Source: a virus
Lineage: Duplodnaviria; Caudoviricetes
DNA: 64,000 nucleotides
Reading direction: 5' to 3' (one strand)
Virus record (IMG/VR): IMGVR_UViG_3300018068_000002
Span: 21,423 to 85,422 of that record
In this document: positions 1-64,000 of the stretch, piece by piece
How the letters are laid out: each line of letters starts with the position of its first letter
How positions within the stretch are numbered: the stretch's first letter is position 1
Made by a program: the position numbers and the translations under genes
Notes under the pieces: model-generated
Told to the model about the DNA's origin: nothing
Database searches by the model: none
Seen by the model: the letters and a program-made list of their open reading frames with translations, nothing else

Positions 1-1261
1 GGATCACGATAATTTGATTATCTGGAGTAAGTGATAAATTAGTTGATGCCATTTTTATATATTTAGAACTATCTCCAAAATCAGAAGCATCATATTTTGC
101 TATATAAAAATCAAATGTACTAATACCATCGATAGAATATCCTTTAAATGTAAATATTAAGTTTTTAATATATTGATTATTTTTTAAAGAAGTTAATACT
201 TTAAATCTGGAATAAAGTACATTAATATCTCCACTTCCAGGATCAGTTAATGTCCAATAACTACCATTATTAGATGAAATAGCAGTATAATCGGCATCTG
301 TTGCAACAACATATGTATTTCTATCATCTGCAATTGTATAAGGAAATAGATCAGCATCACTTTGATATGCTATTGGATAAAGACCGGTTCCATCATTACT
401 ACTTGTAACTCCAACGAAATTTCTTGTATATGATTCAATAGTTAAAAATTCATAAATAAGTTCTTCTGATAATCCCCAAATACCAATCATTCCAGTTCCA
501 CCAAAAGAGATTCCAGAACTTGATATTCCACTACCACTTAATCCTTTTCTAAAACCACACATCTCATTTCCAGTTGACCAAGTACTATTTTCAAAATTTT
601 CTGTTGTTCCTAAAAAAGAAGAAGTTTCTCCTCCAAAACTAGTCGCTGAATTTATATTTCCAAGTCCTCCTAGATAACTTCTTGCAGCACTCATTGAATT
701 CCCATTAGTCCAAACAGAACCATTATATGTTTCAGTAACTGAAGAATTTGAAGTTGTATACCCTCCAAAACTTACTGATAAATCTTGAGTTCCACATCCA
801 GAAAGACCTGTTCTAGAAGTATTTAAAGAACCGAGGGTTGACCAAGATATTCCACTATATTCTTCAGTAACTCCAGAAACAGATCCAGTGCTTCCACCAA
901 AAGATAGCGCTGCAGAGCTAGTCCCACAACCACCTAAATCTCTCCTAGAAGTAGTCATAGACGTTAAATTTGTCCATGTTGTTCCATTGAATGATTCAGT
1001 AGTTCCAACATATGTTGATGTATATCCACCAAATGATATAGTTGCTGTTAAACTACCAGCTCCAGCTAAACCTCGTCTAGCTGTATTCATTGATACACTA
1101 GAAATCCAATTATATCCATTAAATTCTTGTGATGAAGATATTACTATAGAGTCATTATACCCTCCAAAAGCAATTGTTGCATCATGTGTCCCTACCCCTG
1201 CTAAATCTGTTGAGGAAGTAATTAAATTATTAGTTACTCTCCAAACTTTTTGTAAACTCAT
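1..1261 (-). CDS. Kelch-like beta-propeller tail-tip protein, partial (runs off the window start)
   Basis: ATG at 1261 after GGAGGG; reads MSLQKVWRVTNNLITSSTDLAGVGTHDATIAFGG, same repeat as the adjacent gene; absent from the ORF track because the stop is outside the window. Confidence 0.7.
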   Translation of the reverse strand, partial: MSLQKVWRVTNNLITSSTDLAGVGTHDATIAFGGYNDSIVISSSQEFNGYNWISSVSMNTARRGLAGAGSLTATISFGGYTSTYVGTTESFNGTTWTNLTSMTTSRRDLGGCGTSSAALSFGGSTGSVSGVTEEYSGISWSTLGSLNTSRTGLSGCGTQDLSVSFGGYTTSNSSVTETYNGSVWTNGNSMSAARSYLGGLGNINSATSFGGETSSFLGTTENFENSTWSTGNEMCGFRKGLSGSGISSSGISFGGTGMIGIWGLSEELIYEFLTIESYTRNFVGVTSSNDGTGLYPIAYQSDADLFPYTIADDRNTYVVATDADYTAISSNNGSYWTLTDPGSGDINVLYSRFKVLTSLKNNQYIKNLIFTFKGYSIDGISTFDFYIAKYDASDFGDSSKYIKMASTNLSLTPDNQIIVI

Positions 1262-1277
1262 TTAATTCCCTCCTTTT

Positions 1278-3974
1278 TTATTTTCTCCATCCATCAAGAT
1301 ATATTGGATAGTGAGTTGAAGAATAACTTTCTGTAAGCCCATTAGCATATCCATAATACCAACTTGTAGTATACCCACCATGAGATAACGCAGAAGAATC
1401 TGATTTTCCAACTCCAGTAGCCCAACTTCTTGCAACTATTCCAGATGGTCTAATAGACCAAGATGTACCATCATAAGATTCTGAAGAATTCATTGCACTT
1501 GAATAAGTTCCTGCTCCAGCATAAGCTAAAGTAGAAGATTGACTTCCACTTCCTCCTGGAGTTTTTCTTTGTATATTTAAATTTGAAGTGGAAGACCAAA
1601 TAGTATCATTAAATTCTAAAGCGGAGTTTAAAGCATCTTCACCTTCTCCACCATATGCCCCACCGTAGCAGAGCATAGCAGTAGAAGTTCCAGAACCACC
1701 CCAATATGCTATAGCTATTGTTAATGAAACTCCATTAGACCAAGTTCCACTATTATATAATTCTACAGAAGTTGAATCATCAGTATCGGTTCTTCCTCCA
1801 GCAACTATTCCAGCCGTTGTAGTTCCTGCCGCAGCAGAACCTTCTCTTGCTACACTCATCCCTGTTCCATTTGTCCATGAAGAACCATTATATGTTTCTG
1901 TTCCATTAGTCATCAAATCTGGATTCCATAAAAAACCACCCATTGCAACTGCCGCAGTTTGAGTTCCTAAAGATGTATGACGAACTCTTTGATAATTAGC
2001 ATAGACTCCATTAACCCAACCATAATAATTACCACCTACATATTCCATAGTTTGACCTTCGGTATAACCATTTTGCAACTGTCCAAAAAAATCAAAATAT
2101 GCTTGAGCGTATCCAGAAATATATAGACCTGCTTCTTCATTTCCACACATACTTCCTTCATCTCTTTTTATAGTTGGATGAAAAGCTACAACTGTCCAAG
2201 CATTTGAAATTGGAGAATATTCTAAGTCTCTATATCTATAAGCATTAGAAGTAATTATTGGATTAGATGCATTATAACCACCATAAACTGCACAACACCA
2301 CATATTCATTCCACCAAAAATTAATGTATCACTGATTGTCCCAGCAATTCCAACTCCCAAATTACAATACAATGGTTGAGGAGCACTATACCAATCACCA
2401 TTATAATATTTCAAAAATGCACTTTTATGACCTACTGGTTGAAGAACAGCTTCTCCAATATAGACAACACCTGAAGATCCACTTGATCCTGTCGCATGAA
2501 CACTATCTGCAAAATAACTAAATAGTAATCCACTAGTCCAAGTTGCCCCATTATAGTATTGACTCGCAGAACTACCAGTATTTGTTGAAGTAACTGAAAA
2601 AGTGTCTGATTGAGTTCCCATTCCTGTTGTTTGCGGAGAAACTGCTACTAAATTTCCACCAGATGACCAAGTTCCACTATTACATTCCAAAGTAGAACTT
2701 AAACTTCCAGTGCTATTTGTTCCCCCAAAAAATAATCCTGCTGATTCAGTCCCAGTGTAGCCATGTTTACATCTTTGTGTAGATGCTGAAATATAACTCC
2801 ATACAGTACCATTAAAAGAATATCCATAAGTGTAATAAATATCATATGATCCATCAAAAGAATAACCACCAAAACCAAATGCTGCTTGAGTTGTTCCTAC
2901 AACTCCTAATCTATCTAAAGAATTCAAATAGTTTCCAGAAACAGTCCAACTAGTATTATCCCAAATTTCAGTAATATTATAAAAAGTATCATAATCTTCA
3001 TTATGACTTCCTCCTACATATGCAGTAAAATCTCCAGATCTTCCACCACCAACTGCTAATGCAGAGGTAGCCGATCCTGCTCCAGCCAACCAAGATCTTG
3101 CCGTGTTGATACTTGTAGTTGTCTCCCAAGCTCCAAACTTATTTTCATCTGTAATTGCAACATCATATTTAAAAACAGCAGTAGAATAATTTCCACCAAT
3201 ACATAGTGCAAATGAAGTTCTTCCAGTACCGGATGCAGATTGTCTTATAGCATGGAGAATACCACCAGTATACCAATTAATTCCATTATATTCTTGAGTT
3301 AAAGATACCGTAGAAAAAATAGCTCTAATTTTTGGACCAAATACAACTCCAGATAAAGAAGAAGTACCAGCTCCACTTATATATAAAAGTTCTAAAATTA
3401 AATTTTCAATAGTACTCCAACTTGTTCCATTATAAGATTCAGCAACTGAAGTTGTTCCACTATTAGAACCAATAACTGCGTATCCTCCAGCAGAAACTGC
3501 GGAAGTTTGTGTACCAAATCCTGTTAAATTATATCTTGAAATATTTAAATTTCCTCCAGAAGTCCAAGTACTACCATCAAATTCTTCTGTTACACTTAAT
3601 GAACTTGCATTTCGACCTCCAAAGATAAGTCCAGCAGAAGAATTTCCACACCCCGCTAATGAATATTTTTGAGTAGATAAACTATTTAAAGTTGACCAAC
3701 TTGTACCATTATAGTAATATACTTCTTCTTCTTGTGAACTATAATAACCAGCACAAGACATTCCAGCATTTTGAGTCCCAAAAGATGCCATATTTTTTCT
3801 TGATGATGGCATATTTCCAGAGGTTGTCCAAATTTCATTATTAAACTCTTCCGTTACATTTGTAACAGAACCTGTAGTTCCTCCAAATGCAAGTGCAGCC
3901 GATGGAATTCCACAACTTCCTAGTTCTTGTCTTCCAGTGTTTAAACTAGTTGTAGTATGCCAAACTCTACTCAT
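1278..3974 (-). CDS. Kelch-like repeat (multi beta-propeller) tail-tip protein, putative receptor-binding protein
   Basis: 898 aa of 45-50 aa repeats W-x-L-x-x-x-R-x-x-LAGxGTxxxALxFGG; lies downstream of Dit. Confidence 0.7.
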   Translation of the reverse strand: MSRVWHTTTSLNTGRQELGSCGIPSAALAFGGTTGSVTNVTEEFNNEIWTTSGNMPSSRKNMASFGTQNAGMSCAGYYSSQEEEVYYYNGTSWSTLNSLSTQKYSLAGCGNSSAGLIFGGRNASSLSVTEEFDGSTWTSGGNLNISRYNLTGFGTQTSAVSAGGYAVIGSNSGTTSVAESYNGTSWSTIENLILELLYISGAGTSSLSGVVFGPKIRAIFSTVSLTQEYNGINWYTGGILHAIRQSASGTGRTSFALCIGGNYSTAVFKYDVAITDENKFGAWETTTSINTARSWLAGAGSATSALAVGGGRSGDFTAYVGGSHNEDYDTFYNITEIWDNTSWTVSGNYLNSLDRLGVVGTTQAAFGFGGYSFDGSYDIYYTYGYSFNGTVWSYISASTQRCKHGYTGTESAGLFFGGTNSTGSLSSTLECNSGTWSSGGNLVAVSPQTTGMGTQSDTFSVTSTNTGSSASQYYNGATWTSGLLFSYFADSVHATGSSGSSGVVYIGEAVLQPVGHKSAFLKYYNGDWYSAPQPLYCNLGVGIAGTISDTLIFGGMNMWCCAVYGGYNASNPIITSNAYRYRDLEYSPISNAWTVVAFHPTIKRDEGSMCGNEEAGLYISGYAQAYFDFFGQLQNGYTEGQTMEYVGGNYYGWVNGVYANYQRVRHTSLGTQTAAVAMGGFLWNPDLMTNGTETYNGSSWTNGTGMSVAREGSAAAGTTTAGIVAGGRTDTDDSTSVELYNSGTWSNGVSLTIAIAYWGGSGTSTAMLCYGGAYGGEGEDALNSALEFNDTIWSSTSNLNIQRKTPGGSGSQSSTLAYAGAGTYSSAMNSSESYDGTSWSIRPSGIVARSWATGVGKSDSSALSHGGYTTSWYYGYANGLTESYSSTHYPIYLDGWRK

Positions 3975-4004
3975 TAATTACCATCTCCTTTCTTCGATTA
4001 TTTA

Positions 4005-5060
4005 TTACCAATATTTATATTTATATTTTATTGTAGTATTATTAAGAGCAATATTAGTATTTAAAGTATTGTTTCCTGGGTATGCTTTTAAAAAGAAACC
4101 ATTATGAAGGGCTCCAAGATAATATACTGCTGTATAAGAGTCTGTATTAGTATATCCAATAACTGAACCAGTTTTAGGAGTACAAACAATTTTCCAAGGT
4201 CCGGCATCAGAACTTAAAGTAGATATATTTTTTAATGATTCTATTTGAAAAAATTCTACTGGACTAACACTTGTATTTTTTAATTGCCAAGTATTTCCAA
4301 CATTAAAAGCATTCAAATATATAGTAAACTCAATTAAAGATTCAATATCTCCAGCATTGTTAAAATTTTTTGGTAAATCTCCAATATTGATTGTACTTGC
4401 ATTAACATATCCATTAGTACTATTAGCATACGCTAAATTATCTGGATCTGGAGTATTATCTTCTAATCCACTTTCTCCATACCACCCAGGCAAATGAGTA
4501 GAATCATAAAATTTTATTGTATTAGTTGGATAATTAGAATATGTTGTAAAAACACTCCCATTCCAAATAGGAACATCATTTATAATAGCATAATCACTAT
4601 ATGCATAAGGATCTGTAGCTAAAAATTCAACTTCTATTGATCCTTTAAAAACATGTTGCAGTCCATTAGTAACAGATACCTCAAAAGGAATAAATGAAAA
4701 ACTAGGATTAGAATCGACTTTAACATAATAATATTTATAAGGAGATTCATCAAATATTAATTTTCCAGTTTCTTTTGGAGACAACCATTGGGTTATTGAT
4801 TTTTTATTTGCACTTGTCATATTATCAAAAACTATAGTAATTGAAAAAGTTCTAGGTTTTATTTTTACTCCAAAATAATAAGCACCATCTTTTCCAGATA
4901 CTTCAGCAGTTTTATTTTCAAAATTAGAAAATAACATTTGTTGACTCATTCCATCGGACACTGCAGTGAGTCCATACTCACTGCAATGGTGTCCGTTGAA
5001 ACTAAAACCAACAAACTCATAGTCTTTTATTCCTGTAAAAGAATCTAAATTTGTTGACAT
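4005..5060 (-). CDS. distal tail protein (Dit)-like
   Basis: Follows the tape measure gene; motifs GFSFNG, EVSGKDGAYYFG, GKLIFDESPYKYY, FLATDPYAYS typical of Bacillota siphophage Dit. Confidence 0.8.
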   Translation of the reverse strand: MSTNLDSFTGIKDYEFVGFSFNGHHCSEYGLTAVSDGMSQQMLFSNFENKTAEVSGKDGAYYFGVKIKPRTFSITIVFDNMTSANKKSITQWLSPKETGKLIFDESPYKYYYVKVDSNPSFSFIPFEVSVTNGLQHVFKGSIEVEFLATDPYAYSDYAIINDVPIWNGSVFTTYSNYPTNTIKFYDSTHLPGWYGESGLEDNTPDPDNLAYANSTNGYVNASTINIGDLPKNFNNAGDIESLIEFTIYLNAFNVGNTWQLKNTSVSPVEFFQIESLKNISTLSSDAGPWKIVCTPKTGSVIGYTNTDSYTAVYYLGALHNGFFLKAYPGNNTLNTNIALNNTTIKYKYKYW

Positions 5061-5071
5061 TTATTTACCTC

Positions 5072-8000
5072 CTATCTAACTCTTTGTACTGGAGTTGTCA
5101 TTCTATTTTGATAAGCATTAAGAATTTCTTTACGAACCAATTTTGCAATCTCATCAGGAGAAGCATTTGTTTCGTTTTCAAGATTAACTATAACATCTCC
5201 AATTGTTATACTATTGTTATTATTAACTATTGGAGTTTTATTTATAGTGTTAACTCCATTATTTTCAAGAGTATCTCTCAATTTTGCAATTAATTCTGTT
5301 TGTTTAGCATTAAGGAATGCTTCTGGGTCTTGTAAAGTACCATGAACAGCAGCCGCACCAGTATAATCTACAACACCACCCTCTTTATATTGGTTTAATT
5401 TTTCCCAAGTAAGAGGACCAACTTTTCCATCTACTTGTAATCCATTAGCAGTTTGGAATGCTCTTACGGCACTATAGGTTTCAGAACCAAACTTACCATC
5501 TGCTCCATATCTTGGCAATGCATCAGCATTCCAAGAAAGTATTTTTTGTTGAATGTATTTAACCCAATCTCCAGCCGATCCAGTTGTAAAAATTTGTCCT
5601 GGATATGCTTTATCAGGAATTTCACTTCCTCCTCCAGTATCTGATCCGTCATCTTCATCATCAATAGGAGAATAATCTTCATCACTTGTTCCCGCTTTAA
5701 TAGCTGCAGCAATAGCATAACCAATAGCATTAGCTACACTAGTTGTTGAATTTTTACTTAAACTTACTCCTTCTTGATATAATTTTGAAATATATTTAGC
5801 ATCATCTTGAATAGTTCTTAATTGTTCAGATTTTGCTAATGGATCAAGTTTTTGGAATCCTTCGGTTCCAGTAAGTACAGCATTAATTTTATCTGGGCCT
5901 TCTTTTATGGTTTGATCAACCATAGACCAATAATATCCACTGTCTTCACGCAATCTCATTTGTTCTTGTAATAATTGTAATTCAATATCTCTTTGTTCTT
6001 GTTGCAATTCATATTGTTTTTGAAGAGTTTCATATTGGCGATCAATTTGTTTATCTCTAAGATCTTGTTGATCTTCCGCGATTTCAGTTTGAAGGTCGGC
6101 AACTCTTTCTGCGTATCTTCCAGAAGTATCTCTTTGTAAAGTAGATAATTGACGTTGTTTTTTCAAAAGATCTTGTTCATCTTGAGATTGTTCTCTCATT
6201 TCTCTTTCTTTATCAATTGCATCTTTAATAGCAGAAAGATAATCATCTTCCATTTCTTTTAACTTATCAAACTTATCTTCTGTTGCTTGAATTTCTTGCT
6301 CATCCATTTCTCTAAAAGCATCATAAAGTTGTTGACGAACATTTATTGCTCTATCAACCATTTCTTTACGCATAGATTCTCTTTCTTCTTCTAAATCAAC
6401 AATTGTTTTAAGAGACTCTTGAATTCCATTGTAAACTTCTTGATATTTTTCTAGAAAATCAACTGTCTTATCATATTGTTCTTGACTAATTCTCCCACTT
6501 AAAAGAGCCACAGAAAGTGCAGCCTGTCTAACTTTCAAAATTCCATTTTCAAGGAATAAAAATCCATTATAAAGTGGAACTTGATTTTGCATAGTTCTTA
6601 ATTCATTTTGTCTTAGATTAATCAATCCTTTTTGATAACCAATTAATTCATTCATTTTTTTAGCTTTTTCTTTAATTAATTTAAGATCCTCTTTCGCGTC
6701 AGTTGAATTAAGTCCCATCTGAGCTTCAATTAAACTAATTTCACTTTGAAGTCTTTCTATTTTTCGAAGAGTATTATAAAATTTTTCAAGAGAATCATTA
6801 AGTTCTTCTACTTTATCAGAACCATCTTTAGATTTTCCAGATACTTCAGAAAGGAATGATTCTACAGGCATTTTTAACGTACTTAAAGTTGCTGCTAATC
6901 CCTTTTTATCATTCTCTAAAATATTCCACAAATCTTTCGCTTGATCAACTAAAGTTTTTGAAGTAACTCCGCGATCATCAAGATATTCTTGCCACCAGTC
7001 AGTAGATTGAGTAACTACTTCTTTAATTTCTAAATTTTGAGTTTTTAAATCTACTCCTTTAGTTTTTACAGTAGTAGCATCTCCAACATCTTCACCTTGC
7101 ATAGCTAAAGTTCTTTTTCTGAAAGCCTCTATTTGAGATTGAATTCTCTTTATAGAGTTCTGATAAGCATTATCTTCAGCTTCATCAGTTTGTTGTATTG
7201 CTTTTTCATAAACCTTAAGAGCATCTAGTTTACCAGTTTGAGCCAACTCATTAGCGTCTGTAGTCTCTTGTAAATCTTGAATTGTTTGTCTTGCAAGATT
7301 TTTATTAGCTTCTTCTTCTCCCACTTTGCTATTAATAATAGCTTTTAAAGAAGATTGAGCAGCAGTAATTTTTGCTATTCTCTCATTAATTAAAGTTTTA
7401 ACATTTTCAATTCTATGTTTTGCTTCTTGAATTAATAATGCAGAACTTAGTTTAAGTTGATCATTTTGAACAGTTAAAAATTGTAAATAATCAGGATTTT
7501 CAGCAATTGCAGTTATAATATCCAGTTGAGTCATTGTTCCTTCATTAATTTGTGTGTATAATCCACCCAAATCTTTTAATGAAGAAGCCAATGCAGAAAT
7601 ACTATTAATGGCACTAGTTGTTTCAAGATAATTTTTTCTAGCTTTTTCGGCATCAGTTAACTTTAAAGCGTCATCTAACATTCTTTCCATAAATTTATTT
7701 TGTTGAATTAACTCATCACTCGATGTAACTAAAACTTTCGCTCTTTCTACTTCTACCGCAGTAACATTATCACCTTTTATGGCAATATCTTCAAGTTCAT
7801 TTTTATTATTTAATAATGCATCATTAATTTCTTCCATTTCTTGTTGGAGTTCAATAACAAAAGCACTTACTCTTTTTTGTCTTTCTTCTTCAACAGCGTT
7901 ACCTGTTAATGTATAAAGATCATTATCAATTCTTTGTAATCCATTAAATCCAAAAGTTTTAGTTTGTTCTAAAGCAGCTCCACTTGTAAAACCAGCAATT

Positions 8001-10342
8001 GCTTTTTTAATTTCTTCATCGAGTTTCTTTAATTCATCATATGCTTTTTTTGCAGCATCAACAAATGCTTGAACTCCTTTCATTTCTCTGGAAATCATTT
8101 CTTTTGCGACTTCCCAAGCAGTGTCTAAACTATATTGTTCTTCAACTAATTTATCTACTAATTTTTGTTGTAATGCTTGAATTTGAACTGGGTCACTCAT
8201 ATTTGTACTGTTAAGCATAGTATTAAATTCATTCGCAAATTCAGCATTTTCTGCAAATACTTTTTTTACCATTGGAATATAATATGATTTTAATTGATCA
8301 CTGGCATTATCATAAGTCTTAATAAAAAATTCGTTAAGAGATACAGGAAGTTCATTAAAAATAGAATTATATTGGTCATAAAAACCACCTAAAAATTCTT
8401 TTAATTGATCTGTATAAACTGTTGGATCAAACAATGAATTCTTTAAAAAATCTGCTTGAGGAGTTCCTTCAATTAATCCTGCAGCTTTAACCATTTCAAT
8501 TTGTGCTGCTTGAATATCATTAAAACTTCCAGTCTTTATTTCTTCAAGCACTTTATTTCTATCTTTTATATATTTTTTCCCACCTTTTCTTTCGGCTTCC
8601 ACCAAGGCATCATAATAAAGAGTAGCATTTTTAGCACCATCATCCCCCATCTTTTCAACAATCTCTTTATCAGAATAAATTCTTTTTCCAGAATCGTCAA
8701 CTTCGTCTTTTAAATTTTCAAATTCTTGAATGACATAAGCTCCAATTGAAGACATTTGACTTTGAGTTTCAGTAGTAAATGCATCTGAATCAATAAATAA
8801 TGCTTCTGACATTTTTGTATTTATAAGTTTATTAACTAATGAAAGTCGCGCAGCAGCCTCATCACTTACCTTTTTAGCACCAAAAATATCATATTTCCCC
8901 ATTGCATCACTTGCATTCTTTTCTAAAGTTTCTCCAAAATTAGCATATATACCCTTATATTCAACTGAATCATCTCCAAGCATTTGTTGAACAAATTTAT
9001 TTCTATAAAATACAATATCTTCTTTTGTTAATCCACCAGTAGCAATTTTTTGTTTATCCCCTTCACCTAATCCTTCGAGAAAATTAAATCCAGATTGAAT
9101 ATCAAATCCCATTTCAGTTGAAATGGAATTTAAATCTTGTAAAAGATCATCTTGAATACTTGGAATTTTTCTAATTTCTTTTAGAATTTCTTCATAACTT
9201 AATTTATTATTAGAAACAGCTTTTGCCATTTTTTCAAGTGCTTCTTCCATAGTTATTTGACCGTCTTCAACTTCTGAAACTGCTTGATCAAATTGTCCTT
9301 GAATAGATAATGGATCAAAACCCTTTTGAATTCCATAACTCATTAATTGTTGTCTAATTGATTCAGATCCTGCTCTAGCTTGTTCTAAATATTTTTTACC
9401 TTCTTCAGTTAGATTTTCTTCATCAGTCCAACCAGCTTCTTTAACTAATACATTTCTATCTGCATATGCTTTTTCAGCATCTTGTTTTGCCAATGCAAGT
9501 TTTCCAGCAAGTTCTTTTTTCATTGCATCTATATTTCTTAATCTTGCATTTCCTTCTTCATCTATTCCTATGACTAAATCAGGATTAATATCTGCAAGTT
9601 CTTTTGTTACTGCTAATAATTCTTCTTTTTCAGAATCTTGCAATGATATTTTACTAGTTAATTCTTCATATCTATTTATAAGATTTTGTAATGTTGAAGC
9701 CTCTCTTGAACTTGTATCTGCAATAGCTAAACTTGCTTTATAGTTATCATAAATAGCTTGTTTATGTTTTTTCCATGCACTAATAGAAGCTATTAAAACA
9801 ACAGCTAAAACTGCAAATGCTCCTAAAGTTAATGCTACTGCCGCATTATAAGCATGCATTGCTGCAGTTGCAGTCATGGTAGCGGCTGTTTCAGCATTTC
9901 TAAAGAAAATCATTTTTGCAATTGTTGCAAAAATTCTTGGACCAAGAGATAAAGTTTTTGAATCTAAAAATATTGATTTTGCTTTTACTGCATTTTGCAT
10001 TTCAATAGCAATAGTTTCAGCTTGGATTGCTGTAGTTGCTACTAAATATTTTGCAATCATTGCTGCTGATGTTATAGTTAAAGCAGACATAACTGGACCC
10101 AAAGCAGTAAATTTATCTACTAACCCACTAATTGAATCATAAACAGTTTTAATGGCTTCACTAGATGTTAATTTAACATAAAATGCTTCAAAACTATTTT
10201 GCATTTTTTTATTAGCTGCTTCAACACTTTTAGTATAAATTTCATATTGTGCATTTGCTTCCCCAGCACTATTGGTTGATGTTCTAATAAGTTGAAGAGT
10301 TCTATCATAATCATTCATAATAGCCATAAAACGAGATTGTTG
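5072..10342 (-). CDS. tape measure protein, exon 3 (C-terminal peptidoglycan-binding domain)
   Basis: Long helical ORF starting QQSRFMAIM; near the C-terminus WVKYIQQKIL...GADGKFGSETYSAVRAFQTANGLQVDGKVGPLTW (PG_binding_1-like). Confidence 0.88.
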   Translation of the reverse strand, partial: QQSRFMAIMNDYDRTLQLIRTSTNSAGEANAQYEIYTKSVEAANKKMQNSFEAFYVKLTSSEAIKTVYDSISGLVDKFTALGPVMSALTITSAAMIAKYLVATTAIQAETIAIEMQNAVKAKSIFLDSKTLSLGPRIFATIAKMIFFRNAETAATMTATAAMHAYNAAVALTLGAFAVLAVVLIASISAWKKHKQAIYDNYKASLAIADTSSREASTLQNLINRYEELTSKISLQDSEKEELLAVTKELADINPDLVIGIDEEGNARLRNIDAMKKELAGKLALAKQDAEKAYADRNVLVKEAGWTDEENLTEEGKKYLEQARAGSESIRQQLMSYGIQKGFDPLSIQGQFDQAVSEVEDGQITMEEALEKMAKAVSNNKLSYEEILKEIRKIPSIQDDLLQDLNSISTEMGFDIQSGFNFLEGLGEGDKQKIATGGLTKEDIVFYRNKFVQQMLGDDSVEYKGIYANFGETLEKNASDAMGKYDIFGAKKVSDEAAARLSLVNKLINTKMSEALFIDSDAFTTETQSQMSSIGAYVIQEFENLKDEVDDSGKRIYSDKEIVEKMGDDGAKNATLYYDALVEAERKGGKKYIKDRNKVLEEIKTGSFNDIQAAQIEMVKAAGLIEGTPQADFLKNSLFDPTVYTDQLKEFLGGFYDQYNSIFNELPVSLNEFFIKTYDNASDQLKSYYIPMVKKVFAENAEFANEFNTMLNSTNMSDPVQIQALQQKLVDKLVEEQYSLDTAWEVAKEMISREMKGVQAFVDAAKKAYDELKKLDEEIKKAIAGFTSGAALEQTKTFGFNGLQRIDNDLYTLTGNAVEEERQKRVSAFVIELQQEMEEINDALLNNKNELEDIAIKGDNVTAVEVERAKVLVTSSDELIQQNKFMERMLDDALKLTDAEKARKNYLETTSAINSISALASSLKDLGGLYTQINEGTMTQLDIITAIAENPDYLQFLTVQNDQLKLSSALLIQEAKHRIENVKTLINERIAKITAAQSSLKAIINSKVGEEEANKNLARQTIQDLQETTDANELAQTGKLDALKVYEKAIQQTDEAEDNAYQNSIKRIQSQIEAFRKRTLAMQGEDVGDATTVKTKGVDLKTQNLEIKEVVTQSTDWWQEYLDDRGVTSKTLVDQAKDLWNILENDKKGLAATLSTLKMPVESFLSEVSGKSKDGSDKVEELNDSLEKFYNTLRKIERLQSEISLIEAQMGLNSTDAKEDLKLIKEKAKKMNELIGYQKGLINLRQNELRTMQNQVPLYNGFLFLENGILKVRQAALSVALLSGRISQEQYDKTVDFLEKYQEVYNGIQESLKTIVDLEEERESMRKEMVDRAINVRQQLYDAFREMDEQEIQATEDKFDKLKEMEDDYLSAIKDAIDKEREMREQSQDEQDLLKKQRQLSTLQRDTSGRYAERVADLQTEIAEDQQDLRDKQIDRQYETLQKQYELQQEQRDIELQLLQEQMRLREDSGYYWSMVDQTIKEGPDKINAVLTGTEGFQKLDPLAKSEQLRTIQDDAKYISKLYQEGVSLSKNSTTSVANAIGYAIAAAIKAGTSDEDYSPIDDEDDGSDTGGGSEIPDKAYPGQIFTTGSAGDWVKYIQQKILSWNADALPRYGADGKFGSETYSAVRAFQTANGLQVDGKVGPLTWEKLNQYKEGGVVDYTGAAAVHGTLQDPEAFLNAKQTELIAKLRDTLENNGVNTINKTPIVNNNNSITIGDVIVNLENETNASPDEIAKLVRKEILNAYQNRMTTPVQRVR

Positions 10343-11544
10343 CATAAAAAAAGAAGCTATGCTTCTTTTATCTATTAATTTTCACTAATAGTCTGACCAT
10401 ATCTTTACTTTTCAGTAGTTTCCACTTCGGAGTTTTTTCCTCCTACTCTCTTACGAGATGGTCGATGAACTTTATTCTTCTATATACTTCCATTTGAATC
10501 CACAACTCGTATAATTTTTATGGATAGCCATATTAATAGATTGAGGAGATATTTTTTGATTTCTCGCGGCCTCTGCACAAGAAAGAAAAATTTGTATTAA
10601 ATTCCCTTCTAAATCATATTGACCTACTTTTTTAAGATTTTTACAATTTAATATATAAAGACCATGAAAATTATTTTCTGAATAAGAAATAATCTCTAAA
10701 TTTCCTACCCAATTATTTAATTTATTTCCATTTTTATGATTTACTACTAAATTATTTTCTCTTTCTAAATCTAAAAAAACCTCTGCTACTAACCGACTGG
10801 CTAAATGTGAGTGTAATTTTCCTTCATATTTTAAATTATATTCTCTATATCCACCAAGATTAATCTTCCCTTTTAATATTTTTTTAGTTAATGTATTTTT
10901 TACTTGCCCAAAATTTGAAACTAAAAAAATAGTATTTCTAAAAGGTTCCCATTTTGCTTCTTTTTCTTCTGGAAAAGAAATGGATAAATTAATGTCTTTT
11001 TTTCTATTTATAATATAATTATTTTCTGAAGGGGAAACCCATTCTAAATTTTCTAATCGGTTATCTAATTTATCGCTATTTTTATGATGAACGTAAGTTT
11101 TTATTTCTGGATTATCATTTTCAAGATAATAGATAGCTAATAATCTATGTTGAGAAAAAGAATATTTTTTATTCTTCCATCTTAAATCATAATATTTATA
11201 ACTATTTCTAATAGTTCCTTTATAATAATTTCCAGTTTTTTTATTTAAAATTTCACCTTTTTCATCAATCCAATAAGTTGTTTGTTCATTATTAATTATT
11301 ATATTTTTCATAAAACCTCTTTTTACTTTTATTATAACATAAAAATTCAAAAAAGTCAAATATAGAAGAATCTTAGCTGCGGATTTTCCAATATTATTTA
11401 ATTTTACTTTACCTTTCATTATTACTGAAAGCCATATAATATATTGCTATTTATACTTAGTTAAATAATCTCTAAGGAAGTTCCCGCAATTCAAAAACTT
11501 TTATTTATCCCTGTAAGGCTTGGGAATGGAGACGCCAACACTTA
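10343..11544 (-). mobile_element. group I intron 2 in the tape measure gene
   Basis: 5' splice site after U (GCA CGU/), terminal G before CAA CAA UCU; P AAUUGCGGGAA, Q AAUCCGCAGC, R UCAUCGACCAU, S AAGAUAUGGUC; splicing restores AGAR-QQSRF in frame. Confidence 0.88.
10472..11311 (-). CDS. intron-encoded homing endonuclease with two HNH motifs and a NUMOD1-like C-terminus
   Basis: ATG at 11311 after GAGG; HHKNSDKLDNRLENLEWV and NHKNGNKLNNWVGNLEII; ends KVGQYDLEGNLIQIF...GFKWKY. Confidence 0.85.
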   Translation of the reverse strand: MKNIIINNEQTTYWIDEKGEILNKKTGNYYKGTIRNSYKYYDLRWKNKKYSFSQHRLLAIYYLENDNPEIKTYVHHKNSDKLDNRLENLEWVSPSENNYIINRKKDINLSISFPEEKEAKWEPFRNTIFLVSNFGQVKNTLTKKILKGKINLGGYREYNLKYEGKLHSHLASRLVAEVFLDLERENNLVVNHKNGNKLNNWVGNLEIISYSENNFHGLYILNCKNLKKVGQYDLEGNLIQIFLSCAEAARNQKISPQSINMAIHKNYTSCGFKWKYIEE

Positions 11545-11791
11545 ACGTGCTCCAGCAGCCATAGTAGCAATATATGCTTTTTGATTACGAGTTAATGATA
11601 CCCACTTATTTCCTAAATCATTAAATACTTCATCTAAATCTCTAAATTCTCCAGTAGTACCTCTAAGAGCAACTCCAACAGACTTTAGTGCTTTTTCAAC
11701 TCTATTTGCATCAACACCATCTTCTAATACTGCAATAGGATTTTCTTTCATTTCTACAAATCTAGCGATAATTGTTTTAAGAGCAGTACCA
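11545..11791 (-). CDS. tape measure protein, exon 2
   Basis: GTALKTIIARF...YIATMAAGAR, a typical TMP segment; in frame with exons 1 and 3 (1910+247+5271 = 7428 nt, 2475 aa). Confidence 0.85.
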
Positions 11792-12956
11792 CATTTATGT
11801 TCCATAATAGTCGTTAATTATTATGCGAATCTTATTCAGCTTTATCTTTCAATAAAGATCAGACTATATCATCACTTTCGTGTCCCATTTTTCAGACCAC
11901 TTGGTCTTACATAATAGTCGTTGAACCTGTTCCTATCCGGAACTCGGCGGCTGATTGCCCAATCCATTTATTTTTTAACCATCACACTTATTATTTCTAA
12001 TTATGTTGTGGTATAAATAGTTCTAAGGGGTTCCCAGCAATTTAAAGGATTTAAAGGCCACAGGTAATGTCTTTAAAAATTCTTGGTATTTTCTTTCTAG
12101 ATAAATATTTGAGTTTAAGTATAAAAAATTCAAGATTTCTATTACATCTTGTTTTTTATTAATTTCTAATCTAAAAGTAACTTGAGAATTCCCAGAATTA
12201 CGTATTTTAGATTGGCAAAATTGGTTGAAAATTTTTTGCACTTCTGATAAAAAATCAAATGTACCTAAAATTACAATTCCATTTCTTTTGCCAAATCGCA
12301 CATTTCCATCTCCATCTACATACCCTCTAATGAAATGTTTAATTAAATTTAAAGGGACTTGCTCTAGATTTGGAAATTTTAAAATTAAAGATTTATTTGG
12401 TAAGCATCCCAGTTTAATTAAATTTTCTTTTACTTGTCTATTAGAAAAAGTAATACCTTTTTGGATACCAGTTCTGTCTGGATAATGAGGACTTTTAGAC
12501 TGCCTTGTATAAATTGCATTAGAACATTTACAATAATTTTTAAAATGTTCTATATGTTTTTCATCTCGCTCTTGTAATTGCAAGCCAATCTCATTTCTAT
12601 CTTCTCTTATCCATCCATCAGCATATAAAAAACCAAGCCAATAAGCATCTTCTTCTGTTTCAATTTTCATAAATAGTTTATCCGATACGGAATTACCAAT
12701 AATATATTGGTTTCTATTTGTTTGAATTTCTACTCCTTCAGAAATTAAATTTCTTTTTACTGTATCCCAACCTATCTTTAATTCTTTCGCAATTTGATTT
12801 ATACTTTTATTTTCCTCTAAATATTTTATCTTTATTAATTGTTTACGTTCTTCCTTAGTCATAATAATACCTCCATTATTATATTCCCTATAAATAATGT
12901 AGATTTTATCTAAGAAAAATCAAATAAACACCAGAATTTTTTGACAAAAAATGTTT
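11792..12956 (-). mobile_element. group I intron 1 in the tape measure gene
   Basis: 5' splice site after U (GCC AU/), terminal G before U GGU ACU; P AAUUGCUGGGAA, Q AAUCAGCCGCC, R UCAACGACUAU, S GAUAUAGUCUG; splicing gives EAPEAI-GTALK. Confidence 0.88.
12023..12862 (-). CDS. intron-encoded double-motif LAGLIDADG homing endonuclease
   Basis: AYWLGFLYADGWI and HFIRGYVDGDGNV; the stop lies inside the intron core. Confidence 0.88.
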   Translation of the reverse strand: MTKEERKQLIKIKYLEENKSINQIAKELKIGWDTVKRNLISEGVEIQTNRNQYIIGNSVSDKLFMKIETEEDAYWLGFLYADGWIREDRNEIGLQLQERDEKHIEHFKNYCKCSNAIYTRQSKSPHYPDRTGIQKGITFSNRQVKENLIKLGCLPNKSLILKFPNLEQVPLNLIKHFIRGYVDGDGNVRFGKRNGIVILGTFDFLSEVQKIFNQFCQSKIRNSGNSQVTFRLEINKKQDVIEILNFLYLNSNIYLERKYQEFLKTLPVAFKSFKLLGTP

Positions 12957-14866
12957 ATGGCCTCAGGAGCTTCACGAGTAGTTTCAATACCTTTTGCTAA
13001 AATACCAAGAGTAGCATCAAAACTCATACCAGCAGTATAAGCAGATGATGCAACTTTTTCCATTGAAGTTGATAATTCTTGGAAATCAGCCGCTGAATAA
13101 GCTCCAACCGCCGCAAATTTATCAGTAACATCCATAGCTTTACTTGCTTCCATGTTATAAGCATTTATAGATGCAGTAAGTGTTTCACTAGCTTGTGTAA
13201 AAGTAACACTAGATAATGCGGCTGCTTTTGTTGTAGCCTCAACCATGCTCATAACTTGAGCAGTATTCATACCTTGTTGATAGAAAATTTTTGCTCCTTC
13301 AAGATATTCTCTGGTTGTTGTACTAAGACCTCTAGCAACACGATTAAACATTTCAAAACTTTGCCAAAGTTCTGCAGTTGTTTGTTTTGTAACGATTCCA
13401 ATTTGAGTAATTTCTTTATCTAAATCAGAAACTACAGAAATAGATCTTCTAATAACTTCAGATGCTTTATCTAATAAATAAGTAACAGATACCAATTGTA
13501 AAAGTTTTGTCTTTATTAGATCAGTAACTTCCCCAACTGTTTCTTGTTTTTCATGTAATTTATCAAGAGTAACAGCAGTTCTTTCTATTGCTTCTCCAGT
13601 TTCATCAAAAGCTTTAACTAAAGGTTGTGTGCTATTTAAAATGTTGGTTTTATAATCTTTAAATGTTTCATTATTTTTTTCAAATGCTTTTCGCTCTTGT
13701 TCAAGAAGAGGAGTTCTTTCAATTTCTTCTTGATTTTGAATCTCATCAATTTTTGTTTTAGTTTCATCTCTTGCAGAAATTAAAGCATTTTTTCTAGTTT
13801 CTCTTGGAGTAACATAATTAATAAATTCTTGATTAGGATTTTTTCTTCTAATATCCGCAGCAACATTTATTTCTTTTTGTTTCTCATCATATTTTTCTTG
13901 TTCTTCATTTATTAATTTTAAGGTAAAAAATTTATCTTTTAAAATATCTAGATTTTTCATTAAATCTAAATTTTCTTGTCTTACTAATTCTAAACCTTTC
14001 TCAAGATTTTTTAAATAAGTATCAGTAAAATCGCCTTTTGCGACCCTTTCTAATCCAGTTTTACCTTTAACTCCAAATCTTTTATAATCATCAGGAGTTG
14101 CAGTTCCACTAGCTAATAAATCCTTTGCATCTTGAATATCTTTTGCTTTTCTTGATTGTCTTTCTTTATCTAGTTTTTTTTCTAATTCGGCTTGATCTTT
14201 AGGAATTTCTATTACTAATTTTTGAAATTCTTCAAATGATTTAGTTCTAATATTAAGTTCATTCTTTAAACTTTCAGTAATTTCTCTTTCAATTTCTTTA
14301 TTTTTTTCTATTCTCTCGCCATCTTCACTTTCTAATCTTTTTAAACCTGCTTGTCTAGTAGCCTCTATATTAGCTTCTCTAGCTAGAGTTTTTTCATTTA
14401 TTTCAGCATCAATAATTCTTAAAGCTTTATTTATTGATTCATCACCGTAGTCAATTTTAAATGTATCTTTAAATTCTTCTTTAATCTTATCTATAGCTAT
14501 TCTAGCATCATTAGTTATTTGACCTAATTGTTTTTGAATATTTTGAATATCAATAGAAGGTGTCCCAGAATCAAGTTTAGATGTAAACTCAAATAATTTC
14601 TTTAAACTACTATCAATATTTTCATCATATTTTCTTAAATTTTCAATATCTTTTTTATTGAATTTATCTTTGTTTTCTGCTAGTTTTTTAGCCAAAACAA
14701 TTTCTTTATTTAAGTTATCTAATAATATTTTTGCAGTTTCTTTTTGATCTTTATTAGCATTACTACTATTAATAACATCAACAAATTTTTGTGCAGCTAT
14801 CGCCGCATCATCAAAAACTTTAGTATCTAATTTTAAACTAATTATAAGTTCTTCTTTTTTCGCCAT
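12957..14866 (-). CDS. tape measure protein, exon 1
   Basis: Helical, with TMP core DLDKEITQIGIVT...DKFAAVGAYSAADFQELSTSMEKVAS...IETTREAPEAI; diverges at the intron boundary. Confidence 0.88.
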
Positions 14867-14880
14867 TAACTATACACCTC

Positions 14881-16368
14881 CTATTTTACTAATTTTTTTA
14901 AATTTAAAAAAGCTTCTAAATCACTATCTAAAGCAATTCTATAAGCTTTTTCAAAAAGATTGTTATACTCTCCAGGCGATCTTCTACCTTCTGAAATATC
15001 AAATAAAGCACGTCTTTTATACATATCATATGAATAAAGTCTTTTTTTACTTTCTATATTTCTTGTAGATTCTAATACTGGTTCATTCCAATAATCATTT
15101 GGTCTTAAACTAATAGTTATAGAACCTAAAAAACTTCTATAATTTGCAGAATCTTCTATTAAACCTGCAATAACAGTAGATTTTGGAACTATCTTATCTT
15201 TTATTAATAAAAAATCTATATGTTGTGTTGATTTTATATCTTCTTTTAAATCTGTTCCAACATAAAATACAAATAAAGCTCTAAATAAATCATCAAATAT
15301 TTTCATAAAATGGTAATAATTCTTTAATCCCGTTCTTCCAATTAAAATTCTATCTGTAGAATATTTTTTTAATTTTGCAAAGTTAGCCATATACCATTGT
15401 AAAGCAGAAATTGACTCTCTACTTCTTAAAACTTCACTAGGAAATATTCCTGAAATATTTCTAATACTTGAAGTAACTACTTTAGGTCTAAAAGTTGAAG
15501 TTTCAGATTCTTTAACACTAAACCCATAACTTTTTTCTTTCCCAAGTCTTTCCATCTCAAATTTTAAATTTACTTGTATATCTTGTTTACTTTCAGAACC
15601 ACCTAGTTTCCTTGAACTATAACTAAAAGTTCCACCACTCTTTTTTACCATTGTATCTAATATAGTTTCTAAAACTAAAAATTTTCCAATTTCTCCAAGG
15701 TTTCCAGTTATATCACTTTTAACCCCGGTAATTGTTCCAGCAATTTCCTTTTTAATAAGATCAAAAGAACCACTTTCTAAATCTTTATATTTTAAATTAA
15801 AAAGCGCTCCTCCTTGATCTACTTGCCTTTTAAAACTATTAAGAACTTGCTCAAAAGCAGTTCTTTCACTTGCAGCGATTGGTGCAGAAAGAACTAATCG
15901 TTGGAAACTAATAATTAAATCATTAACTGCTTCAAAACTAGTTGAAACTAAACTTTGAATTTTTAAAAGTTTGTTCAGAGGAGTTGATTCCATAACATCT
16001 TGTAATAAATTTTTCTTAACGAACTTTGTATCCAACCCTTCTCTTATTGAGTCCATCATTAATGTTGTTGGGTCAAGTTTTAAAACTTTTTGATAAAGAG
16101 AATTAAATTCATCAAAATTATTTAATCCAATTGTCTTATAAAATAACTCTTCTCTTTTTTTTTGTTTTTCTAACTGTCTTTTAAAAAAATCTTTTTTAAC
16201 GTATCTAGATGCTCCCTCACTTCTTGAATCATGTAAAGTATCAATTGCATCTTTAAAAGAACTAACTGTACTATGAATATATTTATAAGGTCTAGTTCCA
16301 GCCGCTTCAATACCAGCTTTTCTTAATTGACTATAATAATTTTGTTGGGTTCCTTCTTTTCCTTTCAT
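14881..16368 (-). CDS. hypothetical tail-module protein, possible PD-(D/E)XK-like fold
   Basis: 495 aa; LGEIGKF...KQDIQV...GFSVKE spacing resembles an E-D-xK motif; function unassigned. Confidence 0.6.
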   Translation of the reverse strand: MKGKEGTQQNYYSQLRKAGIEAAGTRPYKYIHSTVSSFKDAIDTLHDSRSEGASRYVKKDFFKRQLEKQKKREELFYKTIGLNNFDEFNSLYQKVLKLDPTTLMMDSIREGLDTKFVKKNLLQDVMESTPLNKLLKIQSLVSTSFEAVNDLIISFQRLVLSAPIAASERTAFEQVLNSFKRQVDQGGALFNLKYKDLESGSFDLIKKEIAGTITGVKSDITGNLGEIGKFLVLETILDTMVKKSGGTFSYSSRKLGGSESKQDIQVNLKFEMERLGKEKSYGFSVKESETSTFRPKVVTSSIRNISGIFPSEVLRSRESISALQWYMANFAKLKKYSTDRILIGRTGLKNYYHFMKIFDDLFRALFVFYVGTDLKEDIKSTQHIDFLLIKDKIVPKSTVIAGLIEDSANYRSFLGSITISLRPNDYWNEPVLESTRNIESKKRLYSYDMYKRRALFDISEGRRSPGEYNNLFEKAYRIALDSDLEAFLNLKKLVK

Positions 16369-16381
16369 ATGCTACCTCCAT

Positions 16382-16412
16382 AAAAAAAAGGGGTAGCAAT
16401 TAAGCTACCCCT
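16382..16412 (-). terminator. Rho-independent terminator
   Basis: GGGGTAGC-loop-GCTACCCC followed by a T run on the minus strand. Confidence 0.65.
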
Positions 16413-17193
16413 CAATATCTTGATTTAAAAAGAAAAATCTAGCTAAAGTTTTTCCATCTTTATCCGGAAATGCTTTTAGTCTAAAATTCGATACTATTGG
16501 GTTTGCCCTTATTCCAAATGTCAAACCTATATTTGACATTAACTGCACTTTCGGCATTATCATTAATACCGTTTCTCTAGTGCCATCCTTTTCATCAACA
16601 AAATAAACTTTTGCTGTCAACTTAAAAAACCCTTTTATTCTCTCTCCGCCAATTTCGTACATGTAAATTCCAATATTTTTAAAATAATAGTCTATTAGAA
16701 CATTAGTATAAGCATTACCAGAACCTAAACTAATTTCATTATTAGTAATTGAAGAAATTGTTAATTTTTCAATTATAATTCCTTCAGAAATTTTATAAAC
16801 AAAAATAGATTTATTAATATCAACATTATTACTAACTATTGCTTTTCCAGTTGCGTCAGTAACTAAAGTTTCTCTTTTAGGAACAGAAATAACATTACTA
16901 GCAATTTCAAAATATTCACTTTGTGTAACTAAATTAAATCCTGTTCTATTTATAAGTCCATCTTCTAAATCAAATGTAACATCATTGACATTTTGCCAAG
17001 ACATTAGTGGAAAATTATATTTCCCACCTCTAATTTCGCTTCTTTCTGTTAATCCTAAAATATTATTTAACTGTATTTTATCAAAATACATAAATACTTC
17101 ATTTGATTCAAAAGATTTTCCGTTTATCTCTATACTATCTGTAGTTTTTAAACTAACTTCATACAATTCTTTTACGCCAAATTTATCATACAT
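16405..17193 (-). CDS. tail tube paralog (minor tail protein)
   Basis: FGVKELYEV, MYFDKI, RGGKYNFPLMSW align with YGIKEVADV, MYFDTL, RGGKGNPKLISW of 17258..18028. Confidence 0.7.
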   Translation of the reverse strand: MYDKFGVKELYEVSLKTTDSIEINGKSFESNEVFMYFDKIQLNNILGLTERSEIRGGKYNFPLMSWQNVNDVTFDLEDGLINRTGFNLVTQSEYFEIASNVISVPKRETLVTDATGKAIVSNNVDINKSIFVYKISEGIIIEKLTISSITNNEISLGSGNAYTNVLIDYYFKNIGIYMYEIGGERIKGFFKLTAKVYFVDEKDGTRETVLMIMPKVQLMSNIGLTFGIRANPIVSNFRLKAFPDKDGKTLARFFFLNQDIEG

Positions 17194-17220
17194 TCTCCTT
17201 ACCTCCTATAAAAATATAAT

Positions 17221-17249
17221 AAAAAAAGGGGATAGTAAAACTATCCCCT
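17221..17249 (-). terminator. Rho-independent terminator after the major tail gene
   Basis: AGGGGATAG-TTTTA-CTATCCCCT followed by a T run on the minus strand. Confidence 0.75.
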
Positions 17250-17257
17250 ATAAATCA

Positions 17258-18028
17258 TTAAGTAAGGTTAGAACTGATATCAACTGTAGGTTCGCCAATG
17301 TCATATTTAACAAGACTCATCATAGTTCCATTTTCAGCTTTAAGAACAGTAATAGTCATATCAAAAACAGTAGGATCACCTTCCGCTTCCATTGATAATG
17401 TAACTTCCGAACTAATTTTTGCTTTTGGAATAATGAATTGGAAACCTTCATCTAAACCTGTCTTTTTATTTCTAATAACAGTATCTCCAATAAGAGTATA
17501 AGTTCCAGGAAATCTATTAGGTGAAATAACAATTTCATAAACTCCAGTTGTACTTACATTATATACTGCACGAACAACATCACCAGAACTTCCACCAGTT
17601 GTAATACTATAATATGTTGTTCCTTTTAATGCTGTTCCAGCAGCTTCAAGAATATAAACACCAGTTGTAGAAGCTGGGGTATATTTTGGAACAAATGTTG
17701 AACTATCTCCAAGAGTTACAAGTTCAGCTTTTCTAATATTTTTTGCAACGGTGTGATCAATAACATCATCTTCATGTGATGTAAGTAATTCAAGTGATTT
17801 CATTGACATTAATGCATCTTGAAGAGTAACAGTAATTTCTTTACCATAATCCCATGAAATGAGTTTTGGATTACCTTTTCCACCACGAGCATCAGTTGTT
17901 TCAGCAGTTTCTTCAATATTTGAAACTTTTAAGGTATCAAAATACATAACTGGTGTGCCAGTTGAATCATAGAGAATTACATCGGCAACTTCTTTAATAC
18001 CATATTGTTGAAATATATTTGTGGCCAT
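17258..18028 (-). CDS. major tail (tube) protein
   Basis: Position in the tail module, small-residue-rich, followed by a strong terminator; ARGGKGNPKLISWDYGKEITVTLQDAL. Confidence 0.75.
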   Translation of the reverse strand: MATNIFQQYGIKEVADVILYDSTGTPVMYFDTLKVSNIEETAETTDARGGKGNPKLISWDYGKEITVTLQDALMSMKSLELLTSHEDDVIDHTVAKNIRKAELVTLGDSSTFVPKYTPASTTGVYILEAAGTALKGTTYYSITTGGSSGDVVRAVYNVSTTGVYEIVISPNRFPGTYTLIGDTVIRNKKTGLDEGFQFIIPKAKISSEVTLSMEAEGDPTVFDMTITVLKAENGTMMSLVKYDIGEPTVDISSNLT

Positions 18029-18047
18029 TATTTAGTCCTCCTATAAT

Positions 18048-18770
18048 TTATTGAATACTTTGTATCCAATCTTGTAAATTTATTTTTTTAGGGTCTGCAC
18101 CAGCCATTATAGACTGCAACCCAGTATTATATTGTTCAAGAATTCTCATTCTTTTAAATTGATCATTAAAAGCATAATAAGAAATATTCCAAATGTTGTC
18201 AATATTTAATGATGAATTTACAGCTAATGAAGCTATAAGATCTGCTAATTCAATTTTATTTTCATCATATAAATTTTTTAATTCTTGAATTTTTTTTCTT
18301 CCCTTTTCTAATTTTTCTTTTATTCTTCTAGCTATTTCATCTTCTCCACGAAACTCAACTTTTTGATCTGTCAAAAAATTTTGTGTTTGTAAAATAAATT
18401 GAAATTCATTAAAATTATTTTTGTTTAATGTCCTATTATCTTCAAATTTTCCTATAATAAAACATTCTAAATCAGGGACTAATAATATATCTTCACGAAT
18501 AAAAATTTTTAATGCTTGCATAAACTCATTTTTAAAAAAATCATTGCCAACACAGTTTAATAAAATAAAATCAAAAGAACTAACACTTTCTTTCCCAATA
18601 ACTCTTTTAACTTCTTCTTTTGATATTGTTAGTAAGTTTAAATATTTAAAAAATTTTTCACTCCCAAGTATTGCAATATCTTTTAAGGTAAATGGATAGA
18701 CTAAACATGTAAAATCAGACATTTCAATTGGAACACCAGCTAATAATTTTAATTTATCAATTGAATTCAT
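18048..18770 (-). CDS. hypothetical tail-module protein (possible assembly chaperone)
   Basis: 240 aa, translationally coupled to the upstream gene; assigned by position only. Confidence 0.55.
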   Translation of the reverse strand: MNSIDKLKLLAGVPIEMSDFTCLVYPFTLKDIAILGSEKFFKYLNLLTISKEEVKRVIGKESVSSFDFILLNCVGNDFFKNEFMQALKIFIREDILLVPDLECFIIGKFEDNRTLNKNNFNEFQFILQTQNFLTDQKVEFRGEDEIARRIKEKLEKGRKKIQELKNLYDENKIELADLIASLAVNSSLNIDNIWNISYYAFNDQFKRMRILEQYNTGLQSIMAGADPKKINLQDWIQSIQ

Positions 18771-19242
18771 TGTTTACAAATACCATTGAATATCCTGCAT
18801 AATATGGGGATAAAACTACTCTTTCCGCGCCAACAAATTTTAGTGTTCCTACACCATTTAATCTACATCCATTTATCATTGATTTAACTTCTTTCATAAT
18901 TGAAAAAGGTCTTAAATTATTCGAAGTTGCCCATTCATCAATAGGACAAATAACATCTATTCTTACTACCGAATCTAAGAATTCTTCATTCTCACCATTT
19001 ACATTAAAATCATCAAAAAGTAAAACTAAGAAACTTCCTTTTACATTTTCAAAATCAGGTATTTTAGGGACATAAATAATATTTTTAGTTATAAGAATTT
19101 CTGGATTTTCTAAATCATCTTCTATTAAAGGATTATTACTTGTATAATACAATAATTTACAAAGATTTGAATTTGCCAAAAGCATATTAGCCATTGTTAT
19201 TAAATTTTGTCCAATAACATTAAAATCTCTTTGATTTGACAT
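18757..19242 (-). CDS. putative tail terminator/completion protein
   Basis: 161 aa; size and position between head-closure and tail genes. Confidence 0.55.
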   Translation of the reverse strand: MSNQRDFNVIGQNLITMANMLLANSNLCKLLYYTSNNPLIEDDLENPEILITKNIIYVPKIPDFENVKGSFLVLLFDDFNVNGENEEFLDSVVRIDVICPIDEWATSNNLRPFSIMKEVKSMINGCRLNGVGTLKFVGAERVVLSPYYAGYSMVFVNNEFN

Positions 19243-19246
19243 ATTA

Positions 19247-20449
19247 TCACCATATACTTACAACAGTAATGTCTTTAGTTATATCACCATATATTGTTGT
19301 AGCCTTTAATGTTACTACTCCTGTTAAACCACTCGTATTAGCTATGAGAGTACAAGATGTATTATCATAAGACGAAATAGTAACAAAATTATTTGAGTTA
19401 TTTAATAATGTAAAAGTTGAATTAATTTCTACTGGAGTATTTCCAATATGGTGAAATACTGTATATGTTCTAGTTCTTCCCCACTTAATATTCTCATCAC
19501 CAACAATAAGTAATATATTAGTAATATTAGATGTACTAATAATATTTATATTGCAAGTTGTTGATAGTAATGAATTAGAATCTGAAATTATAAGGACTCC
19601 AGAACCATTTGTTATTCCAGTAATAGTTAAATTATTAATATTATAGTAAACAGGATTATCAACTGTTGAAAGAACAAATGTTGCTCCCTCAATTCTTTCT
19701 CCATTTTTATATAGAATTGGAGTAAACGTAAAACTTTCTCCAGTTTCAATTGACAAACTAGTAATACCTATATCTATATATGAATTATTTAAAGTTGTAT
19801 AGTTTGCGATATCTAATGAAACATTATCATCCATTCTATCTACATTATCTTCAATTAAACTCATATATAAAATTCCATTTGCGCTTATTAAATCCTTTTC
19901 AACCATTCTCCAAGCTTCATTTTGTATAATAAATTTTTGATTTTTAGGAATAGTTTTAAAAGGAAGAATTATTTCTAAAAATTTGTTTTCCAAAGGAGTT
20001 ATTAAACCATTCCAAGTTCTAAAATTATCTTCAACTTTATTTGACATAGAACTAAATAAATAACACCAACATTCATTGAGTACTCCATAATCATCAATCC
20101 ACTTAAGATTATAATTACATCTAATAACAAGAACTTTATTGTAAGATTCTAAAGTTCTTTTTTCTTTTCTCAATACTAACCAATAATCATCATACCAGAG
20201 AGTTAAGTCTCCAACTGAAACAGTTATATCAAGTGGAATAAGAAAATATTTAGTTAATTTATTTTCATCTTGTTTATTATCATGGATTGCGGCAAGAGTA
20301 TCAATATTATGTATAGTTATTTGATCAGCATTTGGTGAAGTTAATAAATAATCCTCAAAATATTTTTTACCAATATTTAAATATTGTTCTTTAGAGGTCG
20401 TTCCCCACCAATTTCCTCTTTTTTTGTAAACATCATCGAAATAAGTCAT
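19247..20449 (-). CDS. putative head-closure/neck protein with beta-rich (Ig-like) C-terminus
   Basis: 400 aa; N-terminal VSVGDLTLWYDDYWLV...RCNYNLKW; position after the adaptor. Confidence 0.55.
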   Translation of the reverse strand: MTYFDDVYKKRGNWWGTTSKEQYLNIGKKYFEDYLLTSPNADQITIHNIDTLAAIHDNKQDENKLTKYFLIPLDITVSVGDLTLWYDDYWLVLRKEKRTLESYNKVLVIRCNYNLKWIDDYGVLNECWCYLFSSMSNKVEDNFRTWNGLITPLENKFLEIILPFKTIPKNQKFIIQNEAWRMVEKDLISANGILYMSLIEDNVDRMDDNVSLDIANYTTLNNSYIDIGITSLSIETGESFTFTPILYKNGERIEGATFVLSTVDNPVYYNINNLTITGITNGSGVLIISDSNSLLSTTCNINIISTSNITNILLIVGDENIKWGRTRTYTVFHHIGNTPVEINSTFTLLNNSNNFVTISSYDNTSCTLIANTSGLTGVVTLKATTIYGDITKDITVVSIW

Positions 20450-20715
20450 TCATCAATCACTAATGTATTAGTTAAATTAATACATTCAAAAATTGTCTTT
20501 CTAAAGAAAAAATAGTTAAGATAGTGTAGGGAACTAATCTTCGCTCTTAATTTCCAATAATTAATTGAATTTAATTCTTCTTCAAGTCCGAGTAACTCTA
20601 TATAAATCGAATCTAAATATTCTTCCCATTTTCCTTTATTTTCTTTTTCACAAAGTAAACCATAAAGATTACCTGCTAATTTATTTTTATAGCCTGCAAA
20701 AAACTCATTACTCAA
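20446..20715 (-). CDS. hypothetical neck-region protein
   Basis: Probable TTG start at 20715 after GGTGG; overlaps neighbours by a few nt. Confidence 0.55.
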   Translation of the reverse strand: MSNEFFAGYKNKLAGNLYGLLCEKENKGKWEEYLDSIYIELLGLEEELNSINYWKLRAKISSLHYLNYFFFRKTIFECINLTNTLVIDE

Positions 20716-21172
20716 ATGAACCACCTGCGAGGTCTCTAAAATTATAAGGAGAACCATCCCTTGATCTATCGTAAGTATCAAAAGTTTTTCTAGTCTCTCT
20801 TTCGCAAAATTCTAAACTTTTTAACAATTTATCTAAATGATTTGCCTGAGAAGAAAATTCAAAATCTCTAGTTGAATATTGTTGTTTTATTAATCTATAA
20901 GTATTCACTTGTCGTCTAAGCCAGTGGAGTTTCATTAAAGTAGCAAGAACTTGAATTTCTGCATTCCCAAGAGTATTGGTAAAATACGATACACCGAACT
21001 CGTCAGTACTAATACCTAAACCAACTCTAGGAAACCTAAAATCAAAAATTGCCATCTTAAGAATTTGTTCCATATCCGCCAAAACAACTGAATTATTTTC
21101 TTCACGCATCCAATCGTCTTCTTCTATTCTAGCTAAGAATGCACCAAAGACTTCTGAATAAGGAGTTGCCAT
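20708..21172 (-). CDS. putative head-tail adaptor
   Basis: 154 aa, MATPYSEVFGAFL...YSTRDFEFSSQANHL; position downstream of the capsid gene. Confidence 0.6.
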   Translation of the reverse strand: MATPYSEVFGAFLARIEEDDWMREENNSVVLADMEQILKMAIFDFRFPRVGLGISTDEFGVSYFTNTLGNAEIQVLATLMKLHWLRRQVNTYRLIKQQYSTRDFEFSSQANHLDKLLKSLEFCERETRKTFDTYDRSRDGSPYNFRDLAGGSFE

Positions 21173-21175
21173 AGG

Positions 21176-21664
21176 TTATCCCTCCTTACTGGTTTTTTCA
21201 TCTCTTTTCTCTCTTTGAATTTTTTCTACATCTACATGATAATTTTTTCTGATATAATCAGATTTTTCTATAGTTAATTGTTTTGGAGTATTAATTGTAG
21301 TTTCGATAAGAATTTCAAGAGTTCCATCTGACATATTTTTCATTTTTTCAACAAATTCTGTAAATTCAGTTACGTATAACAAACCAAGAATTTGATTTTT
21401 ATCCAAAACGATTTTTTTCTCATTGTACATTTCTGGATCTTCTTCTTCTAACTCTAATTTTATCCTACAATTTTTATCTTCTATATATAGATATCCTCTA
21501 TCAAAAAGATTCTTTGTATCTGGATCGTAAATGCACTTTTCTAATTCATCAAAAGGAACTTTTTGGCGCGCATTTTCACCTTTCCAAACTCTTTCTCTTG
21601 TTTCTCCCGGTACACGGTAAAAAACAATTCCACTAACCATTTTTCTAACAACATAATTTTCCAT
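21176..21664 (-). CDS. hypothetical head-module protein
   Basis: 162 aa ORF with GGAG RBS. Confidence 0.65.
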   Translation of the reverse strand: MENYVVRKMVSGIVFYRVPGETRERVWKGENARQKVPFDELEKCIYDPDTKNLFDRGYLYIEDKNCRIKLELEEEDPEMYNEKKIVLDKNQILGLLYVTEFTEFVEKMKNMSDGTLEILIETTINTPKQLTIEKSDYIRKNYHVDVEKIQREKRDEKTSKEG

Positions 21665-21685
21665 TTTTATATCTCCTTTTATCTC

Positions 21686-21714
21686 AAAAAAGGGGGAGTA
21701 TTATAACTCCCCCT
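21686..21714 (-). terminator. Rho-independent terminator after the major capsid gene
   Basis: AGGGGGAG-loop-CTCCCCCT followed by T5 on the minus strand. Confidence 0.75.
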
Positions 21715-21723
21715 ATTAAATTA

Positions 21724-22755
21724 TTAAGCTAAAGCGGTATTTTGAATAATACCCCAATTATTAGTATACATAATAGCAGTACCAAATTTCTTGTAGACCA
21801 TCATTTCCATACTATAATCACCATGAAGTGTTCCAAAGTCATTTACATAACTAGTGCCTTCGAATACAACTTTAACGATCTTATCTCCGCCAGTAGGAAG
21901 AACAAATGCATATTGATTATCAAGTTGATAAGCAGCATTAGTTTCATCTTCGAATGCGTTAGGAATTTCAACAATAGGAGCGCCATAGAACATAGCGATT
22001 CTACCAGTTGAACGAAGATCTTCAATATCTTGTACTGAAAGACTAGGATTTTGACCTGAAGCATAAACAACAGCGTCACCCATTGCATTAATGAAAGGAG
22101 CAGTAGCAAAAATAACAGCGCCTTGTCCATATGTGCGAATAGTATTAACGAGTTCTCTAGTATTTGAGACTGAGAATGATGCACCAGTTACTTTAGTATT
22201 GCTTGGACGACCAGTTGCATTGTAGGAACCAGCAAGTTCTAAAGCGATTTCTTTATAAACATCAACTTCAAGACCAGTCATAATAATTTCAATTAATTCT
22301 GCCCAATCTTCTAATCCACTGATATATCTTTCAAAATCAATACGAACTCCACCACCAGCTGCATGTGTAAATACTTCGAAATTTTCAGTGTCTAGTCTGA
22401 ATGTTTCATAGATACCAGCAGGTGATACGCGACCTACAAATTGTTTTGCACGTTGACGACCTAATTTCTTTTTAAATATTTGCTTTGCCCCTTGTGGAAG
22501 ATTAATAACTTCTGCAAATTGACTCATTGTTGCTTCAATTCTTTGAGGAACAATTTCATCAACTGTAGTAGCAATTAATTCATAAAGGTCATATTTATTT
22601 CTTTGGAATTTAAAAAAATCACCAAGGTATTTTTTTAATTCTTCTTTCAAACTTGTAGAAACATCTTTAACTGAATAAGTTTCAGAGTTTGCTACATAGC
22701 CTTGACGTTGAGTAGCATATTTTGCTAATTCGAAAATTTCTTTAGTGAAAGCCAT
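21724..22755 (-). CDS. major capsid protein (HK97-like)
   Basis: ATG at 22755 after GGAGGAGG; 343 aa; order portal-protease-decoration-capsid; strong terminator; high-expression codon usage. Confidence 0.8.
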   Translation of the reverse strand: MAFTKEIFELAKYATQRQGYVANSETYSVKDVSTSLKEELKKYLGDFFKFQRNKYDLYELIATTVDEIVPQRIEATMSQFAEVINLPQGAKQIFKKKLGRQRAKQFVGRVSPAGIYETFRLDTENFEVFTHAAGGGVRIDFERYISGLEDWAELIEIIMTGLEVDVYKEIALELAGSYNATGRPSNTKVTGASFSVSNTRELVNTIRTYGQGAVIFATAPFINAMGDAVVYASGQNPSLSVQDIEDLRSTGRIAMFYGAPIVEIPNAFEDETNAAYQLDNQYAFVLPTGGDKIVKVVFEGTSYVNDFGTLHGDYSMEMMVYKKFGTAIMYTNNWGIIQNTALA

Positions 22756-22771
22756 CTTAGTATCCTCCTCC

Positions 22772-23365
22772 TTATTGAGCTTTGATAACAACAAATTGTA
22801 CACCAACGTCACCGTTAGGCATTGTTGTTTTCTTTATTGCTTGTAATTGAATTGTTTCTGTTCCGGCAACTGCTGTATCAATTTGAATTGCGCCAATAGT
22901 TGAAGCATATCCATAAACAGGAGTTGTTGCGGCGTTAGTAAGTGCAGCAAGTGCTACGGCATTGTTTGCATAATCTGAAGTGTCATAACAAATGCAATTA
23001 GTAGTAAATCTTTCACCAACTGAAAGAATACCAAGACGAGGATATAATCCCTGTGCTCTATTTTGATATTTGTTTGTAGCTTCTGCTGTAAGTTTAAATG
23101 TATTTAAACCACTGGCATTTGGATCATATTCTTTTTCTGGTGAATAGTGAAGTGCAAGAATTGCATCTCCAGATATGCCAGCAGGGAAGGCAACTTCTCC
23201 GCCAACATAATCAACAGCAAGAATCATTCCGTTTTCTGCTGGTGTAGCTGTATTGAAAGCTGAGTTCAATGGAAGGTCAGCAACTACTCTACCAGTAATA
23301 GGGAAAGTAACTCTATTGAGTTCAATAGAAGCATATCCATCAATAGTAAGTCTGTTAATACTCAT
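22772..23365 (-). CDS. putative capsid decoration/cement protein
   Basis: 197 aa, Ala/Thr/Gly-rich, immediately before the capsid gene; AENGMILAVD motif. Confidence 0.65.
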   Translation of the reverse strand: MSINRLTIDGYASIELNRVTFPITGRVVADLPLNSAFNTATPAENGMILAVDYVGGEVAFPAGISGDAILALHYSPEKEYDPNASGLNTFKLTAEATNKYQNRAQGLYPRLGILSVGERFTTNCICYDTSDYANNAVALAALTNAATTPVYGYASTIGAIQIDTAVAGTETIQLQAIKKTTMPNGDVGVQFVVIKAQ

Positions 23366-23386
23366 TATTTAATCCTCCTAAATAAA

Positions 23387-24658
23387 TTAATTCTTCTTAT
23401 TCTTTCTAAGAATAGAAACTATCCCATTTTCATTTTCTTTGCCTAGGACTGAGACAAAATTTGTATGTTGAGGTTGAACATCATCAGTTTCTTTGAGCAT
23501 TTTATCTGCTAAAATAACAGATAATTTTGTTCTCAATTCTTCTGTAGTATATTTATCAATAGAATCAATAAATTCTGAAATTTCTTCTTCTGAAAGTTTC
23601 TTTTTAAATTGTTCAATGATAGTAGTTTTTTCATTTTTAACTGCAATTATTTTATAAGAATTAAGAGTTTCAATTTCACTTGTTAAATTTTGAATTTTTA
23701 TTTTATATTCAACAATACGACTATTTAAACCATTAATTTCTTCAACTTTTGCATTATATTCTTCAATAGAATACATTATTGGCATTACTTCTCCACCATC
23801 ATTATCTTCTGGTTGTGGATCTGGATATTCAATTACACTTTCTCTTGTTCCTGTTATAGTTATAGTTTCATTAATTCCAGTTGAATCATTTGTTCTTGTA
23901 AGAGTAGTTGTTTCATCAATTGTTTCAACTATCTTACCAAATTCATCAACTTTTTCAGTTTCAACTTGAATATTATTTTCAATTACTTCAGAATCTTTAA
24001 CTTCAAACTTAGTTACTTCTCCTTCTGTAATTACTTTTGTATTTTCATCCATCTCTTCGTTTCCTCCTCCAAGATTTTTCTCATTGATTTTATTAATACT
24101 TTGAAAGAAAGAACGACTTTCTTCATCAAGGTTATAGAAGGCAGAATCTTCAAAACAAGGAAGGGTTGTTGTACCAAGAGCGCAAAGACCTTTCATAGAT
24201 CCCTCTTGATAAACAAAATAATAATCCCCATTGATTACTTTCCAATCTCCCATAATGGTTGATCTTTCTAGTTCCATTGATTGACTACTATTTGGAATTT
24301 TTGAAGCTTCAGGCCAATAACTAGACCATAAAATAACATCAAAACTAGAATATTCTCTACCATCGTTTCCAATTTCCCATCTAAAATTGGGTGATGTAGG
24401 AACAAATCCGTATGCTTTCTTATTGCCTTTATCTCCATGATCTTCAAAATCTTCTGTTTCTATATTATAGGACGCTACAATTGGGACATGTGGAATTGAC
24501 TTATTGAGTTTTTCTGCAAATTCATCTGTAATCCAAGTTCCATTACGATTGCCGCCTCTATAATAGATTCGTGCTCTTACCTTAGAAGTTAATTCGTTTA
24601 TCTTTTCTGTTTTTCCAACAAAATCAATTGAGAAAGTAGTAGGGATTGGTCTATCCAT
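23387..24658 (-). CDS. prohead protease/scaffold fusion
   Basis: ATG at 24658 after GGAGG; N-terminal NRNGTWIT, HG, SQSMEL, GLCALG...PCFE; acidic coiled-coil C-terminus. Confidence 0.75.
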   Translation of the reverse strand: MDRPIPTTFSIDFVGKTEKINELTSKVRARIYYRGGNRNGTWITDEFAEKLNKSIPHVPIVASYNIETEDFEDHGDKGNKKAYGFVPTSPNFRWEIGNDGREYSSFDVILWSSYWPEASKIPNSSQSMELERSTIMGDWKVINGDYYFVYQEGSMKGLCALGTTTLPCFEDSAFYNLDEESRSFFQSINKINEKNLGGGNEEMDENTKVITEGEVTKFEVKDSEVIENNIQVETEKVDEFGKIVETIDETTTLTRTNDSTGINETITITGTRESVIEYPDPQPEDNDGGEVMPIMYSIEEYNAKVEEINGLNSRIVEYKIKIQNLTSEIETLNSYKIIAVKNEKTTIIEQFKKKLSEEEISEFIDSIDKYTTEELRTKLSVILADKMLKETDDVQPQHTNFVSVLGKENENGIVSILRKNKKN

Positions 24659-24671
24659 GTTAATACCTCCT

Positions 24672-26144
24672 CTACATGCTCTCTTCATTTTTTATTGTTT
24701 GATCAGCCTTTTGAGATAAAGGCTTTGTTGGACGTCCTGAATCTTGCGTTGGTTTTTCACTAGTTGTGTGAGAAGATTGTAATGGAATCATTTTCTCATG
24801 AAGCATTAATATATCTGTTTCAAGTTCAATAAGATCTGGAAGTGAAGATTGTTTTACTCCAGTTACAATACTTACTAAAATTTTACTATAACCATATTGT
24901 GCAGTCTTGAGATATATATCAAGCATATCTTCTCTATTATAATGTGAGATTGGTAACAAACTCACTTCAAAATAATATTTATTATTTTCACCATAGCGCA
25001 TATTTGTTTGATAAGCAACCCAATTTACATATTGTTCTTGCATATCTAAAACAAGAGACATATCATTAAGAATTGACATCTTAATTGCAGTTGAACTATC
25101 GGTTCCAAAAAGCAATGGAGATACTCCAGCTTCATTATATACACTACGTTCAATTTTTTCTAAATTATCACGATCTGTTGCTGTTTTACTTCCAAGAGCA
25201 TGAAGATCAACTTCAGCAAATGTAGTAAGAACATCAATTCTAGGACTATTAACTAACATATCAGTAACTCCTTTGTGGAGTTCTACAGTTTCATCAATTG
25301 AAAGTAAAAAATTACCTTCTTTATCCATTGGAATTTTTTGAACTAAAATGTGTTCAAGTTCTTGTTTATCTAAATCTTTTTCTATACTCTTATATTCATC
25401 AAGATTAGCTACTGCCGGAATCATTGAAATAAAATATGGTTTATATTGATCTTGATAATAGAAAGCTACTCCAATTTCTGGAGCAACCATATGCCATCTA
25501 AAATTAGTGGTATCTTTTTTGTAATCATTATATGCTTTTGTAAATTCTTTTGGAAATTCAGCTAAAGCCTGTTCTCTAAGTAGATTATCACTAATTGCAT
25601 CAAAATACGCCATATCAAACTCAAGAATATTTATATTCTGATGAGTTTTATAACGACTGCGGCAGTATTTAATAGGTAAGTCTTTAAAGACTATTTCTGT
25701 TTCACTTTTCTCTAAAAATAACCCATAGTAAGCACCATAGACCAACATTTTAAATGTCATTCTAGGAAAGTTTAATTTTGGGTTAACAACTGTATCAGCA
25801 AAAAATGTTGCTTTTTTATAGTTTTCTAAATATTTATTTGCTTTAATAGTTTTTATTGTAATTTTTTTAGGTGCTATTAAAATATCATTAGTTAGAAAAG
25901 TAGAGAAATAAGAGATAATTCTTTGATAAAGACCACTCGTACCAAGATACTTTTCCGATAATGATATAATTTGTTCTGCAGAACCATCCGCAATAAGTTG
26001 AGCAATATCTTCTGCTGTTTCAGTAGATGATAGAATTCTTTTACTAATAGATGTGGCATAAGCACTTTCATTTGTACCAACCATTTCTCGAACTTTTTTA
26101 GCAAAATTTATAAATCTATTTTCAATTTCTTCCAAATCTATCAC
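24672..26144 (-). CDS. portal protein
   Basis: 490 aa between terminase and protease; helical with GVSPLLFG segment. Confidence 0.8.
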   Translation of the reverse strand: MIDLEEIENRFINFAKKVREMVGTNESAYATSISKRILSSTETAEDIAQLIADGSAEQIISLSEKYLGTSGLYQRIISYFSTFLTNDILIAPKKITIKTIKANKYLENYKKATFFADTVVNPKLNFPRMTFKMLVYGAYYGLFLEKSETEIVFKDLPIKYCRSRYKTHQNINILEFDMAYFDAISDNLLREQALAEFPKEFTKAYNDYKKDTTNFRWHMVAPEIGVAFYYQDQYKPYFISMIPAVANLDEYKSIEKDLDKQELEHILVQKIPMDKEGNFLLSIDETVELHKGVTDMLVNSPRIDVLTTFAEVDLHALGSKTATDRDNLEKIERSVYNEAGVSPLLFGTDSSTAIKMSILNDMSLVLDMQEQYVNWVAYQTNMRYGENNKYYFEVSLLPISHYNREDMLDIYLKTAQYGYSKILVSIVTGVKQSSLPDLIELETDILMLHEKMIPLQSSHTTSEKPTQDSGRPTKPLSQKADQTIKNEESM

Positions 26145-27850
26145 CTCCTAGGTGTATAGAAAACCATACTCATTGGATTTTTACGATGGTTTCTTAATGT
26201 TTTAAAATGCTCCTCTTCTAATATCTTTATTCTCCAAACACCATATTCAAATGCTGAGAATTTATCTTTACCCATTCTACTATTTATTCTTTCTAATAAA
26301 ATTCCATTATAATCAGGTTTTGCACGCAAATTACACATTTCATCTAAAAGTCTACTAGTCATTTCATAAGGCATTAACTGAGCAATACGTTCTTCTGGAG
26401 CCATTTTAGATCCCTTTTGAGTCGCTAGCAATTTGTGTTTAGCTTCTTGTTCTTTAATTAAAAATCGAATTTTTCCACTCATTAATTCAGCAAAACAAGT
26501 GCTATGAATTTCACTATTCAATTTTGGATTCGCTTTAATAACGAAAATTTTTCTTTGACAATCACGAGGTTGTTTAGCAATATAATCTTCATCGTTAATT
26601 ACACCGTAAGGTGGGTAGAAATTACCCTTTTCATCAATATTTGGTTTTATTACAAAATCAAGTAATCCAACACCAATACCAGTACCATCAATAACTACTT
26701 GTTTAGCTTGGAATTGTTCCATAACTTTCTTAAGTTCTATTGATTGTTCTTCAAAGTGTTTATTATCTAGTATTTTGACATTTACCAATTTTTTTAAAAA
26801 ATAATCCTTTTGTGGCATAATCTTAAAAATGCAAAAAACAGTCTGTGCTACTATTCTGCCGACGTCTACACTAATTAAGTAAAACATATCTTTGTTGCTT
26901 ACTACGGTTTTTGTAAATTTTTTCTCGGCATTAACTATTTTTCTATATTTTAACATACGCCCATAGTCAAACCAACTTTCACTGTTGCCGCCAGTCCAAT
27001 AACTAAGATATTCTCGCGCAAAATCTCCTTCTTTAAATGTTCCAGAAATTCTTTGATCTTCAATATGTTTTCTAGATACTAATTTATGCATCATTGGAAT
27101 TCTAACATCAAGTCCCATAACAAAATTATCTTTTGGAGCTATAATACTCTTCAAAAGAACTTCAATAAGTTTTTCATAAGCATATGTTGATTTTGATCCT
27201 GCAGATGTACTATAAATTTGGGCATGTTGTGGTTCATTATCATTTATTGTTCCATTCTTCATACGACGATCAAGTGTCATCAAAGGAAGAATAACTTGGT
27301 TAAGCATATCTTGATCATGATCGCGCACTTCGTCAATGAGGCCGCCATTACGCCGTCCACCACGTGCAGAATCTAATGCACCAACAATAGTAAACTCAGA
27401 ACCGTTACGAAACCAAAGATGAACATTAGCAGAAGACATATTTTTACGTATGATCTCCTTTTCGAGGAATGGAAAAGTGCGCCATATTTCCTCAATTTTC
27501 TCTCCTGCAATAGATATGCCTTGTCCCTTTCCTGGAGCACATATAAATTGTTTTGAAGTTGGCTGGAAAATGCACCGTAAATACAAAGCCAACACTGCAA
27601 GAAATGTTTTTGATGTACCACGACCTGCTGTAATGTAAACATACGAATAGCGCATACAGGCGCGCAAGTACATCCTTTGAAAGAAATATAAAGTAAAACC
27701 ACTATCTTTCGGAGTAATGAGATCAATAAATAAGTCAGGATATACCGTAAAGAGTGCCATATACTTTTGAAGTAATTCAGCATTTCCATCTATTTTCTCT
27801 TGAGTGAGCATAGCTCCTTTATCTAATTTTATATTAAAATCTCTTCTCAT
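26141..27850 (-). CDS. terL: terminase large subunit
   Basis: Walker A AGRGTSKT, Walker B GLIDEVRD, coupling STSAG, nuclease ISVDVGR, VVIDGTGIG, KDKFSA. Confidence 0.92.
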   Translation of the reverse strand: MRRDFNIKLDKGAMLTQEKIDGNAELLQKYMALFTVYPDLFIDLITPKDSGFTLYFFQRMYLRACMRYSYVYITAGRGTSKTFLAVLALYLRCIFQPTSKQFICAPGKGQGISIAGEKIEEIWRTFPFLEKEIIRKNMSSANVHLWFRNGSEFTIVGALDSARGGRRNGGLIDEVRDHDQDMLNQVILPLMTLDRRMKNGTINDNEPQHAQIYSTSAGSKSTYAYEKLIEVLLKSIIAPKDNFVMGLDVRIPMMHKLVSRKHIEDQRISGTFKEGDFAREYLSYWTGGNSESWFDYGRMLKYRKIVNAEKKFTKTVVSNKDMFYLISVDVGRIVAQTVFCIFKIMPQKDYFLKKLVNVKILDNKHFEEQSIELKKVMEQFQAKQVVIDGTGIGVGLLDFVIKPNIDEKGNFYPPYGVINDEDYIAKQPRDCQRKIFVIKANPKLNSEIHSTCFAELMSGKIRFLIKEQEAKHKLLATQKGSKMAPEERIAQLMPYEMTSRLLDEMCNLRAKPDYNGILLERINSRMGKDKFSAFEYGVWRIKILEEEHFKTLRNHRKNPMSMVFYTPRR

Positions 27851-28818
27851 TCTATTACCATCTCTTGGTTATCATCTTCGTCGCCATCGGCAACAAGAGC
27901 TTCAACAATTGTATAACTTTCATCTTCATATTTATCAAGATCCGCGTCAGACATTTCAAAGGTTCCGGCCTTATTTATGCCCAGGGCCGCAAATTTCTGT
28001 TCTACCTGATCTCTCAAACTAGATTCTCCCATAATTAAACGATGTACATACTTCTGCATGTTCGCCATTGTCTCATCAACAATATCTTTCGGCACATCAT
28101 CGTAGTATGGGTTGCGCCACCCCGTCTTTTCCAAATACGAAATTAACTCCCCCACACTCTCAAAATCACTCATACTTCGGATATTTTCGGTAGTGAAGCC
28201 GCCAATCTTCATCTCCTTGTCATAGCTAGAGATGTCTTTATCTATATCATCACCACGAGAAATTTTTTGGGAGATACGCACAGACAATTTTGCAAGTTTT
28301 CGCGCAGAATCTTCTTGTGTCACGGTAATTATATTATGAGAGGTATGGAGTCCATTATAAAAATTCTCCATATACTCCAGTTCGTCTGGGGTGTAGTTCT
28401 TTCCCCAAGTGTGTGTAAGTTCGGCTATTTTCGCCTCAGAAAGTACCGGTATCTTATCTTTGTACTCTCCTGTCTTTAGGGCTTTTGCCCACTCATCCTG
28501 CATAGTTTTCCACTTTATAGTAGAATAAGCTTCGTCAGCGCAATATCCTTTAACATACGCATCAAAAGCTTTTGCACCCAACTCTACAGATAATCTAGTC
28601 CATATATCAGGCATAAATGGATAATCGGTCCATTGGCAAAACTTATCCATAGTTGCCCATTCCTCAATATCTATAATTTCGGCAAGACAATTCTTGCAAA
28701 TGGAAAGTGTTCCATCGGGAAAGAAGTGGGATTTAGTTGGATAGAAATAGGAACTTGAGAGATAAGTGCCGCATTTGGTACATGTCTTTGAAGCTATTTT
28801 TGGTTTGATACTTGTCAT
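27847..28818 (-). CDS. Zn-finger protein, candidate terminase small subunit
   Basis: CTKC...CKNC N-terminus; stop overlaps the terL start. Confidence 0.55.
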   Translation of the reverse strand: MTSIKPKIASKTCTKCGTYLSSSYFYPTKSHFFPDGTLSICKNCLAEIIDIEEWATMDKFCQWTDYPFMPDIWTRLSVELGAKAFDAYVKGYCADEAYSTIKWKTMQDEWAKALKTGEYKDKIPVLSEAKIAELTHTWGKNYTPDELEYMENFYNGLHTSHNIITVTQEDSARKLAKLSVRISQKISRGDDIDKDISSYDKEMKIGGFTTENIRSMSDFESVGELISYLEKTGWRNPYYDDVPKDIVDETMANMQKYVHRLIMGESSLRDQVEQKFAALGINKAGTFEMSDADLDKYEDESYTIVEALVADGDEDDNQEMVIE

Positions 28819-29954
28819 TTGTTTTTCACCTTCTTTTGGCATTCTCTACATATCGGACTAAGTTGGTCGTGGGTATTGCGCTTTTTCGCAAAAAAACGAG
28901 TGTCACGAAGTTTATGTTCGTGGCACTTTGTGCAGGTTTTCCACTTTTTAGGGAAATTGCGCGCAGATACTTCGTCGAGGTCAATTTGACCAGTTTGAGC
29001 GATGGCTCCGCATATTTCCTTAGTCCAGATAGTAGATATGTAGTTAATGGCGTAGTCTAATCCATAAAGTGTGAGAAGTTCTTGCGCAATTATTTCGTTG
29101 GATGCATGATCGACTTTGCGCACGAGTATATGGTAGCGGGAGGGTGATAAATTGGTGCGCGATACTAAGCATTCTACTGCGCGAAGTAGAAATGTTGTAC
29201 TACTCGTAGGATTGTCGTATTGTTGGTGGCAGAGAGCGCTATAGAGATTGAGAATATGGTAGAGGTGTATTGGATTGGTGAGGTCAATAGTATGTTCGGC
29301 AACAGTATGCCATGTCCATTCAGTAGGACCGCAATAGGTAAGAAGACTGCGGCCAGAAGCATCAGTGCGCCATTGGAGATCGAGTGGTTCTATGACGTAG
29401 CCGCTATCGGATGTCCAGTCTATTTCCTGTATACCGCCATTGAGTATTGAGGTGAAGTGGATAGTTGGACGAAATAGGTCTTTGAGGGAGTACTGTTCTT
29501 TGCGCATATCTATCAATAGGTGTCTCATGTAGTATTTTTTCACATTATCTGTTAGAGTTTTTGCGTATTCTTCGGCAGCGTCTATGTCGTTCCAGAGACT
29601 TGCCATTCCCGGTATATCACCATCTGTTGTACGAGATATTTTTGGTTTTGGATTAGTGTATGGTGTTCTGTTATTGAATGGTTTCAGTGAGGTTTCATCG
29701 AACATGATATTCTCCATTAGCGCATCAAGAGATTGGGGATCTTTCTTTTTCCAAGTAGAGTGTTTAGTCGATATTTCTTTAGCTTCGGGCAAAGAGTTAC
29801 CTTTAGCTGTTTTTCCATAGAGGATGTAGTTGGCAATTCGCTCTAGATCTTTTAGAGGTACTTTTTCGAGAAGTCCTGCGTCGGCAAGGATGCAAACTGT
29901 GAGACAACGTTCTTCTGCTGTCACTATAGTGTAATCAAGTGTAATTCTAGTCAT
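28815..29954 (-). CDS. hypothetical protein with an HTH-like segment and C-terminal Zn ribbon
   Basis: ATG at 29954 after AAGGAGG; CTKC...CREC; HILVRKVDHASNEIIAQEL...YISTIW resembles an HTH. Confidence 0.65.
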   Translation of the reverse strand: MTRITLDYTIVTAEERCLTVCILADAGLLEKVPLKDLERIANYILYGKTAKGNSLPEAKEISTKHSTWKKKDPQSLDALMENIMFDETSLKPFNNRTPYTNPKPKISRTTDGDIPGMASLWNDIDAAEEYAKTLTDNVKKYYMRHLLIDMRKEQYSLKDLFRPTIHFTSILNGGIQEIDWTSDSGYVIEPLDLQWRTDASGRSLLTYCGPTEWTWHTVAEHTIDLTNPIHLYHILNLYSALCHQQYDNPTSSTTFLLRAVECLVSRTNLSPSRYHILVRKVDHASNEIIAQELLTLYGLDYAINYISTIWTKEICGAIAQTGQIDLDEVSARNFPKKWKTCTKCHEHKLRDTRFFAKKRNTHDQLSPICRECQKKVKNK

Positions 29955-30001
29955 GTCGTGTGCCTCCTTTTTAGTGAGAGACAAAAACTCTCCATACATT
30001 A

Positions 30002-30030
30002 ATTATAACATAGTTTATAAATAGTGTCAA
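30002..30030 (-). promoter_or_regulatory. sigma-A type promoter for the packaging/structural operon
   Basis: TTGACA-17 nt-TATAAT with TG extension on the minus strand. Confidence 0.7.
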
Positions 30031-30427
30031 GGGGGAGACAAATGTAGAATTGAAAATTTTTGTTATGTGAATTTGAAAAATTTTATTATGTGAATTTGTA
30101 TGCACAGCCAGCAAGCTAAAAAATCCCGATTTTGAATTTTACCGCAATTATCCCCCCACTTGTCAATTGACAAATTGTACAAACTTTCCCGGAAATCTTT
30201 GTGCAATATACCAACCCATCAGGTATTGACATGTCGATGCAATTATGGTATAATAGAAGTGATATCTTTTTATTTCTATTGACATTATACACAAAAACAA
30301 ATCGAAAAATTGTTGCACTTTGTCAATGATGAAATATCTGTTTTTGCTTGACAGTCGATAGTCCGACATGGTATAATAAATCATAAGGTAAAAGGAAAAA
30401 ATAAAAAAAATAAAGTAGGATAAAAAA

Positions 30428-30751
30428 ATGTTTAATGTTTATGCAATGGCCCTTGGTTCCACTGGTATCGTCAAAGTCGGTTACACGAACGATCTCAAAC
30501 GGCGCGCTGGCGAACACGGTCGTAAATACAATTGCCGTGGTCAAGTTGAAATCCTAGACTCGATCGCCTTTACTAGTAAAGCGACTGCTGAAAAAGTCGA
30601 AGCCATCGTTCTTAAGGCGATGAAAGATGCTGGTTTTGAGATGGTCAAAGATGCTCAGAACGGCGACACCGAACGGTTCTATATGAATGGTGAGATGGTC
30701 GAAATCACCTTCAAGGTTCGCAAAGAACAGAAGCTGAGAGTGGGTCGCTAA
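30428..30751 (+). CDS. GIY-YIG/T5orf172-like small protein
   Basis: NVYAM...IVKVGYTNDLKRRAGEH; promoter TTGACA..TATAAT at 30349-30377. Confidence 0.65.
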   Translation: MFNVYAMALGSTGIVKVGYTNDLKRRAGEHGRKYNCRGQVEILDSIAFTSKATAEKVEAIVLKAMKDAGFEMVKDAQNGDTERFYMNGEMVEITFKVRKEQKLRVGR

Positions 30752-30975
30752 GACTCACTCCAATGACCAGGAGGGCAAGAAAATGGTAGTACACGTTGAA
30801 AAGAATGCTAGTAAAGTTTATAATTGGGTTGCAAATAGAATCGCAAGAGATAGAATGCTCAACCTAACACCAGTCAAATATATCGTTAAAAATTCTAGTG
30901 GTTGCTACTATGTAATCGCTTGTCAACCTAAAAAAAGTGTGATATAATAAGGATAGATAGAAAGAGGTGCTACAA

Positions 30976-31134
30976 ATGAAGAAGATTGAATACAAAGTGC
31001 AGAAAATTGATGGATTCAAACTTTATATTATTATTGGTAAAAATATAGTTACTGGAAAATCATATGTAGTTGCAAATCATATTACAAAAGAAGAAGCAAT
31101 AAAAAAAATACGCAAAATAGAAAGGGGATACTGA
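30976..31134 (+). CDS. hypothetical 52-aa protein
   Basis: ATG after GAGG, read manually. Confidence 0.5.
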   Translation: MKKIEYKVQKIDGFKLYIIIGKNIVTGKSYVVANHITKEEAIKKIRKIERGY

Positions 31135-31597
31135 AAGTGACACATAAGAAGCGGCAGAATAGAGAGAGGAAACGACAGTCACCGATCCCTTGCGTTAAGG
31201 TGACACCAACAGGCAAGCAAAAACAAGCACAAAGAGAGCGTAAGAAGAAGTGGGGTGATGAATAGATGATGTCCTTTGATGAATGGTGTGAATGCACAGA
31301 TGTTGAACAGGATGATGACAGTTATTGGGCATATGATGCATATGTTGAATAGTGTAGAGAAAATGAATAATTTCAATTTCTTTTAAAAAAAAGATTTGCA
31401 TAATGCATTAGTATATTATTAATGTACTAAAAGTCCCCCTTAGTTGCGTAAACGTTTACGCTTGCGATGGTCCGATTCTCGTGTCTGAAGATGCCTATCG
31501 CTGTAGGGTTTGCGGGTTTTACTATTTTAGAAAAAAGTGTTGACAAGTCTTTTGGGGTGTGCTATAATGAGTATATAGAAGAAAAGAGGAAATACAA

Positions 31598-31732
31598 ATG
31601 GAAAAGATTGATCTTACTCGTTATGAGATTATGCGTCAAATGTATCTTAACGGTAAAATGTCAAAAAGTAAATGGACACGTATTTGTGAAATAATCGTCA
31701 ATGACCTGCTTAATGAGAGTAAGAAAGGTTGA
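31598..31732 (+). CDS. hypothetical 44-aa protein
   Basis: ATG after GAGG downstream of a consensus promoter. Confidence 0.5.
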   Translation: MEKIDLTRYEIMRQMYLNGKMSKSKWTRICEIIVNDLLNESKKG

Positions 31733-31735
31733 ATT

Positions 31736-31897
31736 ATGGAAAAATATATTTTGTGGAAAAATGGAAATGTCTGGAAAGTTTTTGATCCCGATACTAGCAC
31801 CCAAGTTGGAGAATTCAAAAGTGAGAGGGAAGCTCTTGCTTATATTAATGGAGAAGATCCATTAAAAATTCAAAACTTTTTTCTTAGGATAGGTTGA
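31736..31897 (+). CDS. hypothetical 53-aa protein
   Basis: Shares GEFK(S/T)ExEA with 42559..42747. Confidence 0.5.
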   Translation: MEKYILWKNGNVWKVFDPDTSTQVGEFKSEREALAYINGEDPLKIQNFFLRIG

Positions 31898-32021
31898 CAT
31901 CAATTTTACTTTGTGATATAATTATAATATAGAACAGAAACCGAAGTGAGCGGAATCCAAACGGTGACAAGTCTCCCGATTTGAGAAGTCTCGACCCACT
32001 TCATTTTTAAAAGGATATTTT

Positions 32022-32480
32022 ATGAATATTGAAAAAGAAATTATCAATCATTTTTATAATGTTCCTGTTGTTGTTGAAAAACGTTTTTGCTCTCGCGCAG
32101 TCTTAAAATTGGTTGTAAGTGATGAAACAGGACTTGTAAAAAAATGTGATCCTGAAGTTTTTCAAATTGCAAATGACAGTTGGGCAGATGAAAAAATGAT
32201 AAAGGGTCTTAACTCAAAAATGAAAAAGATTGCGCGACAATTCAATCCACGACTTGTTGGAATCTTACACGAAATTGGTCATGCCAAAACAGTTATTGGT
32301 ATGAATTGGGATTTTAATAAACAGTTTCGTATTTTAGTTAATAATTTAGATGTTGATGAAATTTTTGCAATTCGTTTATACCGAAAGATCCCTATTGAGA
32401 ATGTTGCAGATAAGTGGGCAATAAATTGGTTAATTGAAAATTCAGAATTAGCACATCATTGGTCACAATTACTGAATTGA
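32022..32480 (+). CDS. putative HExxH metallopeptidase-like protein
   Basis: GILHEIGH and downstream IENVADKWA. Confidence 0.6.
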   Translation: MNIEKEIINHFYNVPVVVEKRFCSRAVLKLVVSDETGLVKKCDPEVFQIANDSWADEKMIKGLNSKMKKIARQFNPRLVGILHEIGHAKTVIGMNWDFNKQFRILVNNLDVDEIFAIRLYRKIPIENVADKWAINWLIENSELAHHWSQLLN

Positions 32481-32666
32481 AGTCTGAAACCCTTACTCTC
32501 ACAGGGTTTTCAGGTTTCATTTTTCGGAGCATTGTTTGTGCATATTGCATAAAAAAATAGTTTTAATTTGTGCACTTTTTCTCTTGCAATGCAATGTGTT
32601 TGGTGATATAATAAATACATAAGAGGTGAGGCGAACACCATATGAAACGCAGAAAGAGATTTTAAT

Positions 32667-33023
32667 ATGAAGATTACCAAAGAAGTTAAATTGTTTGCAG
32701 AAAAAGAATTTGACAAAAAGGTTTCTGAAGTTCGTGATGCTTTCTATGCACCATATGTGGATAGGGAAAAACAAATTCGAGTTGAATTCAAACCATTTGT
32801 TGATGAATTGAATCGTCAGTACAATGAATTTTTGGCAAAATATCCAGATGCAAAACTTCGAGTTGATACACATTACAGTGACGAACGCTTTACAATTGGT
32901 AGCGTTTCCGTTATTCGCACTGACTTTAAAAATGATTTTGACAAAGTTCGTTTCATGGCCGAATTGTCAATGGGTGAATCACTTTCTGAAATCACAACCA
33001 TTCTTAATAAATATTTTAACTAA
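32667..33023 (+). CDS. hypothetical protein
   Basis: 118 aa ORF with its own promoter and terminator. Confidence 0.65.
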   Translation: MKITKEVKLFAEKEFDKKVSEVRDAFYAPYVDREKQIRVEFKPFVDELNRQYNEFLAKYPDAKLRVDTHYSDERFTIGSVSVIRTDFKNDFDKVRFMAELSMGESLSEITTILNKYFN

Positions 33024-33117
33024 GAGAGGGCGGGCAACCGCTTTCTTTCTTTTAAAAAAGTATTAACATTTATTTTATTTTATAGTATAATAAGATTATA
33101 GAAAGAAGGAAAGTAAA

Positions 33118-33297
33118 ATGATTTGTAAAGGGTGTTTGAACAAAGTTCATGAAATCACACAAGAAGAAAAAGATAAATTTGAATTTGCATTCGATGCAAA
33201 ATATTATTGTGACTGGTGCGATATCCTTCTTTATGAATTTGATGAAGTTGCAAGTGGAGTAGTAATAGATGCAGATGGAAATAGAGAATTTTGGTAA
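33118..33297 (+). CDS. small Cys-motif protein (59 aa)
   Basis: CKGC...CDWC; AGGA RBS. Confidence 0.5.
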   Translation: MICKGCLNKVHEITQEEKDKFEFAFDAKYYCDWCDILLYEFDEVASGVVIDADGNREFW

Positions 33298-33483
33298 GAG
33301 AACAAAAGTTCTCTTTTACTTTTTTCGTAAACGTTTACGATGGGTGGTCCGGCCTCCGGACTTGGAAACCGTTGCGAGAGTAGGCTTTCCAGTCACAAGA
33401 AAATTAAAAAATATTTTTAAAAAACGTTGACAGGGTGTTTTTTCTGTGGTATAATTAAAACATAGAAAAGAGAGGTAACGCAG

Positions 33484-33939
33484 ATGAACAAAGCAATTTA
33501 CTTTGATATGGACGGAACAGTTGCAAATCTATATGATGTTGAGAATTGGTTACCAATGCTTCGTGCTGAAGATCCAACCCCATATCTTATTGCTGAACCT
33601 AAAGTTGATATGGTAGAGTTGGTAAAAATTCTCGATCAACTTAAAAACAACGGTTATACAATCGGAATCATTACTTGGCTTTCGATGAATAGCACAGAGG
33701 GATATAAAAAGAAAGTTCGTGAAGCTAAGGCTGAATGGATTTCGAAATTTTTTCCATTCAACTTTGATGAAATTCACATGGTAAAATATGGTGCACCAAA
33801 ACACACAATAGCTAAAATTAAAAAAGGAATTTTAGTTGATGATAATAAAGAAGTTCGTGCCAATTGGTTAAAATATGGTGGTAATGTTATTGATGCAAAA
33901 CCAAAAACATGGCTTGACAATTTAAGAAAGTTGGTATAA
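33484..33939 (+). CDS. HAD-superfamily hydrolase (5'-nucleotidase-like)
   Basis: IYFDMDGT, ITW, LVDD motifs. Confidence 0.8.
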   Translation: MNKAIYFDMDGTVANLYDVENWLPMLRAEDPTPYLIAEPKVDMVELVKILDQLKNNGYTIGIITWLSMNSTEGYKKKVREAKAEWISKFFPFNFDEIHMVKYGAPKHTIAKIKKGILVDDNKEVRANWLKYGGNVIDAKPKTWLDNLRKLV

Positions 33940-34070
33940 AATATGATTGTAAAGATGATTTATGCAGATACTTTAAAAGAGATTGATTTTAAGGCATTAG
34001 GTCCAGGTAGTTATGAAATTATTTTGCCTGGAATTTGTATACCAATAACAATTAATGAAAGGGATAAAAA

Positions 34071-34274
34071 ATGAAAATTACTGTTTGTTTAAAGGTTTAT
34101 AAATATATTGATCTTGATTTGCCTGAGAATGTTGTTAATGATATTTCAACAGATGATATTGACATTGATAGCATTCCTGAAATTAAACAAATAATTGAAG
34201 ATCAAGAAGAATGTACAAATACTAAAATTTGTAATATTTTTTGTGAAGAAAAAGATCAATATATTTTCGAATAA
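34071..34274 (+). CDS. hypothetical protein
   Basis: 67 aa ORF with RBS. Confidence 0.55.
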   Translation: MKITVCLKVYKYIDLDLPENVVNDISTDDIDIDSIPEIKQIIEDQEECTNTKICNIFCEEKDQYIFE

Positions 34275-34439
34275 TAAAAAAAGTCAATCTTTGAAATCTT
34301 ACAGAGAGTAGGATTTCAAGGTTTTCTTTTTGGACGGGCAGCGCGTATATTGCACAAAAAAGAAATAATATCTTCGTGCAATTGTCACTTGAACCATTCT
34401 CCAGTTATGGTATAATGAATACATAAAGGAGATTAACTT

Positions 34440-34904
34440 ATGAATAAATATGAAATTTTAGCTAAAAATGTTGATTCTCTTGAGTGGATTGGTTCTGGTT
34501 GTTCTCGTGATGCTTATTATGCTCGCAACGAAAATCTTGTTATTAAAATTCCGCATTGTAATGGTGAAAGACAAGAAGAAAATGAACTTAACATTTTTAA
34601 GAATATGAAAAAATTCTATCTTAAAATTTTTCCTATTGTTGATATTATTGAATATAATAAAAGACAAATTACTATCATGAAAAAATGTGAAGTTCTTTCC
34701 GAATTTGCAGAAGATTATGATTTTGATAATGTTGATTGGGAAAGTTTTAATGATTTGTTAAAACTTGCTCAAGATTTAGATCTTAACACAAAATACGTGC
34801 GTATGCTTCATAAATTTATTCATAAATATAAAATATATGATTTATTTGAAAATAATCTTGGTGTCTTTGAAAATCGCTTAGTAATTATTGATGCAGGCGG
34901 TTAA
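34440..34904 (+). CDS. minimal protein-kinase-like protein
   Basis: IGSGCSRDAY (Gly loop), VIKIP, E in helix C, YDLFENNLG (catalytic loop), LVIIDAG (DFG-like). Confidence 0.65.
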   Translation: MNKYEILAKNVDSLEWIGSGCSRDAYYARNENLVIKIPHCNGERQEENELNIFKNMKKFYLKIFPIVDIIEYNKRQITIMKKCEVLSEFAEDYDFDNVDWESFNDLLKLAQDLDLNTKYVRMLHKFIHKYKIYDLFENNLGVFENRLVIIDAGG

Positions 34905-35071
34905 TCTAATAAAAGAAAGTCTGAAGATGCCCTTGCACCAGGACTTTTCAGGCTTTTCTTTCGGGCCATCGGGCCGTGATTTTGCACAAAAAAATATTTT
35001 AAATTTGTGCATTTTACATATTGAATTGATCCCAAATCTGTTGTATAATAATAGAGAAAGAAGAGGAATTT

Positions 35072-35758
35072 ATGAAAAAGAAATTGTATTTGATTCTTGA
35101 TATTGAGGGCGCGGGTGAGTGTGATTGCGCATTTGCTTATGATGTCGGCGGTGTCGTATGTAATAAACGTGGGGAAATTATTGATACCTTTTCTTTTGTT
35201 GTTCGTGATATTTTTAATTATGAATCTCAATTAATGGCCTCTGCTTACTATAGTAAAAAGATCCCTCTTTATCGCGCAGGATTGAATGTTGGTGAGTTTA
35301 AATTGGAATCATTCTACAATGTTAGAAAACATATTCATGATGTTATTAAAATGTATGATATTGATTATGTTCTTGCTTACAATGCAGGTTATGATGTTAA
35401 CGGTTTAAATAATACTCAACGTTGGCTCACAAAATCAAAATATCGTTGGTTCTTGCCTTATGGTACAAAAGTCGGTTGTATTTGGCATATGGCTTGCCAA
35501 GTGCTTTGCACTCAGAAATCATATGTAAAGTTTATTGATGATAATGGATTGCGTAAAACTTCCGGCAGACTTCCGACTTCTGCTGAAATCGTTTATGCTT
35601 ATATGATTGATGATGTATCTTTTATTGAATCTCATACTGGTTTAGAAGATGCCATTATTGAATCTGCTATCTTTAGTCGTTGTATGCGCCAAAAGAAAAA
35701 AATGGATAAATCAATTAACAAAAGGTGTTGGGCAATTCCCCAAGAAAAGGTAGTTTAA
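35072..35758 (+). CDS. DEDDh 3'-5' exonuclease
   Basis: LILDIE, AYNAGYD, ESHTGLEDA. Confidence 0.85.
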   Translation: MKKKLYLILDIEGAGECDCAFAYDVGGVVCNKRGEIIDTFSFVVRDIFNYESQLMASAYYSKKIPLYRAGLNVGEFKLESFYNVRKHIHDVIKMYDIDYVLAYNAGYDVNGLNNTQRWLTKSKYRWFLPYGTKVGCIWHMACQVLCTQKSYVKFIDDNGLRKTSGRLPTSAEIVYAYMIDDVSFIESHTGLEDAIIESAIFSRCMRQKKKMDKSINKRCWAIPQEKVV

Positions 35759-36180
35759 ATGTTTACTATTGAAGAAATTTATTTCATTGAAAAAATGACA
35801 GAGGGCGCTTGCATGATGTGCGGTGTAAGAATGTCTTGCCAAGAATGTAAGGTTTTTAAGATTCAAGATAAATGTGAAGATATGATAAGGGAAGGAATAA
35901 AATAAAATAGTCGAGTCCGCAAACCTTACTGCCGCAGGGCTTTCGAGGTTTGTTGGACGGAGCATCGCCGTAAACGTTTACGAAAAAATATTTTTTATTT
36001 GGTAGCCGTGGATACTTTACAAAGGTCTGACTACGTGGTATACTTAGTACATGAGGTGAGGGAAACAGACACCGAAAAAAATTAAAAAAGTTTTTTGAAA
36101 AGTGTTGACAAGTCCTAAAATCTCTGGTATAATGAATATATAAAGAACAGGGTGGTGGCCGACACCGAAAGGAATCAATT

Positions 36181-36510
36181 ATGAGTGAAATGAAACAAGC
36201 CGAACGTCTCAATGCTGTCCGTAACGCCGCAATCGCTATGCTGAACCTGCCTGCTGATGCCAAACTCGTCAAGACTGGTACTTTCGCTTTCGAAACCGAG
36301 TTCGGTCCTGTCCGTGTCGCAATCACCGCTGTTAAAGATGTTGATAACTTCAACATCACGGACGAAGCCGAAGCTTTCGAGTTCGATCTGAAAGATCGTG
36401 AGAACAAAGCGCTGACTCGCAAGATCAAGGCTGACGAAAAGAAAGCCGCAAATATTGCCAAGAAAGTCAAACAGGCGGAAGCCAAGGAAGCCGCTGAACC
36501 CAAAGCATGA
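36181..36510 (+). CDS. K/A-tailed small protein, paralog 1
   Basis: GTFAFETEFGPVRVAITAVKD core; strong codon bias. Confidence 0.8.
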   Translation: MSEMKQAERLNAVRNAAIAMLNLPADAKLVKTGTFAFETEFGPVRVAITAVKDVDNFNITDEAEAFEFDLKDRENKALTRKIKADEKKAANIAKKVKQAEAKEAAEPKA

Positions 36511-36916
36511 TCTCGCACCTGAGCACGTGGGTAAACCGCTCACCAAAATGGTTTATGGTAAACCAAAGCGCTACCTATTTTAGCCACGCAGGAAAAACCA
36601 TTTGTCCGACCTGAGTATGTCGTTAAACCGCTCACCAAGTCGTTTGCCAATCGACCATAAACAGGGCATAGCCTTTGGTACGCTTAGGCGATAAACAGTA
36701 CAAGTTATCGTGGGGACGCTTGCGATTGCGAAGAAAGAAAAAGAGGGGACGCCCTTTTTTTTGTCACTACCGTAAACGTTTACGCCGGTAGTCCGCGAAA
36801 ATATTTTTGAAACCTTACTCTCTCTAGGGTTTGCGGGCACACTAATATTAGAATAAGTGTTGACTTATGTTGGATTGTGGGGTATAATTAGGATATAAGA
36901 AAGAGAGGAAATACAA

Positions 36917-37180
36917 ATGGGTTGGAAAAAAATTACTAGTGAGGTTCGCGTTTGTGACATATGTGGTGAAGTGTTTTCCTGCCCTATTATTATAGATGGC
37001 AAAGAATATTGTACCAATTGCTATAATCATGAGTTTGTTGAATGTGATGTTTGTGGTCATGAAAAACATAAAAGTTTAATGATCCCAGATGATTATGTTT
37101 TTGATAGATTGGTTTGTAAAGAGTGTATAAAAGAAAAATATGAATATTATAAAGAAATAGTAGAGGGAAAGAAATGGTAG
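36917..37180 (+). CDS. Cys-rich Zn-ribbon protein
   Basis: Four CxxC motifs. Confidence 0.65.
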   Translation: MGWKKITSEVRVCDICGEVFSCPIIIDGKEYCTNCYNHEFVECDVCGHEKHKSLMIPDDYVFDRLVCKECIKEKYEYYKEIVEGKKW

Positions 37181-37485
37181 ACTTTTGTTTTGGTCCTTAT
37201 ACTACAGATCAAATGATTGCTAAGGTTGAAGATCTCAAAAAAAATTATCTTGACTTTGATGTTCTCATTATGCTTGAAGTTGTACTTGGATTACTTAAAG
37301 AAAAAAGATTGAAAGAGATGTTTAAATAAGATGATTACTGATGAATTAATCAAAATTTGTCTCAATTTTAACATAATTATCCTTAAAATGGATAAAAAAA
37401 CATGTTTTTTACTACAAAAAAACATTGATAATGTAGTAGATGGATTAGAAAATATATCAAAAATGATAGAAAATGAGGAAAAAAT

Positions 37486-37860
37486 ATGAAAAAAATTAAA
37501 ATAGTTTCTTATTATGAACATAATGCAGTTTATATTAATGATAAATTGTATGATATTTATAAAGATGATGGTTTTGAATTGGGTGTTGAAATTGGTAAAA
37601 TAGTTGGAGAATACAATAATCATGAAATAGAATATAGTGATCTTGAGGATTATGATGATAATCCAGGGTATTCAGAATTTGAATTTCCAAATTATCTTTA
37701 TGAAATTTATAGATACTTCATGAAACAAAAACAAGTGGAAATTAGTGAATGTCCAGATGACGGAGATCCCGCTAATGATTGCCGTGGTTGTTGTTATGGT
37801 GGTGATTACCATTATGATCCAGATACCGATGAATGTGTCAGAAGAGAGGAAGAAGAATAA
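37486..37860 (+). CDS. acidic hypothetical protein with Cys-rich C-terminus
   Basis: CPDD..DCRGCC..EC. Confidence 0.6.
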   Translation: MKKIKIVSYYEHNAVYINDKLYDIYKDDGFELGVEIGKIVGEYNNHEIEYSDLEDYDDNPGYSEFEFPNYLYEIYRYFMKQKQVEISECPDDGDPANDCRGCCYGGDYHYDPDTDECVRREEEE

Positions 37861-38385
37861 TCTAAAATAGTGAAGTCTGGAGATGCCTGATAATAGGGCG
37901 TTCCCAGACTTTATTTTCGGACTACCGGTTGTCATGACATCTTTACATCCTTACATCATGATGTCTACTCCTCTTGTCCTCTTGTCAATAAGTTGACTTA
38001 TCAAATAATTGACTGCCTAATATCTAACAAGCTAGGACAAGCTACGTTGCCACAGCTACAAAAAGCTAGAACCGTAAACGTTTACGGAAACCATATCTCA
38101 TATCTCCCCTTTTAATTATACCATAGCAGCTAGGATTTGTCAAGAGATCATAAACGTTTCCGGAAAAAATTTTTGTTTAAAATTGGTAGCCACCGCATCT
38201 TTACAAAAGTCCGCAGGTGGAGTATAATTATATTATAAGGTTGAGGAAAAGAAAGTGACGGCAATCGGATTCGCGGTTGCTGGAGCGTAGCTCCAGAAAC
38301 TTGACTTCCCTCTCCTTATACGGTATAATATTAGTATAAGGGTAGTGACCTACACTGTGCCCAATGGGCGGAAAGTGAGTAACAA

Positions 38386-38712
38386 ATGGAGAAGATGAAG
38401 CAGGCCGACAAGTTCGCTATGGCGAGAGCTGAAGCACAGGCTAGATTTGACATGACCGATGCCGTCCAGGTGGGCGTTGGTGAGTTCGCAATCAAAACCG
38501 AGGCTGGTGCTGTTAAGGTTAAGTTCACCGCCGTCAAGGACGTGGACTTCGACTTCGAGCAGGCTAAGGCGGACTTCGAGTTCGATCAGAAAGACAAGGC
38601 CGAAAAGGCCGCAGTTAGAAAAGCCAAAGCTGAGGCCGCAAAGGTCGCAAATGTGGCTAAAAAGGAAAAGCAGAAAGCTAAGGCCGAAGCAGAAGCTAAA
38701 GCCGCTGAGTAA
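38386..38712 (+). CDS. K/A-tailed small protein, paralog 2
   Basis: GEFAIKTEAGAVKVKFTAVKD core. Confidence 0.8.
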   Translation: MEKMKQADKFAMARAEAQARFDMTDAVQVGVGEFAIKTEAGAVKVKFTAVKDVDFDFEQAKADFEFDQKDKAEKAAVRKAKAEAAKVANVAKKEKQKAKAEAEAKAAE

Positions 38713-39519
38713 GTGCGCACCTAGGCATGTGCTTAAACCGCCCACCAGCCCATATCCCATAGTAGCGTGGCGGCAAATTGGGTGGCGACATGCCTTTAGG
38801 GTCCAAAAAGAAAGCCAAAATCCTCTACAAAAAATGGGGTAAGAGAGAGTGCGCGAGCACTCTCTTTTTTTGCATTATAAAAGTAAGCGCGCAAACGTCG
38901 CCCATAACCCCACTATGTAGCGTATATTTTTTATGCGGTGGCAAAACGGGGCAAATTCAATGCTAAAATGGGGCAGACCGCAGGAGCTACTTTATAGCCC
39001 CACAATGTAGCAGCTACAACATTTGTTATATCTGTGTAAATTTTTCGTCACTATAGCGAAATTTCCACAGACTCCCCCTCATTGCGTTTCCTTTGAAGTC
39101 CACTACATTTAGTATAACATAAATATAGAAAAAAGTCAAGGATTGGCAGTTACAGCCCCACTCGCGCCATGCTCTCCACTTGACAAACAAGCTACGATGT
39201 GGTACATACTCCATACTCCCCCTCTTTATTATAGCACATTTATTGGCTTTTGTCAAGAAGCTACAAAGCTAGAAAATACAAAGTCAAATACTTGACATGG
39301 GCGCGCATCTATGTTATACTTAAAGTAGAAAGTGAGGAAGAAAATATGAGTGAACAAGAGATCAATGAAATGTATCTTGACTACCTTTCAAAATATAATG
39401 GCGATTCACTTAATGACACATTTCAAAAACTAAAATAGTTGACAATACTCCCCACATATGATATAATAATATTATAAAGAATGGGTAGCGACCTACCGCT
39501 AGAAATTGGAGATAAACAT

Positions 39520-39783
39520 ATGTCTGAACTCAAAACTAACGAACGCCTTGCCCTTGTTCGCGCCGAAGCCCTTGCCCTTTTACCTGCCCTTGAGGATGCC
39601 GCAAAAATTGGGACTGGAACCTACATTATTGTGACTGAACATGGTGATGCTAAGATTACTATTTCCGCCATCAAAGACGAAAACTATGATGTCGATGAAG
39701 AAGTCTTGAAGTATGAAACCAAACTTGCGACTGCGGCCGCAAAAGCTGAAGAAAAAGCAGCTAAAGCAGCAGCCAAAGCCTAA
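39520..39783 (+). CDS. K/A-tailed small protein, paralog 3
   Basis: ATG at 39520 after GGAG; GTYIIVTEHGDAKITISAIKD core. Confidence 0.8.
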   Translation: MSELKTNERLALVRAEALALLPALEDAAKIGTGTYIIVTEHGDAKITISAIKDENYDVDEEVLKYETKLATAAAKAEEKAAKAAAKA

Positions 39784-39789
39784 TCCACT

Positions 39790-39820
39790 GAGGAAAACTT
39801 AACGGTTTTCCTCTTTTTTT
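39790..39820 (+). terminator. Rho-independent terminator
   Basis: GAGGAAAAC-loop-GTTTTCCTC followed by T7. Confidence 0.75.
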
Positions 39821-39959
39821 ATGCAGTCAAAAGCTTGACAAAAGTCAAAAATGAGCGCACCATCACATTTTGCTACCCCTCTCCCACGTTCCACACTCAC
39901 TACCCTCCCCGGACACTCTTGGGGGCAATTTTCCGCCAATCTACCACCCATCTATTACT

Positions 39960-40290
39960 TAATATACTATTGTTACTGGTACTACTACTACTACTACTGG
40001 TATTGGTACTATACTACTACTAGTACTACTAGAGTACTTAATTGATAGATATTTGATAGGTTAGTAATAGTATGTGACTACTACTAGATAACAAGACACT
40101 AGATAGATATCTATTGGTTATTAATAGGTTATTAATAGGTAGATAAAAAGATAAGTACTTATTTGATAGATAAGTACTTATTTAATAATAGATTATTAAT
40201 AGTTAAGTGATATATAATAGATATCTATTAGATAAGTAATAGACTATTACTTATCTATTAGTTATTAATAGATATTTAACATAATATTTG
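39960..40290. repeat. AT-rich tract of TAC repeats and short palindromes
   Basis: ATAAGTACTTAT x2, ATAGATATCTAT x2, GGTTATTAATA tandem, 14-bp perfect inverted repeat 40229-40257. Confidence 0.75.
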
Positions 40291-40447
40291 GGAGACTTTT
40301 TTTTAGATACTAATTTTTTAACTTATACTAGAAATGTATTAGGTAAACCAGCAGTTTCAAATGAAAAGTGAAACTTTTTACTTTCACAATAGAATAGCAG
40401 TGGGAATGCGCGCGAAGCACCAATTATTTAGGTTCTTGTTGCCGCAA

Positions 40448-40855
40448 TCACACACTAGTTTCATTTTTTTTTCTATCCCTCCTTAACCATTCTATCGTAC
40501 CATTTATGCAAATTGCCGCATCCTCATCACCATTACATTTGTCAGGATAATTGACACAGCAAGAACAATTTAAAATCTTTGCTAAATCTTCTATTTCCAT
40601 TCCAAAACGAATCCACTCATGATTAGTGATTGGTTTTGTTTCTTCTTCGTCTGCTAAACCTACAAACTCTTCATCTTTCCACATTCCCTCAAATTCTTTA
40701 ATACGATATTGGAATTTGGGATGACAAACTTCATCATCTTTAATTGTTACTACTGTGCCAACTAAATGCCCATAGTCCCAAATAGCAGCTTCGTTCCAAT
40801 CTAAATCCTTAAGTTCTTTAACTAATACTCTATCCCCTGGTTTATACTTTGCCAT
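40448..40855 (-). CDS. SH3/KOW-like + Cys-rich protein, array member 5
   Basis: YKPGDRVLVK...GTVVTI...LNCSCCVNY...C..GTIEWL. Confidence 0.8.
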   Translation of the reverse strand: MAKYKPGDRVLVKELKDLDWNEAAIWDYGHLVGTVVTIKDDEVCHPKFQYRIKEFEGMWKDEEFVGLADEEETKPITNHEWIRFGMEIEDLAKILNCSCCVNYPDKCNGDEDAAICINGTIEWLRRDRKKNETSV

Positions 40856-41264
40856 CTTTAACTTCCTCCTCTAACCAAGCAATTGTGCCTTTCTCACAAG
40901 TAGCTTTATTAAACTTCTCTGGGCAACTTTTCTTTTGGTAGTGGATACAATAACTACAATTAAGTATTTCAACCAATTGTTTATTTGTCATAGCTAGTAA
41001 CCTAGTTTTATTAGTACTCTTTTTAATTGGTTCTATCCATAATCCTTCAATCATATCGTCATACCACCACCAGTGATGCGCTCCTGATTCTCGAGTGCCC
41101 TGATCTTCAATCATAACATATCCACCATCATCATCTATTTTTAAAATAGTCATGACCGTGCCAGCCCAACGATCCATTTCTCCTTCTGAATTTATAAAAC
41201 TACATTTTTTAAGTTTTTCAATTGGTTTAATTATAACTTTATCATCTTTTTTATATTTCAGCAT
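40842..41264 (-). CDS. SH3/KOW-like + Cys-rich protein, array member 4
   Basis: YKKDDKVIIKP...LNCSYCIHY..CP.KFN..C.KGTIAWL. Confidence 0.8.
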   Translation of the reverse strand: MLKYKKDDKVIIKPIEKLKKCSFINSEGEMDRWAGTVMTILKIDDDGGYVMIEDQGTRESGAHHWWWYDDMIEGLWIEPIKKSTNKTRLLAMTNKQLVEILNCSYCIHYQKKSCPEKFNKATCEKGTIAWLEEEVKDGKV

Positions 41265-41643
41265 CTGAATTAACCAACCTTTCTAACCATTCTATTGTCC
41301 CTTCCTTACAAATACCATCATTAAAATCTTTTGGACATAGAGAAGTTTGATAATAGTTACAGCATTCACAATTTAGAACTTTATATAAGAGATCTTTTGA
41401 GAGTTTTCTAATAATATCTTCATTAGTTTTAAGTGGTTTTATTAAGAAACTATCTCCCCACCAACTAACTCCTCCATCTATATCTATTCTATAGGGAACA
41501 TTGTCTCTAGGATCTTCACAAACATAAGTAATAATCGCAGATTTCCCACAAAACTTATTTTTATCTTCAGAACGACCAAATTTTTTTAAGGTTTCAAGAT
41601 CAGGTATAATTACTTTATCACCAGCTTTAAAATTTCTAGACAT
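41251..41643 (-). CDS. SH3/KOW-like + Cys-rich protein, array member 3
   Basis: FKAGDKVIIP...LNCECCNYY..CPKDFN..CKEGTIEWL. Confidence 0.8.
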   Translation of the reverse strand: MSRNFKAGDKVIIPDLETLKKFGRSEDKNKFCGKSAIITYVCEDPRDNVPYRIDIDGGVSWWGDSFLIKPLKTNEDIIRKLSKDLLYKVLNCECCNYYQTSLCPKDFNDGICKEGTIEWLERLVNSDAEI

Positions 41644-42028
41644 TATTAATCTCCTTATTTAACCAAGTAAGTGTTCCATCTTTACAAATTTGTTCATTAA
41701 ATTTAGATGGACAATTATCTGTTTCATAGTTAATACAACAAGAACAATTGAGTACCTTGTAAAGATCCTTGATTTCCATTTTAAAAAGAATATCTATGTT
41801 AGTTTTCTTAATCTCATCAATTAAACCAACAAACATTTTATCTCCCCATACCCAACTACCATTGTCTTCTTTTATTTTATAAGGGTACCTATCACCACTT
41901 AAATTATCATGAACAATTGTAACAACAGTCCCACCAAGATTTCTCATTTCCTTGGTTGTATTTTGACAGGTACAAAGATCAGTAATAGGTTTTAATAAAA
42001 CTCTATCACCAATTTTATATTTCGGCAT
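41636..42028 (-). CDS. SH3/KOW-like + Cys-rich protein, array member 2
   Basis: YKIGDRVLLKP...LNCSCCINY..CPSKFN..CKDGTLTWL. Confidence 0.8.
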   Translation of the reverse strand: MPKYKIGDRVLLKPITDLCTCQNTTKEMRNLGGTVVTIVHDNLSGDRYPYKIKEDNGSWVWGDKMFVGLIDEIKKTNIDILFKMEIKDLYKVLNCSCCINYETDNCPSKFNEQICKDGTLTWLNKEINNV

Positions 42029-42413
42029 TTTGATCAACTTCCTTTTCTAGCCAAGTATTAGTTCCTTCTCTACATACTTCTTCATTAAATTTACTAGGAC
42101 AATTTTTAGTATTATAATGTTCACAACAAGAGCAATTAAGAACTTTAGTCAATTCATCATTAGTCATCTCTAAGAAAATATCTCTATTTGTCTTTTTAAG
42201 ATATTGGTCAAACATAGCAGTATTCCACCACCACTCATTTTTATCTTCAACCATTTTAATACAACTATCATTTTTACTCATAATTGGAAAGGTTATATGA
42301 CCAATTGTCATAATTTTACCAGCCCAAATATTCAGATCATCAACATAATCTGCACATTGCTCTAATTCAGAAACTGGTTTAATTTTAACTTTATCTCCTA
42401 TTTTAGGTTCCAT
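42015..42413 (-). CDS. SH3/KOW-like + Cys-rich protein, array member 1
   Basis: PKIGDKVKIKP...LNCSCCEHY..CPSKFN..CREGTNTWL. Confidence 0.8.
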   Translation of the reverse strand: MEPKIGDKVKIKPVSELEQCADYVDDLNIWAGKIMTIGHITFPIMSKNDSCIKMVEDKNEWWWNTAMFDQYLKKTNRDIFLEMTNDELTKVLNCSCCEHYNTKNCPSKFNEEVCREGTNTWLEKEVDQNAEI

Positions 42414-42558
42414 ATCATATATCTCCCCTCATCTATACTATAAGTATATCATAGTTCTTGATGTTAGTCAAGGATAAGATGCGGCCCTAGCATAAACTTG
42501 ACTTGATTCAGTAATTATGATATACTTATAGTATAGAAAATGAAAGGGGGAAACCACA

Positions 42559-42747
42559 ATGTTAAGAGGAATTGCTATTATAGGAACACCTTTCGGTTAT
42601 TTCGTTCTTAATCCCGAGAGTGGTGAAATGCTCGGTGAATTTAAGACAGAACAAGAAGCACAAAAATTCGTTATGGATTACATAATGAAAGAAGTTATGC
42701 AAGAGGAAGATAAAACAGAAATCGCTCCATTCACTATAAAACTTTAA
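42559..42747 (+). CDS. hypothetical protein
   Basis: 62 aa with own promoter and RBS. Confidence 0.6.
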   Translation: MLRGIAIIGTPFGYFVLNPESGEMLGEFKTEQEAQKFVMDYIMKEVMQEEDKTEIAPFTIKL

Positions 42748-42764
42748 TAAAGAAAGGTTTTATT

Positions 42765-43250
42765 ATGTACTTAATTGAATCAAATCCTCTTATGTATAAT
42801 GACACAACTGATATTTCAGACTACAATTGTGGTGGTTTTGCTCTTCAAAATTTTAAATGGTATCGTCCTATATCATTAAGAAATAGATCTTACTTTGAAG
42901 ACGAAGAAGATTTAGAAATAACTCTTGAAGGTTGCACAGAAGATATTTGTCTTGATACTAAATATACAGATGGAAAACTAATAAAAATTTCTCATTATAG
43001 TGAAGCTCCAATCGGTATTGAGGTTGTTGGTTTTAGAATTGGAACCTATATTGATACAAAAGAAATTTGGTATGATGATTTCCATTTTATTTGGCGGAAT
43101 GAAGATGGTAAATGGTGGCATAAACCAGGATCTTTAGAGATAGAAGAATTTAAAACAGATCCAGATGATTTATGGGATAATCGATATAATGGAGAAATTG
43201 TATGGTTTGCACGTGTACCTGAACACGTTTTATATAGAGAGAGTGCGTAA
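42765..43250 (+). CDS. putative papain-like (Cys-His) enzyme
   Basis: YNCGGFAL, DFHFIWR, WWHKPG. Confidence 0.55.
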   Translation: MYLIESNPLMYNDTTDISDYNCGGFALQNFKWYRPISLRNRSYFEDEEDLEITLEGCTEDICLDTKYTDGKLIKISHYSEAPIGIEVVGFRIGTYIDTKEIWYDDFHFIWRNEDGKWWHKPGSLEIEEFKTDPDDLWDNRYNGEIVWFARVPEHVLYRESA

Positions 43251-43337
43251 GCACTCTCTTATTTTTTATAAAAAAAAGAAGTACTAATCACTTCTCTTCT
43301 CTTTACAAAACGATTCCACCATTCATTATTTCTTGTT

Positions 43338-43661
43338 TTAGTTATTCCATTGCATATTGGCAATTTCTTTTGCTAGTTTTTCTTTTTCGATTCCTTTTGC
43401 ATTCTTATATTTTACCAAGATACTATTATAGTTATAACACGGTGCATCACCAAAAACTTTATTGGAGATCCAAGTTAAACAATACTTGCAATTTCTTCTA
43501 GCATCTTCACAAGCATAACAAAAATTATGAGGGACTGATGAACAAATATTATTCTTAAAAAAGTCTTCATTACTTTTATCTGGATTATCAGCTAACCAAT
43601 TCCACAAAATTTTATGAGCTTCTTTGTTTGTATATTGTTTTCCATTAATTGTGTTCATCAT
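43338..43661 (-). CDS. Cys-containing hypothetical protein
   Basis: HKILWNWLA...CYAC...CKYC. Confidence 0.6.
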   Translation of the reverse strand: MMNTINGKQYTNKEAHKILWNWLADNPDKSNEDFFKNNICSSVPHNFCYACEDARRNCKYCLTWISNKVFGDAPCYNYNSILVKYKNAKGIEKEKLAKEIANMQWNN

Positions 43662-43783
43662 TCTATATTCCTGCTTTACAATATATTCTTAATTCCATTT
43701 ATTTTTTCCAATTATGAACCCTGTTAATACAACCAAACACGCTATAGAAAAGCCCACAATGTATCCTATGATAAATGCAAGAA

Positions 43784-43978
43784 TCATTTCTCTACCTCTC
43801 TATATTTCTGGTCGCATTGTGGACAATAATTATGCTCAAGCTGAATAGAATATAATTCTTGCTTTGAAGATGTACTCCACGGTTTCCTGCCAAACATTGG
43901 GACATCAATATATGGATAAACTTTTTGATTACAAAGTATTTCTTTTTTGCTTGTACAATTACATGCAGATACTTTCAT
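43784..43978 (-). CDS. small Zn-ribbon protein
   Basis: Ends NYCPQC. Confidence 0.55.
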   Translation of the reverse strand: MKVSACNCTSKKEILCNQKVYPYIDVPMFGRKPWSTSSKQELYSIQLEHNYCPQCDQKYREVEK

Positions 43979-44337
43979 TCCTTTACCTCCGGTTTCTTAG
44001 GCATTCTTTTCCAATGTGTGTACTTGCTTGGATAAACAGCAGCATCATACCAACACCATGTCCGGATTCGTTTGCCGTCAAATATTTGTACATAGCCATC
44101 ATCATCAGCATCTGTATCAGTCGGAGTTCTATCACTCACCGGAATCCAACGCATCGCTTCAAGTGCATCGATTACAAATTCAAGCGCCAAATCAAATTCA
44201 TTACTTGTTTTCACTTCTTTACAGCAACCGCATCTTTTTAATCCTATGCTCAAATGATTCTCAACACAAGACAATACCTTGATCACTTTTTCAATCTTCA
44301 TTTCTCTACCTTCTGCTTTAGCCACATTAAAGCACAA
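43975..44337 (-). CDS. DUF551-like protein
   Basis: WIPVSDRTP...YTHWKRMPKKP. Confidence 0.65.
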   Translation of the reverse strand: MCFNVAKAEGREMKIEKVIKVLSCVENHLSIGLKRCGCCKEVKTSNEFDLALEFVIDALEAMRWIPVSDRTPTDTDADDDGYVQIFDGKRIRTWCWYDAAVYPSKYTHWKRMPKKPEVKE

Positions 44338-44370
44338 TCAATGCAATCTTGGCTCTTTTCTATTAGTTTA

Positions 44371-44562
44371 TCATTTATTTCCGCTTAATTCGTGTTTTAT
44401 TTGAATTATTTCTTTGCTTACGTTTCTTAAAATTCTTTTATAGCATTTTGGACAAAACTGTAAACGATCCCCATATTTGTCTAAGAGAATTTCCTTTGCA
44501 TCTTCCATCTGTTTTCCACACGCATCACATTGATACACAATATTAAATGCCATATCATTCAA
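44371..44562 (-). CDS. small Zn-ribbon protein
   Basis: CDAC...CPKC. Confidence 0.55.
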   Translation of the reverse strand: MNDMAFNIVYQCDACGKQMEDAKEILLDKYGDRLQFCPKCYKRILRNVSKEIIQIKHELSGNK

Positions 44563-44583
44563 CCTCTTTCTTCAACCACTCTG

Positions 44584-44775
44584 CTATCTGTGATTCCCCC
44601 CAAGAACAATGTGTTCATCACAATTCCAATTATTAAGAAATTCTTTCAACTCATCATCAGACATCGACCTGATCCGGTCTGCGTTGGTTGGTTTAGAACA
44701 ATTTCCACATTCTCCATTAGGACGATACATTGGCCCGTATAAAATCCCACATTTAGTGCAAATAAATAAACTCAT
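44584..44775 (-). CDS. small Zn-ribbon protein with TNADRIRSMS motif
   Basis: CTKC..CGNC, PTNADRIRSMSDDELKEFL. Confidence 0.6.
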   Translation of the reverse strand: MSLFICTKCGILYGPMYRPNGECGNCSKPTNADRIRSMSDDELKEFLNNWNCDEHIVLGGNHR

Positions 44776-44892
44776 TATTTATCCACCTCCATAGATCTCA
44801 TGCTCTACTTTACCAGCAATTGCATAGACTTTAAATTTCTTCATATAAATTCTCCCTTTATCATTATACTATAGTTTCAAATTGAAGTCAAG

Positions 44893-45216
44893 TTATTTAT
44901 CTTTCATTATCTCGTCAAAGGCCGCTTTAATATCATCTTTAGTTTCTTTAAAGATTGCGCGCTCAACATTGAGATATTCGATTAGTTCATCAAAATAGAC
45001 TCTGAAATTTTTTCTTTCATACCTTTGAAAGTTGTGAAGAATAACAATACAATTCTTAAAATCATATTCTTTTTCTAAGATAGTTTTAATGTAATTTGCT
45101 GTTTCTTCAACTCGTTCCATATTATATATTCGATATTTAGATTGAATGTTTATCTGTCCATTCCCACTATTATTATCAGCTTTATAAGCATAACTAACAA
45201 AATATTTATATTTCAT
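44893..45216 (-). CDS. hypothetical protein
   Basis: 107 aa ORF with RBS. Confidence 0.6.
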   Translation of the reverse strand: MKYKYFVSYAYKADNNSGNGQINIQSKYRIYNMERVEETANYIKTILEKEYDFKNCIVILHNFQRYERKNFRVYFDELIEYLNVERAIFKETKDDIKAAFDEIMKDK

Positions 45217-45283
45217 TATTCTTCACCCTTCAATTTTTTCAATAATAATAATCTATTAACATCTTTTTTTGTGTTGTTTTCAT

Positions 45284-45694
45284 TTAATCTACCCACTTAC
45301 AAATATTTTTTGCTTTAGAAGCATCAAAAATCCAAGCACCAAAGCGATGTTCAACACCAGTTGCCGCATCAGTAACAACAGGATCAGTATAAACAGAGCT
45401 ATCAATACGAACAATTGTAAAGATACGACCACAGAACTCAAACTTCCGACCAACACAATTCTTATCAAAATTATAAGTAGGAACAATTTTCTTAATAGAA
45501 ACTTCTGCTGCGAATTTCTTAATAGTTCCAGTATTCATATTACGGGCTTCAATAGGGAGAGTACGAGCACGAGGATTGATACCTACGATTTCATACTTAA
45601 TAGAACCAACCCTAAATTCCATACTAAAAGATTCGGGGTCAATACCGAACTTAGGACAAACTTTTGCATATTCTTCTTTAGTCATCGTAGTCAC
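45284..45694 (-). CDS. hypothetical protein, paralog of 45691..46068
   Basis: KYEIVGINPRARTLPI vs KYIIIGIAPKARTYPI. Confidence 0.7.
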   Translation of the reverse strand: MTTMTKEEYAKVCPKFGIDPESFSMEFRVGSIKYEIVGINPRARTLPIEARNMNTGTIKKFAAEVSIKKIVPTYNFDKNCVGRKFEFCGRIFTIVRIDSSVYTDPVVTDAATGVEHRFGAWIFDASKAKNICKWVD

Positions 45695-46068
45695 ACTCCT
45701 TTAAAAATTGTCTTTAAAACAATGGCTGGAAACTTATAAGTCTTGCCATCTTCCCCTTTGGCAACAATAGGATAAGTTCTTGCTTTGGGCGCAATTCCAA
45801 TAATAATATATTTCATATTTTCAAAAGAAAATACTTGACCAAAGGTATTAGGATTAATACCAAATTTCTTAGCATAGGTTCTGTATTCAAGTTCTGCACC
45901 AGAAATACCTTGCTTTGTTTCAAGATAGGTTGTTTTGAGAGTTGTATGGAAACCAGCATCATTATAAGTAATACCACCAAGTTTTGCTGTAAATCCATAT
46001 TTTTCACCAATTTTATTAATGGCATTTTGAATTTCCTGAGTAGCATTCTTCAATTCATTTGTATCCAT
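45691..46068 (-). CDS. hypothetical protein, paralog of 45284..45694
   Basis: EYRTYAKKFGINP vs EYAKVCPKFGIDP; own promoter upstream. Confidence 0.7.
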   Translation of the reverse strand: MDTNELKNATQEIQNAINKIGEKYGFTAKLGGITYNDAGFHTTLKTTYLETKQGISGAELEYRTYAKKFGINPNTFGQVFSFENMKYIIIGIAPKARTYPIVAKGEDGKTYKFPAIVLKTIFKGV

Positions 46069-46145
46069 ATTATTCCCTCACTTTCTATAATATAATTATA
46101 ACACAAAAAGAGGGTTTTGTCAACCCTCTTATTGCTTATTCAATA

Positions 46146-46493
46146 TCAATAATCAACTTCTTCTAAAGGTACTTCAAGAATTTTTAAGACTTCTTGTTGC
46201 GCTTGATCATAACCAGCAAAATATGCTTTTGCAAAATCTTCATGTGGAAAAGTATTTTTAGCCCAATCTTCAAGATATTCAAGTTTGGTTTTTAATGTGA
46301 GAATTTCTATAATAATCTCTTTCCAGTGATTGCGTGCAAACGAAACAAAAACTGCATTAGCAGCGCTTTCCATTTCAGCAACAACATAATCACCATCAGC
46401 TATTACTCCTGTTCCACTATAATTATTATATGAAGTCCATTCATCACCACTAACTAGTCTTTCCAATGTTTTTGCCTCATCAACGTTTAGCAT
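46146..46493 (-). CDS. hypothetical protein (Ead/Ea22-like motif)
   Basis: NAVFVSFARN segment resembles the common phage A.FIA.AR motif. Confidence 0.55.
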   Translation of the reverse strand: MLNVDEAKTLERLVSGDEWTSYNNYSGTGVIADGDYVVAEMESAANAVFVSFARNHWKEIIIEILTLKTKLEYLEDWAKNTFPHEDFAKAYFAGYDQAQQEVLKILEVPLEEVDY

Positions 46494-46646
46494 TCTTTGT
46501 TAATTCCTCTAAATTTTTAATTATCTCTCCTAAATATATAAGTAAAGTTACAAATAATGATAAATAACCACGCTCTATCCCTAAAGTTATTTTAAAAAGG
46601 GTATATAAAAATATTGCAATAATTGGGAAAATTAAAGACCAAAGCA

Positions 46647-47258
46647 TTATTCTTCTCCTTCATCCTCTTCTTCATCATCAAAACTTTCATCTTCATCGTA
46701 TGCATCATCATAAAGCTCCGCTTCTCTCAAAAGAGGAAGTGGTAAAACTTCAGGATTAGAAAAATCATAAGTTCTCTTATCAAAAGAGGCTCCCCAATAA
46801 CATCCCTCAGCCTCAATTGTATTTTCTTTTGGATCATAACAATCCCAATTTGTAGGACACCAACCCCATCCTTTCATAGCTTCATTGGGTAAGTAGTGAT
46901 TTGTAATTTCATCATCAAGATTCACAATCGTATAACCTTGATAATCAAATCCGCAAATAAAATATCTTTTACCATTGGAATGATTAACAAAACTCTGAGG
47001 ATATGCAGAATAGTTGCGCCAAATATCTGCAATGACGTTCCCATTCTTTTTTATTAAATATCTTGATATAGCAAAAAATCCACTTTCTTTATAAGAAGTA
47101 ATTTCAATCTCAATATCTTTTAAATACTCGGGCCAATCAGTGTGCCAATTAACAATTTCTCCATTACCTCGTGATAATCCTGCTTCTTTAACTTTTTCAT
47201 TTCTATTAATAATTTGATCACGAAAATCTTCACTATCTAACCATAAAATTTCTTTCAT
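46647..47258 (-). CDS. hypothetical protein with acidic tail
   Basis: 203 aa coupled ORF. Confidence 0.65.
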   Translation of the reverse strand: MKEILWLDSEDFRDQIINRNEKVKEAGLSRGNGEIVNWHTDWPEYLKDIEIEITSYKESGFFAISRYLIKKNGNVIADIWRNYSAYPQSFVNHSNGKRYFICGFDYQGYTIVNLDDEITNHYLPNEAMKGWGWCPTNWDCYDPKENTIEAEGCYWGASFDKRTYDFSNPEVLPLPLLREAELYDDAYDEDESFDDEEEDEGEE

Positions 47259-47728
47259 TCTTCTTCATCCTCATCACTTTCTTCATCACAATAAAACTCT
47301 GGTTCATTATCACTTAAAAATTTATCTATCTCATTATTAATTTCTTCTGAAAGAATCATTCTTCGAGTATAATCCGTACACGAAATAATACCACTGCCAG
47401 AAGGATTTTTTTCTCCAATCTCTATCTGAAGAGGTTGAGTATAAACATGAATATCTTTATAAACAATATATGGCATTGCGTACATTACTGCGTCCGCGCA
47501 ACAACCACAACTTGATCTATATTCAATATCAAATTCACTCGTTACCTTATTAATTTTTGAACTCGTTAAAAATCCTTTATCCCATCTAGTTGAACTCTCT
47601 TCTAAATCTGGATAAATTTCTAAAAGTTCTAGTTTTGCCTGTTCAATTGCTAAATTATTTTCATATTTCTTTTTTAAATGTTCATTCATTATTCTCTTAA
47701 CAACCTTTCTGCTAATTTTAATTTCCAT
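47255..47728 (-). CDS. hypothetical protein (SCGCC motif, acidic tail)
   Basis: 157 aa coupled ORF. Confidence 0.65.
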   Translation of the reverse strand: MEIKISRKVVKRIMNEHLKKKYENNLAIEQAKLELLEIYPDLEESSTRWDKGFLTSSKINKVTSEFDIEYRSSCGCCADAVMYAMPYIVYKDIHVYTQPLQIEIGEKNPSGSGIISCTDYTRRMILSEEINNEIDKFLSDNEPEFYCDEESDEDEEE

Positions 47729-47826
47729 ACATCAAAACACAATGGCCTTTTACCATTGTTTCTTCTTTTTACTGCTCTATCGTAAACTCCATTAAGAAGA
47801 AATCTAATAAATAATTGTTTAAGCAT

Positions 47827-48045
47827 CTAATCATCATCCTTAATAAAGGCGGCCGCACCAACAATTACATACTCGTCATGTTTTAATCTAATATATGTGA
47901 TTCCCATAAGTGGAAGATTACAATATGCCTGAACTCCCCACTTAGCGACTTTCTTAACAATCATTAGAGTAAGTCCCCACTCATGTTCTGGAACTACTTG
48001 AATAATATCTCCAATTTCAATAGGGAATTCAATATTTTCACTCAT
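47827..48045 (-). CDS. hypothetical protein
   Basis: 72 aa, own promoter. Confidence 0.6.
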   Translation of the reverse strand: MSENIEFPIEIGDIIQVVPEHEWGLTLMIVKKVAKWGVQAYCNLPLMGITYIRLKHDEYVIVGAAAFIKDDD

Positions 48046-48099
48046 AATAATCTCCTTTTTTACCGTATAATATAATTATAGCACAAAAAGAGAAGAATG

Positions 48100-48390
48100 T
48101 CAACTCTTCTCTTCTGTGACTATTTCGTATTCTTTCTCAAAATTTTCTTGATCAGCAATAAAAAGCATTCCATCGCTATCTCTTACAATCCAATCTCCTT
48201 CTTTTACAGTTTTATAAGAAAATTTAAAATCTGAATCTTTATTTCGAATATGCGCCCAAGACTTCCCACCAATACAATTAGCAACTCCAAAATTTAATAA
48301 ATCTTCTTTACAAAAATCAAGGAGTTCTTTTGGATTTGCTACATTAAATTTAAATGCTTCAACTACTTTATCTCTATTTTTTATTTTCAT
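48100..48390 (-). CDS. conserved phage protein
   Basis: VEAFKF...VKEGDWIVRD..G.LF...FEKEYE. Confidence 0.65.
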   Translation of the reverse strand: MKIKNRDKVVEAFKFNVANPKELLDFCKEDLLNFGVANCIGGKSWAHIRNKDSDFKFSYKTVKEGDWIVRDSDGMLFIADQENFEKEYEIVTEEKS

Positions 48391-48391
48391 A

Positions 48392-49171
48392 TTATACCTC
48401 CAATACAAACATTCTATTTTCTACAATTTGTTCTGCGTTTCTGTTTCCCCATTCAAAATTGTAACCAACAGGGGAGCAAATATAATGAGTATTTCCAATT
48501 ACTTTATCTTTTGTAAAATGAGTATGACCAAAGATTGAATAAGTTGGAGCTACTTCTTTAATGAATTTAGAAAGATCTTCTGAACCAAAGAAAGGATTTG
48601 TATGAATAAATTCCATGTTTTGTTCAAGAAGTTCATAATGCGGAACCATGTGAGTCATAATAATTTTATTTTTAACTTCACAAATATCAAGAAGTTGATT
48701 CTGGATTCTCATTTTTCTAATAGATTCTTGACAAAACCATTCAGCTCCACCATCATCAGGCCATACTATAAACCTATGGTCAGGCCAAATTGATCCGTTT
48801 CCATAGACTTTACCTTTTTTCAATTGTCCAATTGAACCAAATTTATGCCAGGTATAATTATACCAACCAGTGTCAGCGATAATCCCCCAATCTTCAAAGA
48901 TAATAGGAAATCCTGACATTTCATCACGATCTTCATGAAATCCTTTTTCTAAAGTATAATAATCATGATTACCATAAATTGCGTAAACTGATAGACCTTT
49001 ATTCCAAAGTCTATTCATAAATTCTTTAGTGGTTTTTGTTGAATTGGAAATATCACCAGCAATCATTAGAGTTGACAAATTATATTTTTTGTATGTGTTA
49101 ATAATTGCATTCTCAATATCATATTCTCTATTGTAATCAATGTGAAGATCACTAGTAAATCCAATTTTCAT
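48392..49171 (-). CDS. calcineurin-like metallophosphoesterase
   Basis: SDLH, AGD, GNHD, THMVP, FGHTH. Confidence 0.9.
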   Translation of the reverse strand: MKIGFTSDLHIDYNREYDIENAIINTYKKYNLSTLMIAGDISNSTKTTKEFMNRLWNKGLSVYAIYGNHDYYTLEKGFHEDRDEMSGFPIIFEDWGIIADTGWYNYTWHKFGSIGQLKKGKVYGNGSIWPDHRFIVWPDDGGAEWFCQESIRKMRIQNQLLDICEVKNKIIMTHMVPHYELLEQNMEFIHTNPFFGSEDLSKFIKEVAPTYSIFGHTHFTKDKVIGNTHYICSPVGYNFEWGNRNAEQIVENRMFVLEV

Positions 49172-49490
49172 AATATTTCTCCTTATCCAAAAAATAAATT
49201 ATGTAATGCTAAAGCAACAATAAATATTGAAATTGCTGGATATAGAAATGGAAATAGGACTCCTATTATTGCCAGTCCAATCATTGTTTTTATTTGCCAT
49301 GATAATTTTCTCATTTTATATATTCTTCCCAATCTCTTTCCATTCTTCTTTGCTTTTGTCTGTTATTTGTCTCCATGAAATGTTGTAATATCCATGCTTG
49401 TTCCCATTGTTCTTTTGTTAGTTTTAGTTTTATTTGTACATCACTAATAGATGGCACACCTATCGTAACATTTTTTACTTCTTCTTCCAT

Positions 49491-49703
49491 TTATCCTCCG
49501 AGCGGCTTGCCGCAATATATGCAGACTCTTAATTTTTCTGAACATTTGTGACAAAGAGTTTCTTGTGCCAAAGAGTAATTAGCAGAAACTTCTTTACAAC
49601 AACAACAAGTGAAAAATTTAATTCCTTTCTTTATGGAAGATCCATCTTTGTTAAAATAAAGATCTATACATTTCTGATCAATGTTAGATATAAATTTTTT
49701 CAC
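49491..49703 (-). CDS. small Cys-rich protein
   Basis: CCCC, CHKC, CIYC. Confidence 0.55.
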   Translation of the reverse strand: MKKFISNIDQKCIDLYFNKDGSSIKKGIKFFTCCCCKEVSANYSLAQETLCHKCSEKLRVCIYCGKPLGG

Positions 49704-49752
49704 TTTCTTTTACTCCTCTTAATTTACTTATACTTATATTTTACCACCCTTA

Positions 49753-49998
49753 TTAAGGGTTGTCAAGATCATGTTCTTTAATATATTCTTCAAGAATATC
49801 TCCTGTTATAGAACTAAAGTCTTCTTTCACTTTACTTTTAATTGGAGTAACTTTTGTTTGTGCAATACAAGAATATTCTTTTTTTTCTAAAGCTTCAACT
49901 CTATCCTTTAATTTAAATAACTCTTTTTCCAATTCTGAGTTTTCTACAATCAATCTTGCAAGTTGTTCAGCAACGACTGTTTCTAATCTTGTTAACAT
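49753..49998 (-). CDS. small coiled-coil protein
   Basis: 81 aa heptad pattern. Confidence 0.6.
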   Translation of the reverse strand: MLTRLETVVAEQLARLIVENSELEKELFKLKDRVEALEKKEYSCIAQTKVTPIKSKVKEDFSSITGDILEEYIKEHDLDNP

Positions 49999-50492
49999 TT
50001 ATCTACCTCATTTATTAATAAATTATTTTTTAACTTTATTTCAAATGCATGAACATGATGAGGCTGAAGACCTAAAGATGTTTTAGTTTTTAGTAAATGC
50101 TTCATTACTGGACCTATATCTCTATCATCATCTAAAATAACAAAATTTTCTACTTCTGGATGCCTACAAATCCAGTCTTCAATCTCATGTCCACGGCATC
50201 TTTCATTATTTGAATATACTCTAAAATCTGGAGTAATATCAAATATTTCATGACCAATTGACTCTAATGCTTTTCCTAGTGTTTTTAAATCTGAATCATA
50301 ATGTCTCCAACTTGAAGATACTACAATTTTACAGTTAAATTTTTCAAGAATTTGCTGCAAACTTTCTAATGCTGTTTTTGAAAAAGCTTCATTTCTAAAA
50401 CCTTTAATAAAAACAATATCATTTACATCTTTTCTTAACCAGCAATTATCATTATTTAAAACACCATCAACATCTAAAAATAATATATTCAT
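49992..50492 (-). CDS. HAD phosphatase, Swiss-army-knife RNA-repair-like (HAD_SAK_2)
   Basis: FLDVDGVLN, VSSSWR, RGHEIEDW, FVILDDD. Confidence 0.85.
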   Translation of the reverse strand: MNILFLDVDGVLNNDNCWLRKDVNDIVFIKGFRNEAFSKTALESLQQILEKFNCKIVVSSSWRHYDSDLKTLGKALESIGHEIFDITPDFRVYSNNERCRGHEIEDWICRHPEVENFVILDDDRDIGPVMKHLLKTKTSLGLQPHHVHAFEIKLKNNLLINEVDKC

Positions 50493-50677
50493 AAAACCTC
50501 TTTTATATTTTTACTCTATTATAATTATAACAAAATTAGAGATAATTGTCAATCTATTGACAACTATTAAAAGATATGATATTTATTCATTATTATATAC
50601 GCGCGCGAGAAGTCAAAATATTGACTTAAGTTTAAAGATATAGTATAATAATATTATAAAAACAAAAGGAGAAAAAG

Positions 50678-50989
50678 ATGTCAAATATATTTGATCGAGA
50701 TTTTGAAAGTGAAGTTAAGAAAATGAGAAAATTGAAAGGTAGATATAATTTACCGGAAGATTTTGACACATGGGATTCTTTTGAAAAAATTATGTTGATT
50801 TCTATTTTCCATTGTGAAATGCGAAAAATGCTTATTGTGAAGAATAGAATTTTCTTTACTAGCCTCGCATTATTCGGTTCAATTACATCCTTTATTTCTC
50901 TCCCTTGGGGAATTTGGAATGCTGTTCTTGCAACCTTTATGGGTTATTTAAATGAAAAAAAGATTGTTGACACCTTCGCAAAAATGTAG
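50678..50989 (+). CDS. small membrane protein
   Basis: Two hydrophobic segments. Confidence 0.6.
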   Translation: MSNIFDRDFESEVKKMRKLKGRYNLPEDFDTWDSFEKIMLISIFHCEMRKMLIVKNRIFFTSLALFGSITSFISLPWGIWNAVLATFMGYLNEKKIVDTFAKM

Positions 50990-51002
50990 TATAATTATAA
51001 AT

Positions 51003-51122
51003 ACGGTGGTAGTGTAATGGCAAGCACAGTTGACCAAAAAAATGTATCTGGACATAGGTGCATACAGCAACTTTAATTAATACAATCTGCAAGAGTAGGT
51101 CCAATTCCTACCCACCGTACCA
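51003..51122 (+). ncRNA. tRNA-like RNA whose anticodon loop is replaced by an approx. 50-nt stem-bulge module
   Basis: Acceptor ACGGTGG/CCACCGT+ACCA, D arm GTGT/GCAC, T arm GTAGG-TCCAATT-CCTAC; insert A7-TGTATCTG-GACA-TAGGTGCA-TACAGCAA. Confidence 0.75.
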
Positions 51123-51171
51123 GTGTTTGGTTTGTCAGTAGACTTCCGTTGTGTAAGTAACTGTTATTTAT

Positions 51172-51247
51172 CTACCTCTAGCACAACTGGAAGTGCAACA
51201 TTTTTCTAAAGTGTTGGTTACAGGTTCGAGCCCTGTGAGGTAGACCA
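51172..51247 (+). tRNA. tRNA-Arg(TCT)
   Basis: Cloverleaf, loop TTTCTAA, TTCGAGC, CCA. Confidence 0.9.
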
Positions 51248-51291
51248 ATTTTAACACTTTGGTAGTTTGAGTGTATAAAATTACCATACAT

Positions 51292-51369
51292 GGCCAATTC
51301 GTATAATGGTTAGTACAGCGAGCTTTGACCTCGCAAGCGGAATAGGTTCAATTCCTCCATTGGCTGCCA
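51292..51369 (+). tRNA. tRNA-Gln(TTG), bulged T stem
   Basis: Stem GCGAG/CTCGC, loop CTTTGAC, CCA; 3 extra nt in the T stem. Confidence 0.85.
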
Positions 51370-51527
51370 CAAGGAAGATTGCCCGCAAAGGCATAAAACT
51401 CTCGCCGCTAAAGGAGACAAATAACTGTGTAGGAAACTTGGCAGTTGGAAGATGATTAATAAATTGATATAAAAGGAGTAATTGATTATGAGGAATACAA
51501 TCTTGTAACACTTAGGAGGTGTTGCAT

Positions 51528-51704
51528 ATGTCGCTTGATAAAGCAATTAAATCTGGAAAAGAACATCGTAAACCGTATTATGGAGCACAAGCCTGTGATG
51601 CAAGTTGTAGGCCACACGGTGGTTGCACATATTGTAGAGAAGGTAGACTTCATAAATATAAAAAGAAAATGTTAAAAGAAAAAGATTATAAATCAGAAGT
51701 TTGA
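51528..51704 (+). CDS. small basic conserved phage protein
   Basis: ATG after AGGAGG; MSLDKAIKSGKEHRKPY...SCRPHGGCTYC. Confidence 0.7.
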   Translation: MSLDKAIKSGKEHRKPYYGAQACDASCRPHGGCTYCREGRLHKYKKKMLKEKDYKSEV

Positions 51705-52060
51705 CATTAGTTAAAAAGTATGATATACTATAAGAGTAAGAGTGGTAAAAGTGCTCCCTCTTATATTTAGAAACGCAGATTCCGCACATCTGGCAATTGT
51801 GAAAAACTTTATTCTCACATATAGCATATCAAAGCTCTTGACAAATGTGTGAGAATGTACTACACTAAGTATATGGTTATAAGTGTGGGCTATGAGCCTG
51901 ATCTTCGGGAAGTTTATCTGGTCAAAAAAGAAACTTCGACCCCTGCCGTGGTTGGTAAATGGCGTGTGGACGCGGATCATGCGTTCGAGACTACTGGGAA
52001 CAAAACTCTTAGTGAGACAAAATCCCTGCTGTTGGCAGATCAGTAAAACTGCCATCATAT

Positions 52061-52135
52061 TCCTTCGTGATGAAACTGATATCATGCTTGACTGTTAATC
52101 AAGTTTTCTAGGTTTAAATCCTAGCGTTGGAGCCA
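52061..52135 (+). tRNA. tRNA-Asn(GTT)
   Basis: CTTGA-CTGTTAA-TCAAG; two U-U acceptor mismatches; T loop TTTAAAT; CCA. Confidence 0.85.
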
Positions 52136-52204
52136 TGACGCTTTGGCGTTATTTTCGGGACAAATAAACAAAACCCGTATTTAATTTGAGATAAGAGAAA
52201 AATA

Positions 52205-52885
52205 ATGAATCAATATCGTAAATTTTTACTAATTGCGATGGGGTTCATGACTTTTTTTATTGTTAGCACAAAAAGTTTTGCACTAAATGGTGTAAGCATA
52301 ACAGAATTAATTGCGAAGGCTAAAAGTAAAATTTGGCAAGAATACCCAGGTATAGAAGAAATATGGCCTCCGTGTTTAAACGAACATTTTACTATTCAAG
52401 AAACAGTGATTCTAATAATTAAAAAAACAATTGCAACAACGGGAACAACAACAACAATAGCGACAACAACAATAACAGAAAAAGAAACTCAATCAACTGG
52501 AGATTATTGGATAGATGAAATTGTGAGATTAACAAATGAAGCAAGAATTAATGAAAGATTAAGTGAATTAAAACTTAGTTCTTCTCTTAATCTAGCCGCA
52601 TCAATTCGTGTAAATGAATTACCAAATAGTCCAGATATTCATATAAGACCAAATGGAGAACACTTCTATACAGTCTTTAATGAAGTTGGTCTTTCTCCAT
52701 CGAGAGGTGGAGAAAATTATAGTATTGCTACTGCAAACTGTTATTCTCCAGAACAAATTGTAAATGCTTGGTTGGCTTCACCAACTCATAAAAAAAATAT
52801 TATGAATGGTGAATATACTAAAATAGGTATTGGACATTGTATAAGTGGTGATGATGAATATTTTGAACAACTTTTTACAAATTAA
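52205..52885 (+). CDS. exported CAP (SCP-like) domain protein
   Basis: N-terminal signal/TM, Thr-rich linker, LTNEAR...HIRPNG...GEN...VNAWLASPTHKKNI..EYTKIGIG. Confidence 0.85.
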   Translation: MNQYRKFLLIAMGFMTFFIVSTKSFALNGVSITELIAKAKSKIWQEYPGIEEIWPPCLNEHFTIQETVILIIKKTIATTGTTTTIATTTITEKETQSTGDYWIDEIVRLTNEARINERLSELKLSSSLNLAASIRVNELPNSPDIHIRPNGEHFYTVFNEVGLSPSRGGENYSIATANCYSPEQIVNAWLASPTHKKNIMNGEYTKIGIGHCISGDDEYFEQLFTN

Positions 52886-52924
52886 ATATTTGACTTCAAT
52901 TAAAAATTATGTTATAATTATATT

Positions 52925-53150
52925 ATAAGGTTAAGAGAAATCTTGTGTCGTTTTGCAGTATCGGAGAAACTGCACGTCTAATCAAATAGCTTTTGGCTCG
53001 TTCGTCGTTAAGACGAACCTTGGATAGAGTTGCCAGCGTGAAGGTACAATAGATCGCTGGACGAAATCCCACACTATAATCTTGAGTTATACCTAGGAAG
53101 ATGCTCATAACAAGGTGTGGAACTGTGCACAGTCTAGTAAACCAAAAGAT
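52925..53150 (+). ncRNA. unnamed structured RNA candidate
   Basis: After a consensus promoter, no plus-strand ORF; stems TGCAGT/ACTGCA, GTTCGTC/GACGAAC, CCAGCG/CGCTGG, CCACAC/GTGTGG. Confidence 0.5.
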
Positions 53151-53221
53151 ATTTGATTAGGCGTAAAAATCTAAATTCTCTCCAAAAACAGCAGTAAAAG
53201 TGATTTTTCTGGTGAAAATAT

Positions 53222-53297
53222 GGCACTATCTTCTAATGGATTCGGAAAGCGGCCCTTCAAGTCGTTAATCAGAGTTTAATTCTCTGTAGTGTCACCA
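53222..53297 (+). tRNA. tRNA-Glu(TTC)
   Basis: Loop CCTTCAA, T loop TTTAATT, CCA. Confidence 0.85.
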
Positions 53298-53298
53298 T

Positions 53299-53628
53299 TG
53301 ACAAGCTACCGTCATAAAACAAGCCGTGCTTAGGCCACGTTAAACTCCTATGACCTAGTTATGTCATTAAACCAACTTCCAAGGAATGTACACCTAACTG
53401 TCAAAAGCTAAAAGTACCGAACAGTCAATCGTCAGGAACTTGGTAATTGCGCCATGAAGCAATGGGTCGTTATACACCTTTAATAAAGTATAACGAGGAA
53501 TTCATTCCGATAAAATGGACGGCTTCCAACACTCCGTAAGTTGAACCCAAACCGGAAAGGTAGATATGTTGGCTGATACTTGGCTAAGAGCTAAGCGCGC
53601 ACTCGTAAGTGCAATGATAAACTTGTCA
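53299..53628 (+). ncRNA. unnamed approx. 330-nt structured RNA candidate
   Basis: Ends pair (TGACAAG/CTTGTCA); internal stems CGTG/CACG, ATGAC/GTCAT, GTTATAC/GTATAAC, GCAC/GTGC; no ORF. Confidence 0.55.
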
Positions 53629-53696
53629 TTTAAAATAAGTGAGTCGCCCGACCAGCAGGCGATATAGCGGATATTGCTTCCGATGCTGGTTTATAT

Positions 53697-53772
53697 GGTA
53701 GTGTACTCAAACGGTCAAGAGGAACGTCTGATACGCGTTTATTAATAGGTCCGACTCCTATCACTACTACCA
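53697..53772 (+). tRNA. tRNA-Ile(GAT)
   Basis: AACGT-CTGATAC-GCGTT; T loop TCCGACT; CCA. Confidence 0.8.
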
Positions 53773-53898
53773 CAGTTCTCTTCATAGTCGTCGTTAGTCG
53801 ATAAAGACGAAAAACTCGACCACCAAGTTCTTCGGAACTCAAACATTTGACAACACTCAAAAACTATGTTATAATTATATTATAGCAATTGGAAATGC

Positions 53899-54465
53899 AC
53901 CTTGACATTACTAATAAATAATCTTAACCCAGTGAAGAACGTCTAATCAACGTGCTGGGAGTTTAGGTATATTGAGTTATCTATAAATGGGATACTTTTT
54001 ATAGGTAGGACTTTTTAATAGTAGTAATACTGTTAATCGAGAGGGAAACCCTCAAGGATAACTAGACGTGCTTATTGTATTGGAAGAATAAGACACACAA
54101 CTTTTCGGCGTCGTAATAGGCAGCCCTGCGGGAAAGAAGCCAGCAAGTCATTGATGGGAGTCAATGAACCGCTACTGGTAACTCCAAACAAGACGTTTCG
54201 TTGTGAAACACAGAAATGTGATATAAGAAAAGTAGGTGGTTCGAGTAGCTCAAGACGAATTCTGGTGATAAAGAGATTTACAACTCAATTCTGAATGATG
54301 GGTGAAAGTTGCAGGAAAAAAATCCTGTGCGTGCTAGGTCGAAAGATTGGGCAGGAAGTTAGAGGTCGCTCCTCGAAGCTCAGACCTGTCTACACGGTGG
54401 TCGAATATTCCCTAATATGATTGGTAAGGCGAAAGTCTAAAATTATTTGTTAGTAATGTTAAGGT
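53899..54465 (+). ncRNA. ROOL-like large ornate RNA
   Basis: 22-bp terminal helix 53901-53922/54442-54463; blocks AGTGAAGA, TGGGATACT, GAGTAGCT, GTGAAAGTT, GAGGTCGCTCCTC match ROOL segments as recalled; approx. 570 nt; promoter at 53848; tRNA context. Confidence 0.75.
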
Positions 54466-54472
54466 TCAATTA

Positions 54473-54528
54473 AAGATACTCACAGCAACTTCATTTTCAC
54501 CAAGGATATGAAAAACCCAAAGTATCTT
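54473..54528 (+). ncRNA. ACAGCAA stem-bulge RNA, copy b
   Basis: AAGATACT-CACAGCAA-payload-AGTATCTT. Confidence 0.7.
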
Positions 54529-54534
54529 GTATAC

Positions 54535-54609
54535 GGTTTCGTAGTTCAATGGACAGAATAGTGGATTGTCACTTCACAGACGCCAGTTCAATTCTGGTCG
54601 ATACCGCCA
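54535..54609 (+). tRNA. tRNA-Asp(GTC)
   Basis: GTGGA-TTGTCAC-TTCAC, TTCAATT, CCA. Confidence 0.88.
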
Positions 54610-54611
54610 TA

Positions 54612-54860
54612 GGCAAGTACGCCTTTAAAGTGCCGATACCGCAAATCGTTAAAGGATCAGGCAACTCGATGGGAAGTTGTGACTCGCCAATCCGTCCACG
54701 ATTGGTCGGAGTGTCTTCTCCGAGATCAAAGAACAGTACAATAATGTGCTATAGAGGTTGCGGCCGCACCTCAAATTATCCCGCTATCTTTATTGGGAAA
54801 AGGAAAGACGGATTTTAGCGATTAGTTATACGTAGTGCACGTAAAGGCGCAACTATCGCA
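54612..54860 (+). ncRNA. unnamed structured RNA candidate
   Basis: Consecutive hairpins CAACT/AGTTG, CCAATC/GATTGG, TCGGAG/CTCCGA, GAGGT/ACCTC, GCGAT-AGTT/AACT-ATCGC. Confidence 0.5.
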
Positions 54861-54869
54861 ACCAAATTA

Positions 54870-54921
54870 AAGATACTCACAGCAGCCTTAAAAACAAATT
54901 GTTAATGATAAAATGTATCTT
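54870..54921 (+). ncRNA. ACAGCAA stem-bulge RNA, copy c
   Basis: AAGATAC-TCACAGCAG-payload-GTATCTT. Confidence 0.7.
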
Positions 54922-54941
54922 GTTTAAAAAAATAATTATTA

Positions 54942-55000
54942 TAGGCACTTACAGCAATTTTAAAACTAGTAAAATCGTATTTACACTTTTAAAGTGTCTA
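54942..55000 (+). ncRNA. ACAGCAA stem-bulge RNA, copy d
   Basis: TAGGCACT-TACAGCAA-payload-AGTGTCTA. Confidence 0.7.
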
Positions 55001-55038
55001 GTTAAATACATTGGCAGATGTATAAACTGCCACCATAT

Positions 55039-55111
55039 CGCAGGGAGAATTGGCATTCAAGTGAGGCTCATAACCTTACCTCCACAGGATCGTAACCTGT
55101 CCCTGCCCCCA
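55039..55111 (+). tRNA. tRNA-Met(CAT), initiator-like, shortened D loop
   Basis: C1 mismatch, GTGAGG-CTCATAA-CCTTAC, T loop ATCGTAA, CCA. Confidence 0.8.
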
Positions 55112-55293
55112 GTAGAGAGTGATTTATATCACTCTCTTTTTCTTGATTTTAGTCTGTACTTATGCTATAATTATAATAATAATTATATTATTACTCTAGT
55201 TAAAAAGAAAAAAATTGAATGGCAGTAACGTTGACTAAAATCAATACGTATGATATAATATTATTATAATAAAAATGAAAGAGGAGACTACTT

Positions 55294-56262
55294 ATGGATA
55301 CCAAAGCTAGAGTTAGAGCAAGAGAATCTCTCGGAGTACTTGAACAGGCACTTGCCGAAATTTTTGCAGAAAAGAAAGCTGATGAAATCGCAGGTCAAGT
55401 CTTAAATTCTGTTAAAACAAAAATTGATTTGTTTATTAAAGAGAATTACGGGGATCTTCCTCGTAAAACTACTATTCGTTATAATACAAAAGATATTAAG
55501 TTTGATGAGGTTGTTCATGAAAAATTTGAAACAATTTTGTCTTTCGTTCACCAAAATGAACCTGTTTTTATCACTGGACCTGCTGGTTCTGGTAAAAACG
55601 TAATTTGTAAACAAATTTCAAAAGCTCTTGATCTAGAGTTCTATTTTGCCAACGCTGTTACTCAGGAATATAAAATTACTGGATTTACAGATGCTATGGG
55701 ACGTTATCAAGAATCTCAATTTTATAAAGCCTTTAAAGATGGCGGGTTATTCATGCTGGACGAAGTTGATGCTTCTATTCCAGAAGTTTTGATTATTCTT
55801 AATGCCGCTATTGCTAATAGATACTTTGACTTTCCTGCGCCTATTGGAAAAATTGAAGCACACGAAAACTTTCGTATCATTGCCGCAGGTAACACTTTCG
55901 GTACTGGTGCTACATATCAATATGTTGGACGTAATCAGCTTGATGCCGCATCTCTTGACCGTTTTGCAGTAATCGAAGTTAATTACTCTGAAAATATTGA
56001 AAAAAGTGTTTGCCAGAATAATACTGAACTTATCACTTTCTGCCGCGACTTCAGAGAAGCTGCACGCAAAGCAGGAACTCAGACTATTGTTAGCTACCGT
56101 GCTATGGGTCGTATTGCTAGAATGGAAGATAATCTTGACATGGAAACTCTTCTTAAATCTAGCTTGCTTAAAAACCTAGAAAGAGACGATATCAAAATGA
56201 TTATCGGTGGTTTGAAGCATCAGAATAAATATAGAAGTGCTTTGGAGAGGATGGTAAAATAA
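55294..56262 (+). CDS. MoxR/CobS-like AAA+ ATPase
   Basis: GPAGSGKN, MLDEVD, IAAGNT, LDAASLDRF. Confidence 0.88.
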   Translation: MDTKARVRARESLGVLEQALAEIFAEKKADEIAGQVLNSVKTKIDLFIKENYGDLPRKTTIRYNTKDIKFDEVVHEKFETILSFVHQNEPVFITGPAGSGKNVICKQISKALDLEFYFANAVTQEYKITGFTDAMGRYQESQFYKAFKDGGLFMLDEVDASIPEVLIILNAAIANRYFDFPAPIGKIEAHENFRIIAAGNTFGTGATYQYVGRNQLDAASLDRFAVIEVNYSENIEKSVCQNNTELITFCRDFREAARKAGTQTIVSYRAMGRIARMEDNLDMETLLKSSLLKNLERDDIKMIIGGLKHQNKYRSALERMVK

Positions 56263-57093
56263 ATGAATATCCAGGGAGAAGTTAAAACTTCTGATGGTAG
56301 AATTAAATATGAAATCTTTGAAAGTACAAGCGAACTTGCTGTATCCAACAAAGAGAGAAAATTTAGACATGGTGACGATACTATGCGTAGAAGCATTGGT
56401 GGAGATTGGCATGGTGTTAAATCATATGATGAAGCTGAAGAACTTCTCTCTAATGGTTGGACATATAAAACCGATGAATTGCGTAAAGTAATTAATGGTG
56501 TTGAAAAGAAAATTTATGAAAAAAGAACTTCTTTTAAAAACAATGTAGTAGGATACGTTCCTATTGTTCCATTGGCTATTCAAGGAGTTCCAAACTCTAT
56601 GATTGATGTTCATTATAAACCAATGAAATCGAAAATTGTTGATATTTATTACGATATTACTGTAAACTGCGGCACTTCTCCAGAAGAAATTTTGAAGCAA
56701 GGGATTGCAATTACAGAAGCAATTATTGATCTTGAAAGACAAGGATATCGTGTAAGACTTAGTGGGGTACAAAGCTATTCTAGCAGCAAAACTGCTGATT
56801 TGCTAGTTATTCGTATTAAAAATGAATCTCAACCTCTTGATCTAAAACGTATTATGTTTCCAATGATGCATCCTGCTATGTTTAGAGTTATTGGATTTGC
56901 ATGGTATGAAAGATGTCCATTTTCTACTGAGCGTAGTGGCTACGGTCATAATATGAGTAGTGAATGGGAATATGAACAAATTAAAGAAATGATGCAAAAA
57001 GCGTTTGGAACAAGTATTATCTATCTAGGAGCTGCTAAAATGGGTAATGATCCAAGAGCATATATTGAAGAAAAATTGAAAGGATTAAAATAA
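56263..57093 (+). CDS. vWA-like (CobT-like) partner protein
   Basis: Abuts the ATPase; DITVNCGTS, AIIDLERQGYRVRL, MHPAMFR. Confidence 0.7.
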   Translation: MNIQGEVKTSDGRIKYEIFESTSELAVSNKERKFRHGDDTMRRSIGGDWHGVKSYDEAEELLSNGWTYKTDELRKVINGVEKKIYEKRTSFKNNVVGYVPIVPLAIQGVPNSMIDVHYKPMKSKIVDIYYDITVNCGTSPEEILKQGIAITEAIIDLERQGYRVRLSGVQSYSSSKTADLLVIRIKNESQPLDLKRIMFPMMHPAMFRVIGFAWYERCPFSTERSGYGHNMSSEWEYEQIKEMMQKAFGTSIIYLGAAKMGNDPRAYIEEKLKGLK

Positions 57094-57185
57094 GAGGCGA
57101 AAGTCCTCTTATTTTTTTCAAATTGTTGACTCTAGTTAAAATTTATGATATAATTATATTATAATGATGAAAGTAGAGAAAAGAT

Positions 57186-57380
57186 ATGAGAGACCCCAGA
57201 AGAATCACAGGAACTCTTAGAATTTTTGAAAGACTCTGGAATAGACATCCAGATCTTAGATTCCAACAAATTGTTGATTTAATCAATACTGAAATTATTT
57301 TTAGTGGAAAAGATCCTCACTATATTGAAGAAGAAAAATTAAATGAAATCATAATTAAATTGATTAATAAGACCTACTAA
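57186..57380 (+). CDS. small conserved phage protein
   Basis: MRDPRRI...W..HPDLRFQQ. Confidence 0.7.
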   Translation: MRDPRRITGTLRIFERLWNRHPDLRFQQIVDLINTEIIFSGKDPHYIEEEKLNEIIIKLINKTY

Positions 57381-57406
57381 TTGAGTTTTTTTAACTCAAT
57401 TTTTAT

Positions 57407-57472
57407 GGCTCATACTCAAGGCGAGGGCAATGTTTCATACACATTTGCAGAAATGGTGGCATTTTGCCACCA
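57407..57472 (+). pseudogene. truncated tRNA(CAT) remnant
   Basis: D-like CTC/GAG and AATGT-TTCATAC-ACATT arms, but no T arm; ends in the hairpin TGGTGGCA-TTT-TGCCACCA. Confidence 0.5.
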
Positions 57473-57525
57473 AAATCTTGTGATTTATTCTAAATAAATC
57501 TACATCTATTATAGGAGGTGATTTT

Positions 57526-58206
57526 ATGGGATTAATTTATAAAATTACAAATATAATAAATGGTAAAATGTATATTGGACAAACATCTTTTTCTTTAGAG
57601 CAAAGATGGATTAAACATTGTTATGATGCAAAAAAAGAAACAATGGAACAAAGACCTTTATACCAAGCAATGAATAAGTATGGAAGTGAAAATTTTCAAA
57701 TTGAAAAAATAGAAGATTGTGAAGATGATGATTTAGGTTGCCGAGAAATTTATTGGATTAATAAACTTGATACTTATAAAAATGGATATAATGCTACTTA
57801 TGGTGGCGAAGGTAAAAAACTTTTTAATACTGAAGAAATAATTAAAACATATGAAATGGGATTTTCATATGAGAGTACAGCAAAAGTAGTTGGATGTTGT
57901 CCATCTACTGTTCAAAAAACAATTAAAAGTAAAGGATATTCAAGAAAACCTTTTGAATATTTGTTAAAAAAACAAAAAGCAATAAATCAATATTCATTAA
58001 ATAATGAATTTATTCAAACATTTGATTCTGCTGCGGAAGCAGCAAGATACCTTCTCAATCAAGGTATTATAAAAAACTATAGTGGTGGAATAAGAAGTCA
58101 TATTGCTGACGCTGCAAAAGGAATAAAAAGAAAAACTGCTTATGGATATAAGTGGAAATTTGTAGAAAATTTGCCAGAAGACCAAGGAGGTAGCAATCTT
58201 TCATAA
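57526..58206 (+). CDS. free-standing GIY-YIG homing endonuclease (Seg-like)
   Basis: GLIYKITN...MYIGQT, GYN, NUMOD1-like C-terminus. Confidence 0.9.
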   Translation: MGLIYKITNIINGKMYIGQTSFSLEQRWIKHCYDAKKETMEQRPLYQAMNKYGSENFQIEKIEDCEDDDLGCREIYWINKLDTYKNGYNATYGGEGKKLFNTEEIIKTYEMGFSYESTAKVVGCCPSTVQKTIKSKGYSRKPFEYLLKKQKAINQYSLNNEFIQTFDSAAEAARYLLNQGIIKNYSGGIRSHIADAAKGIKRKTAYGYKWKFVENLPEDQGGSNLS

Positions 58207-58244
58207 GGATTCGCGATTAGGTTCAAATCCTAATTTTGGCACCA
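58173..58244 (+). tRNA. tRNA(CAT), Met or Ile2; overlaps the endonuclease 3' end
   Basis: GCCAGAA/TTTTGGC, AATCT-TTCATAA-GGATT, TTAGG-TTCAAAT-CCTAA, CCA. Confidence 0.75.
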
Positions 58245-58299
58245 TAGGCACATACAGCAAATCAATTGGATTTGAAATCCCGCTAAAAAAAGGTGTCTA
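58245..58299 (+). ncRNA. ACAGCAA stem-bulge RNA, copy e (leader of the DUF2828 gene)
   Basis: TAGGCAC-ATACAGCAA-...GGA-TTTGAAA-TCC...-A7-G-GTGTCTA, then GGAG RBS. Confidence 0.75.
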
Positions 58300-58317
58300 G
58301 AAGGAGATAAAGGAAAA

Positions 58318-59841
58318 ATGTTTATAACAGAATTAAAGAAAGAAGTAGCTCGCTCAACTGTACAACTCACTGAAAATGGTGCTTTAGGATTTTCACAAAC
58401 TGGTAAAGCTCTTTTAGATATGAATTTCAGAGTTTCAAGCTATCGTAATTTAGATGAAGATAAAATCTTCTCTGATTTTATGAAAGCATTTAATGAAAAT
58501 GAAATTATGACTATGCGTTGGCTTTTTTATGTCCGCGATATTCGTGGAGGTCTTGGTGAACGCAGACTTTTTAGAGTAATTACTGAAAAGATGACTTTAG
58601 AAAATTCAGAAATGATGGAAAAAGTCCTTGGACTCATTAGTGAATTTGGACGTTGGGATGATGTTCTTGTTTTCATGGGAACTCCTATTGAAAACAAAGT
58701 TAAAATTTTAATTGCAAAACAATTAAAAGAAGATATTGAGAATATGAAAAAGGGGGAATCTATTTCTTTGCTTGCAAAGTGGATGCCTTCTATTAACGGT
58801 TCTAATAAAGAACGTAAAATTACAGCAACAAAACTTGCTAAATCATTTGGAATGGATCAAAGAACTTATCGTAAGACTCTTTCAGAGTTGCGCGCTTACC
58901 TTGATATTGTAGAACGTAAAATGACTACAAAAAGATGGGGAGACATTGAATATAGTGGAGTTCCTTCTCGCGCGAACTTGCTTTATAATAAAGCATTTTT
59001 ACGTAATGATGAAGAACGTCGTCGTGAATTTTTAGGAAAAGTTGAAAAAGGAGAGAAAGAAATTCACTCTGCAACTAACTTTCCTCATGATATTGTGCAT
59101 AAGTATATGAGCTATAAAGCAAAAGATCAAACTCTTGAAGAATTGTGGAAAGCTCTACCTAACTATGGTGAAGATATGGTTAATACCCTTGTCGTTGCTG
59201 ATGGTTCAGGTTCAATGACTTGTACAACAGTAGGAAATACTAAGATTCTACCATTGTCAGTTGCTAATGCTTTAGCAATTTATTTTGCAGAACATTGTGT
59301 AGGTGGATTCAACAATACCTATATTACATTTAGTGAAACTCCTCAAATTGTTTCTTTGGGAAAAGGAACTCTTTATAGTAAACTTAAAATTGCACAAAGC
59401 CATAATGAAGTAGCTAATACTAATATTGAAGCTGTGTTTAATCTTATTCTAAGTACTGCAAAAAGTGCGGGAATGAAGCAGGAAGAACTTCCTGCTACAA
59501 TTCTCATTATTTCAGATATGGAATTTGATAATTGTACTAATTCAACAGGATATTATGGAAGCAGAACTGGATTCAAAACTCCTAATAAAACTCTTTTTGC
59601 AGAACTCGCAAACCGTTATGCAAATGCTGAATATAAACTTCCAAAACTAGCTTTTTGGAATATTATGTCTCGTACAATGACTATTCCTGTAATTGAAAAT
59701 GAAGCAGGAGTAACTCTAATTTCAGGTTTTAGCCCTACTTCAATTAATATGGTTCTTGCAGGAGAAGCAGATCCCTATAAAGCACTTGAAAAAGTACTTA
59801 TGAATGAACGTTATGATGTAGTTGAAGAAGCTATTTCTTGA
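58318..59841 (+). CDS. DUF2828 family protein (Ro60/TROVE-like helical domain + vWA)
   Basis: TENGA, RDIRGGLGERRLFR, GRWDD, LLAKWMPS, VADGSGSM, ISDMEFD. Confidence 0.85.
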   Translation: MFITELKKEVARSTVQLTENGALGFSQTGKALLDMNFRVSSYRNLDEDKIFSDFMKAFNENEIMTMRWLFYVRDIRGGLGERRLFRVITEKMTLENSEMMEKVLGLISEFGRWDDVLVFMGTPIENKVKILIAKQLKEDIENMKKGESISLLAKWMPSINGSNKERKITATKLAKSFGMDQRTYRKTLSELRAYLDIVERKMTTKRWGDIEYSGVPSRANLLYNKAFLRNDEERRREFLGKVEKGEKEIHSATNFPHDIVHKYMSYKAKDQTLEELWKALPNYGEDMVNTLVVADGSGSMTCTTVGNTKILPLSVANALAIYFAEHCVGGFNNTYITFSETPQIVSLGKGTLYSKLKIAQSHNEVANTNIEAVFNLILSTAKSAGMKQEELPATILIISDMEFDNCTNSTGYYGSRTGFKTPNKTLFAELANRYANAEYKLPKLAFWNIMSRTMTIPVIENEAGVTLISGFSPTSINMVLAGEADPYKALEKVLMNERYDVVEEAIS

Positions 59842-59907
59842 CAAATTTCAATTAATATAATATAATTATATTATAAGGTTGGGAGAAGAACCTCCCAACC
59901 ACTATAT

Positions 59908-59983
59908 ACAGGGCGAAGTATAATGATTTTGTATGCAACACTTGGGCTGTTGTGGAGCGGTTTGATTCCGACGCCTTGTACCA
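59908..59983 (+). tRNA. tRNA-Pro(TGG), weak T stem
   Basis: CAACA-CTTGGGC-TGTTG, T loop TTTGATT, CCA. Confidence 0.8.
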
Positions 59984-59991
59984 GGAGAATT

Positions 59992-60354
59992 ATGAAATGT
60001 TTTTATTGTGAGTCTGAATTTGAAATTAAAAAAACTCAAGGCGGGCAAAATAGACAATTTTGTTATTTTTGTTTACCAGAAAATTCAGATAAAGAAGAAA
60101 GAGAAAAATTAAAAACAAAATTATTATATCAAAAAGCAAATAAAATAAAATTTGAAAGAGGTTGTGATATTTGTGGATACAATAAATGTGCATCTGCTTT
60201 AGAATGGCATCATGAAGGGAATGATAAAGAAAATAATCCTGCAAATTTTATGAGAAAAGGAACTATAAAACAATATCAAGAATATGAAAAAGAAATAAAA
60301 AAATGTATTCTATTATGTGCTAATTGTCATAGAGAAATTCATTCAAAAGAATAA
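59992..60354 (+). CDS. HNH endonuclease
   Basis: ATG after GGAG right after tRNA-Pro; CDICG...ALEWHH...LLCANCHREIH. Confidence 0.85.
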   Translation: MKCFYCESEFEIKKTQGGQNRQFCYFCLPENSDKEEREKLKTKLLYQKANKIKFERGCDICGYNKCASALEWHHEGNDKENNPANFMRKGTIKQYQEYEKEIKKCILLCANCHREIHSKE

Positions 60355-60402
60355 TCAATCATATAAAATTCTGTCATTCCGACCAATGAAAAGGAGAAAG
60401 TT

Positions 60403-60618
60403 ATGTCAAAAAAATACATTGTATCAGAACAAAGACTTCGAGACTTAATTGAAGCAGAAGAAAAACTTTGCGCACTTAATGCAGGTGGAGTAGATAATTG
60501 GTCATGGTATGGAGAATCTATGCGTGATTATGTAATAGCGCAAGGACTTGAAGATTCAGATGATCCATTTGAAGAAATAGTTGATAAGGAAATTCTTAAT
60601 TATCAGGAAAAATACTAA
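60403..60618 (+). CDS. small conserved phage protein
   Basis: LCALNAGGVDNWSWY. Confidence 0.75.
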   Translation: MSKKYIVSEQRLRDLIEAEEKLCALNAGGVDNWSWYGESMRDYVIAQGLEDSDDPFEEIVDKEILNYQEKY

Positions 60619-60621
60619 TTT

Positions 60622-60890
60622 GCCGACGAGGGGAAATAGTCGTTAAATAATTCTCAGCTCGGTGGCTAAACCGCTAATTTCTTCTTCGAGAGTTCGAGTC
60701 TCTTCACTTGTCAGTGCTGACTGGAAGGTTGAAGTATTAGTGTAGAACAAGTTTCCCCCTACTAATTTATGTCGTATAAATGGAAGTAGGCAGTACAAAG
60801 CGAGAATTAACGACATAGCTGAGTACACGTTGCGAACGGGAATGCGCGACAACTAATATATTGGAAGTTGGCTGGCCTGCCTTTTCCTTA
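60622..60890 (+). ncRNA. unnamed pseudoknotted RNA candidate
   Basis: GGGGAAA/TTTCCCC, GTCGTTAA..TAATTCTC/GAGAATTAACGAC, AGGCAG/CTGCCT, T-loop-like GAGAG-TTCGAGT-CTCT. Confidence 0.55.
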
Positions 60891-61000
60891 TTATAAAAAA
60901 TACCACTGTTATGTAATTTATAGGGAAGTTTTCTACATAAAAGTAGAGACCACCTAAAAATTATATTATGGTGGTATTTTGTATATGGAGGATGGTAATT

Positions 61001-61150
61001 ATGCCTTATAAAAGCGAAAAACAACGTAAGTTCTTCCATTCAAAAGGTGCAGCAAAAGCTGGTATTACAAAAAAAGATATTAAAAAATGGGACAAAGAAT
61101 CAAAAGGTCGTAAAATTCCAAATAAAGTAAAACGCAAAAAGGGGAAATAA
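61001..61150 (+). CDS. small Lys-rich basic protein (49 aa)
   Basis: ATG after GGAGG; MPYKSEKQRKFFH. Confidence 0.7.
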   Translation: MPYKSEKQRKFFHSKGAAKAGITKKDIKKWDKESKGRKIPNKVKRKKGK

Positions 61151-61152
61151 AA

Positions 61153-61251
61153 ATGGCAAAAGACAAAGATAAGGGAAAGAAAGAAGAAAAGAAACAACCA
61201 AAAGACAATAAGAAAGCTGCTCCAAAGAAGGGTGGAAAGGGAAGTAAGTAA
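61153..61251 (+). CDS. Lys-rich micro-protein (32 aa)
   Basis: MAKDKDKGKKEEKKQPKDNKKAAPKKGGKGSK, read manually. Confidence 0.55.
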   Translation: MAKDKDKGKKEEKKQPKDNKKAAPKKGGKGSK

Positions 61252-61372
61252 TATGACTTGCGCGACCGGTGGCGGAAAAAGAAAGGTAAAGGTAAAAAAA
61301 AAGGTTAATTCAAGAGGGAGATAGTCTCCCTCTTGACTTATTATCGAAACTATGATATAATATTAATATGAG

Positions 61373-61675
61373 GTGGGATATGTGGAACACGTAGATACAA
61401 TCTTAGATTTTTTAGATGAATATGGATATAATATGAGTTATGCAAATGATGGTGAAAAATCTTTTGCTAATGAAGCTTACGAGGTAATGAGAGAAAAAGC
61501 AAAATCTCAAAATGCTTTTATGTATTTTAATGGGAATCTACACAATTGGGAAAAATTTCTTTTTAGAAGAAATAATATTTTGTACTCTTGGTCTTGCGTT
61601 TATGCTCCTCGTCCATACTATATTTTTGAAATAGTTGGAGAAACTATTTATAAAGTATTTAATTATGAGGGATGA
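61373..61675 (+). CDS. hypothetical protein
   Basis: Own promoter; start uncertain. Confidence 0.5.
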   Translation: MGYVEHVDTILDFLDEYGYNMSYANDGEKSFANEAYEVMREKAKSQNAFMYFNGNLHNWEKFLFRRNNILYSWSCVYAPRPYYIFEIVGETIYKVFNYEG

Positions 61676-61752
61676 TTTAATCTAGGGGACTCCTGGAACC
61701 TCTCTGCAAAAGAGGCAATTAGAAGTTTGACTCTTCCATCTCTCTCCAATAC

Positions 61753-61836
61753 GCCGGACGAATCTTAAACTTGGGAGGCCTAGGGCAAAGCTCCAAACTT
61801 TGTGATAAAGGAGATCGTTACTTCCGTTCGGTGCCA
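61753..61836 (+). tRNA. tRNA-Trp(CCA)-like with an enlarged D region
   Basis: GCCGGAC/GTTCGGT, CAAAG-CTCCAAA-CTTTG, T loop ATCGTTA, GCCA end. Confidence 0.6.
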
Positions 61837-61853
61837 AAAGAAAGGGGGATTAT

Positions 61854-62138
61854 ATGAATAAATTAAAGTATATTCGAGCAAAAGAAATTGAAGAATTAAT
61901 TAATGATTTGGAAAAAGAAATTGACGGTTTAAAAAAACACGCTTTATTCTCTGTTGATTGCGATAGAATTACTATTTTTATGAAAAAAACATTTTTAGAC
62001 GATTACGGTAATTATAATAAAACAGAAGTAATAGAAACAGAATTAGACTCAGGAATACTTTATAATTATTATAGAGAAGCAATTGGGGCTAAAGAAAAGA
62101 AAATTAAAACTCTTGAAGAGGAGTTTGATAATCTATGA
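61854..62138 (+). CDS. hypothetical protein
   Basis: 94 aa with RBS. Confidence 0.6.
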   Translation: MNKLKYIRAKEIEELINDLEKEIDGLKKHALFSVDCDRITIFMKKTFLDDYGNYNKTEVIETELDSGILYNYYREAIGAKEKKIKTLEEEFDNL

Positions 62139-62326
62139 CAAATTCTATGAAACACAAAATTAATAATATGACTTATGAAGAAATGCTATATCTTTGGCGT
62201 TTCTCTCCATCTGGATATGAGTTCTTCCAAGGAGAAATTGGAGAATATTTTTCAAAAGTAATGGCTGAAAAAAAGAAATTAGTTGATCATGCTCAAATTT
62301 CAAAAATAATTGGTTGGAAAGAATAG
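62135..62326 (+). CDS. small conserved phage protein
   Basis: MTYEEMLYLWRFSPSG..FFQGEIGEYF. Confidence 0.7.
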   Translation: MTNSMKHKINNMTYEEMLYLWRFSPSGYEFFQGEIGEYFSKVMAEKKKLVDHAQISKIIGWKE

Positions 62327-62381
62327 TTGACTTCAGTTAAAAATTATGTTATAATTATATTATAGAAAGTGAGAAAAATAA

Positions 62382-62651
62382 ATGATGAAAGAAAGACGCA
62401 AACACTATGTCATTCCCTACATTATTATTGATGGCACTCCACAAATCTATGATGTAATGGCATTTAATAATTTAGATGCAATTCAAAAATTAGCATTTGA
62501 TTTTCTTGTAAATGATGATGAAGGTTTTGATTTCGATACTCTCGAAAATAAAATTTATTGTTGTAATTTGAATGATATATATGAAATACTTCAAGATCGT
62601 GAAATTTATGTTGGAGAACCATATCAAATTATAGTTGGAGGATTAGAATGA
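62382..62651 (+). CDS. acidic hypothetical protein
   Basis: 89 aa with own promoter. Confidence 0.6.
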   Translation: MMKERRKHYVIPYIIIDGTPQIYDVMAFNNLDAIQKLAFDFLVNDDEGFDFDTLENKIYCCNLNDIYEILQDREIYVGEPYQIIVGGLE

Positions 62652-62899
62652 AAAGTGATTTTAAAGATAAAATTTATACTTTCACAGTTGAAAATGATGA
62701 TGGTTCAAATAAAATTGAAATCATTCGTACTTCTAATTGGGAGGGTTTAAAACCTTGGCAACAACTTAATATGTTTAAAATACTTCTTCTTCAACAATCT
62801 TGGAGTGAAGATTTAGTTAAACGAATTAGAGAACTTGATAATGATGAACTTGAAATTCTTAAAAAAGAAGATTGTCCTATTCTTGAAGAATATAGATAG
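62648..62899 (+). CDS. hypothetical protein
   Basis: 83 aa coupled ORF. Confidence 0.6.
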   Translation: MKSDFKDKIYTFTVENDDGSNKIEIIRTSNWEGLKPWQQLNMFKILLLQQSWSEDLVKRIRELDNDELEILKKEDCPILEEYR

Positions 62900-62919
62900 G
62901 GTGCTTTGCGCCCTCATAT

Positions 62920-62996
62920 GGGCGTATAGCATAAATGGCAAATGCACCAAACTTTTAATTTGGGTGATTGGAGTTCGAATCTCCATATTCCCACCA
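62920..62996 (+). tRNA. tRNA-Lys(TTT)
   Basis: CCAAA-CTTTTAA-TTTGG, TTCGAAT, CCA. Confidence 0.9.
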
Positions 62997-63474
62997 TCGG
63001 CTTTTATCTGTTTGTGCCGTAAAAACTAAATATTTCTCTTGCGTTGCTATTCAGCGGAAATGCGACTCTTGGGCGGTTAGGATCAAATCGGGTAATCGGC
63101 AGAACAACTGTACGAAACTGTGGAGCAATGAGTGGTCTCCACCCAGAAAGCACCCCTTAGTAATTACCAATTCATTCTTTAATGGAATTGGCGTGTCCAT
63201 ACGTCAGTTGGTGTTAGTAGCCGTAACTACTCGGTGATTGAGCTGTTTTCCTACGTTATTGGAAGGATCAGCAGTTATGTATTATCTATAAATACTTGGG
63301 TATTGTAAGTTTTACCTCAATGTAACTTGACGTTTCTCCTAGACGTAAATATAGAGCGGAGTGCCACTCCCGTAGGTTCGTGCACGAGCCATTGGCAAAG
63401 CAAGCTGATGCTTAATAAGTCGTACCACATTCGCGTTAAGTGGTCGTTTGGCAGAACGTAAAACTGCCTAATAT

Positions 63475-63553
63475 GGGGGATGGGACTGCATGAAGTGGTC
63501 GTTTGTCTTGCACACAAAAATTCAGATCGGTTTGATTCCGATATCCTCCACCA
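63475..63553 (+). tRNA. tRNA-Ala(TGC)
   Basis: G3-U70 pair, TTTGT-CTTGCAC-ACAAA, T loop TTTGATT, CCA. Confidence 0.85.
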
Positions 63554-63634
63554 AAACTCCACAATACTGTGGAGTTTTTTGACTCACTATTATTATCCAC
63601 TACATATTATTTGAGAGAATAATATGGAGGTTTT

Positions 63635-63946
63635 ATGCAAAAACTAACTCAAGAAGAATTTCAACAAAGAGTCAATGAAAATTCAAATGGACTTTATGAA
63701 GTTATATCCGAATATCAAGGAAAAGATAAAAAAGTAAAACTTCATTGTAAAAAGCATAATTGTGATTTTGAAAAAGTTGCTGATGCTGTAATGAGAAGAG
63801 AGGCAACAAGTTGTCCAGAATGTAAGAAAGAAAATTTTAATAAAGATAAAATTGAAAATCTTATTCCTTTATGTGTTATGTGCCATGCTAAAGTAACTAG
63901 AGGGTTAGCAAAAATAGAAAATCGTCAATTAGTTGACATTAATTAA
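63635..63946 (+). pseudogene. probable internally deleted HNH endonuclease
   Basis: N-terminal EEFQQRV...VKLHCKKH...SCPEC joined directly to ENLIPLCVMCHAKV; the HH half of the HNH core is absent. Confidence 0.55.
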
Positions 63947-64000
63947 AAATTATGTTATAATTATATTAGATGAGATGGAGAAACCCTATCTTGTCCACCA

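What the first reader, a model, noticed from the sequence alone, without database searches (positions are those of the whole stretch)
51003..51122. tRNA whose anticodon loop is replaced by a permuted stem-bulge module (candidate Y-RNA/tRNA intermediate)
Seen: intact acceptor stem with CCA, D arm and T arm, but in place of a 7-nt loop there is A7-TGTATCTG-GACA-TAGGTGCA-TACAGCAA. These are the same two strands and bulge as free copies b-e, in reversed order and closed by a 4-nt loop. Known: bacterial YrlA Y RNAs are permuted tRNA mimics with the Ro60-binding stem at the anticodon-arm position. Inference: an unpermuted, possibly aminoacylatable tRNA carrying a docking site for the DUF2828 protein.
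Basis: partly seen in the sequence, partly recalled or inferred. Interest (0 to 1): 0.85.

Follow-up and report, generated by a model that had tools for sequence, protein, structure and literature searches.

The report
tRNA-shaped partner RNA of Ro60-like protein
This phage gene makes a complete tRNA shape whose anticodon loop is replaced by a conserved hairpin-plus-ACAGCAA "handle"; the same handle sits just upstream of a Ro60-like ring-protein gene in about 200 handle copies from roughly 160 phage and gut-bacterial loci, so it is most likely an undescribed, inside-out relative of Y RNAs and not a decoding tRNA.

Summary
Window 51003-51122 (+) scores as tRNA (Rfam 38.9 bits, cut-off 29), with a 7-bp acceptor stem, D arm, T arm, A73 and an encoded CCA. 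Its anticodon stem encloses a 52-nt insert. The insert holds a 9-bp hairpin, then ACAGCAA. These are the same two strands and motif as free copies b-e, in permuted order.

A model of this handle finds 132 copies in 81 sources (80 related phage loci plus the window) and 77 in 80 bacterial-assembly loci. Of these, 208 of 209 lie on the strand of the DUF2828 gene, upstream of it in the loci I checked (viral set: median 450 nt, all but two within 1.5 kb). All 7 stem pairs covary.

The DUF2828 protein folds like Ro60 (TROVE ring plus vWA); Ro60 structures take almost all of the top 14 ranks.

I tested the intron reading. It works formally for a sister class, where the insert sits at nt 28/29 and the anticodon arm is perfect. 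It fails for the window's class: U33 cannot be restored in 32 of 53, the window RNA included.

Best reading (about 0.55): an unspliced tRNA-shaped partner RNA of a Ro60-like protein. Splicing or processing is not excluded (about 0.2). Binding is inferred, not shown. This scan has noted the same family before on other DNA, with the same reading. I found no paper describing it.

The parts
50967..50995 (+). Consensus sigma-70-type promoter (TTGACA, 17 nt, TATAAT). The predicted start is at or 1 nt before base 1 of the RNA.
   Evidence: 12 of 12 hexamer matches; one of a family of repeated promoters.
51003..51122 (+). Handle-bearing tRNA-shaped RNA, 120 nt: acceptor stem, D arm, anticodon stem enclosing the insert, 4-nt variable loop, T arm (C55 in place of U55), A73, CCA.
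   Evidence: Rfam tRNA 38.9 bits against a gathering score of 29. The cloverleaf is conserved with compensatory changes in 16 relatives.
51029..51033 (+). Anticodon-stem 5' strand, GUUGA.
   Evidence: cmscan alignment; in the family alignment 4 of the 5 pairs show changes on both sides.
51034..51041 (+). 5' flank of the handle: CC followed by an A-rich run.
   Evidence: An A-rich run precedes strand 2 in all copies of the window and in the seed alignment.
51042..51063 (+). Handle hairpin: strand 2 (AUGUAUCUG), GACA loop, strand 1 (UAGGUGCAU).
   Evidence: Fold. Model R1 scores 51036-51080 at 44.9 bits, E 9e-9. Stem covariation in the family.
51064..51070 (+). ACAGCAA motif, invariant in the 14 seed copies.
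   Evidence: Invariant columns in A2; recurs in copies b-e.
51071..51085 (+). U/A-rich tail (CUUUAAUUAA), then UACAA, the remnant of tRNA positions 34-38.
   Evidence: Segment table of the class; a purine at '37' in 48 of 53.
51086..51090 (+). Anticodon-stem 3' strand, UCUGC.
54473..54528 (+). Free handle copy b (AAGAUACU, C, ACAGCAA, hairpin payload, A-rich run, AGUAUCUU). It starts about 16 nt after the ROOL RNA and ends 6 nt before tRNA-Asp.
54870..54921 (+). Free handle copy c (ACAGCAG variant).
54942..55000 (+). Free handle copy d (UAGGCACUU / AAGUGUCUA), upstream of tRNA-Met.
58245..58299 (+). Free handle copy e (UAGGCAC / GUGUCUA) in the leader of the DUF2828 gene. Strand 2 ends 1 nt before the GAAGGAGA ribosome-binding site.
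58318..59841 (+). Ro60-like protein gene (DUF2828 plus a DUF7788/vWA domain with a DGSGS MIDAS motif), 507 aa.
   Evidence: Pfam; MIDAS residues invariant; the best Foldseek matches are Ro60/TROVE structures.

Best explanation
The gene makes a non-decoding, tRNA-shaped small RNA that serves as a partner RNA of the phage's Ro60-like ring protein (DUF2828/vWA, 58318-59841). It is transcribed from its own consensus promoter, starting at or next to base 1. It folds into a tRNA L-shape with an encoded CCA end. Its anticodon stem continues into an A-rich/U-rich region, a 9-bp hairpin and the unpaired motif ACAGCAA. This bulged-helix 'handle' is the proposed docking site for the Ro60-like protein, as the bulged stem of Y RNAs is for Ro60. 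The tRNA body would then be the second module of the particle, offering a tRNA shape to tRNA-binding enzymes or nucleases, as Y RNAs tether Ro60 to PNPase. The free copies b-e are the same handle with its ends on the other side. Copy e lies against the ribosome-binding site of the protein's own gene and could give feedback control. Shown here: RNA architecture, conservation, covariation, genomic linkage, and the protein fold. Inferred: binding, absence of splicing, and the role of the tRNA body.
For: (1) tRNA scaffold: Rfam 38.9 bits. In 16 relatives the acceptor, D, anticodon and T stems are kept, with compensatory changes at 16 of 20 pairs. (2) Handle: model R1 finds 132 copies in 1.1 Mb of viral sequence (80 related loci plus the window) and 77 in 0.73 Mb of bacterial-assembly loci. 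208 of 209 lie on the strand of the DUF2828 gene. In the viral set the median distance to the gene start is 450 nt and all but two lie within 1.5 kb. 120 of the 132 lie inside tRNA scaffolds. (3) Stem covariation: 96.8% of cells are paired against 64.5% when shuffled, all 7 pairs change on both sides, and the score is 0.85 against at most 0.16 for slid partners. (4) Protein: almost all of the top 14 Foldseek ranks are Ro60/TROVE structures aligned over 520-570 columns (phage phiLo Ro60, Deinococcus Rsr, Xenopus and human Ro60; E 4e-8 to 5e-4). The rest are mostly vWA domains. (5) Against decoding: excision would leave CC+UACAA, that is C33. In the window's class U33 is obtainable from either side in only 21 of 53 (the background U fraction is 0.34), against 239 of 256 ordinary tRNAs of the same loci. 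The window RNA also has C55 where all 15 relatives have U. One pair of RNAs differs in the parsed segments only inside the 'anticodon' (AGG against AGA). (6) Redundancy: 16 of 59 sister-class instances have an ordinary tRNA with the same anticodon in the same locus. (7) Known precedent: Ro60 genes with Y RNAs close by on the same strand, some in phages (PMC4201824, PMC12135203).
Against: No binding or expression data exist. Pfam TROVE does not match the protein, and phmmer against the sequences of solved structures finds no Ro60. The structure model is mediocre (pLDDT 67, TM 0.3-0.5). The loci were chosen through the DUF2828 gene, so the linkage shows position and strand but not exclusivity. 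In the window the RNA lies 7.2 kb from the gene, the largest distance seen. The sister class keeps perfect anticodon arms (37 unique RNAs), and positions 37-38 stay tRNA-like in the window's class; both also fit a spliced tRNA. Among 16 relatives, discriminator U73 goes with glycine-type triplets in 7 of 8, while A73 goes with other triplets in 6 of 8. That hints at a retained tRNA identity.
Confidence: 0.55

Rival explanations
1. The handle is a new kind of short tRNA intron or, more generally, a cut-and-rejoin signal. An endonuclease and a ligase would remove the hairpin form from tRNAs to give decoding tRNAs (here tRNA-Val, UAC) and would process the free form as a leader-trailer stem, much as the archaeal bulge-helix-bulge motif works in introns, split tRNAs and rRNA stems.
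For: In the sister class, deleting the insert at nt 28/29 gives a perfect 5-bp stem and a 7-nt loop with U33 and R37 in 37 unique RNAs, with covarying stems. ARAGORN's intron mode such genes. UACAA with A73 would fit valine in the window, and U73 goes with glycine triplets in relatives. The window encodes no other tRNA-Val. The two topologies of one motif parallel archaeal BHB usage. 'Enigmatic' tRNA introns have been reported in Lak megaphages (PMC6784885).
Against: For the window's class a canonical loop cannot be restored in 32 of 53, and the window RNA would carry C33. The anticodon-like triplet drifts among close relatives. The distance from ACAGCAA to the junction varies from 4 to more than 15 nt, so there is no ruler. 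By eye there are no two 3-nt bulges set 4 bp apart. The 85-kb record holds no RtcB, and no ligase or endonuclease lies next to the gene in locus L017. Ordinary tRNAs of the same anticodon are often present nearby. An intact anticodon arm in the sister class does not need splicing to exist.
Confidence: 0.2
2. The handle is a processing or stability signal of the tRNA operons, for example a site for a host or phage RNase, or a protective structure. It would be unrelated to the DUF2828 protein, whose nearness would reflect only a shared tRNA island.
For: Free copies abut tRNA ends: copy e starts right after a CCA, copy b ends 6 nt before tRNA-Asp, and in L006 a handle (ACAGCAA at 12517) starts right after tRNA-Gly. 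The handles lie in tRNA arrays.
Against: 208 of 209 hairpin-form copies lie on the DUF2828 gene's strand, most within 1.5 kb upstream, and none lies elsewhere in the 10-20 kb loci, although these hold many other tRNAs. A processing site would not need to sit inside the anticodon arm of a tRNA body.
Confidence: 0.1
3. It is a dead tRNA gene, disrupted by the insertion of a repeat element.
For: C55, a U.U mismatch in the anticodon stem and no usable anticodon loop.
Against: It has its own perfect promoter. The architecture is conserved with compensatory changes across phages whose DUF2828 proteins share only about 50% identity.
Confidence: 0.03

Closest known systems
YrlA-type Y RNAs with Ro60/Rsr in bacteria and mycobacteriophages (Rfam RF02553; Chen et al. 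2014, PMC4201824)
   Same: A small RNA encoded near, and on the strand of, a ring-shaped Ro60-type protein gene. It is built of a protein-binding bulged stem plus a tRNA-like domain with D and T arms.
   Different: YrlA is a permuted mimic: the order is T, acceptor-like stem-loop, D, and the RNA ends lie in the Ro-binding stem. Here the tRNA is unpermuted, with free acceptor ends and CCA, and the handle is a closed hairpin in the anticodon arm. The motif is ACAGCAA, not GNCGAA(N)G. The Rfam YrlA model does not match. The protein is DUF2828 and does not match Pfam TROVE by sequence.
Thermus phage phiLo Ro60 with Yrl1/Yrl2 (PMC12135203; PDB 9KOP, 9L5Y)
   Same: A phage-encoded Ro60 with partner RNAs encoded just upstream. 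The RNAs have a stem-bulge-stem design with a short conserved motif in the bulge. These are the best structural matches to the window's protein.
   Different: Yrl1 and Yrl2 carry a CGAA motif and are not described as full tRNA cloverleaves. Sequence identity to the window protein is about 15-16%.
Archaeal bulge-helix-bulge tRNA introns and the leader-trailer stems of split or permuted tRNAs (PMC4090602)
   Same: One short RNA motif occurs both as a closed insert at varied positions of the anticodon arm and as an open stem formed by flanking sequences.
   Different: No BHB geometry, no splicing endonuclease or ligase found, and a canonical anticodon loop cannot be restored in most RNAs of the window's class.
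'Enigmatic' tRNA introns of Lak megaphages (Devoto et al. 2019, PMC6784885)
   Same: Phage tRNA genes with unexplained inserts of tens of nucleotides.
   Different: I did not compare the sequences. No link to ACAGCAA or DUF2828 is reported there.

Membership tests
tRNA (Rfam RF00005) | Covariance-model score at or above the gathering score, with the cloverleaf stems present | tested here: met
   38.9 bits against 29; all four stems aligned.
tRNA (functional decoder) | 7-nt anticodon loop with U33 and a purine at 37 | tested here: not met
   The loop is 52 nt. The best excision gives CC+UACAA, that is C33.
tRNA (functional decoder) | T loop with U54-U55-C56 | tested here: not met
   UCCAAUU, that is C55; all 15 relatives have U55.
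YrlA / bacterial Y RNA (RF02553) | Match to the Rfam YrlA model | tested here: not met
   No match at E up to 10 on 50950-51170, nor at E up to 5 on 50000-64000.
YrlA / bacterial Y RNA | GNCGAA(N)G motif near the 5' end (PMC4201824) | tested here: not met
   The conserved motif is ACAGCAA.
YrlA / bacterial Y RNA | Encoded within about 4 kb of a Ro60 ortholog, on the same strand | tested here: inconclusive
   Same strand, but 7.2 kb away in the window. The median is 450 nt in 131 relatives. The protein is Ro60-like by fold only.
YrlA / bacterial Y RNA | Permuted tRNA-like domain (T, acceptor-like stem-loop, D) with the RNA ends in the Ro-binding stem | tested here: not met
   The order is acceptor, D, handle, T, acceptor, with the ends at the acceptor stem.
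YrlA / bacterial Y RNA | Bound by the Ro60 protein | not testable with these tools
   Needs EMSA or co-purification.
Ro60 / TROVE proteins (for 58318-59841) | Match to Pfam TROVE PF05731 | tested here: not met
   No match at E up to 1 in the record. Pfam gives DUF2828 plus DUF7788.
Ro60 / TROVE proteins (for 58318-59841) | Helical-repeat ring followed by a vWA domain with a MIDAS motif | tested here: met
   Foldseek: Ro60/TROVE chains take almost all of the top 14 ranks over both domains, probability 1.00, E 4e-8 to 5e-4. DGSGS is invariant. The model quality is moderate (pLDDT 67).
Group I tRNA introns | Match to the group I intron models; length of about 200 nt or more | tested here: not met
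   The insert is 52 nt; no Rfam intron match.
Archaeal-type BHB introns | Two 3-nt bulges separated by a 4-bp helix at the junctions, and a canonical tRNA restored by excision | tested here: not met
   By inspection there is no such geometry. U33 is not restorable in 32 of 53 RNAs of the class.

The most novel reading that the evidence does not exclude
The stem-plus-ACAGCAA handle is a general cut-and-rejoin signal of a phage RNA-processing system, a bacterial-virus counterpart of the archaeal bulge-helix-bulge motif, with the Ro60-like ring as its platform. Handle-bearing tRNAs, at least the class with the insert at nt 28/29, would then be true protein-spliced tRNA introns, and the free copies would be excised or circularised. 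That would be the first such system in the bacterial world.
Probability: 0.15. Interest if true: 0.92.

Novelty: new variant of a known kind. Interest (0 to 1): 0.7.

Why it matters
Ro60/Y-RNA particles are known from animals, some bacteria and a few phages, and the purpose of the tRNA-like part of bacterial Y RNAs is still unclear. Three things differ in the family described here. The protein family (DUF2828) has so far been of unknown function. The handle motif is different. The tRNA part is a complete, unpermuted cloverleaf with a CCA end and, in a sister class, an intact anticodon arm. The family is frequent in large phages of gut and rumen Clostridia. If the RNA binds the protein, the finding assigns a function to DUF2828. 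It would also offer a natural series of designs (handle in the loop, in the stem, or at the ends) for asking what the tRNA module of such particles does, for instance as a decoy or tether for tRNA-directed nucleases or repair enzymes. For annotation, it explains a recurrent class of 'tRNAs with introns' in phage genomes.

Tried and rejected
- **Discriminator test.** I asked whether the discriminator base fits the anticodon-like triplet across the class: 46% match against 43% when permuted. My calibration on ordinary tRNAs failed to parse, so this says nothing either way.
- **Second helix.** I looked for a helix between the A-rich 5' flank and the U-rich tail. The longest helix averaged 4.28 nt against 4.26 nt after shuffling, so there is no support beyond base composition.
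- **BLAST.** BLAST of the region against deposited phages gave only a tRNA-Arg match to Lactococcus phage KSY1.
- **Sequence search of solved structures.** phmmer of the protein against PDB sequences found nothing meaningful.
- **Own record.** RtcB and Pfam TROVE are both absent from the record, but it is only 38% complete.
- **Neighbouring ORFs.** Pfam on ten neighbouring ORFs was uninformative.
- **Look-ups that failed.** The exact-protein look-up of the L017 gene was not on record.
- **tRNA fragment at 58198-58244.** A search for its 5' half by pattern was uninformative.
- **Literature.** Searches for DUF2828, phage tRNA introns, ROOL/GOLLD and tRNA mimics found no description of this handle.
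- **Not sent.** No complex-prediction job, because that tool does not take RNA.

Full report
**1. What is at 51003-51122**

- Rfam's tRNA model matches 51003-51119 at 38.9 bits against a gathering score of 29.
- The alignment shows a 7-bp acceptor stem (ACGGUGG/CCACCGU), a D arm, a 5-bp anticodon stem (GUUGA/UCUGC, with one U.U mismatch), a 4-nt variable loop and a T arm. A 51-nt insertion sits in the anticodon loop.
- A73 and CCA are encoded.
- Default ARAGORN does not call the gene; its intron mode does.
- The T loop reads UCCAAUU, so position 55 is C. All 15 aligned relatives have U there.
- A perfect sigma-70-type promoter (TTGACA, 17 nt, TATAAT; 50967-50995) puts the transcription start at or 1 nt before base 1.
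- tRNA-Arg and tRNA-Gln follow on the same strand.

**2. The insert and the free copies**

Inside the insert, AUGUAUCUG-GACA-UAGGUGCAU forms a 9-bp hairpin (51042-51063). ACAGCAA follows directly (51064-51070).

The four free copies named by the first stage are real: 54473-54528, 54870-54921, 54942-55000 and 58245-58299. Their order is strand 1 (UAGGCAC or AAGAUAC), 1-2 nt, ACAGCA(A/G), a variable payload, an A-rich run, then strand 2 (GUGUCUA or GUAUCUU). In the tRNA the order is A-rich run, strand 2, loop, strand 1, ACAGCAA. That is the same bulged helix closed at the other end, so 'permuted' is the right word. UAGGYRCNUACAGCAA occurs three times in the window against 0.28 expected.

**3. 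Relatives**

I fetched 10 and then 80 viral loci through the DUF2828 protein of 58318-59841; the proteins share about 50-55% identity.
- These loci hold many free handles with fully complementary but different stems.
- They also hold tRNA genes with the hairpin form inside the anticodon arm, usually 2-4 in tandem just upstream of the DUF2828 gene.
- L003 9699-9812 has the same acceptor stem as the window RNA. Rfam's tRNA model scores the three L003 genes at 44.6-46.9 bits.

I built a covariance model (R1) from 14 ungapped hairpin-form handles.
- It finds 132 copies in 1.1 Mb of sequence (81 sources: 80 related loci plus the window). All are on the gene's strand. The median distance to the gene start is 450 nt, and all but two lie within 1.5 kb. 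The window's 7,238 nt is the largest distance. 120 of the 132 lie inside tRNA scaffolds.
- In an independent set of 80 loci from bacterial assemblies it finds 77 copies, 76 of them on the gene's strand and, by their coordinates, upstream of the gene. These assemblies are mostly Lachnospiraceae, Oscillospiraceae and other gut Clostridia, including isolates.
- On the 132-copy alignment, 96.8% of cells pair against 64.5% after shuffling. All 7 pairs show changes on both sides. The covariation score is 0.85 against at most 0.16 for slid partners.
- The window's 85-kb record has exactly one strong hairpin-form copy.
- In 16 RNAs of the window's type, the four tRNA stems are kept, with compensatory changes at 16 of 20 pairs. 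The anticodon stem encloses the whole insert.

**4. The protein**
- Pfam gives DUF2828 plus DUF7788.
- The alignment keeps a DGSGS MIDAS motif.
- Pfam TROVE does not match, and phmmer against the sequences of solved structures finds no Ro60.
- An AlphaFold model from a 7-sequence alignment is of moderate quality (pLDDT 67, pTM 0.58).
- Its best Foldseek matches, over 520-570 columns, are Ro60/TROVE structures. They take almost all of the top 14 ranks: phage phiLo Ro60 (9KOP, 9L5Y), Deinococcus Rsr (2NVO), Xenopus Ro60 (1YVP, 1YVR, 2I91) and human Ro60. E-values run from 4e-8 to 5e-4 and TM from 0.32 to 0.51. The remaining matches are mostly vWA domains.

So the protein is Ro60-like in fold, not by sequence family.

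**5. Intron or retained handle?**

I took the intron reading seriously, because two classes appear.

In class A the insert sits between nt 28 and 29 of the anticodon stem, with the 5' junction at CG|UAA. Deleting it gives a perfect 5-bp stem and a 7-nt loop with U33 and R37 in 37 unique RNAs. Of these, 22 read CUGUUAA (Asn), and the stems covary. That arm is intact with or without splicing, so this class does not decide the matter.

Class B is the window's class. A full 5-bp stem encloses the insert, and the 5 nt before the 3' strand look like positions 34-38 (UACAA here; GCCAA and UCCAA elsewhere). In this class excision cannot restore a canonical loop:
- U at position 33 is available from the 5' side in 11 of 53, from the 3' side in 14 of 53, and from either side in 21 of 53. 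The background U fraction is 0.34.
- By comparison, 239 of 256 ordinary tRNAs of the same loci have U33.
- The window RNA would carry C33.
- The triplet drifts among close relatives: L083 and L087 differ in the parsed segments only by AGG against AGA, and one group varies between GCC, GGC and GGCC.
- The distance from ACAGCAA to the junction varies widely.
- 16 of 59 class A instances have an ordinary tRNA with the same anticodon in the same locus.
- I found no RtcB in the record, which is only 38% complete. No ligase or nuclease lies beside the gene in L017.

Points that keep splicing alive:
- Purine 37 is kept in 48 of 53.
- In 16 relatives U73 goes with glycine-type triplets in 7 of 8, and A73 goes with other triplets in 6 of 8.
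- The window has no other tRNA-Val.

**6. Reading**

The best-supported explanation is an unspliced, tRNA-shaped partner RNA of a Ro60-like protein. The bulged handle docks the protein, and the tRNA body is the second module.

This matches the logic of Ro60/Y-RNA particles. Those RNAs are encoded near the Ro60 gene on the same strand, bind it through a bulged stem with a short motif, and in YrlA carry a tRNA-like domain (PMC4201824). Phage examples include phiLo (PMC12135203).

It is not a member of the YrlA family. The Rfam model does not match, the motif differs, and the tRNA is not permuted.

Free copy e ends 1 nt before the ribosome-binding site of the protein's own gene. That suggests feedback control, but this is inference.

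What the tRNA body is for is unknown. The neighbourhood holds a HAD_SAK_2 RNA-repair-type domain, a metallophosphatase, a MoxR-type AAA ATPase and DUF7192. These point loosely towards RNA repair or conflict functions.

**7. Earlier notes of this scan**

At least eight earlier reports on other genomes describe the same handle on tRNA-shaped RNAs beside DUF2828 and reach the same reading.

The literature searches found no description of this handle or of a DUF2828 function.

Noticed in passing
window 53904-54457 (+): A full-length ROOL RNA (Rfam RF03087, 363 bits) lies in the same tRNA island. Free handle copy b starts about 16 nt after its end.
   Followed up: no
window 58172-58244 (+): A tRNA-like stretch that neither ARAGORN nor Rfam calls. 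It has acceptor UGCCAGA/UUUUGGCA, a reduced D arm, anticodon arm AAUCU-UUCAUAA-GGAUU (CAU), a T arm and CCA. It overlaps the 3' end of the GIY-YIG gene and is followed directly by handle copy e.
   Followed up: partly
window 57526-58206 (+): A GIY-YIG/NUMOD1 homing-endonuclease gene sits between DUF7192 and the DUF2828 gene, where relatives carry their handle-bearing tRNAs. It may have displaced or broken them.
   Followed up: no
window 55294-57093 (+): A MoxR-type AAA_5 ATPase (55294-56262) and a DUF7192 protein (56263-57093) lie just upstream of the vWA-bearing Ro60-like gene, the usual MoxR-vWA pairing. They are not adjacent in locus L017.
   Followed up: partly
window 48392-50492 (-): A HAD_SAK_2 domain protein ('Swiss Army Knife' RNA repair; 49992-50492) and a calcineurin-like phosphoesterase (48392-49171) are encoded divergently just upstream of the RNA's promoter.
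   Followed up: no
window 54610-54640 (+): Right after the CCA of tRNA-Asp comes UAGGCAAGUACGCC..., which resembles the start of a handle (UAGGCAC..ACAGC) but lacks ACAGCAA. It may be a decayed copy.
   Followed up: no
L003 9820-9938 (+): A free handle (AAAGACAC / GUGUCUU, with UCAGCAA) whose payload looks like a tRNA body with D and T loops, but with a 4-bp stem and tetraloop in place of the anticodon arm. Rfam tRNA does not score it at E up to 1.
   Followed up: partly
window 50500-64000 (+): At least nine near-identical consensus promoters (TTGACW, 17 nt, TATAAT, with conserved flanks) punctuate the tRNA/small-RNA island.
   Followed up: no
L151 4902-4946 (-): The only handle hit on the strand opposite the DUF2828 match (48.8 bits). 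The protein match there is partial (residues 131-506), in a Prevotella-labelled assembly.
   Followed up: no
L013-L023, L027, L038: about 1.9-5.5 kb downstream of the DUF2828 gene start (in L038 about 4.4 kb upstream): Ordinary tRNA-Asn(GUU) genes coexist in the same loci with the handle-bearing Asn-type RNAs found upstream of the gene.
   Followed up: partly

What the first reader, a model, noticed from the sequence alone, without database searches (positions are those of the whole stretch)
51036..59841. Candidate new system: Ro60-like DUF2828 protein plus a family of ACAGCAA stem-bulge RNAs among tRNAs
Seen: five elements (51036-51070, 54473-54528, 54870-54921, 54942-55000, 58245-58299) share a 7-8 bp helix with compensatory changes (AGATAC/GTATCT, AGGCAC/GTGTCT, AGGTGC/GTATCT), a conserved ACAGCA(A/G) bulge, a variable payload and an A-rich run. 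I saw them only in the tRNA island, one directly before the DUF2828 gene. Known: Ro60 rings bind Y RNA stems and co-occur with RNA repair genes; the DUF2828 fold relationship is recalled, not computed. Inference: a phage RNP that protects, repairs or decoys for tRNAs during host anticodon-nuclease defence.
Basis: partly seen in the sequence, partly recalled or inferred. Interest (0 to 1): 0.9.

Follow-up and report, generated by a model that had tools for sequence, protein, structure and literature searches.

The report
Phage Ro60-like protein with ACAGCAA RNAs
A phage gene for a ring-shaped RNA-binding protein of the Ro60 type is accompanied, here and in very different phages, by small RNAs that share a short helix plus the letters ACAGCAA and carry tRNA-like parts: a widespread, apparently undescribed counterpart of the Ro60/Y RNA particle.

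Summary
Four free stem-bulge RNAs (54473-54529, 54870-54922, 54942-55001, 58245-58300) and one permuted copy inside a tRNA-like RNA (51003-51122) share a covarying 7-bp helix, ACAGCAA and a 3' G.

A covariance model built from them finds the same element beside the DUF2828 gene, always on its strand. It hit 12 of 14 GenBank phage lineages (Listeria P100, Staphylococcus SEP9, FelixO1, mycobacteriophage cluster L, Campylobacter, Bacillus and others) and 62 of 75 further IMG/VR loci. It found nothing in four tRNA-rich phages that lack DUF2828.

The DUF2828 protein models as a full-length Ro60 fold (Z 20.2 to 1yvr) with an intact MIDAS site.

The module comes in three forms:
- free, with a small hairpin that is often anticodon-loop-like;
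- free, with a YrlA-like T arm/hairpin/D arm payload;
- capped, and inserted in the anticodon stem of a whole tRNA.

The best reading is a Y-RNA-like partner family for a Ro60 paralogue. Binding and function are inferred, not shown. Two papers guessed that such RNAs exist, but I found none that identifies them. First-reader notes of this scan report the same motif on other genomes. The nearby AAA_5/DUF7192 genes are not conserved neighbours.

The parts
50967..50995 (+). Perfect sigma-70-type promoter (TTGACA-17-TATAAT) that would start transcription at about the 5' end of the tRNA-like RNA
   Evidence: 12 of 12 consensus match. Consensus match only; not shown to be used.
51003..51122 (+). Type C RNA: tRNA-like molecule (acceptor stem with encoded ACCA, D arm, T arm). 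Its anticodon loop is replaced by an A-rich linker, a capped helix (UGUAUCU-GGAC..-AGGUGCA), AU-ACAGCAA and a U-rich linker.
   Evidence: Rfam tRNA 38.9 bits with a 51-nt insert. ARAGORN does not call it. Fold. The same architecture recurs in 117-123-nt 'tRNAs' of related DUF2828 loci.
54473..54529 (+). Free element b: helix AAGAUAC/GUAUCUU, UC-ACAGCAA, inner hairpin, A-rich linker, 3' G. It lies 15 nt after the ROOL RNA and 5 nt before tRNA-Asp.
   Evidence: R1 44.4 bits, E 1.7e-7; fold z -2.8.
54870..54922 (+). Free element c: same helix as b, with ACAGCAG in place of ACAGCAA
   Evidence: R1 44.6 bits.
54942..55001 (+). Free element d: helix UAGGCAC/GUGUCUA with a G-U pair, UU-ACAGCAA, and a second helix UUUUAAAA/UUUUAAA. 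It lies upstream of tRNA-Met. The unit ends at the terminator-like hairpin 55114-55137.
   Evidence: R1 48.8 bits, E 1.6e-8; terminator.
58245..58300 (+). Free element e: it starts at the base after a tRNA's CCA end and ends 17 nt before the DUF2828 start codon. Its payload hairpin GGA-UUUGAAA-UCC has an anticodon-loop-like 7-nt loop.
   Evidence: R1 37.6 bits, E 7e-6; sequence.
58318..59841 (+). DUF2828/DUF7788 protein, 507 aa: Ro60-like alpha-solenoid ring plus vWA domain with an intact MIDAS site (DGSGSM, T368, D400)
   Evidence: Pfam and PHROG phrog_850. AF2 pLDDT 93.9. Foldseek top 13 hits are all Ro60/TROVE. VIA-align Z 20.2 over 419 residues to 1yvr. Invariant residues.
53904..54457 (+). 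Context only: ROOL RNA, co-transcribed with elements b-d from the perfect promoter at 53847-53875
   Evidence: Rfam RF03087, 363 bits; promoter.

Best explanation
The gene at 58318-59841 encodes a distant paralogue of the Ro60 autoantigen: a ring of helical repeats plus a vWA domain. The ACAGCAA elements are its cognate small RNAs, the counterpart of Y RNAs.

Each RNA has one constant module: a 7-8-bp helix, a 5' bulge N1-2-ACAGCAA, an A-rich 3' strand of the internal loop, and an unpaired 3' G. I infer that this module is the protein's docking site, by analogy with the bulged helix and the GGUCCGA / GNCGAA motif of Y RNAs.

The module is joined to a variable tRNA-derived part:
- an anticodon-stem-loop-like hairpin (window copies b-e);
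- a T arm / hairpin / D arm 'elbow', as in bacterial YrlA (FelixO1, mycobacteriophage L);
- or a whole tRNA, with the capped module branching from the anticodon stem (window 51003-51122).

The RNAs are made from strong early-type promoters in the tRNA/ncRNA operons and are released by tRNA-type processing. The particle then presents tRNA parts to, or tethers the ring to, proteins that recognise tRNA. These could be host RNases, tRNA-targeting defence nucleases or repair enzymes, and the phage benefits.

Shown here: the fold, the RNA family, the covariation and the genomic linkage.
Inferred: binding, processing and the cellular role.
For: Protein:
- AF2 model with pLDDT 93.9.
- All 13 Foldseek hits with E<=6e-4 are Ro60/TROVE chains aligned over the full length.
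- VIA-align gives Z 20.2, rmsd 3.7 A and 419 aligned residues to Xenopus Ro60. vWA-only proteins stop at Z 11.
- A profile of 84 homologues finds Ro60 first among PDB sequences (E 0.008).
- The MIDAS residues are invariant.

RNA family:
- In 113 elements CAGCAA is invariant and the 3' G is present in 106.
- There are 52 distinct helices, 789 of 789 helix cells are paired, and all 7 pairs covary.
- 23 hits from ten genera outside the seed are 160 of 160 paired.
- G-U pairs and strand bias show that the structure acts as RNA.

Linkage:
- 12 of 14 GenBank lineages have hits within about 0.5 kb of the gene.
- Whole-genome scans find hits almost only beside the gene.
- 62 of 75 IMG/VR loci have hits, and all 155 hits lie on the gene's strand.
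- Forward scan of all IMG/VR: 18 of 21 pattern hits that have the helix lie on a DUF2828 contig.
- T5, T4, Bxz1 and LP65 have neither gene nor RNA.

Kinship to Y RNA:
- The long elements carry T arm, hairpin and D arm in the YrlA order.
- The Finnry copy hits the core of Rfam YrlA at E 1.8e-7.

Literature:
- The P100-like homologue CKA15_055 was matched to Rsr by HHpred (PMC12282133).
- Bas63 gp130 is described as Ro60-like, lies next to tRNAs and counters Ppl (PMC11482910).
Against: - No binding data exist for any DUF2828 protein and these RNAs.
- The conserved motif (ACAGCAA) differs from the Ro60-binding motif of all known Y RNAs (PMC4201824).
- No window element reaches any Rfam Y RNA model.
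- Bas63 gp130, expressed alone from a plasmid, rescued T7 on a Ppl host. At least that activity does not need the phage's own RNAs.
- 13 of 75 IMG/VR loci and 2 of 14 GenBank loci gave no hit within about 4-5 kb.
- The seed alignment was picked by requiring a helix, and the later alignments are fitted to the model, so the paired percentages lean towards the structure.
- In the CKA15 transcriptome the most abundant RNA maps about 0.6 kb upstream of the elements, not onto them. Expression of the elements themselves is therefore not documented.
Confidence: 0.72

Rival explanations
1. The elements are processing or spacer signals of polycistronic tRNA/ncRNA transcripts, recognised by a host or phage RNase. 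They sit near DUF2828 only because that gene also lives in tRNA islands.
For: In the window they flank tRNAs and the ROOL RNA. Copy e starts exactly after a CCA end, and so does L005:8508. The conserved 5' (A/U)AG and 3' G could mark cleavage sites.
Against: T5, T4, Bxz1 and LP65, all with 8 to about 30 tRNAs, have no element. In SEP9, Synechococcus phage BUCT-ZZ01 and Aeromonas LAh_6 the elements abut the gene with few or no tRNAs nearby. P100 has three tandem copies behind their own promoter. The module also occurs inside tRNAs, where cleavage would destroy them.
Confidence: 0.1
2. The elements are cis-regulatory: binding sites through which the DUF2828 protein controls its own mRNA or the tRNA operon, not trans-acting RNAs.
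For: Copy e ends 17 nt before the start codon and next to the ribosome-binding site. In many loci a copy lies in the leader of the gene.
Against: Copies are as often downstream of the gene (SEP9, FelixO1, Finnry, Klebsiella phage). They also occur in tandem arrays, kilobases away (window b-d), and inside tRNA-like RNAs. This reading still requires the protein-RNA contact of the main explanation and could hold in addition to it.
Confidence: 0.1
3. The element is a small self-cleaving ribozyme that releases neighbouring tRNAs, like the HDV-like theta ribozymes of gut phages, and has no protein partner.
For: Its size, its position directly after tRNA 3' ends in some cases, and its invariant core of six nucleotides plus a conserved 3' G.
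Against: No match to any Rfam ribozyme family at E up to 5. Only about 8 conserved nucleotides and one required helix, which is typical of a protein site rather than a catalytic core. Its linkage to one protein family would be unexplained.
Confidence: 0.05

Closest known systems
Bacterial and phage Y RNAs of the YrlA type with Ro60/Rsr (Rfam RF02553; Chen et al. 2014, PMC4201824; Thermus phage phiLo Ro60 with Yrl1/2, PMC12135203)
   Same: Small RNAs encoded within a few kb of a Ro60-fold gene on the same strand. They have a terminal 5'/3' stem next to an internal loop that holds a short invariant motif, joined to a tRNA-like domain. The long variants have T arm, hairpin and D arm in the same order, and one hits the YrlA core.
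   Different: The motif is ACAGCAA, not GNCGAA(N)G or GGUCCGA. No element reaches the YrlA or Y_RNA gathering score. The protein is Pfam DUF2828+DUF7788, not TROVE, and has 11-14% identity to Ro60. Most copies are 50-65 nt and carry only an anticodon-arm-like hairpin. A permuted form sits inside complete tRNAs that have open acceptor ends.
Ro60 / TROVE proteins (1yvr, 2i91, 2nvo, 9l5y)
   Same: Whole-length fold (helical-repeat ring plus C-terminal vWA domain with MIDAS), similar size, and a gene next to tRNA-like RNAs.
   Different: No Pfam TROVE match. Sequence similarity is detectable only at the MIDAS region (E 0.008). RNA binding has not been tested.
Bas63 gp130, a counter of the Ppl defence system (PhageMaP preprint, PMC11482910), and CKA15_055 of Listeria phage CKA15 (PMC12282133)
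   Same: Both are described as Ro60-like proteins next to the tRNA genes of a Felixounavirus and a P100-like phage. In those two lineages I find DUF2828 with ACAGCAA elements. Both papers guessed that nearby RNAs might be Y RNAs.
   Different: Neither paper identifies the RNAs. I did not verify Bas63 gp130 by sequence; its orthology to FelixO1 gp42 is inferred from the genus and the gene's position.
Phage tRNAs and tRNA mimics used against tRNA-cleaving defences (T5 tRNA-Tyr against retron Eco7/PtuAB, PMC11555353)
   Same: tRNA-derived RNAs encoded in phage tRNA islands. Many elements display anticodon-like loops (UUU is the commonest).
   Different: Those are ordinary decoding tRNAs without a protein-docking module. 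A decoy role for the ACAGCAA RNAs is only an inference.

Membership tests
Y RNA / YrlA (Rfam RF00019, RF02553) | Reaches the family's Rfam gathering score | tested here: not met
   No Y_RNA or YrlA match in the window at E up to 5-10. The best relative, the Finnry long element, scores 39.5 bits against a gathering score of 69, on model positions 23-89 only.
Y RNA / YrlA (Rfam RF00019, RF02553) | Ro60-binding motif GNCGAA(N)G / GGUCCGA in the terminal stem region | tested here: not met
   The invariant motif is (A)CAGCAA in 113 of 113 elements. The Y RNA motif is as given in PMC4201824.
Y RNA / YrlA (Rfam RF00019, RF02553) | Encoded within a few kb of a Ro60-family gene, on the same strand | tested here: met
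   12 of 14 GenBank loci, and 62 of 75 IMG/VR loci with all 155 hits on the gene's strand. The gene is a Ro60-fold paralogue, not a TROVE-annotated orthologue.
Y RNA / YrlA (Rfam RF00019, RF02553) | tRNA-like domain (T arm, acceptor-like hairpin, D arm) | tested here: inconclusive
   Present in the long variants of FelixO1 and Finnry. Absent from window copies b-e. The window's 51003-51122 is a permuted whole tRNA instead.
Y RNA / YrlA (Rfam RF00019, RF02553) | Bound by the Ro60-type protein in cells | not testable with these tools
   Needs immunoprecipitation or a gel-shift assay.
Ro60 / TROVE protein family | Ring of helical repeats followed by a vWA domain, over the whole length | tested here: met
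   Z 20.2, rmsd 3.7 A, 419 of 507 residues aligned to 1yvr. The top 10 entries are all Ro60/TROVE. Foldseek E 3e-8 to 6e-4.
Ro60 / TROVE protein family | Pfam TROVE domain (PF05731) match | tested here: not met
   Only PF11443 DUF2828 and PF25043 DUF7788 match at E up to 0.01.
Ro60 / TROVE protein family | MIDAS motif in the vWA domain | tested here: met
   D295, S297, S299, T368 and D400 are invariant in 84 homologues and align to the Ro60 MIDAS.
Known small self-cleaving ribozymes (hammerhead, HDV-like, twister, hatchet, pistol) | Match to the family's covariance model | tested here: not met
   No ribozyme family among the matches at E up to 5 in 50500-64000.
tRNA (for 51003-51122) | Cloverleaf with a 7-nt anticodon loop | tested here: not met
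   The Rfam tRNA model passes (38.9 bits against 29) only by skipping a 51-nt insert at the anticodon loop. ARAGORN gives no call.

The most novel reading that the evidence does not exclude
The ACAGCAA module is a universal handle by which a phage Ro60-like ring carries interchangeable tRNA parts: bare anticodon arms (UUU/Lys commonest), tRNA elbows, or whole tRNAs with genuine Asn, Tyr and Thr anticodons. The particles would act as decoys or traps for tRNA-targeting defence nucleases such as PrrC, RloC, PARIS AriB or retron/Septu PtuAB, or would shield phage tRNAs from them. The set of payloads in each phage would then record which tRNases its hosts deploy.
Probability: 0.25. Interest if true: 0.9.

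Novelty: new variant of a known kind. Interest (0 to 1): 0.78.

Why it matters
DUF2828 proteins occur in at least 711 sequenced phages and in thousands of metagenomic protein clusters. These include well-studied and applied phages: FelixO1, Listeria P100/A511, Staphylococcus SEP9 and Twort-like phages, and mycobacteriophage cluster L. Their function is unknown.

Naming their RNA partners gives a defined, testable ribonucleoprotein. It explains dozens of 'hypothetical' mini-ORFs and odd 117-123-nt 'tRNAs' in phage tRNA islands. It extends the Ro60/Y RNA principle to a second protein family with a different recognition motif. It also gives a concrete handle for asking how a Ro60-like protein counters a bacterial defence system.

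The covariance model could be submitted as a new RNA family.

Tried and rejected
- Megablast of the 9-kb region against GenBank phages found nothing.
- Single-sequence phmmer of the protein against PDB found nothing meaningful. Only the profile and the fold search found Ro60.
- I considered a MoxR-type AAA_5 (55294-56262), DUF7192 (56263-57093) and vWA three-part system. I rejected it because neither gene is found within 4-6 kb of DUF2828 in 24 other loci.
- I considered that the P100/CKA15 'most transcribed region' equals the elements. The coordinates map about 0.6 kb upstream, to a separate RNA of roughly 540 nt.
- I tried to find Bas63 by a guessed accession and got Bas51 instead, so that orthology stays inferred.
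- A loose regex for capped modules gave mostly false positives. It only showed a variant (ACCGCAA) in the 122-nt 'tRNA-Val' of Aeromonas phage Aeh1.
- No element was found near the gene in Vibrio phage D486. In KVP40 there is only a weak hit 7 kb away.
- The supplement of Chen et al. 2014 is not held. I could not check whether any cluster L phage was in their list.


Full report
**What is in the window**

The window is part of a phage record of 85 kb. Structural genes lie on the minus strand, and a tRNA/ncRNA island lies on the plus strand from about 51 kb. Rfam finds a full-length ROOL RNA at 53904-54457 (363 bits) and several tRNAs. One of these 'tRNAs', at 51003-51119, passes only because the model skips a 51-nt insert at the anticodon loop.

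The expectation is 0.25. Each of the four has:
- a 7-bp closing helix;
- a 5' bulge of N2-ACAGCA(A/G);
- an inner hairpin;
- an A-rich 3' linker;
- an unpaired 3' G.

The helix of copies d and e contains a G-U pair, so the structure exists only in the plus-strand RNA.

The 3' strand, a short loop, the 5' strand and ACAGCAA all lie within the tRNA-like RNA.

Perfect TTGACA-17-TATAAT promoters precede the tRNA-like RNA (50967-50995) and the ROOL unit (53847-53875). A near-perfect promoter (TTGACT-17-TATAAT, 11 of 12) at 57126-57154 precedes the unit that holds copy e and the DUF2828 gene. A terminator-like hairpin follows tRNA-Met at 55114-55137.

**The protein**

The 507-aa product of 58318-59841 matches Pfam DUF2828 and DUF7788, and PHROG 850 'RNA-binding protein'. 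It does not match TROVE. The family is very large: 6424 representatives at E<=0.001, and at least 8000 clusters in a second database.

An alignment of 84 homologues shows an invariant MIDAS motif. As a profile, it finds Ro60 first among all PDB sequences, though weakly (E 0.008). The AlphaFold model is confident (pLDDT 93.9). Foldseek's 13 best hits are all Ro60/TROVE structures aligned end to end. VIA-align gives Z 20.2, rmsd 3.7 A and 419 aligned residues to Xenopus Ro60, whereas proteins that share only the vWA domain stop at Z 11.

**The RNA family beyond the window**

Ten IMG/VR loci with a 50-53% identical protein carry the same motif in nine cases. I built a seed alignment of 23 elements and a covariance model, R1, that has only the outer helix as structure. 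The seed was chosen by requiring a helix, so its own pairing statistics are partly circular.

The informative results are the hits outside the seed. In 14 GenBank phage loci taken from across the tblastn ranking, R1 finds elements within about 0.5 kb of the gene, on its strand, in 12:
- Listeria P100plus;
- Staphylococcus SEP9 and a Twort-like phage;
- Salmonella FO1a (FelixO1);
- Citrobacter Maleficent;
- mycobacteriophage Finnry;
- Campylobacter F341;
- Bacillus Nate;
- Enterococcus TJE2;
- a Klebsiella phage;
- a Synechococcus phage;
- Aeromonas LAh_6.

The 23 hits from ten genera outside the seed are paired in 160 of 160 cells, with all seven pairs covarying. Whole-genome scans of P100plus, SEP9, FO1a, Finnry, a 175-kb IMG/VR phage and the window's own record place nearly every hit beside the gene. 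In 75 further IMG/VR loci there are 155 hits at E<=0.01. All lie on the gene's strand, in 62 loci by my count.

Pooling 113 elements gives:
- CAGCAA invariant;
- the preceding A in 108;
- the 3' G in 106;
- 52 different helices;
- 789 of 789 helix cells paired.

**Is the link to the gene or to tRNA islands?**

T5, T4, mycobacteriophage Bxz1 (which has a true Ro60) and Lactobacillus LP65 are tRNA-rich. They have neither DUF2828 nor any R1 hit. KVP40 has the gene and one weak hit.

In the other direction, I scanned all of IMG/VR for the exact pattern AAGN5YACAGCAAYTTTAA. It gave 68 hits:
- 21 have the closing helix and the 3' G. Of these, 18 lie on a contig with DUF2828, one is on a 10%-complete fragment, one is probably chance, and one was not checked.
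- The hits without a helix look like chance matches in coding sequence, except three long-payload elements that again lie next to the gene.

In GenBank phages the gene is present in about 1.4% of records.

**Three architectures**

Type A is the free 50-65-nt form, as in window b-e. Its payload hairpin has a 7-nt loop in 36 of 112 unique elements. It has the anticodon-loop signature (pyrimidine-U-NNN-purine-N) in 24, against 0.6 expected from shuffles. UUU is the commonest 'anticodon'.

Type B is found in FelixO1 (L013:7417-7552) and Finnry (L014:6533-6675). It carries a T arm, an acceptor-like hairpin and a D arm between the ACAGCAA bulge and the 3' strand, which is the order found in YrlA. 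The Finnry core matches Rfam YrlA positions 23-89 at 39.5 bits. The flanks, where YrlA has its Ro60-binding region, do not match.

Type C is a whole tRNA with the capped module branching from the 5' strand of the anticodon stem. The window's copy has lost a recognisable anticodon loop. Relatives keep genuine ones:
- Asn GUU in L001:5577 and L006:5561;
- Thr UGU in L007:5474;
- Tyr GUA in L005:5533.

Types B and C are circular permutations of one design. Type A corresponds to type C without the tRNA body, which explains why its hairpin looks like an anticodon arm.

**How it most likely works**

By analogy with Ro60 and Y RNAs, the helix with the ACAGCAA bulge would be the docking site for the DUF2828 ring. 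The tRNA-derived part would then engage proteins that recognise tRNA. This is inference: nothing here shows binding.

What the particle does is less certain still. Two published observations bear on it.
- In Listeria phage CKA15 the homologue was matched to Rsr by HHpred and was detected in purified virions. The authors speculated that nearby abundant RNAs are Y RNAs (PMC12282133). Their most abundant region, however, maps about 0.6 kb upstream of the three elements.
- In the Felixounavirus Bas63, gp130 is described as Ro60-like and lies directly upstream of the tRNA genes. It counters the Ppl defence system, and it also does so for T7 when expressed alone (PMC11482910). That supports a counter-defence role for the protein. 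It argues that at least this activity does not need the phage's own RNAs.

**Rivals**

- A pure processing signal fails on the tRNA-rich controls, and on loci where the elements abut the gene without tRNAs.
- A cis-regulatory site may apply to leader copies such as e. It cannot explain downstream arrays or copies inside tRNAs.
- A self-cleaving ribozyme is not excluded. It has no model match, has few conserved positions, and leaves the protein linkage unexplained.

**Novelty**

I found no paper or Rfam family describing these RNAs. The library is not complete, and the supplement of Chen et al. 2014 was not available. The kind of system, a Ro60-fold protein with tRNA-mimicking RNAs, is known. 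The protein family, the recognition motif, the mini form and the in-tRNA form are new variants.

First-reader notes of this scan report the same motif next to DUF2828 on several other genomes. I did not test those loci.

Noticed in passing
window 52890-53696: A near-consensus promoter (52890-52918) is followed by about 770 nt without a convincing ORF, up to tRNA-Ile. The stretch includes a tRNA-Glu-like sequence near 53222-53297 that ARAGORN and Rfam do not call. Its start shares ACGTCTAATCAA with the start of the neighbouring ROOL RNA. It may be a second large structured RNA.
   Followed up: no
window 54610-54866: About 250 nt lie between tRNA-Asp and element c, are richer in G+C than the flanks, and have only an 89-aa ORF that overlaps the tRNA. 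No Rfam match. Possibly another ncRNA in the ROOL transcription unit.
   Followed up: no
window 57400-58244: The GIY-YIG/NUMOD1 homing endonuclease gene (57526-58206) ends inside a tRNA-like 3' half (T arm and ...GGCACCA at 58207-58244) that is immediately followed by element e. ARAGORN calls no tRNA here.
   Followed up: partly
window 55294-57093: The AAA_5 (MoxR/CobS-like, PHROG 249) and DUF7192 genes are translationally adjacent behind their own promoter. They are not found near DUF2828 in 24 other loci. Whether they work with the vWA domain of DUF2828 in this phage is open.
   Followed up: partly
L011 (Listeria phage P100plus) 3413-3995: A promoter-driven non-coding stretch of about 540 nt with a long closing helix. 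By coordinate mapping it corresponds to the CKA15 region 26,236-26,727, reported as by far the most abundant phage transcript. It has no Rfam match at gathering score.
   Followed up: partly
L024 (Aeromonas phage Aeh1) 9151-9272: The annotated 122-nt 'tRNA-Val' carries a capped helix followed by ACCGCAA, a variant of the module. It lies 2.8 kb downstream of the DUF2828 gene. R1 does not detect it.
   Followed up: partly
L011 7842-9053; L021 10064-10987; L014 2483-3415: RNA-repair-type neighbours of DUF2828: RtcB ligase in P100plus, RNA ligase 2 in Aeromonas LAh_6, and a band-7-like protein in mycobacteriophage Finnry.
   Followed up: no
L007 105-177: A RAGATH-16 RNA (Rfam RF03047, 68.8 bits) lies about 6 kb upstream of the DUF2828 gene of an IMG/VR phage.
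   Followed up: no
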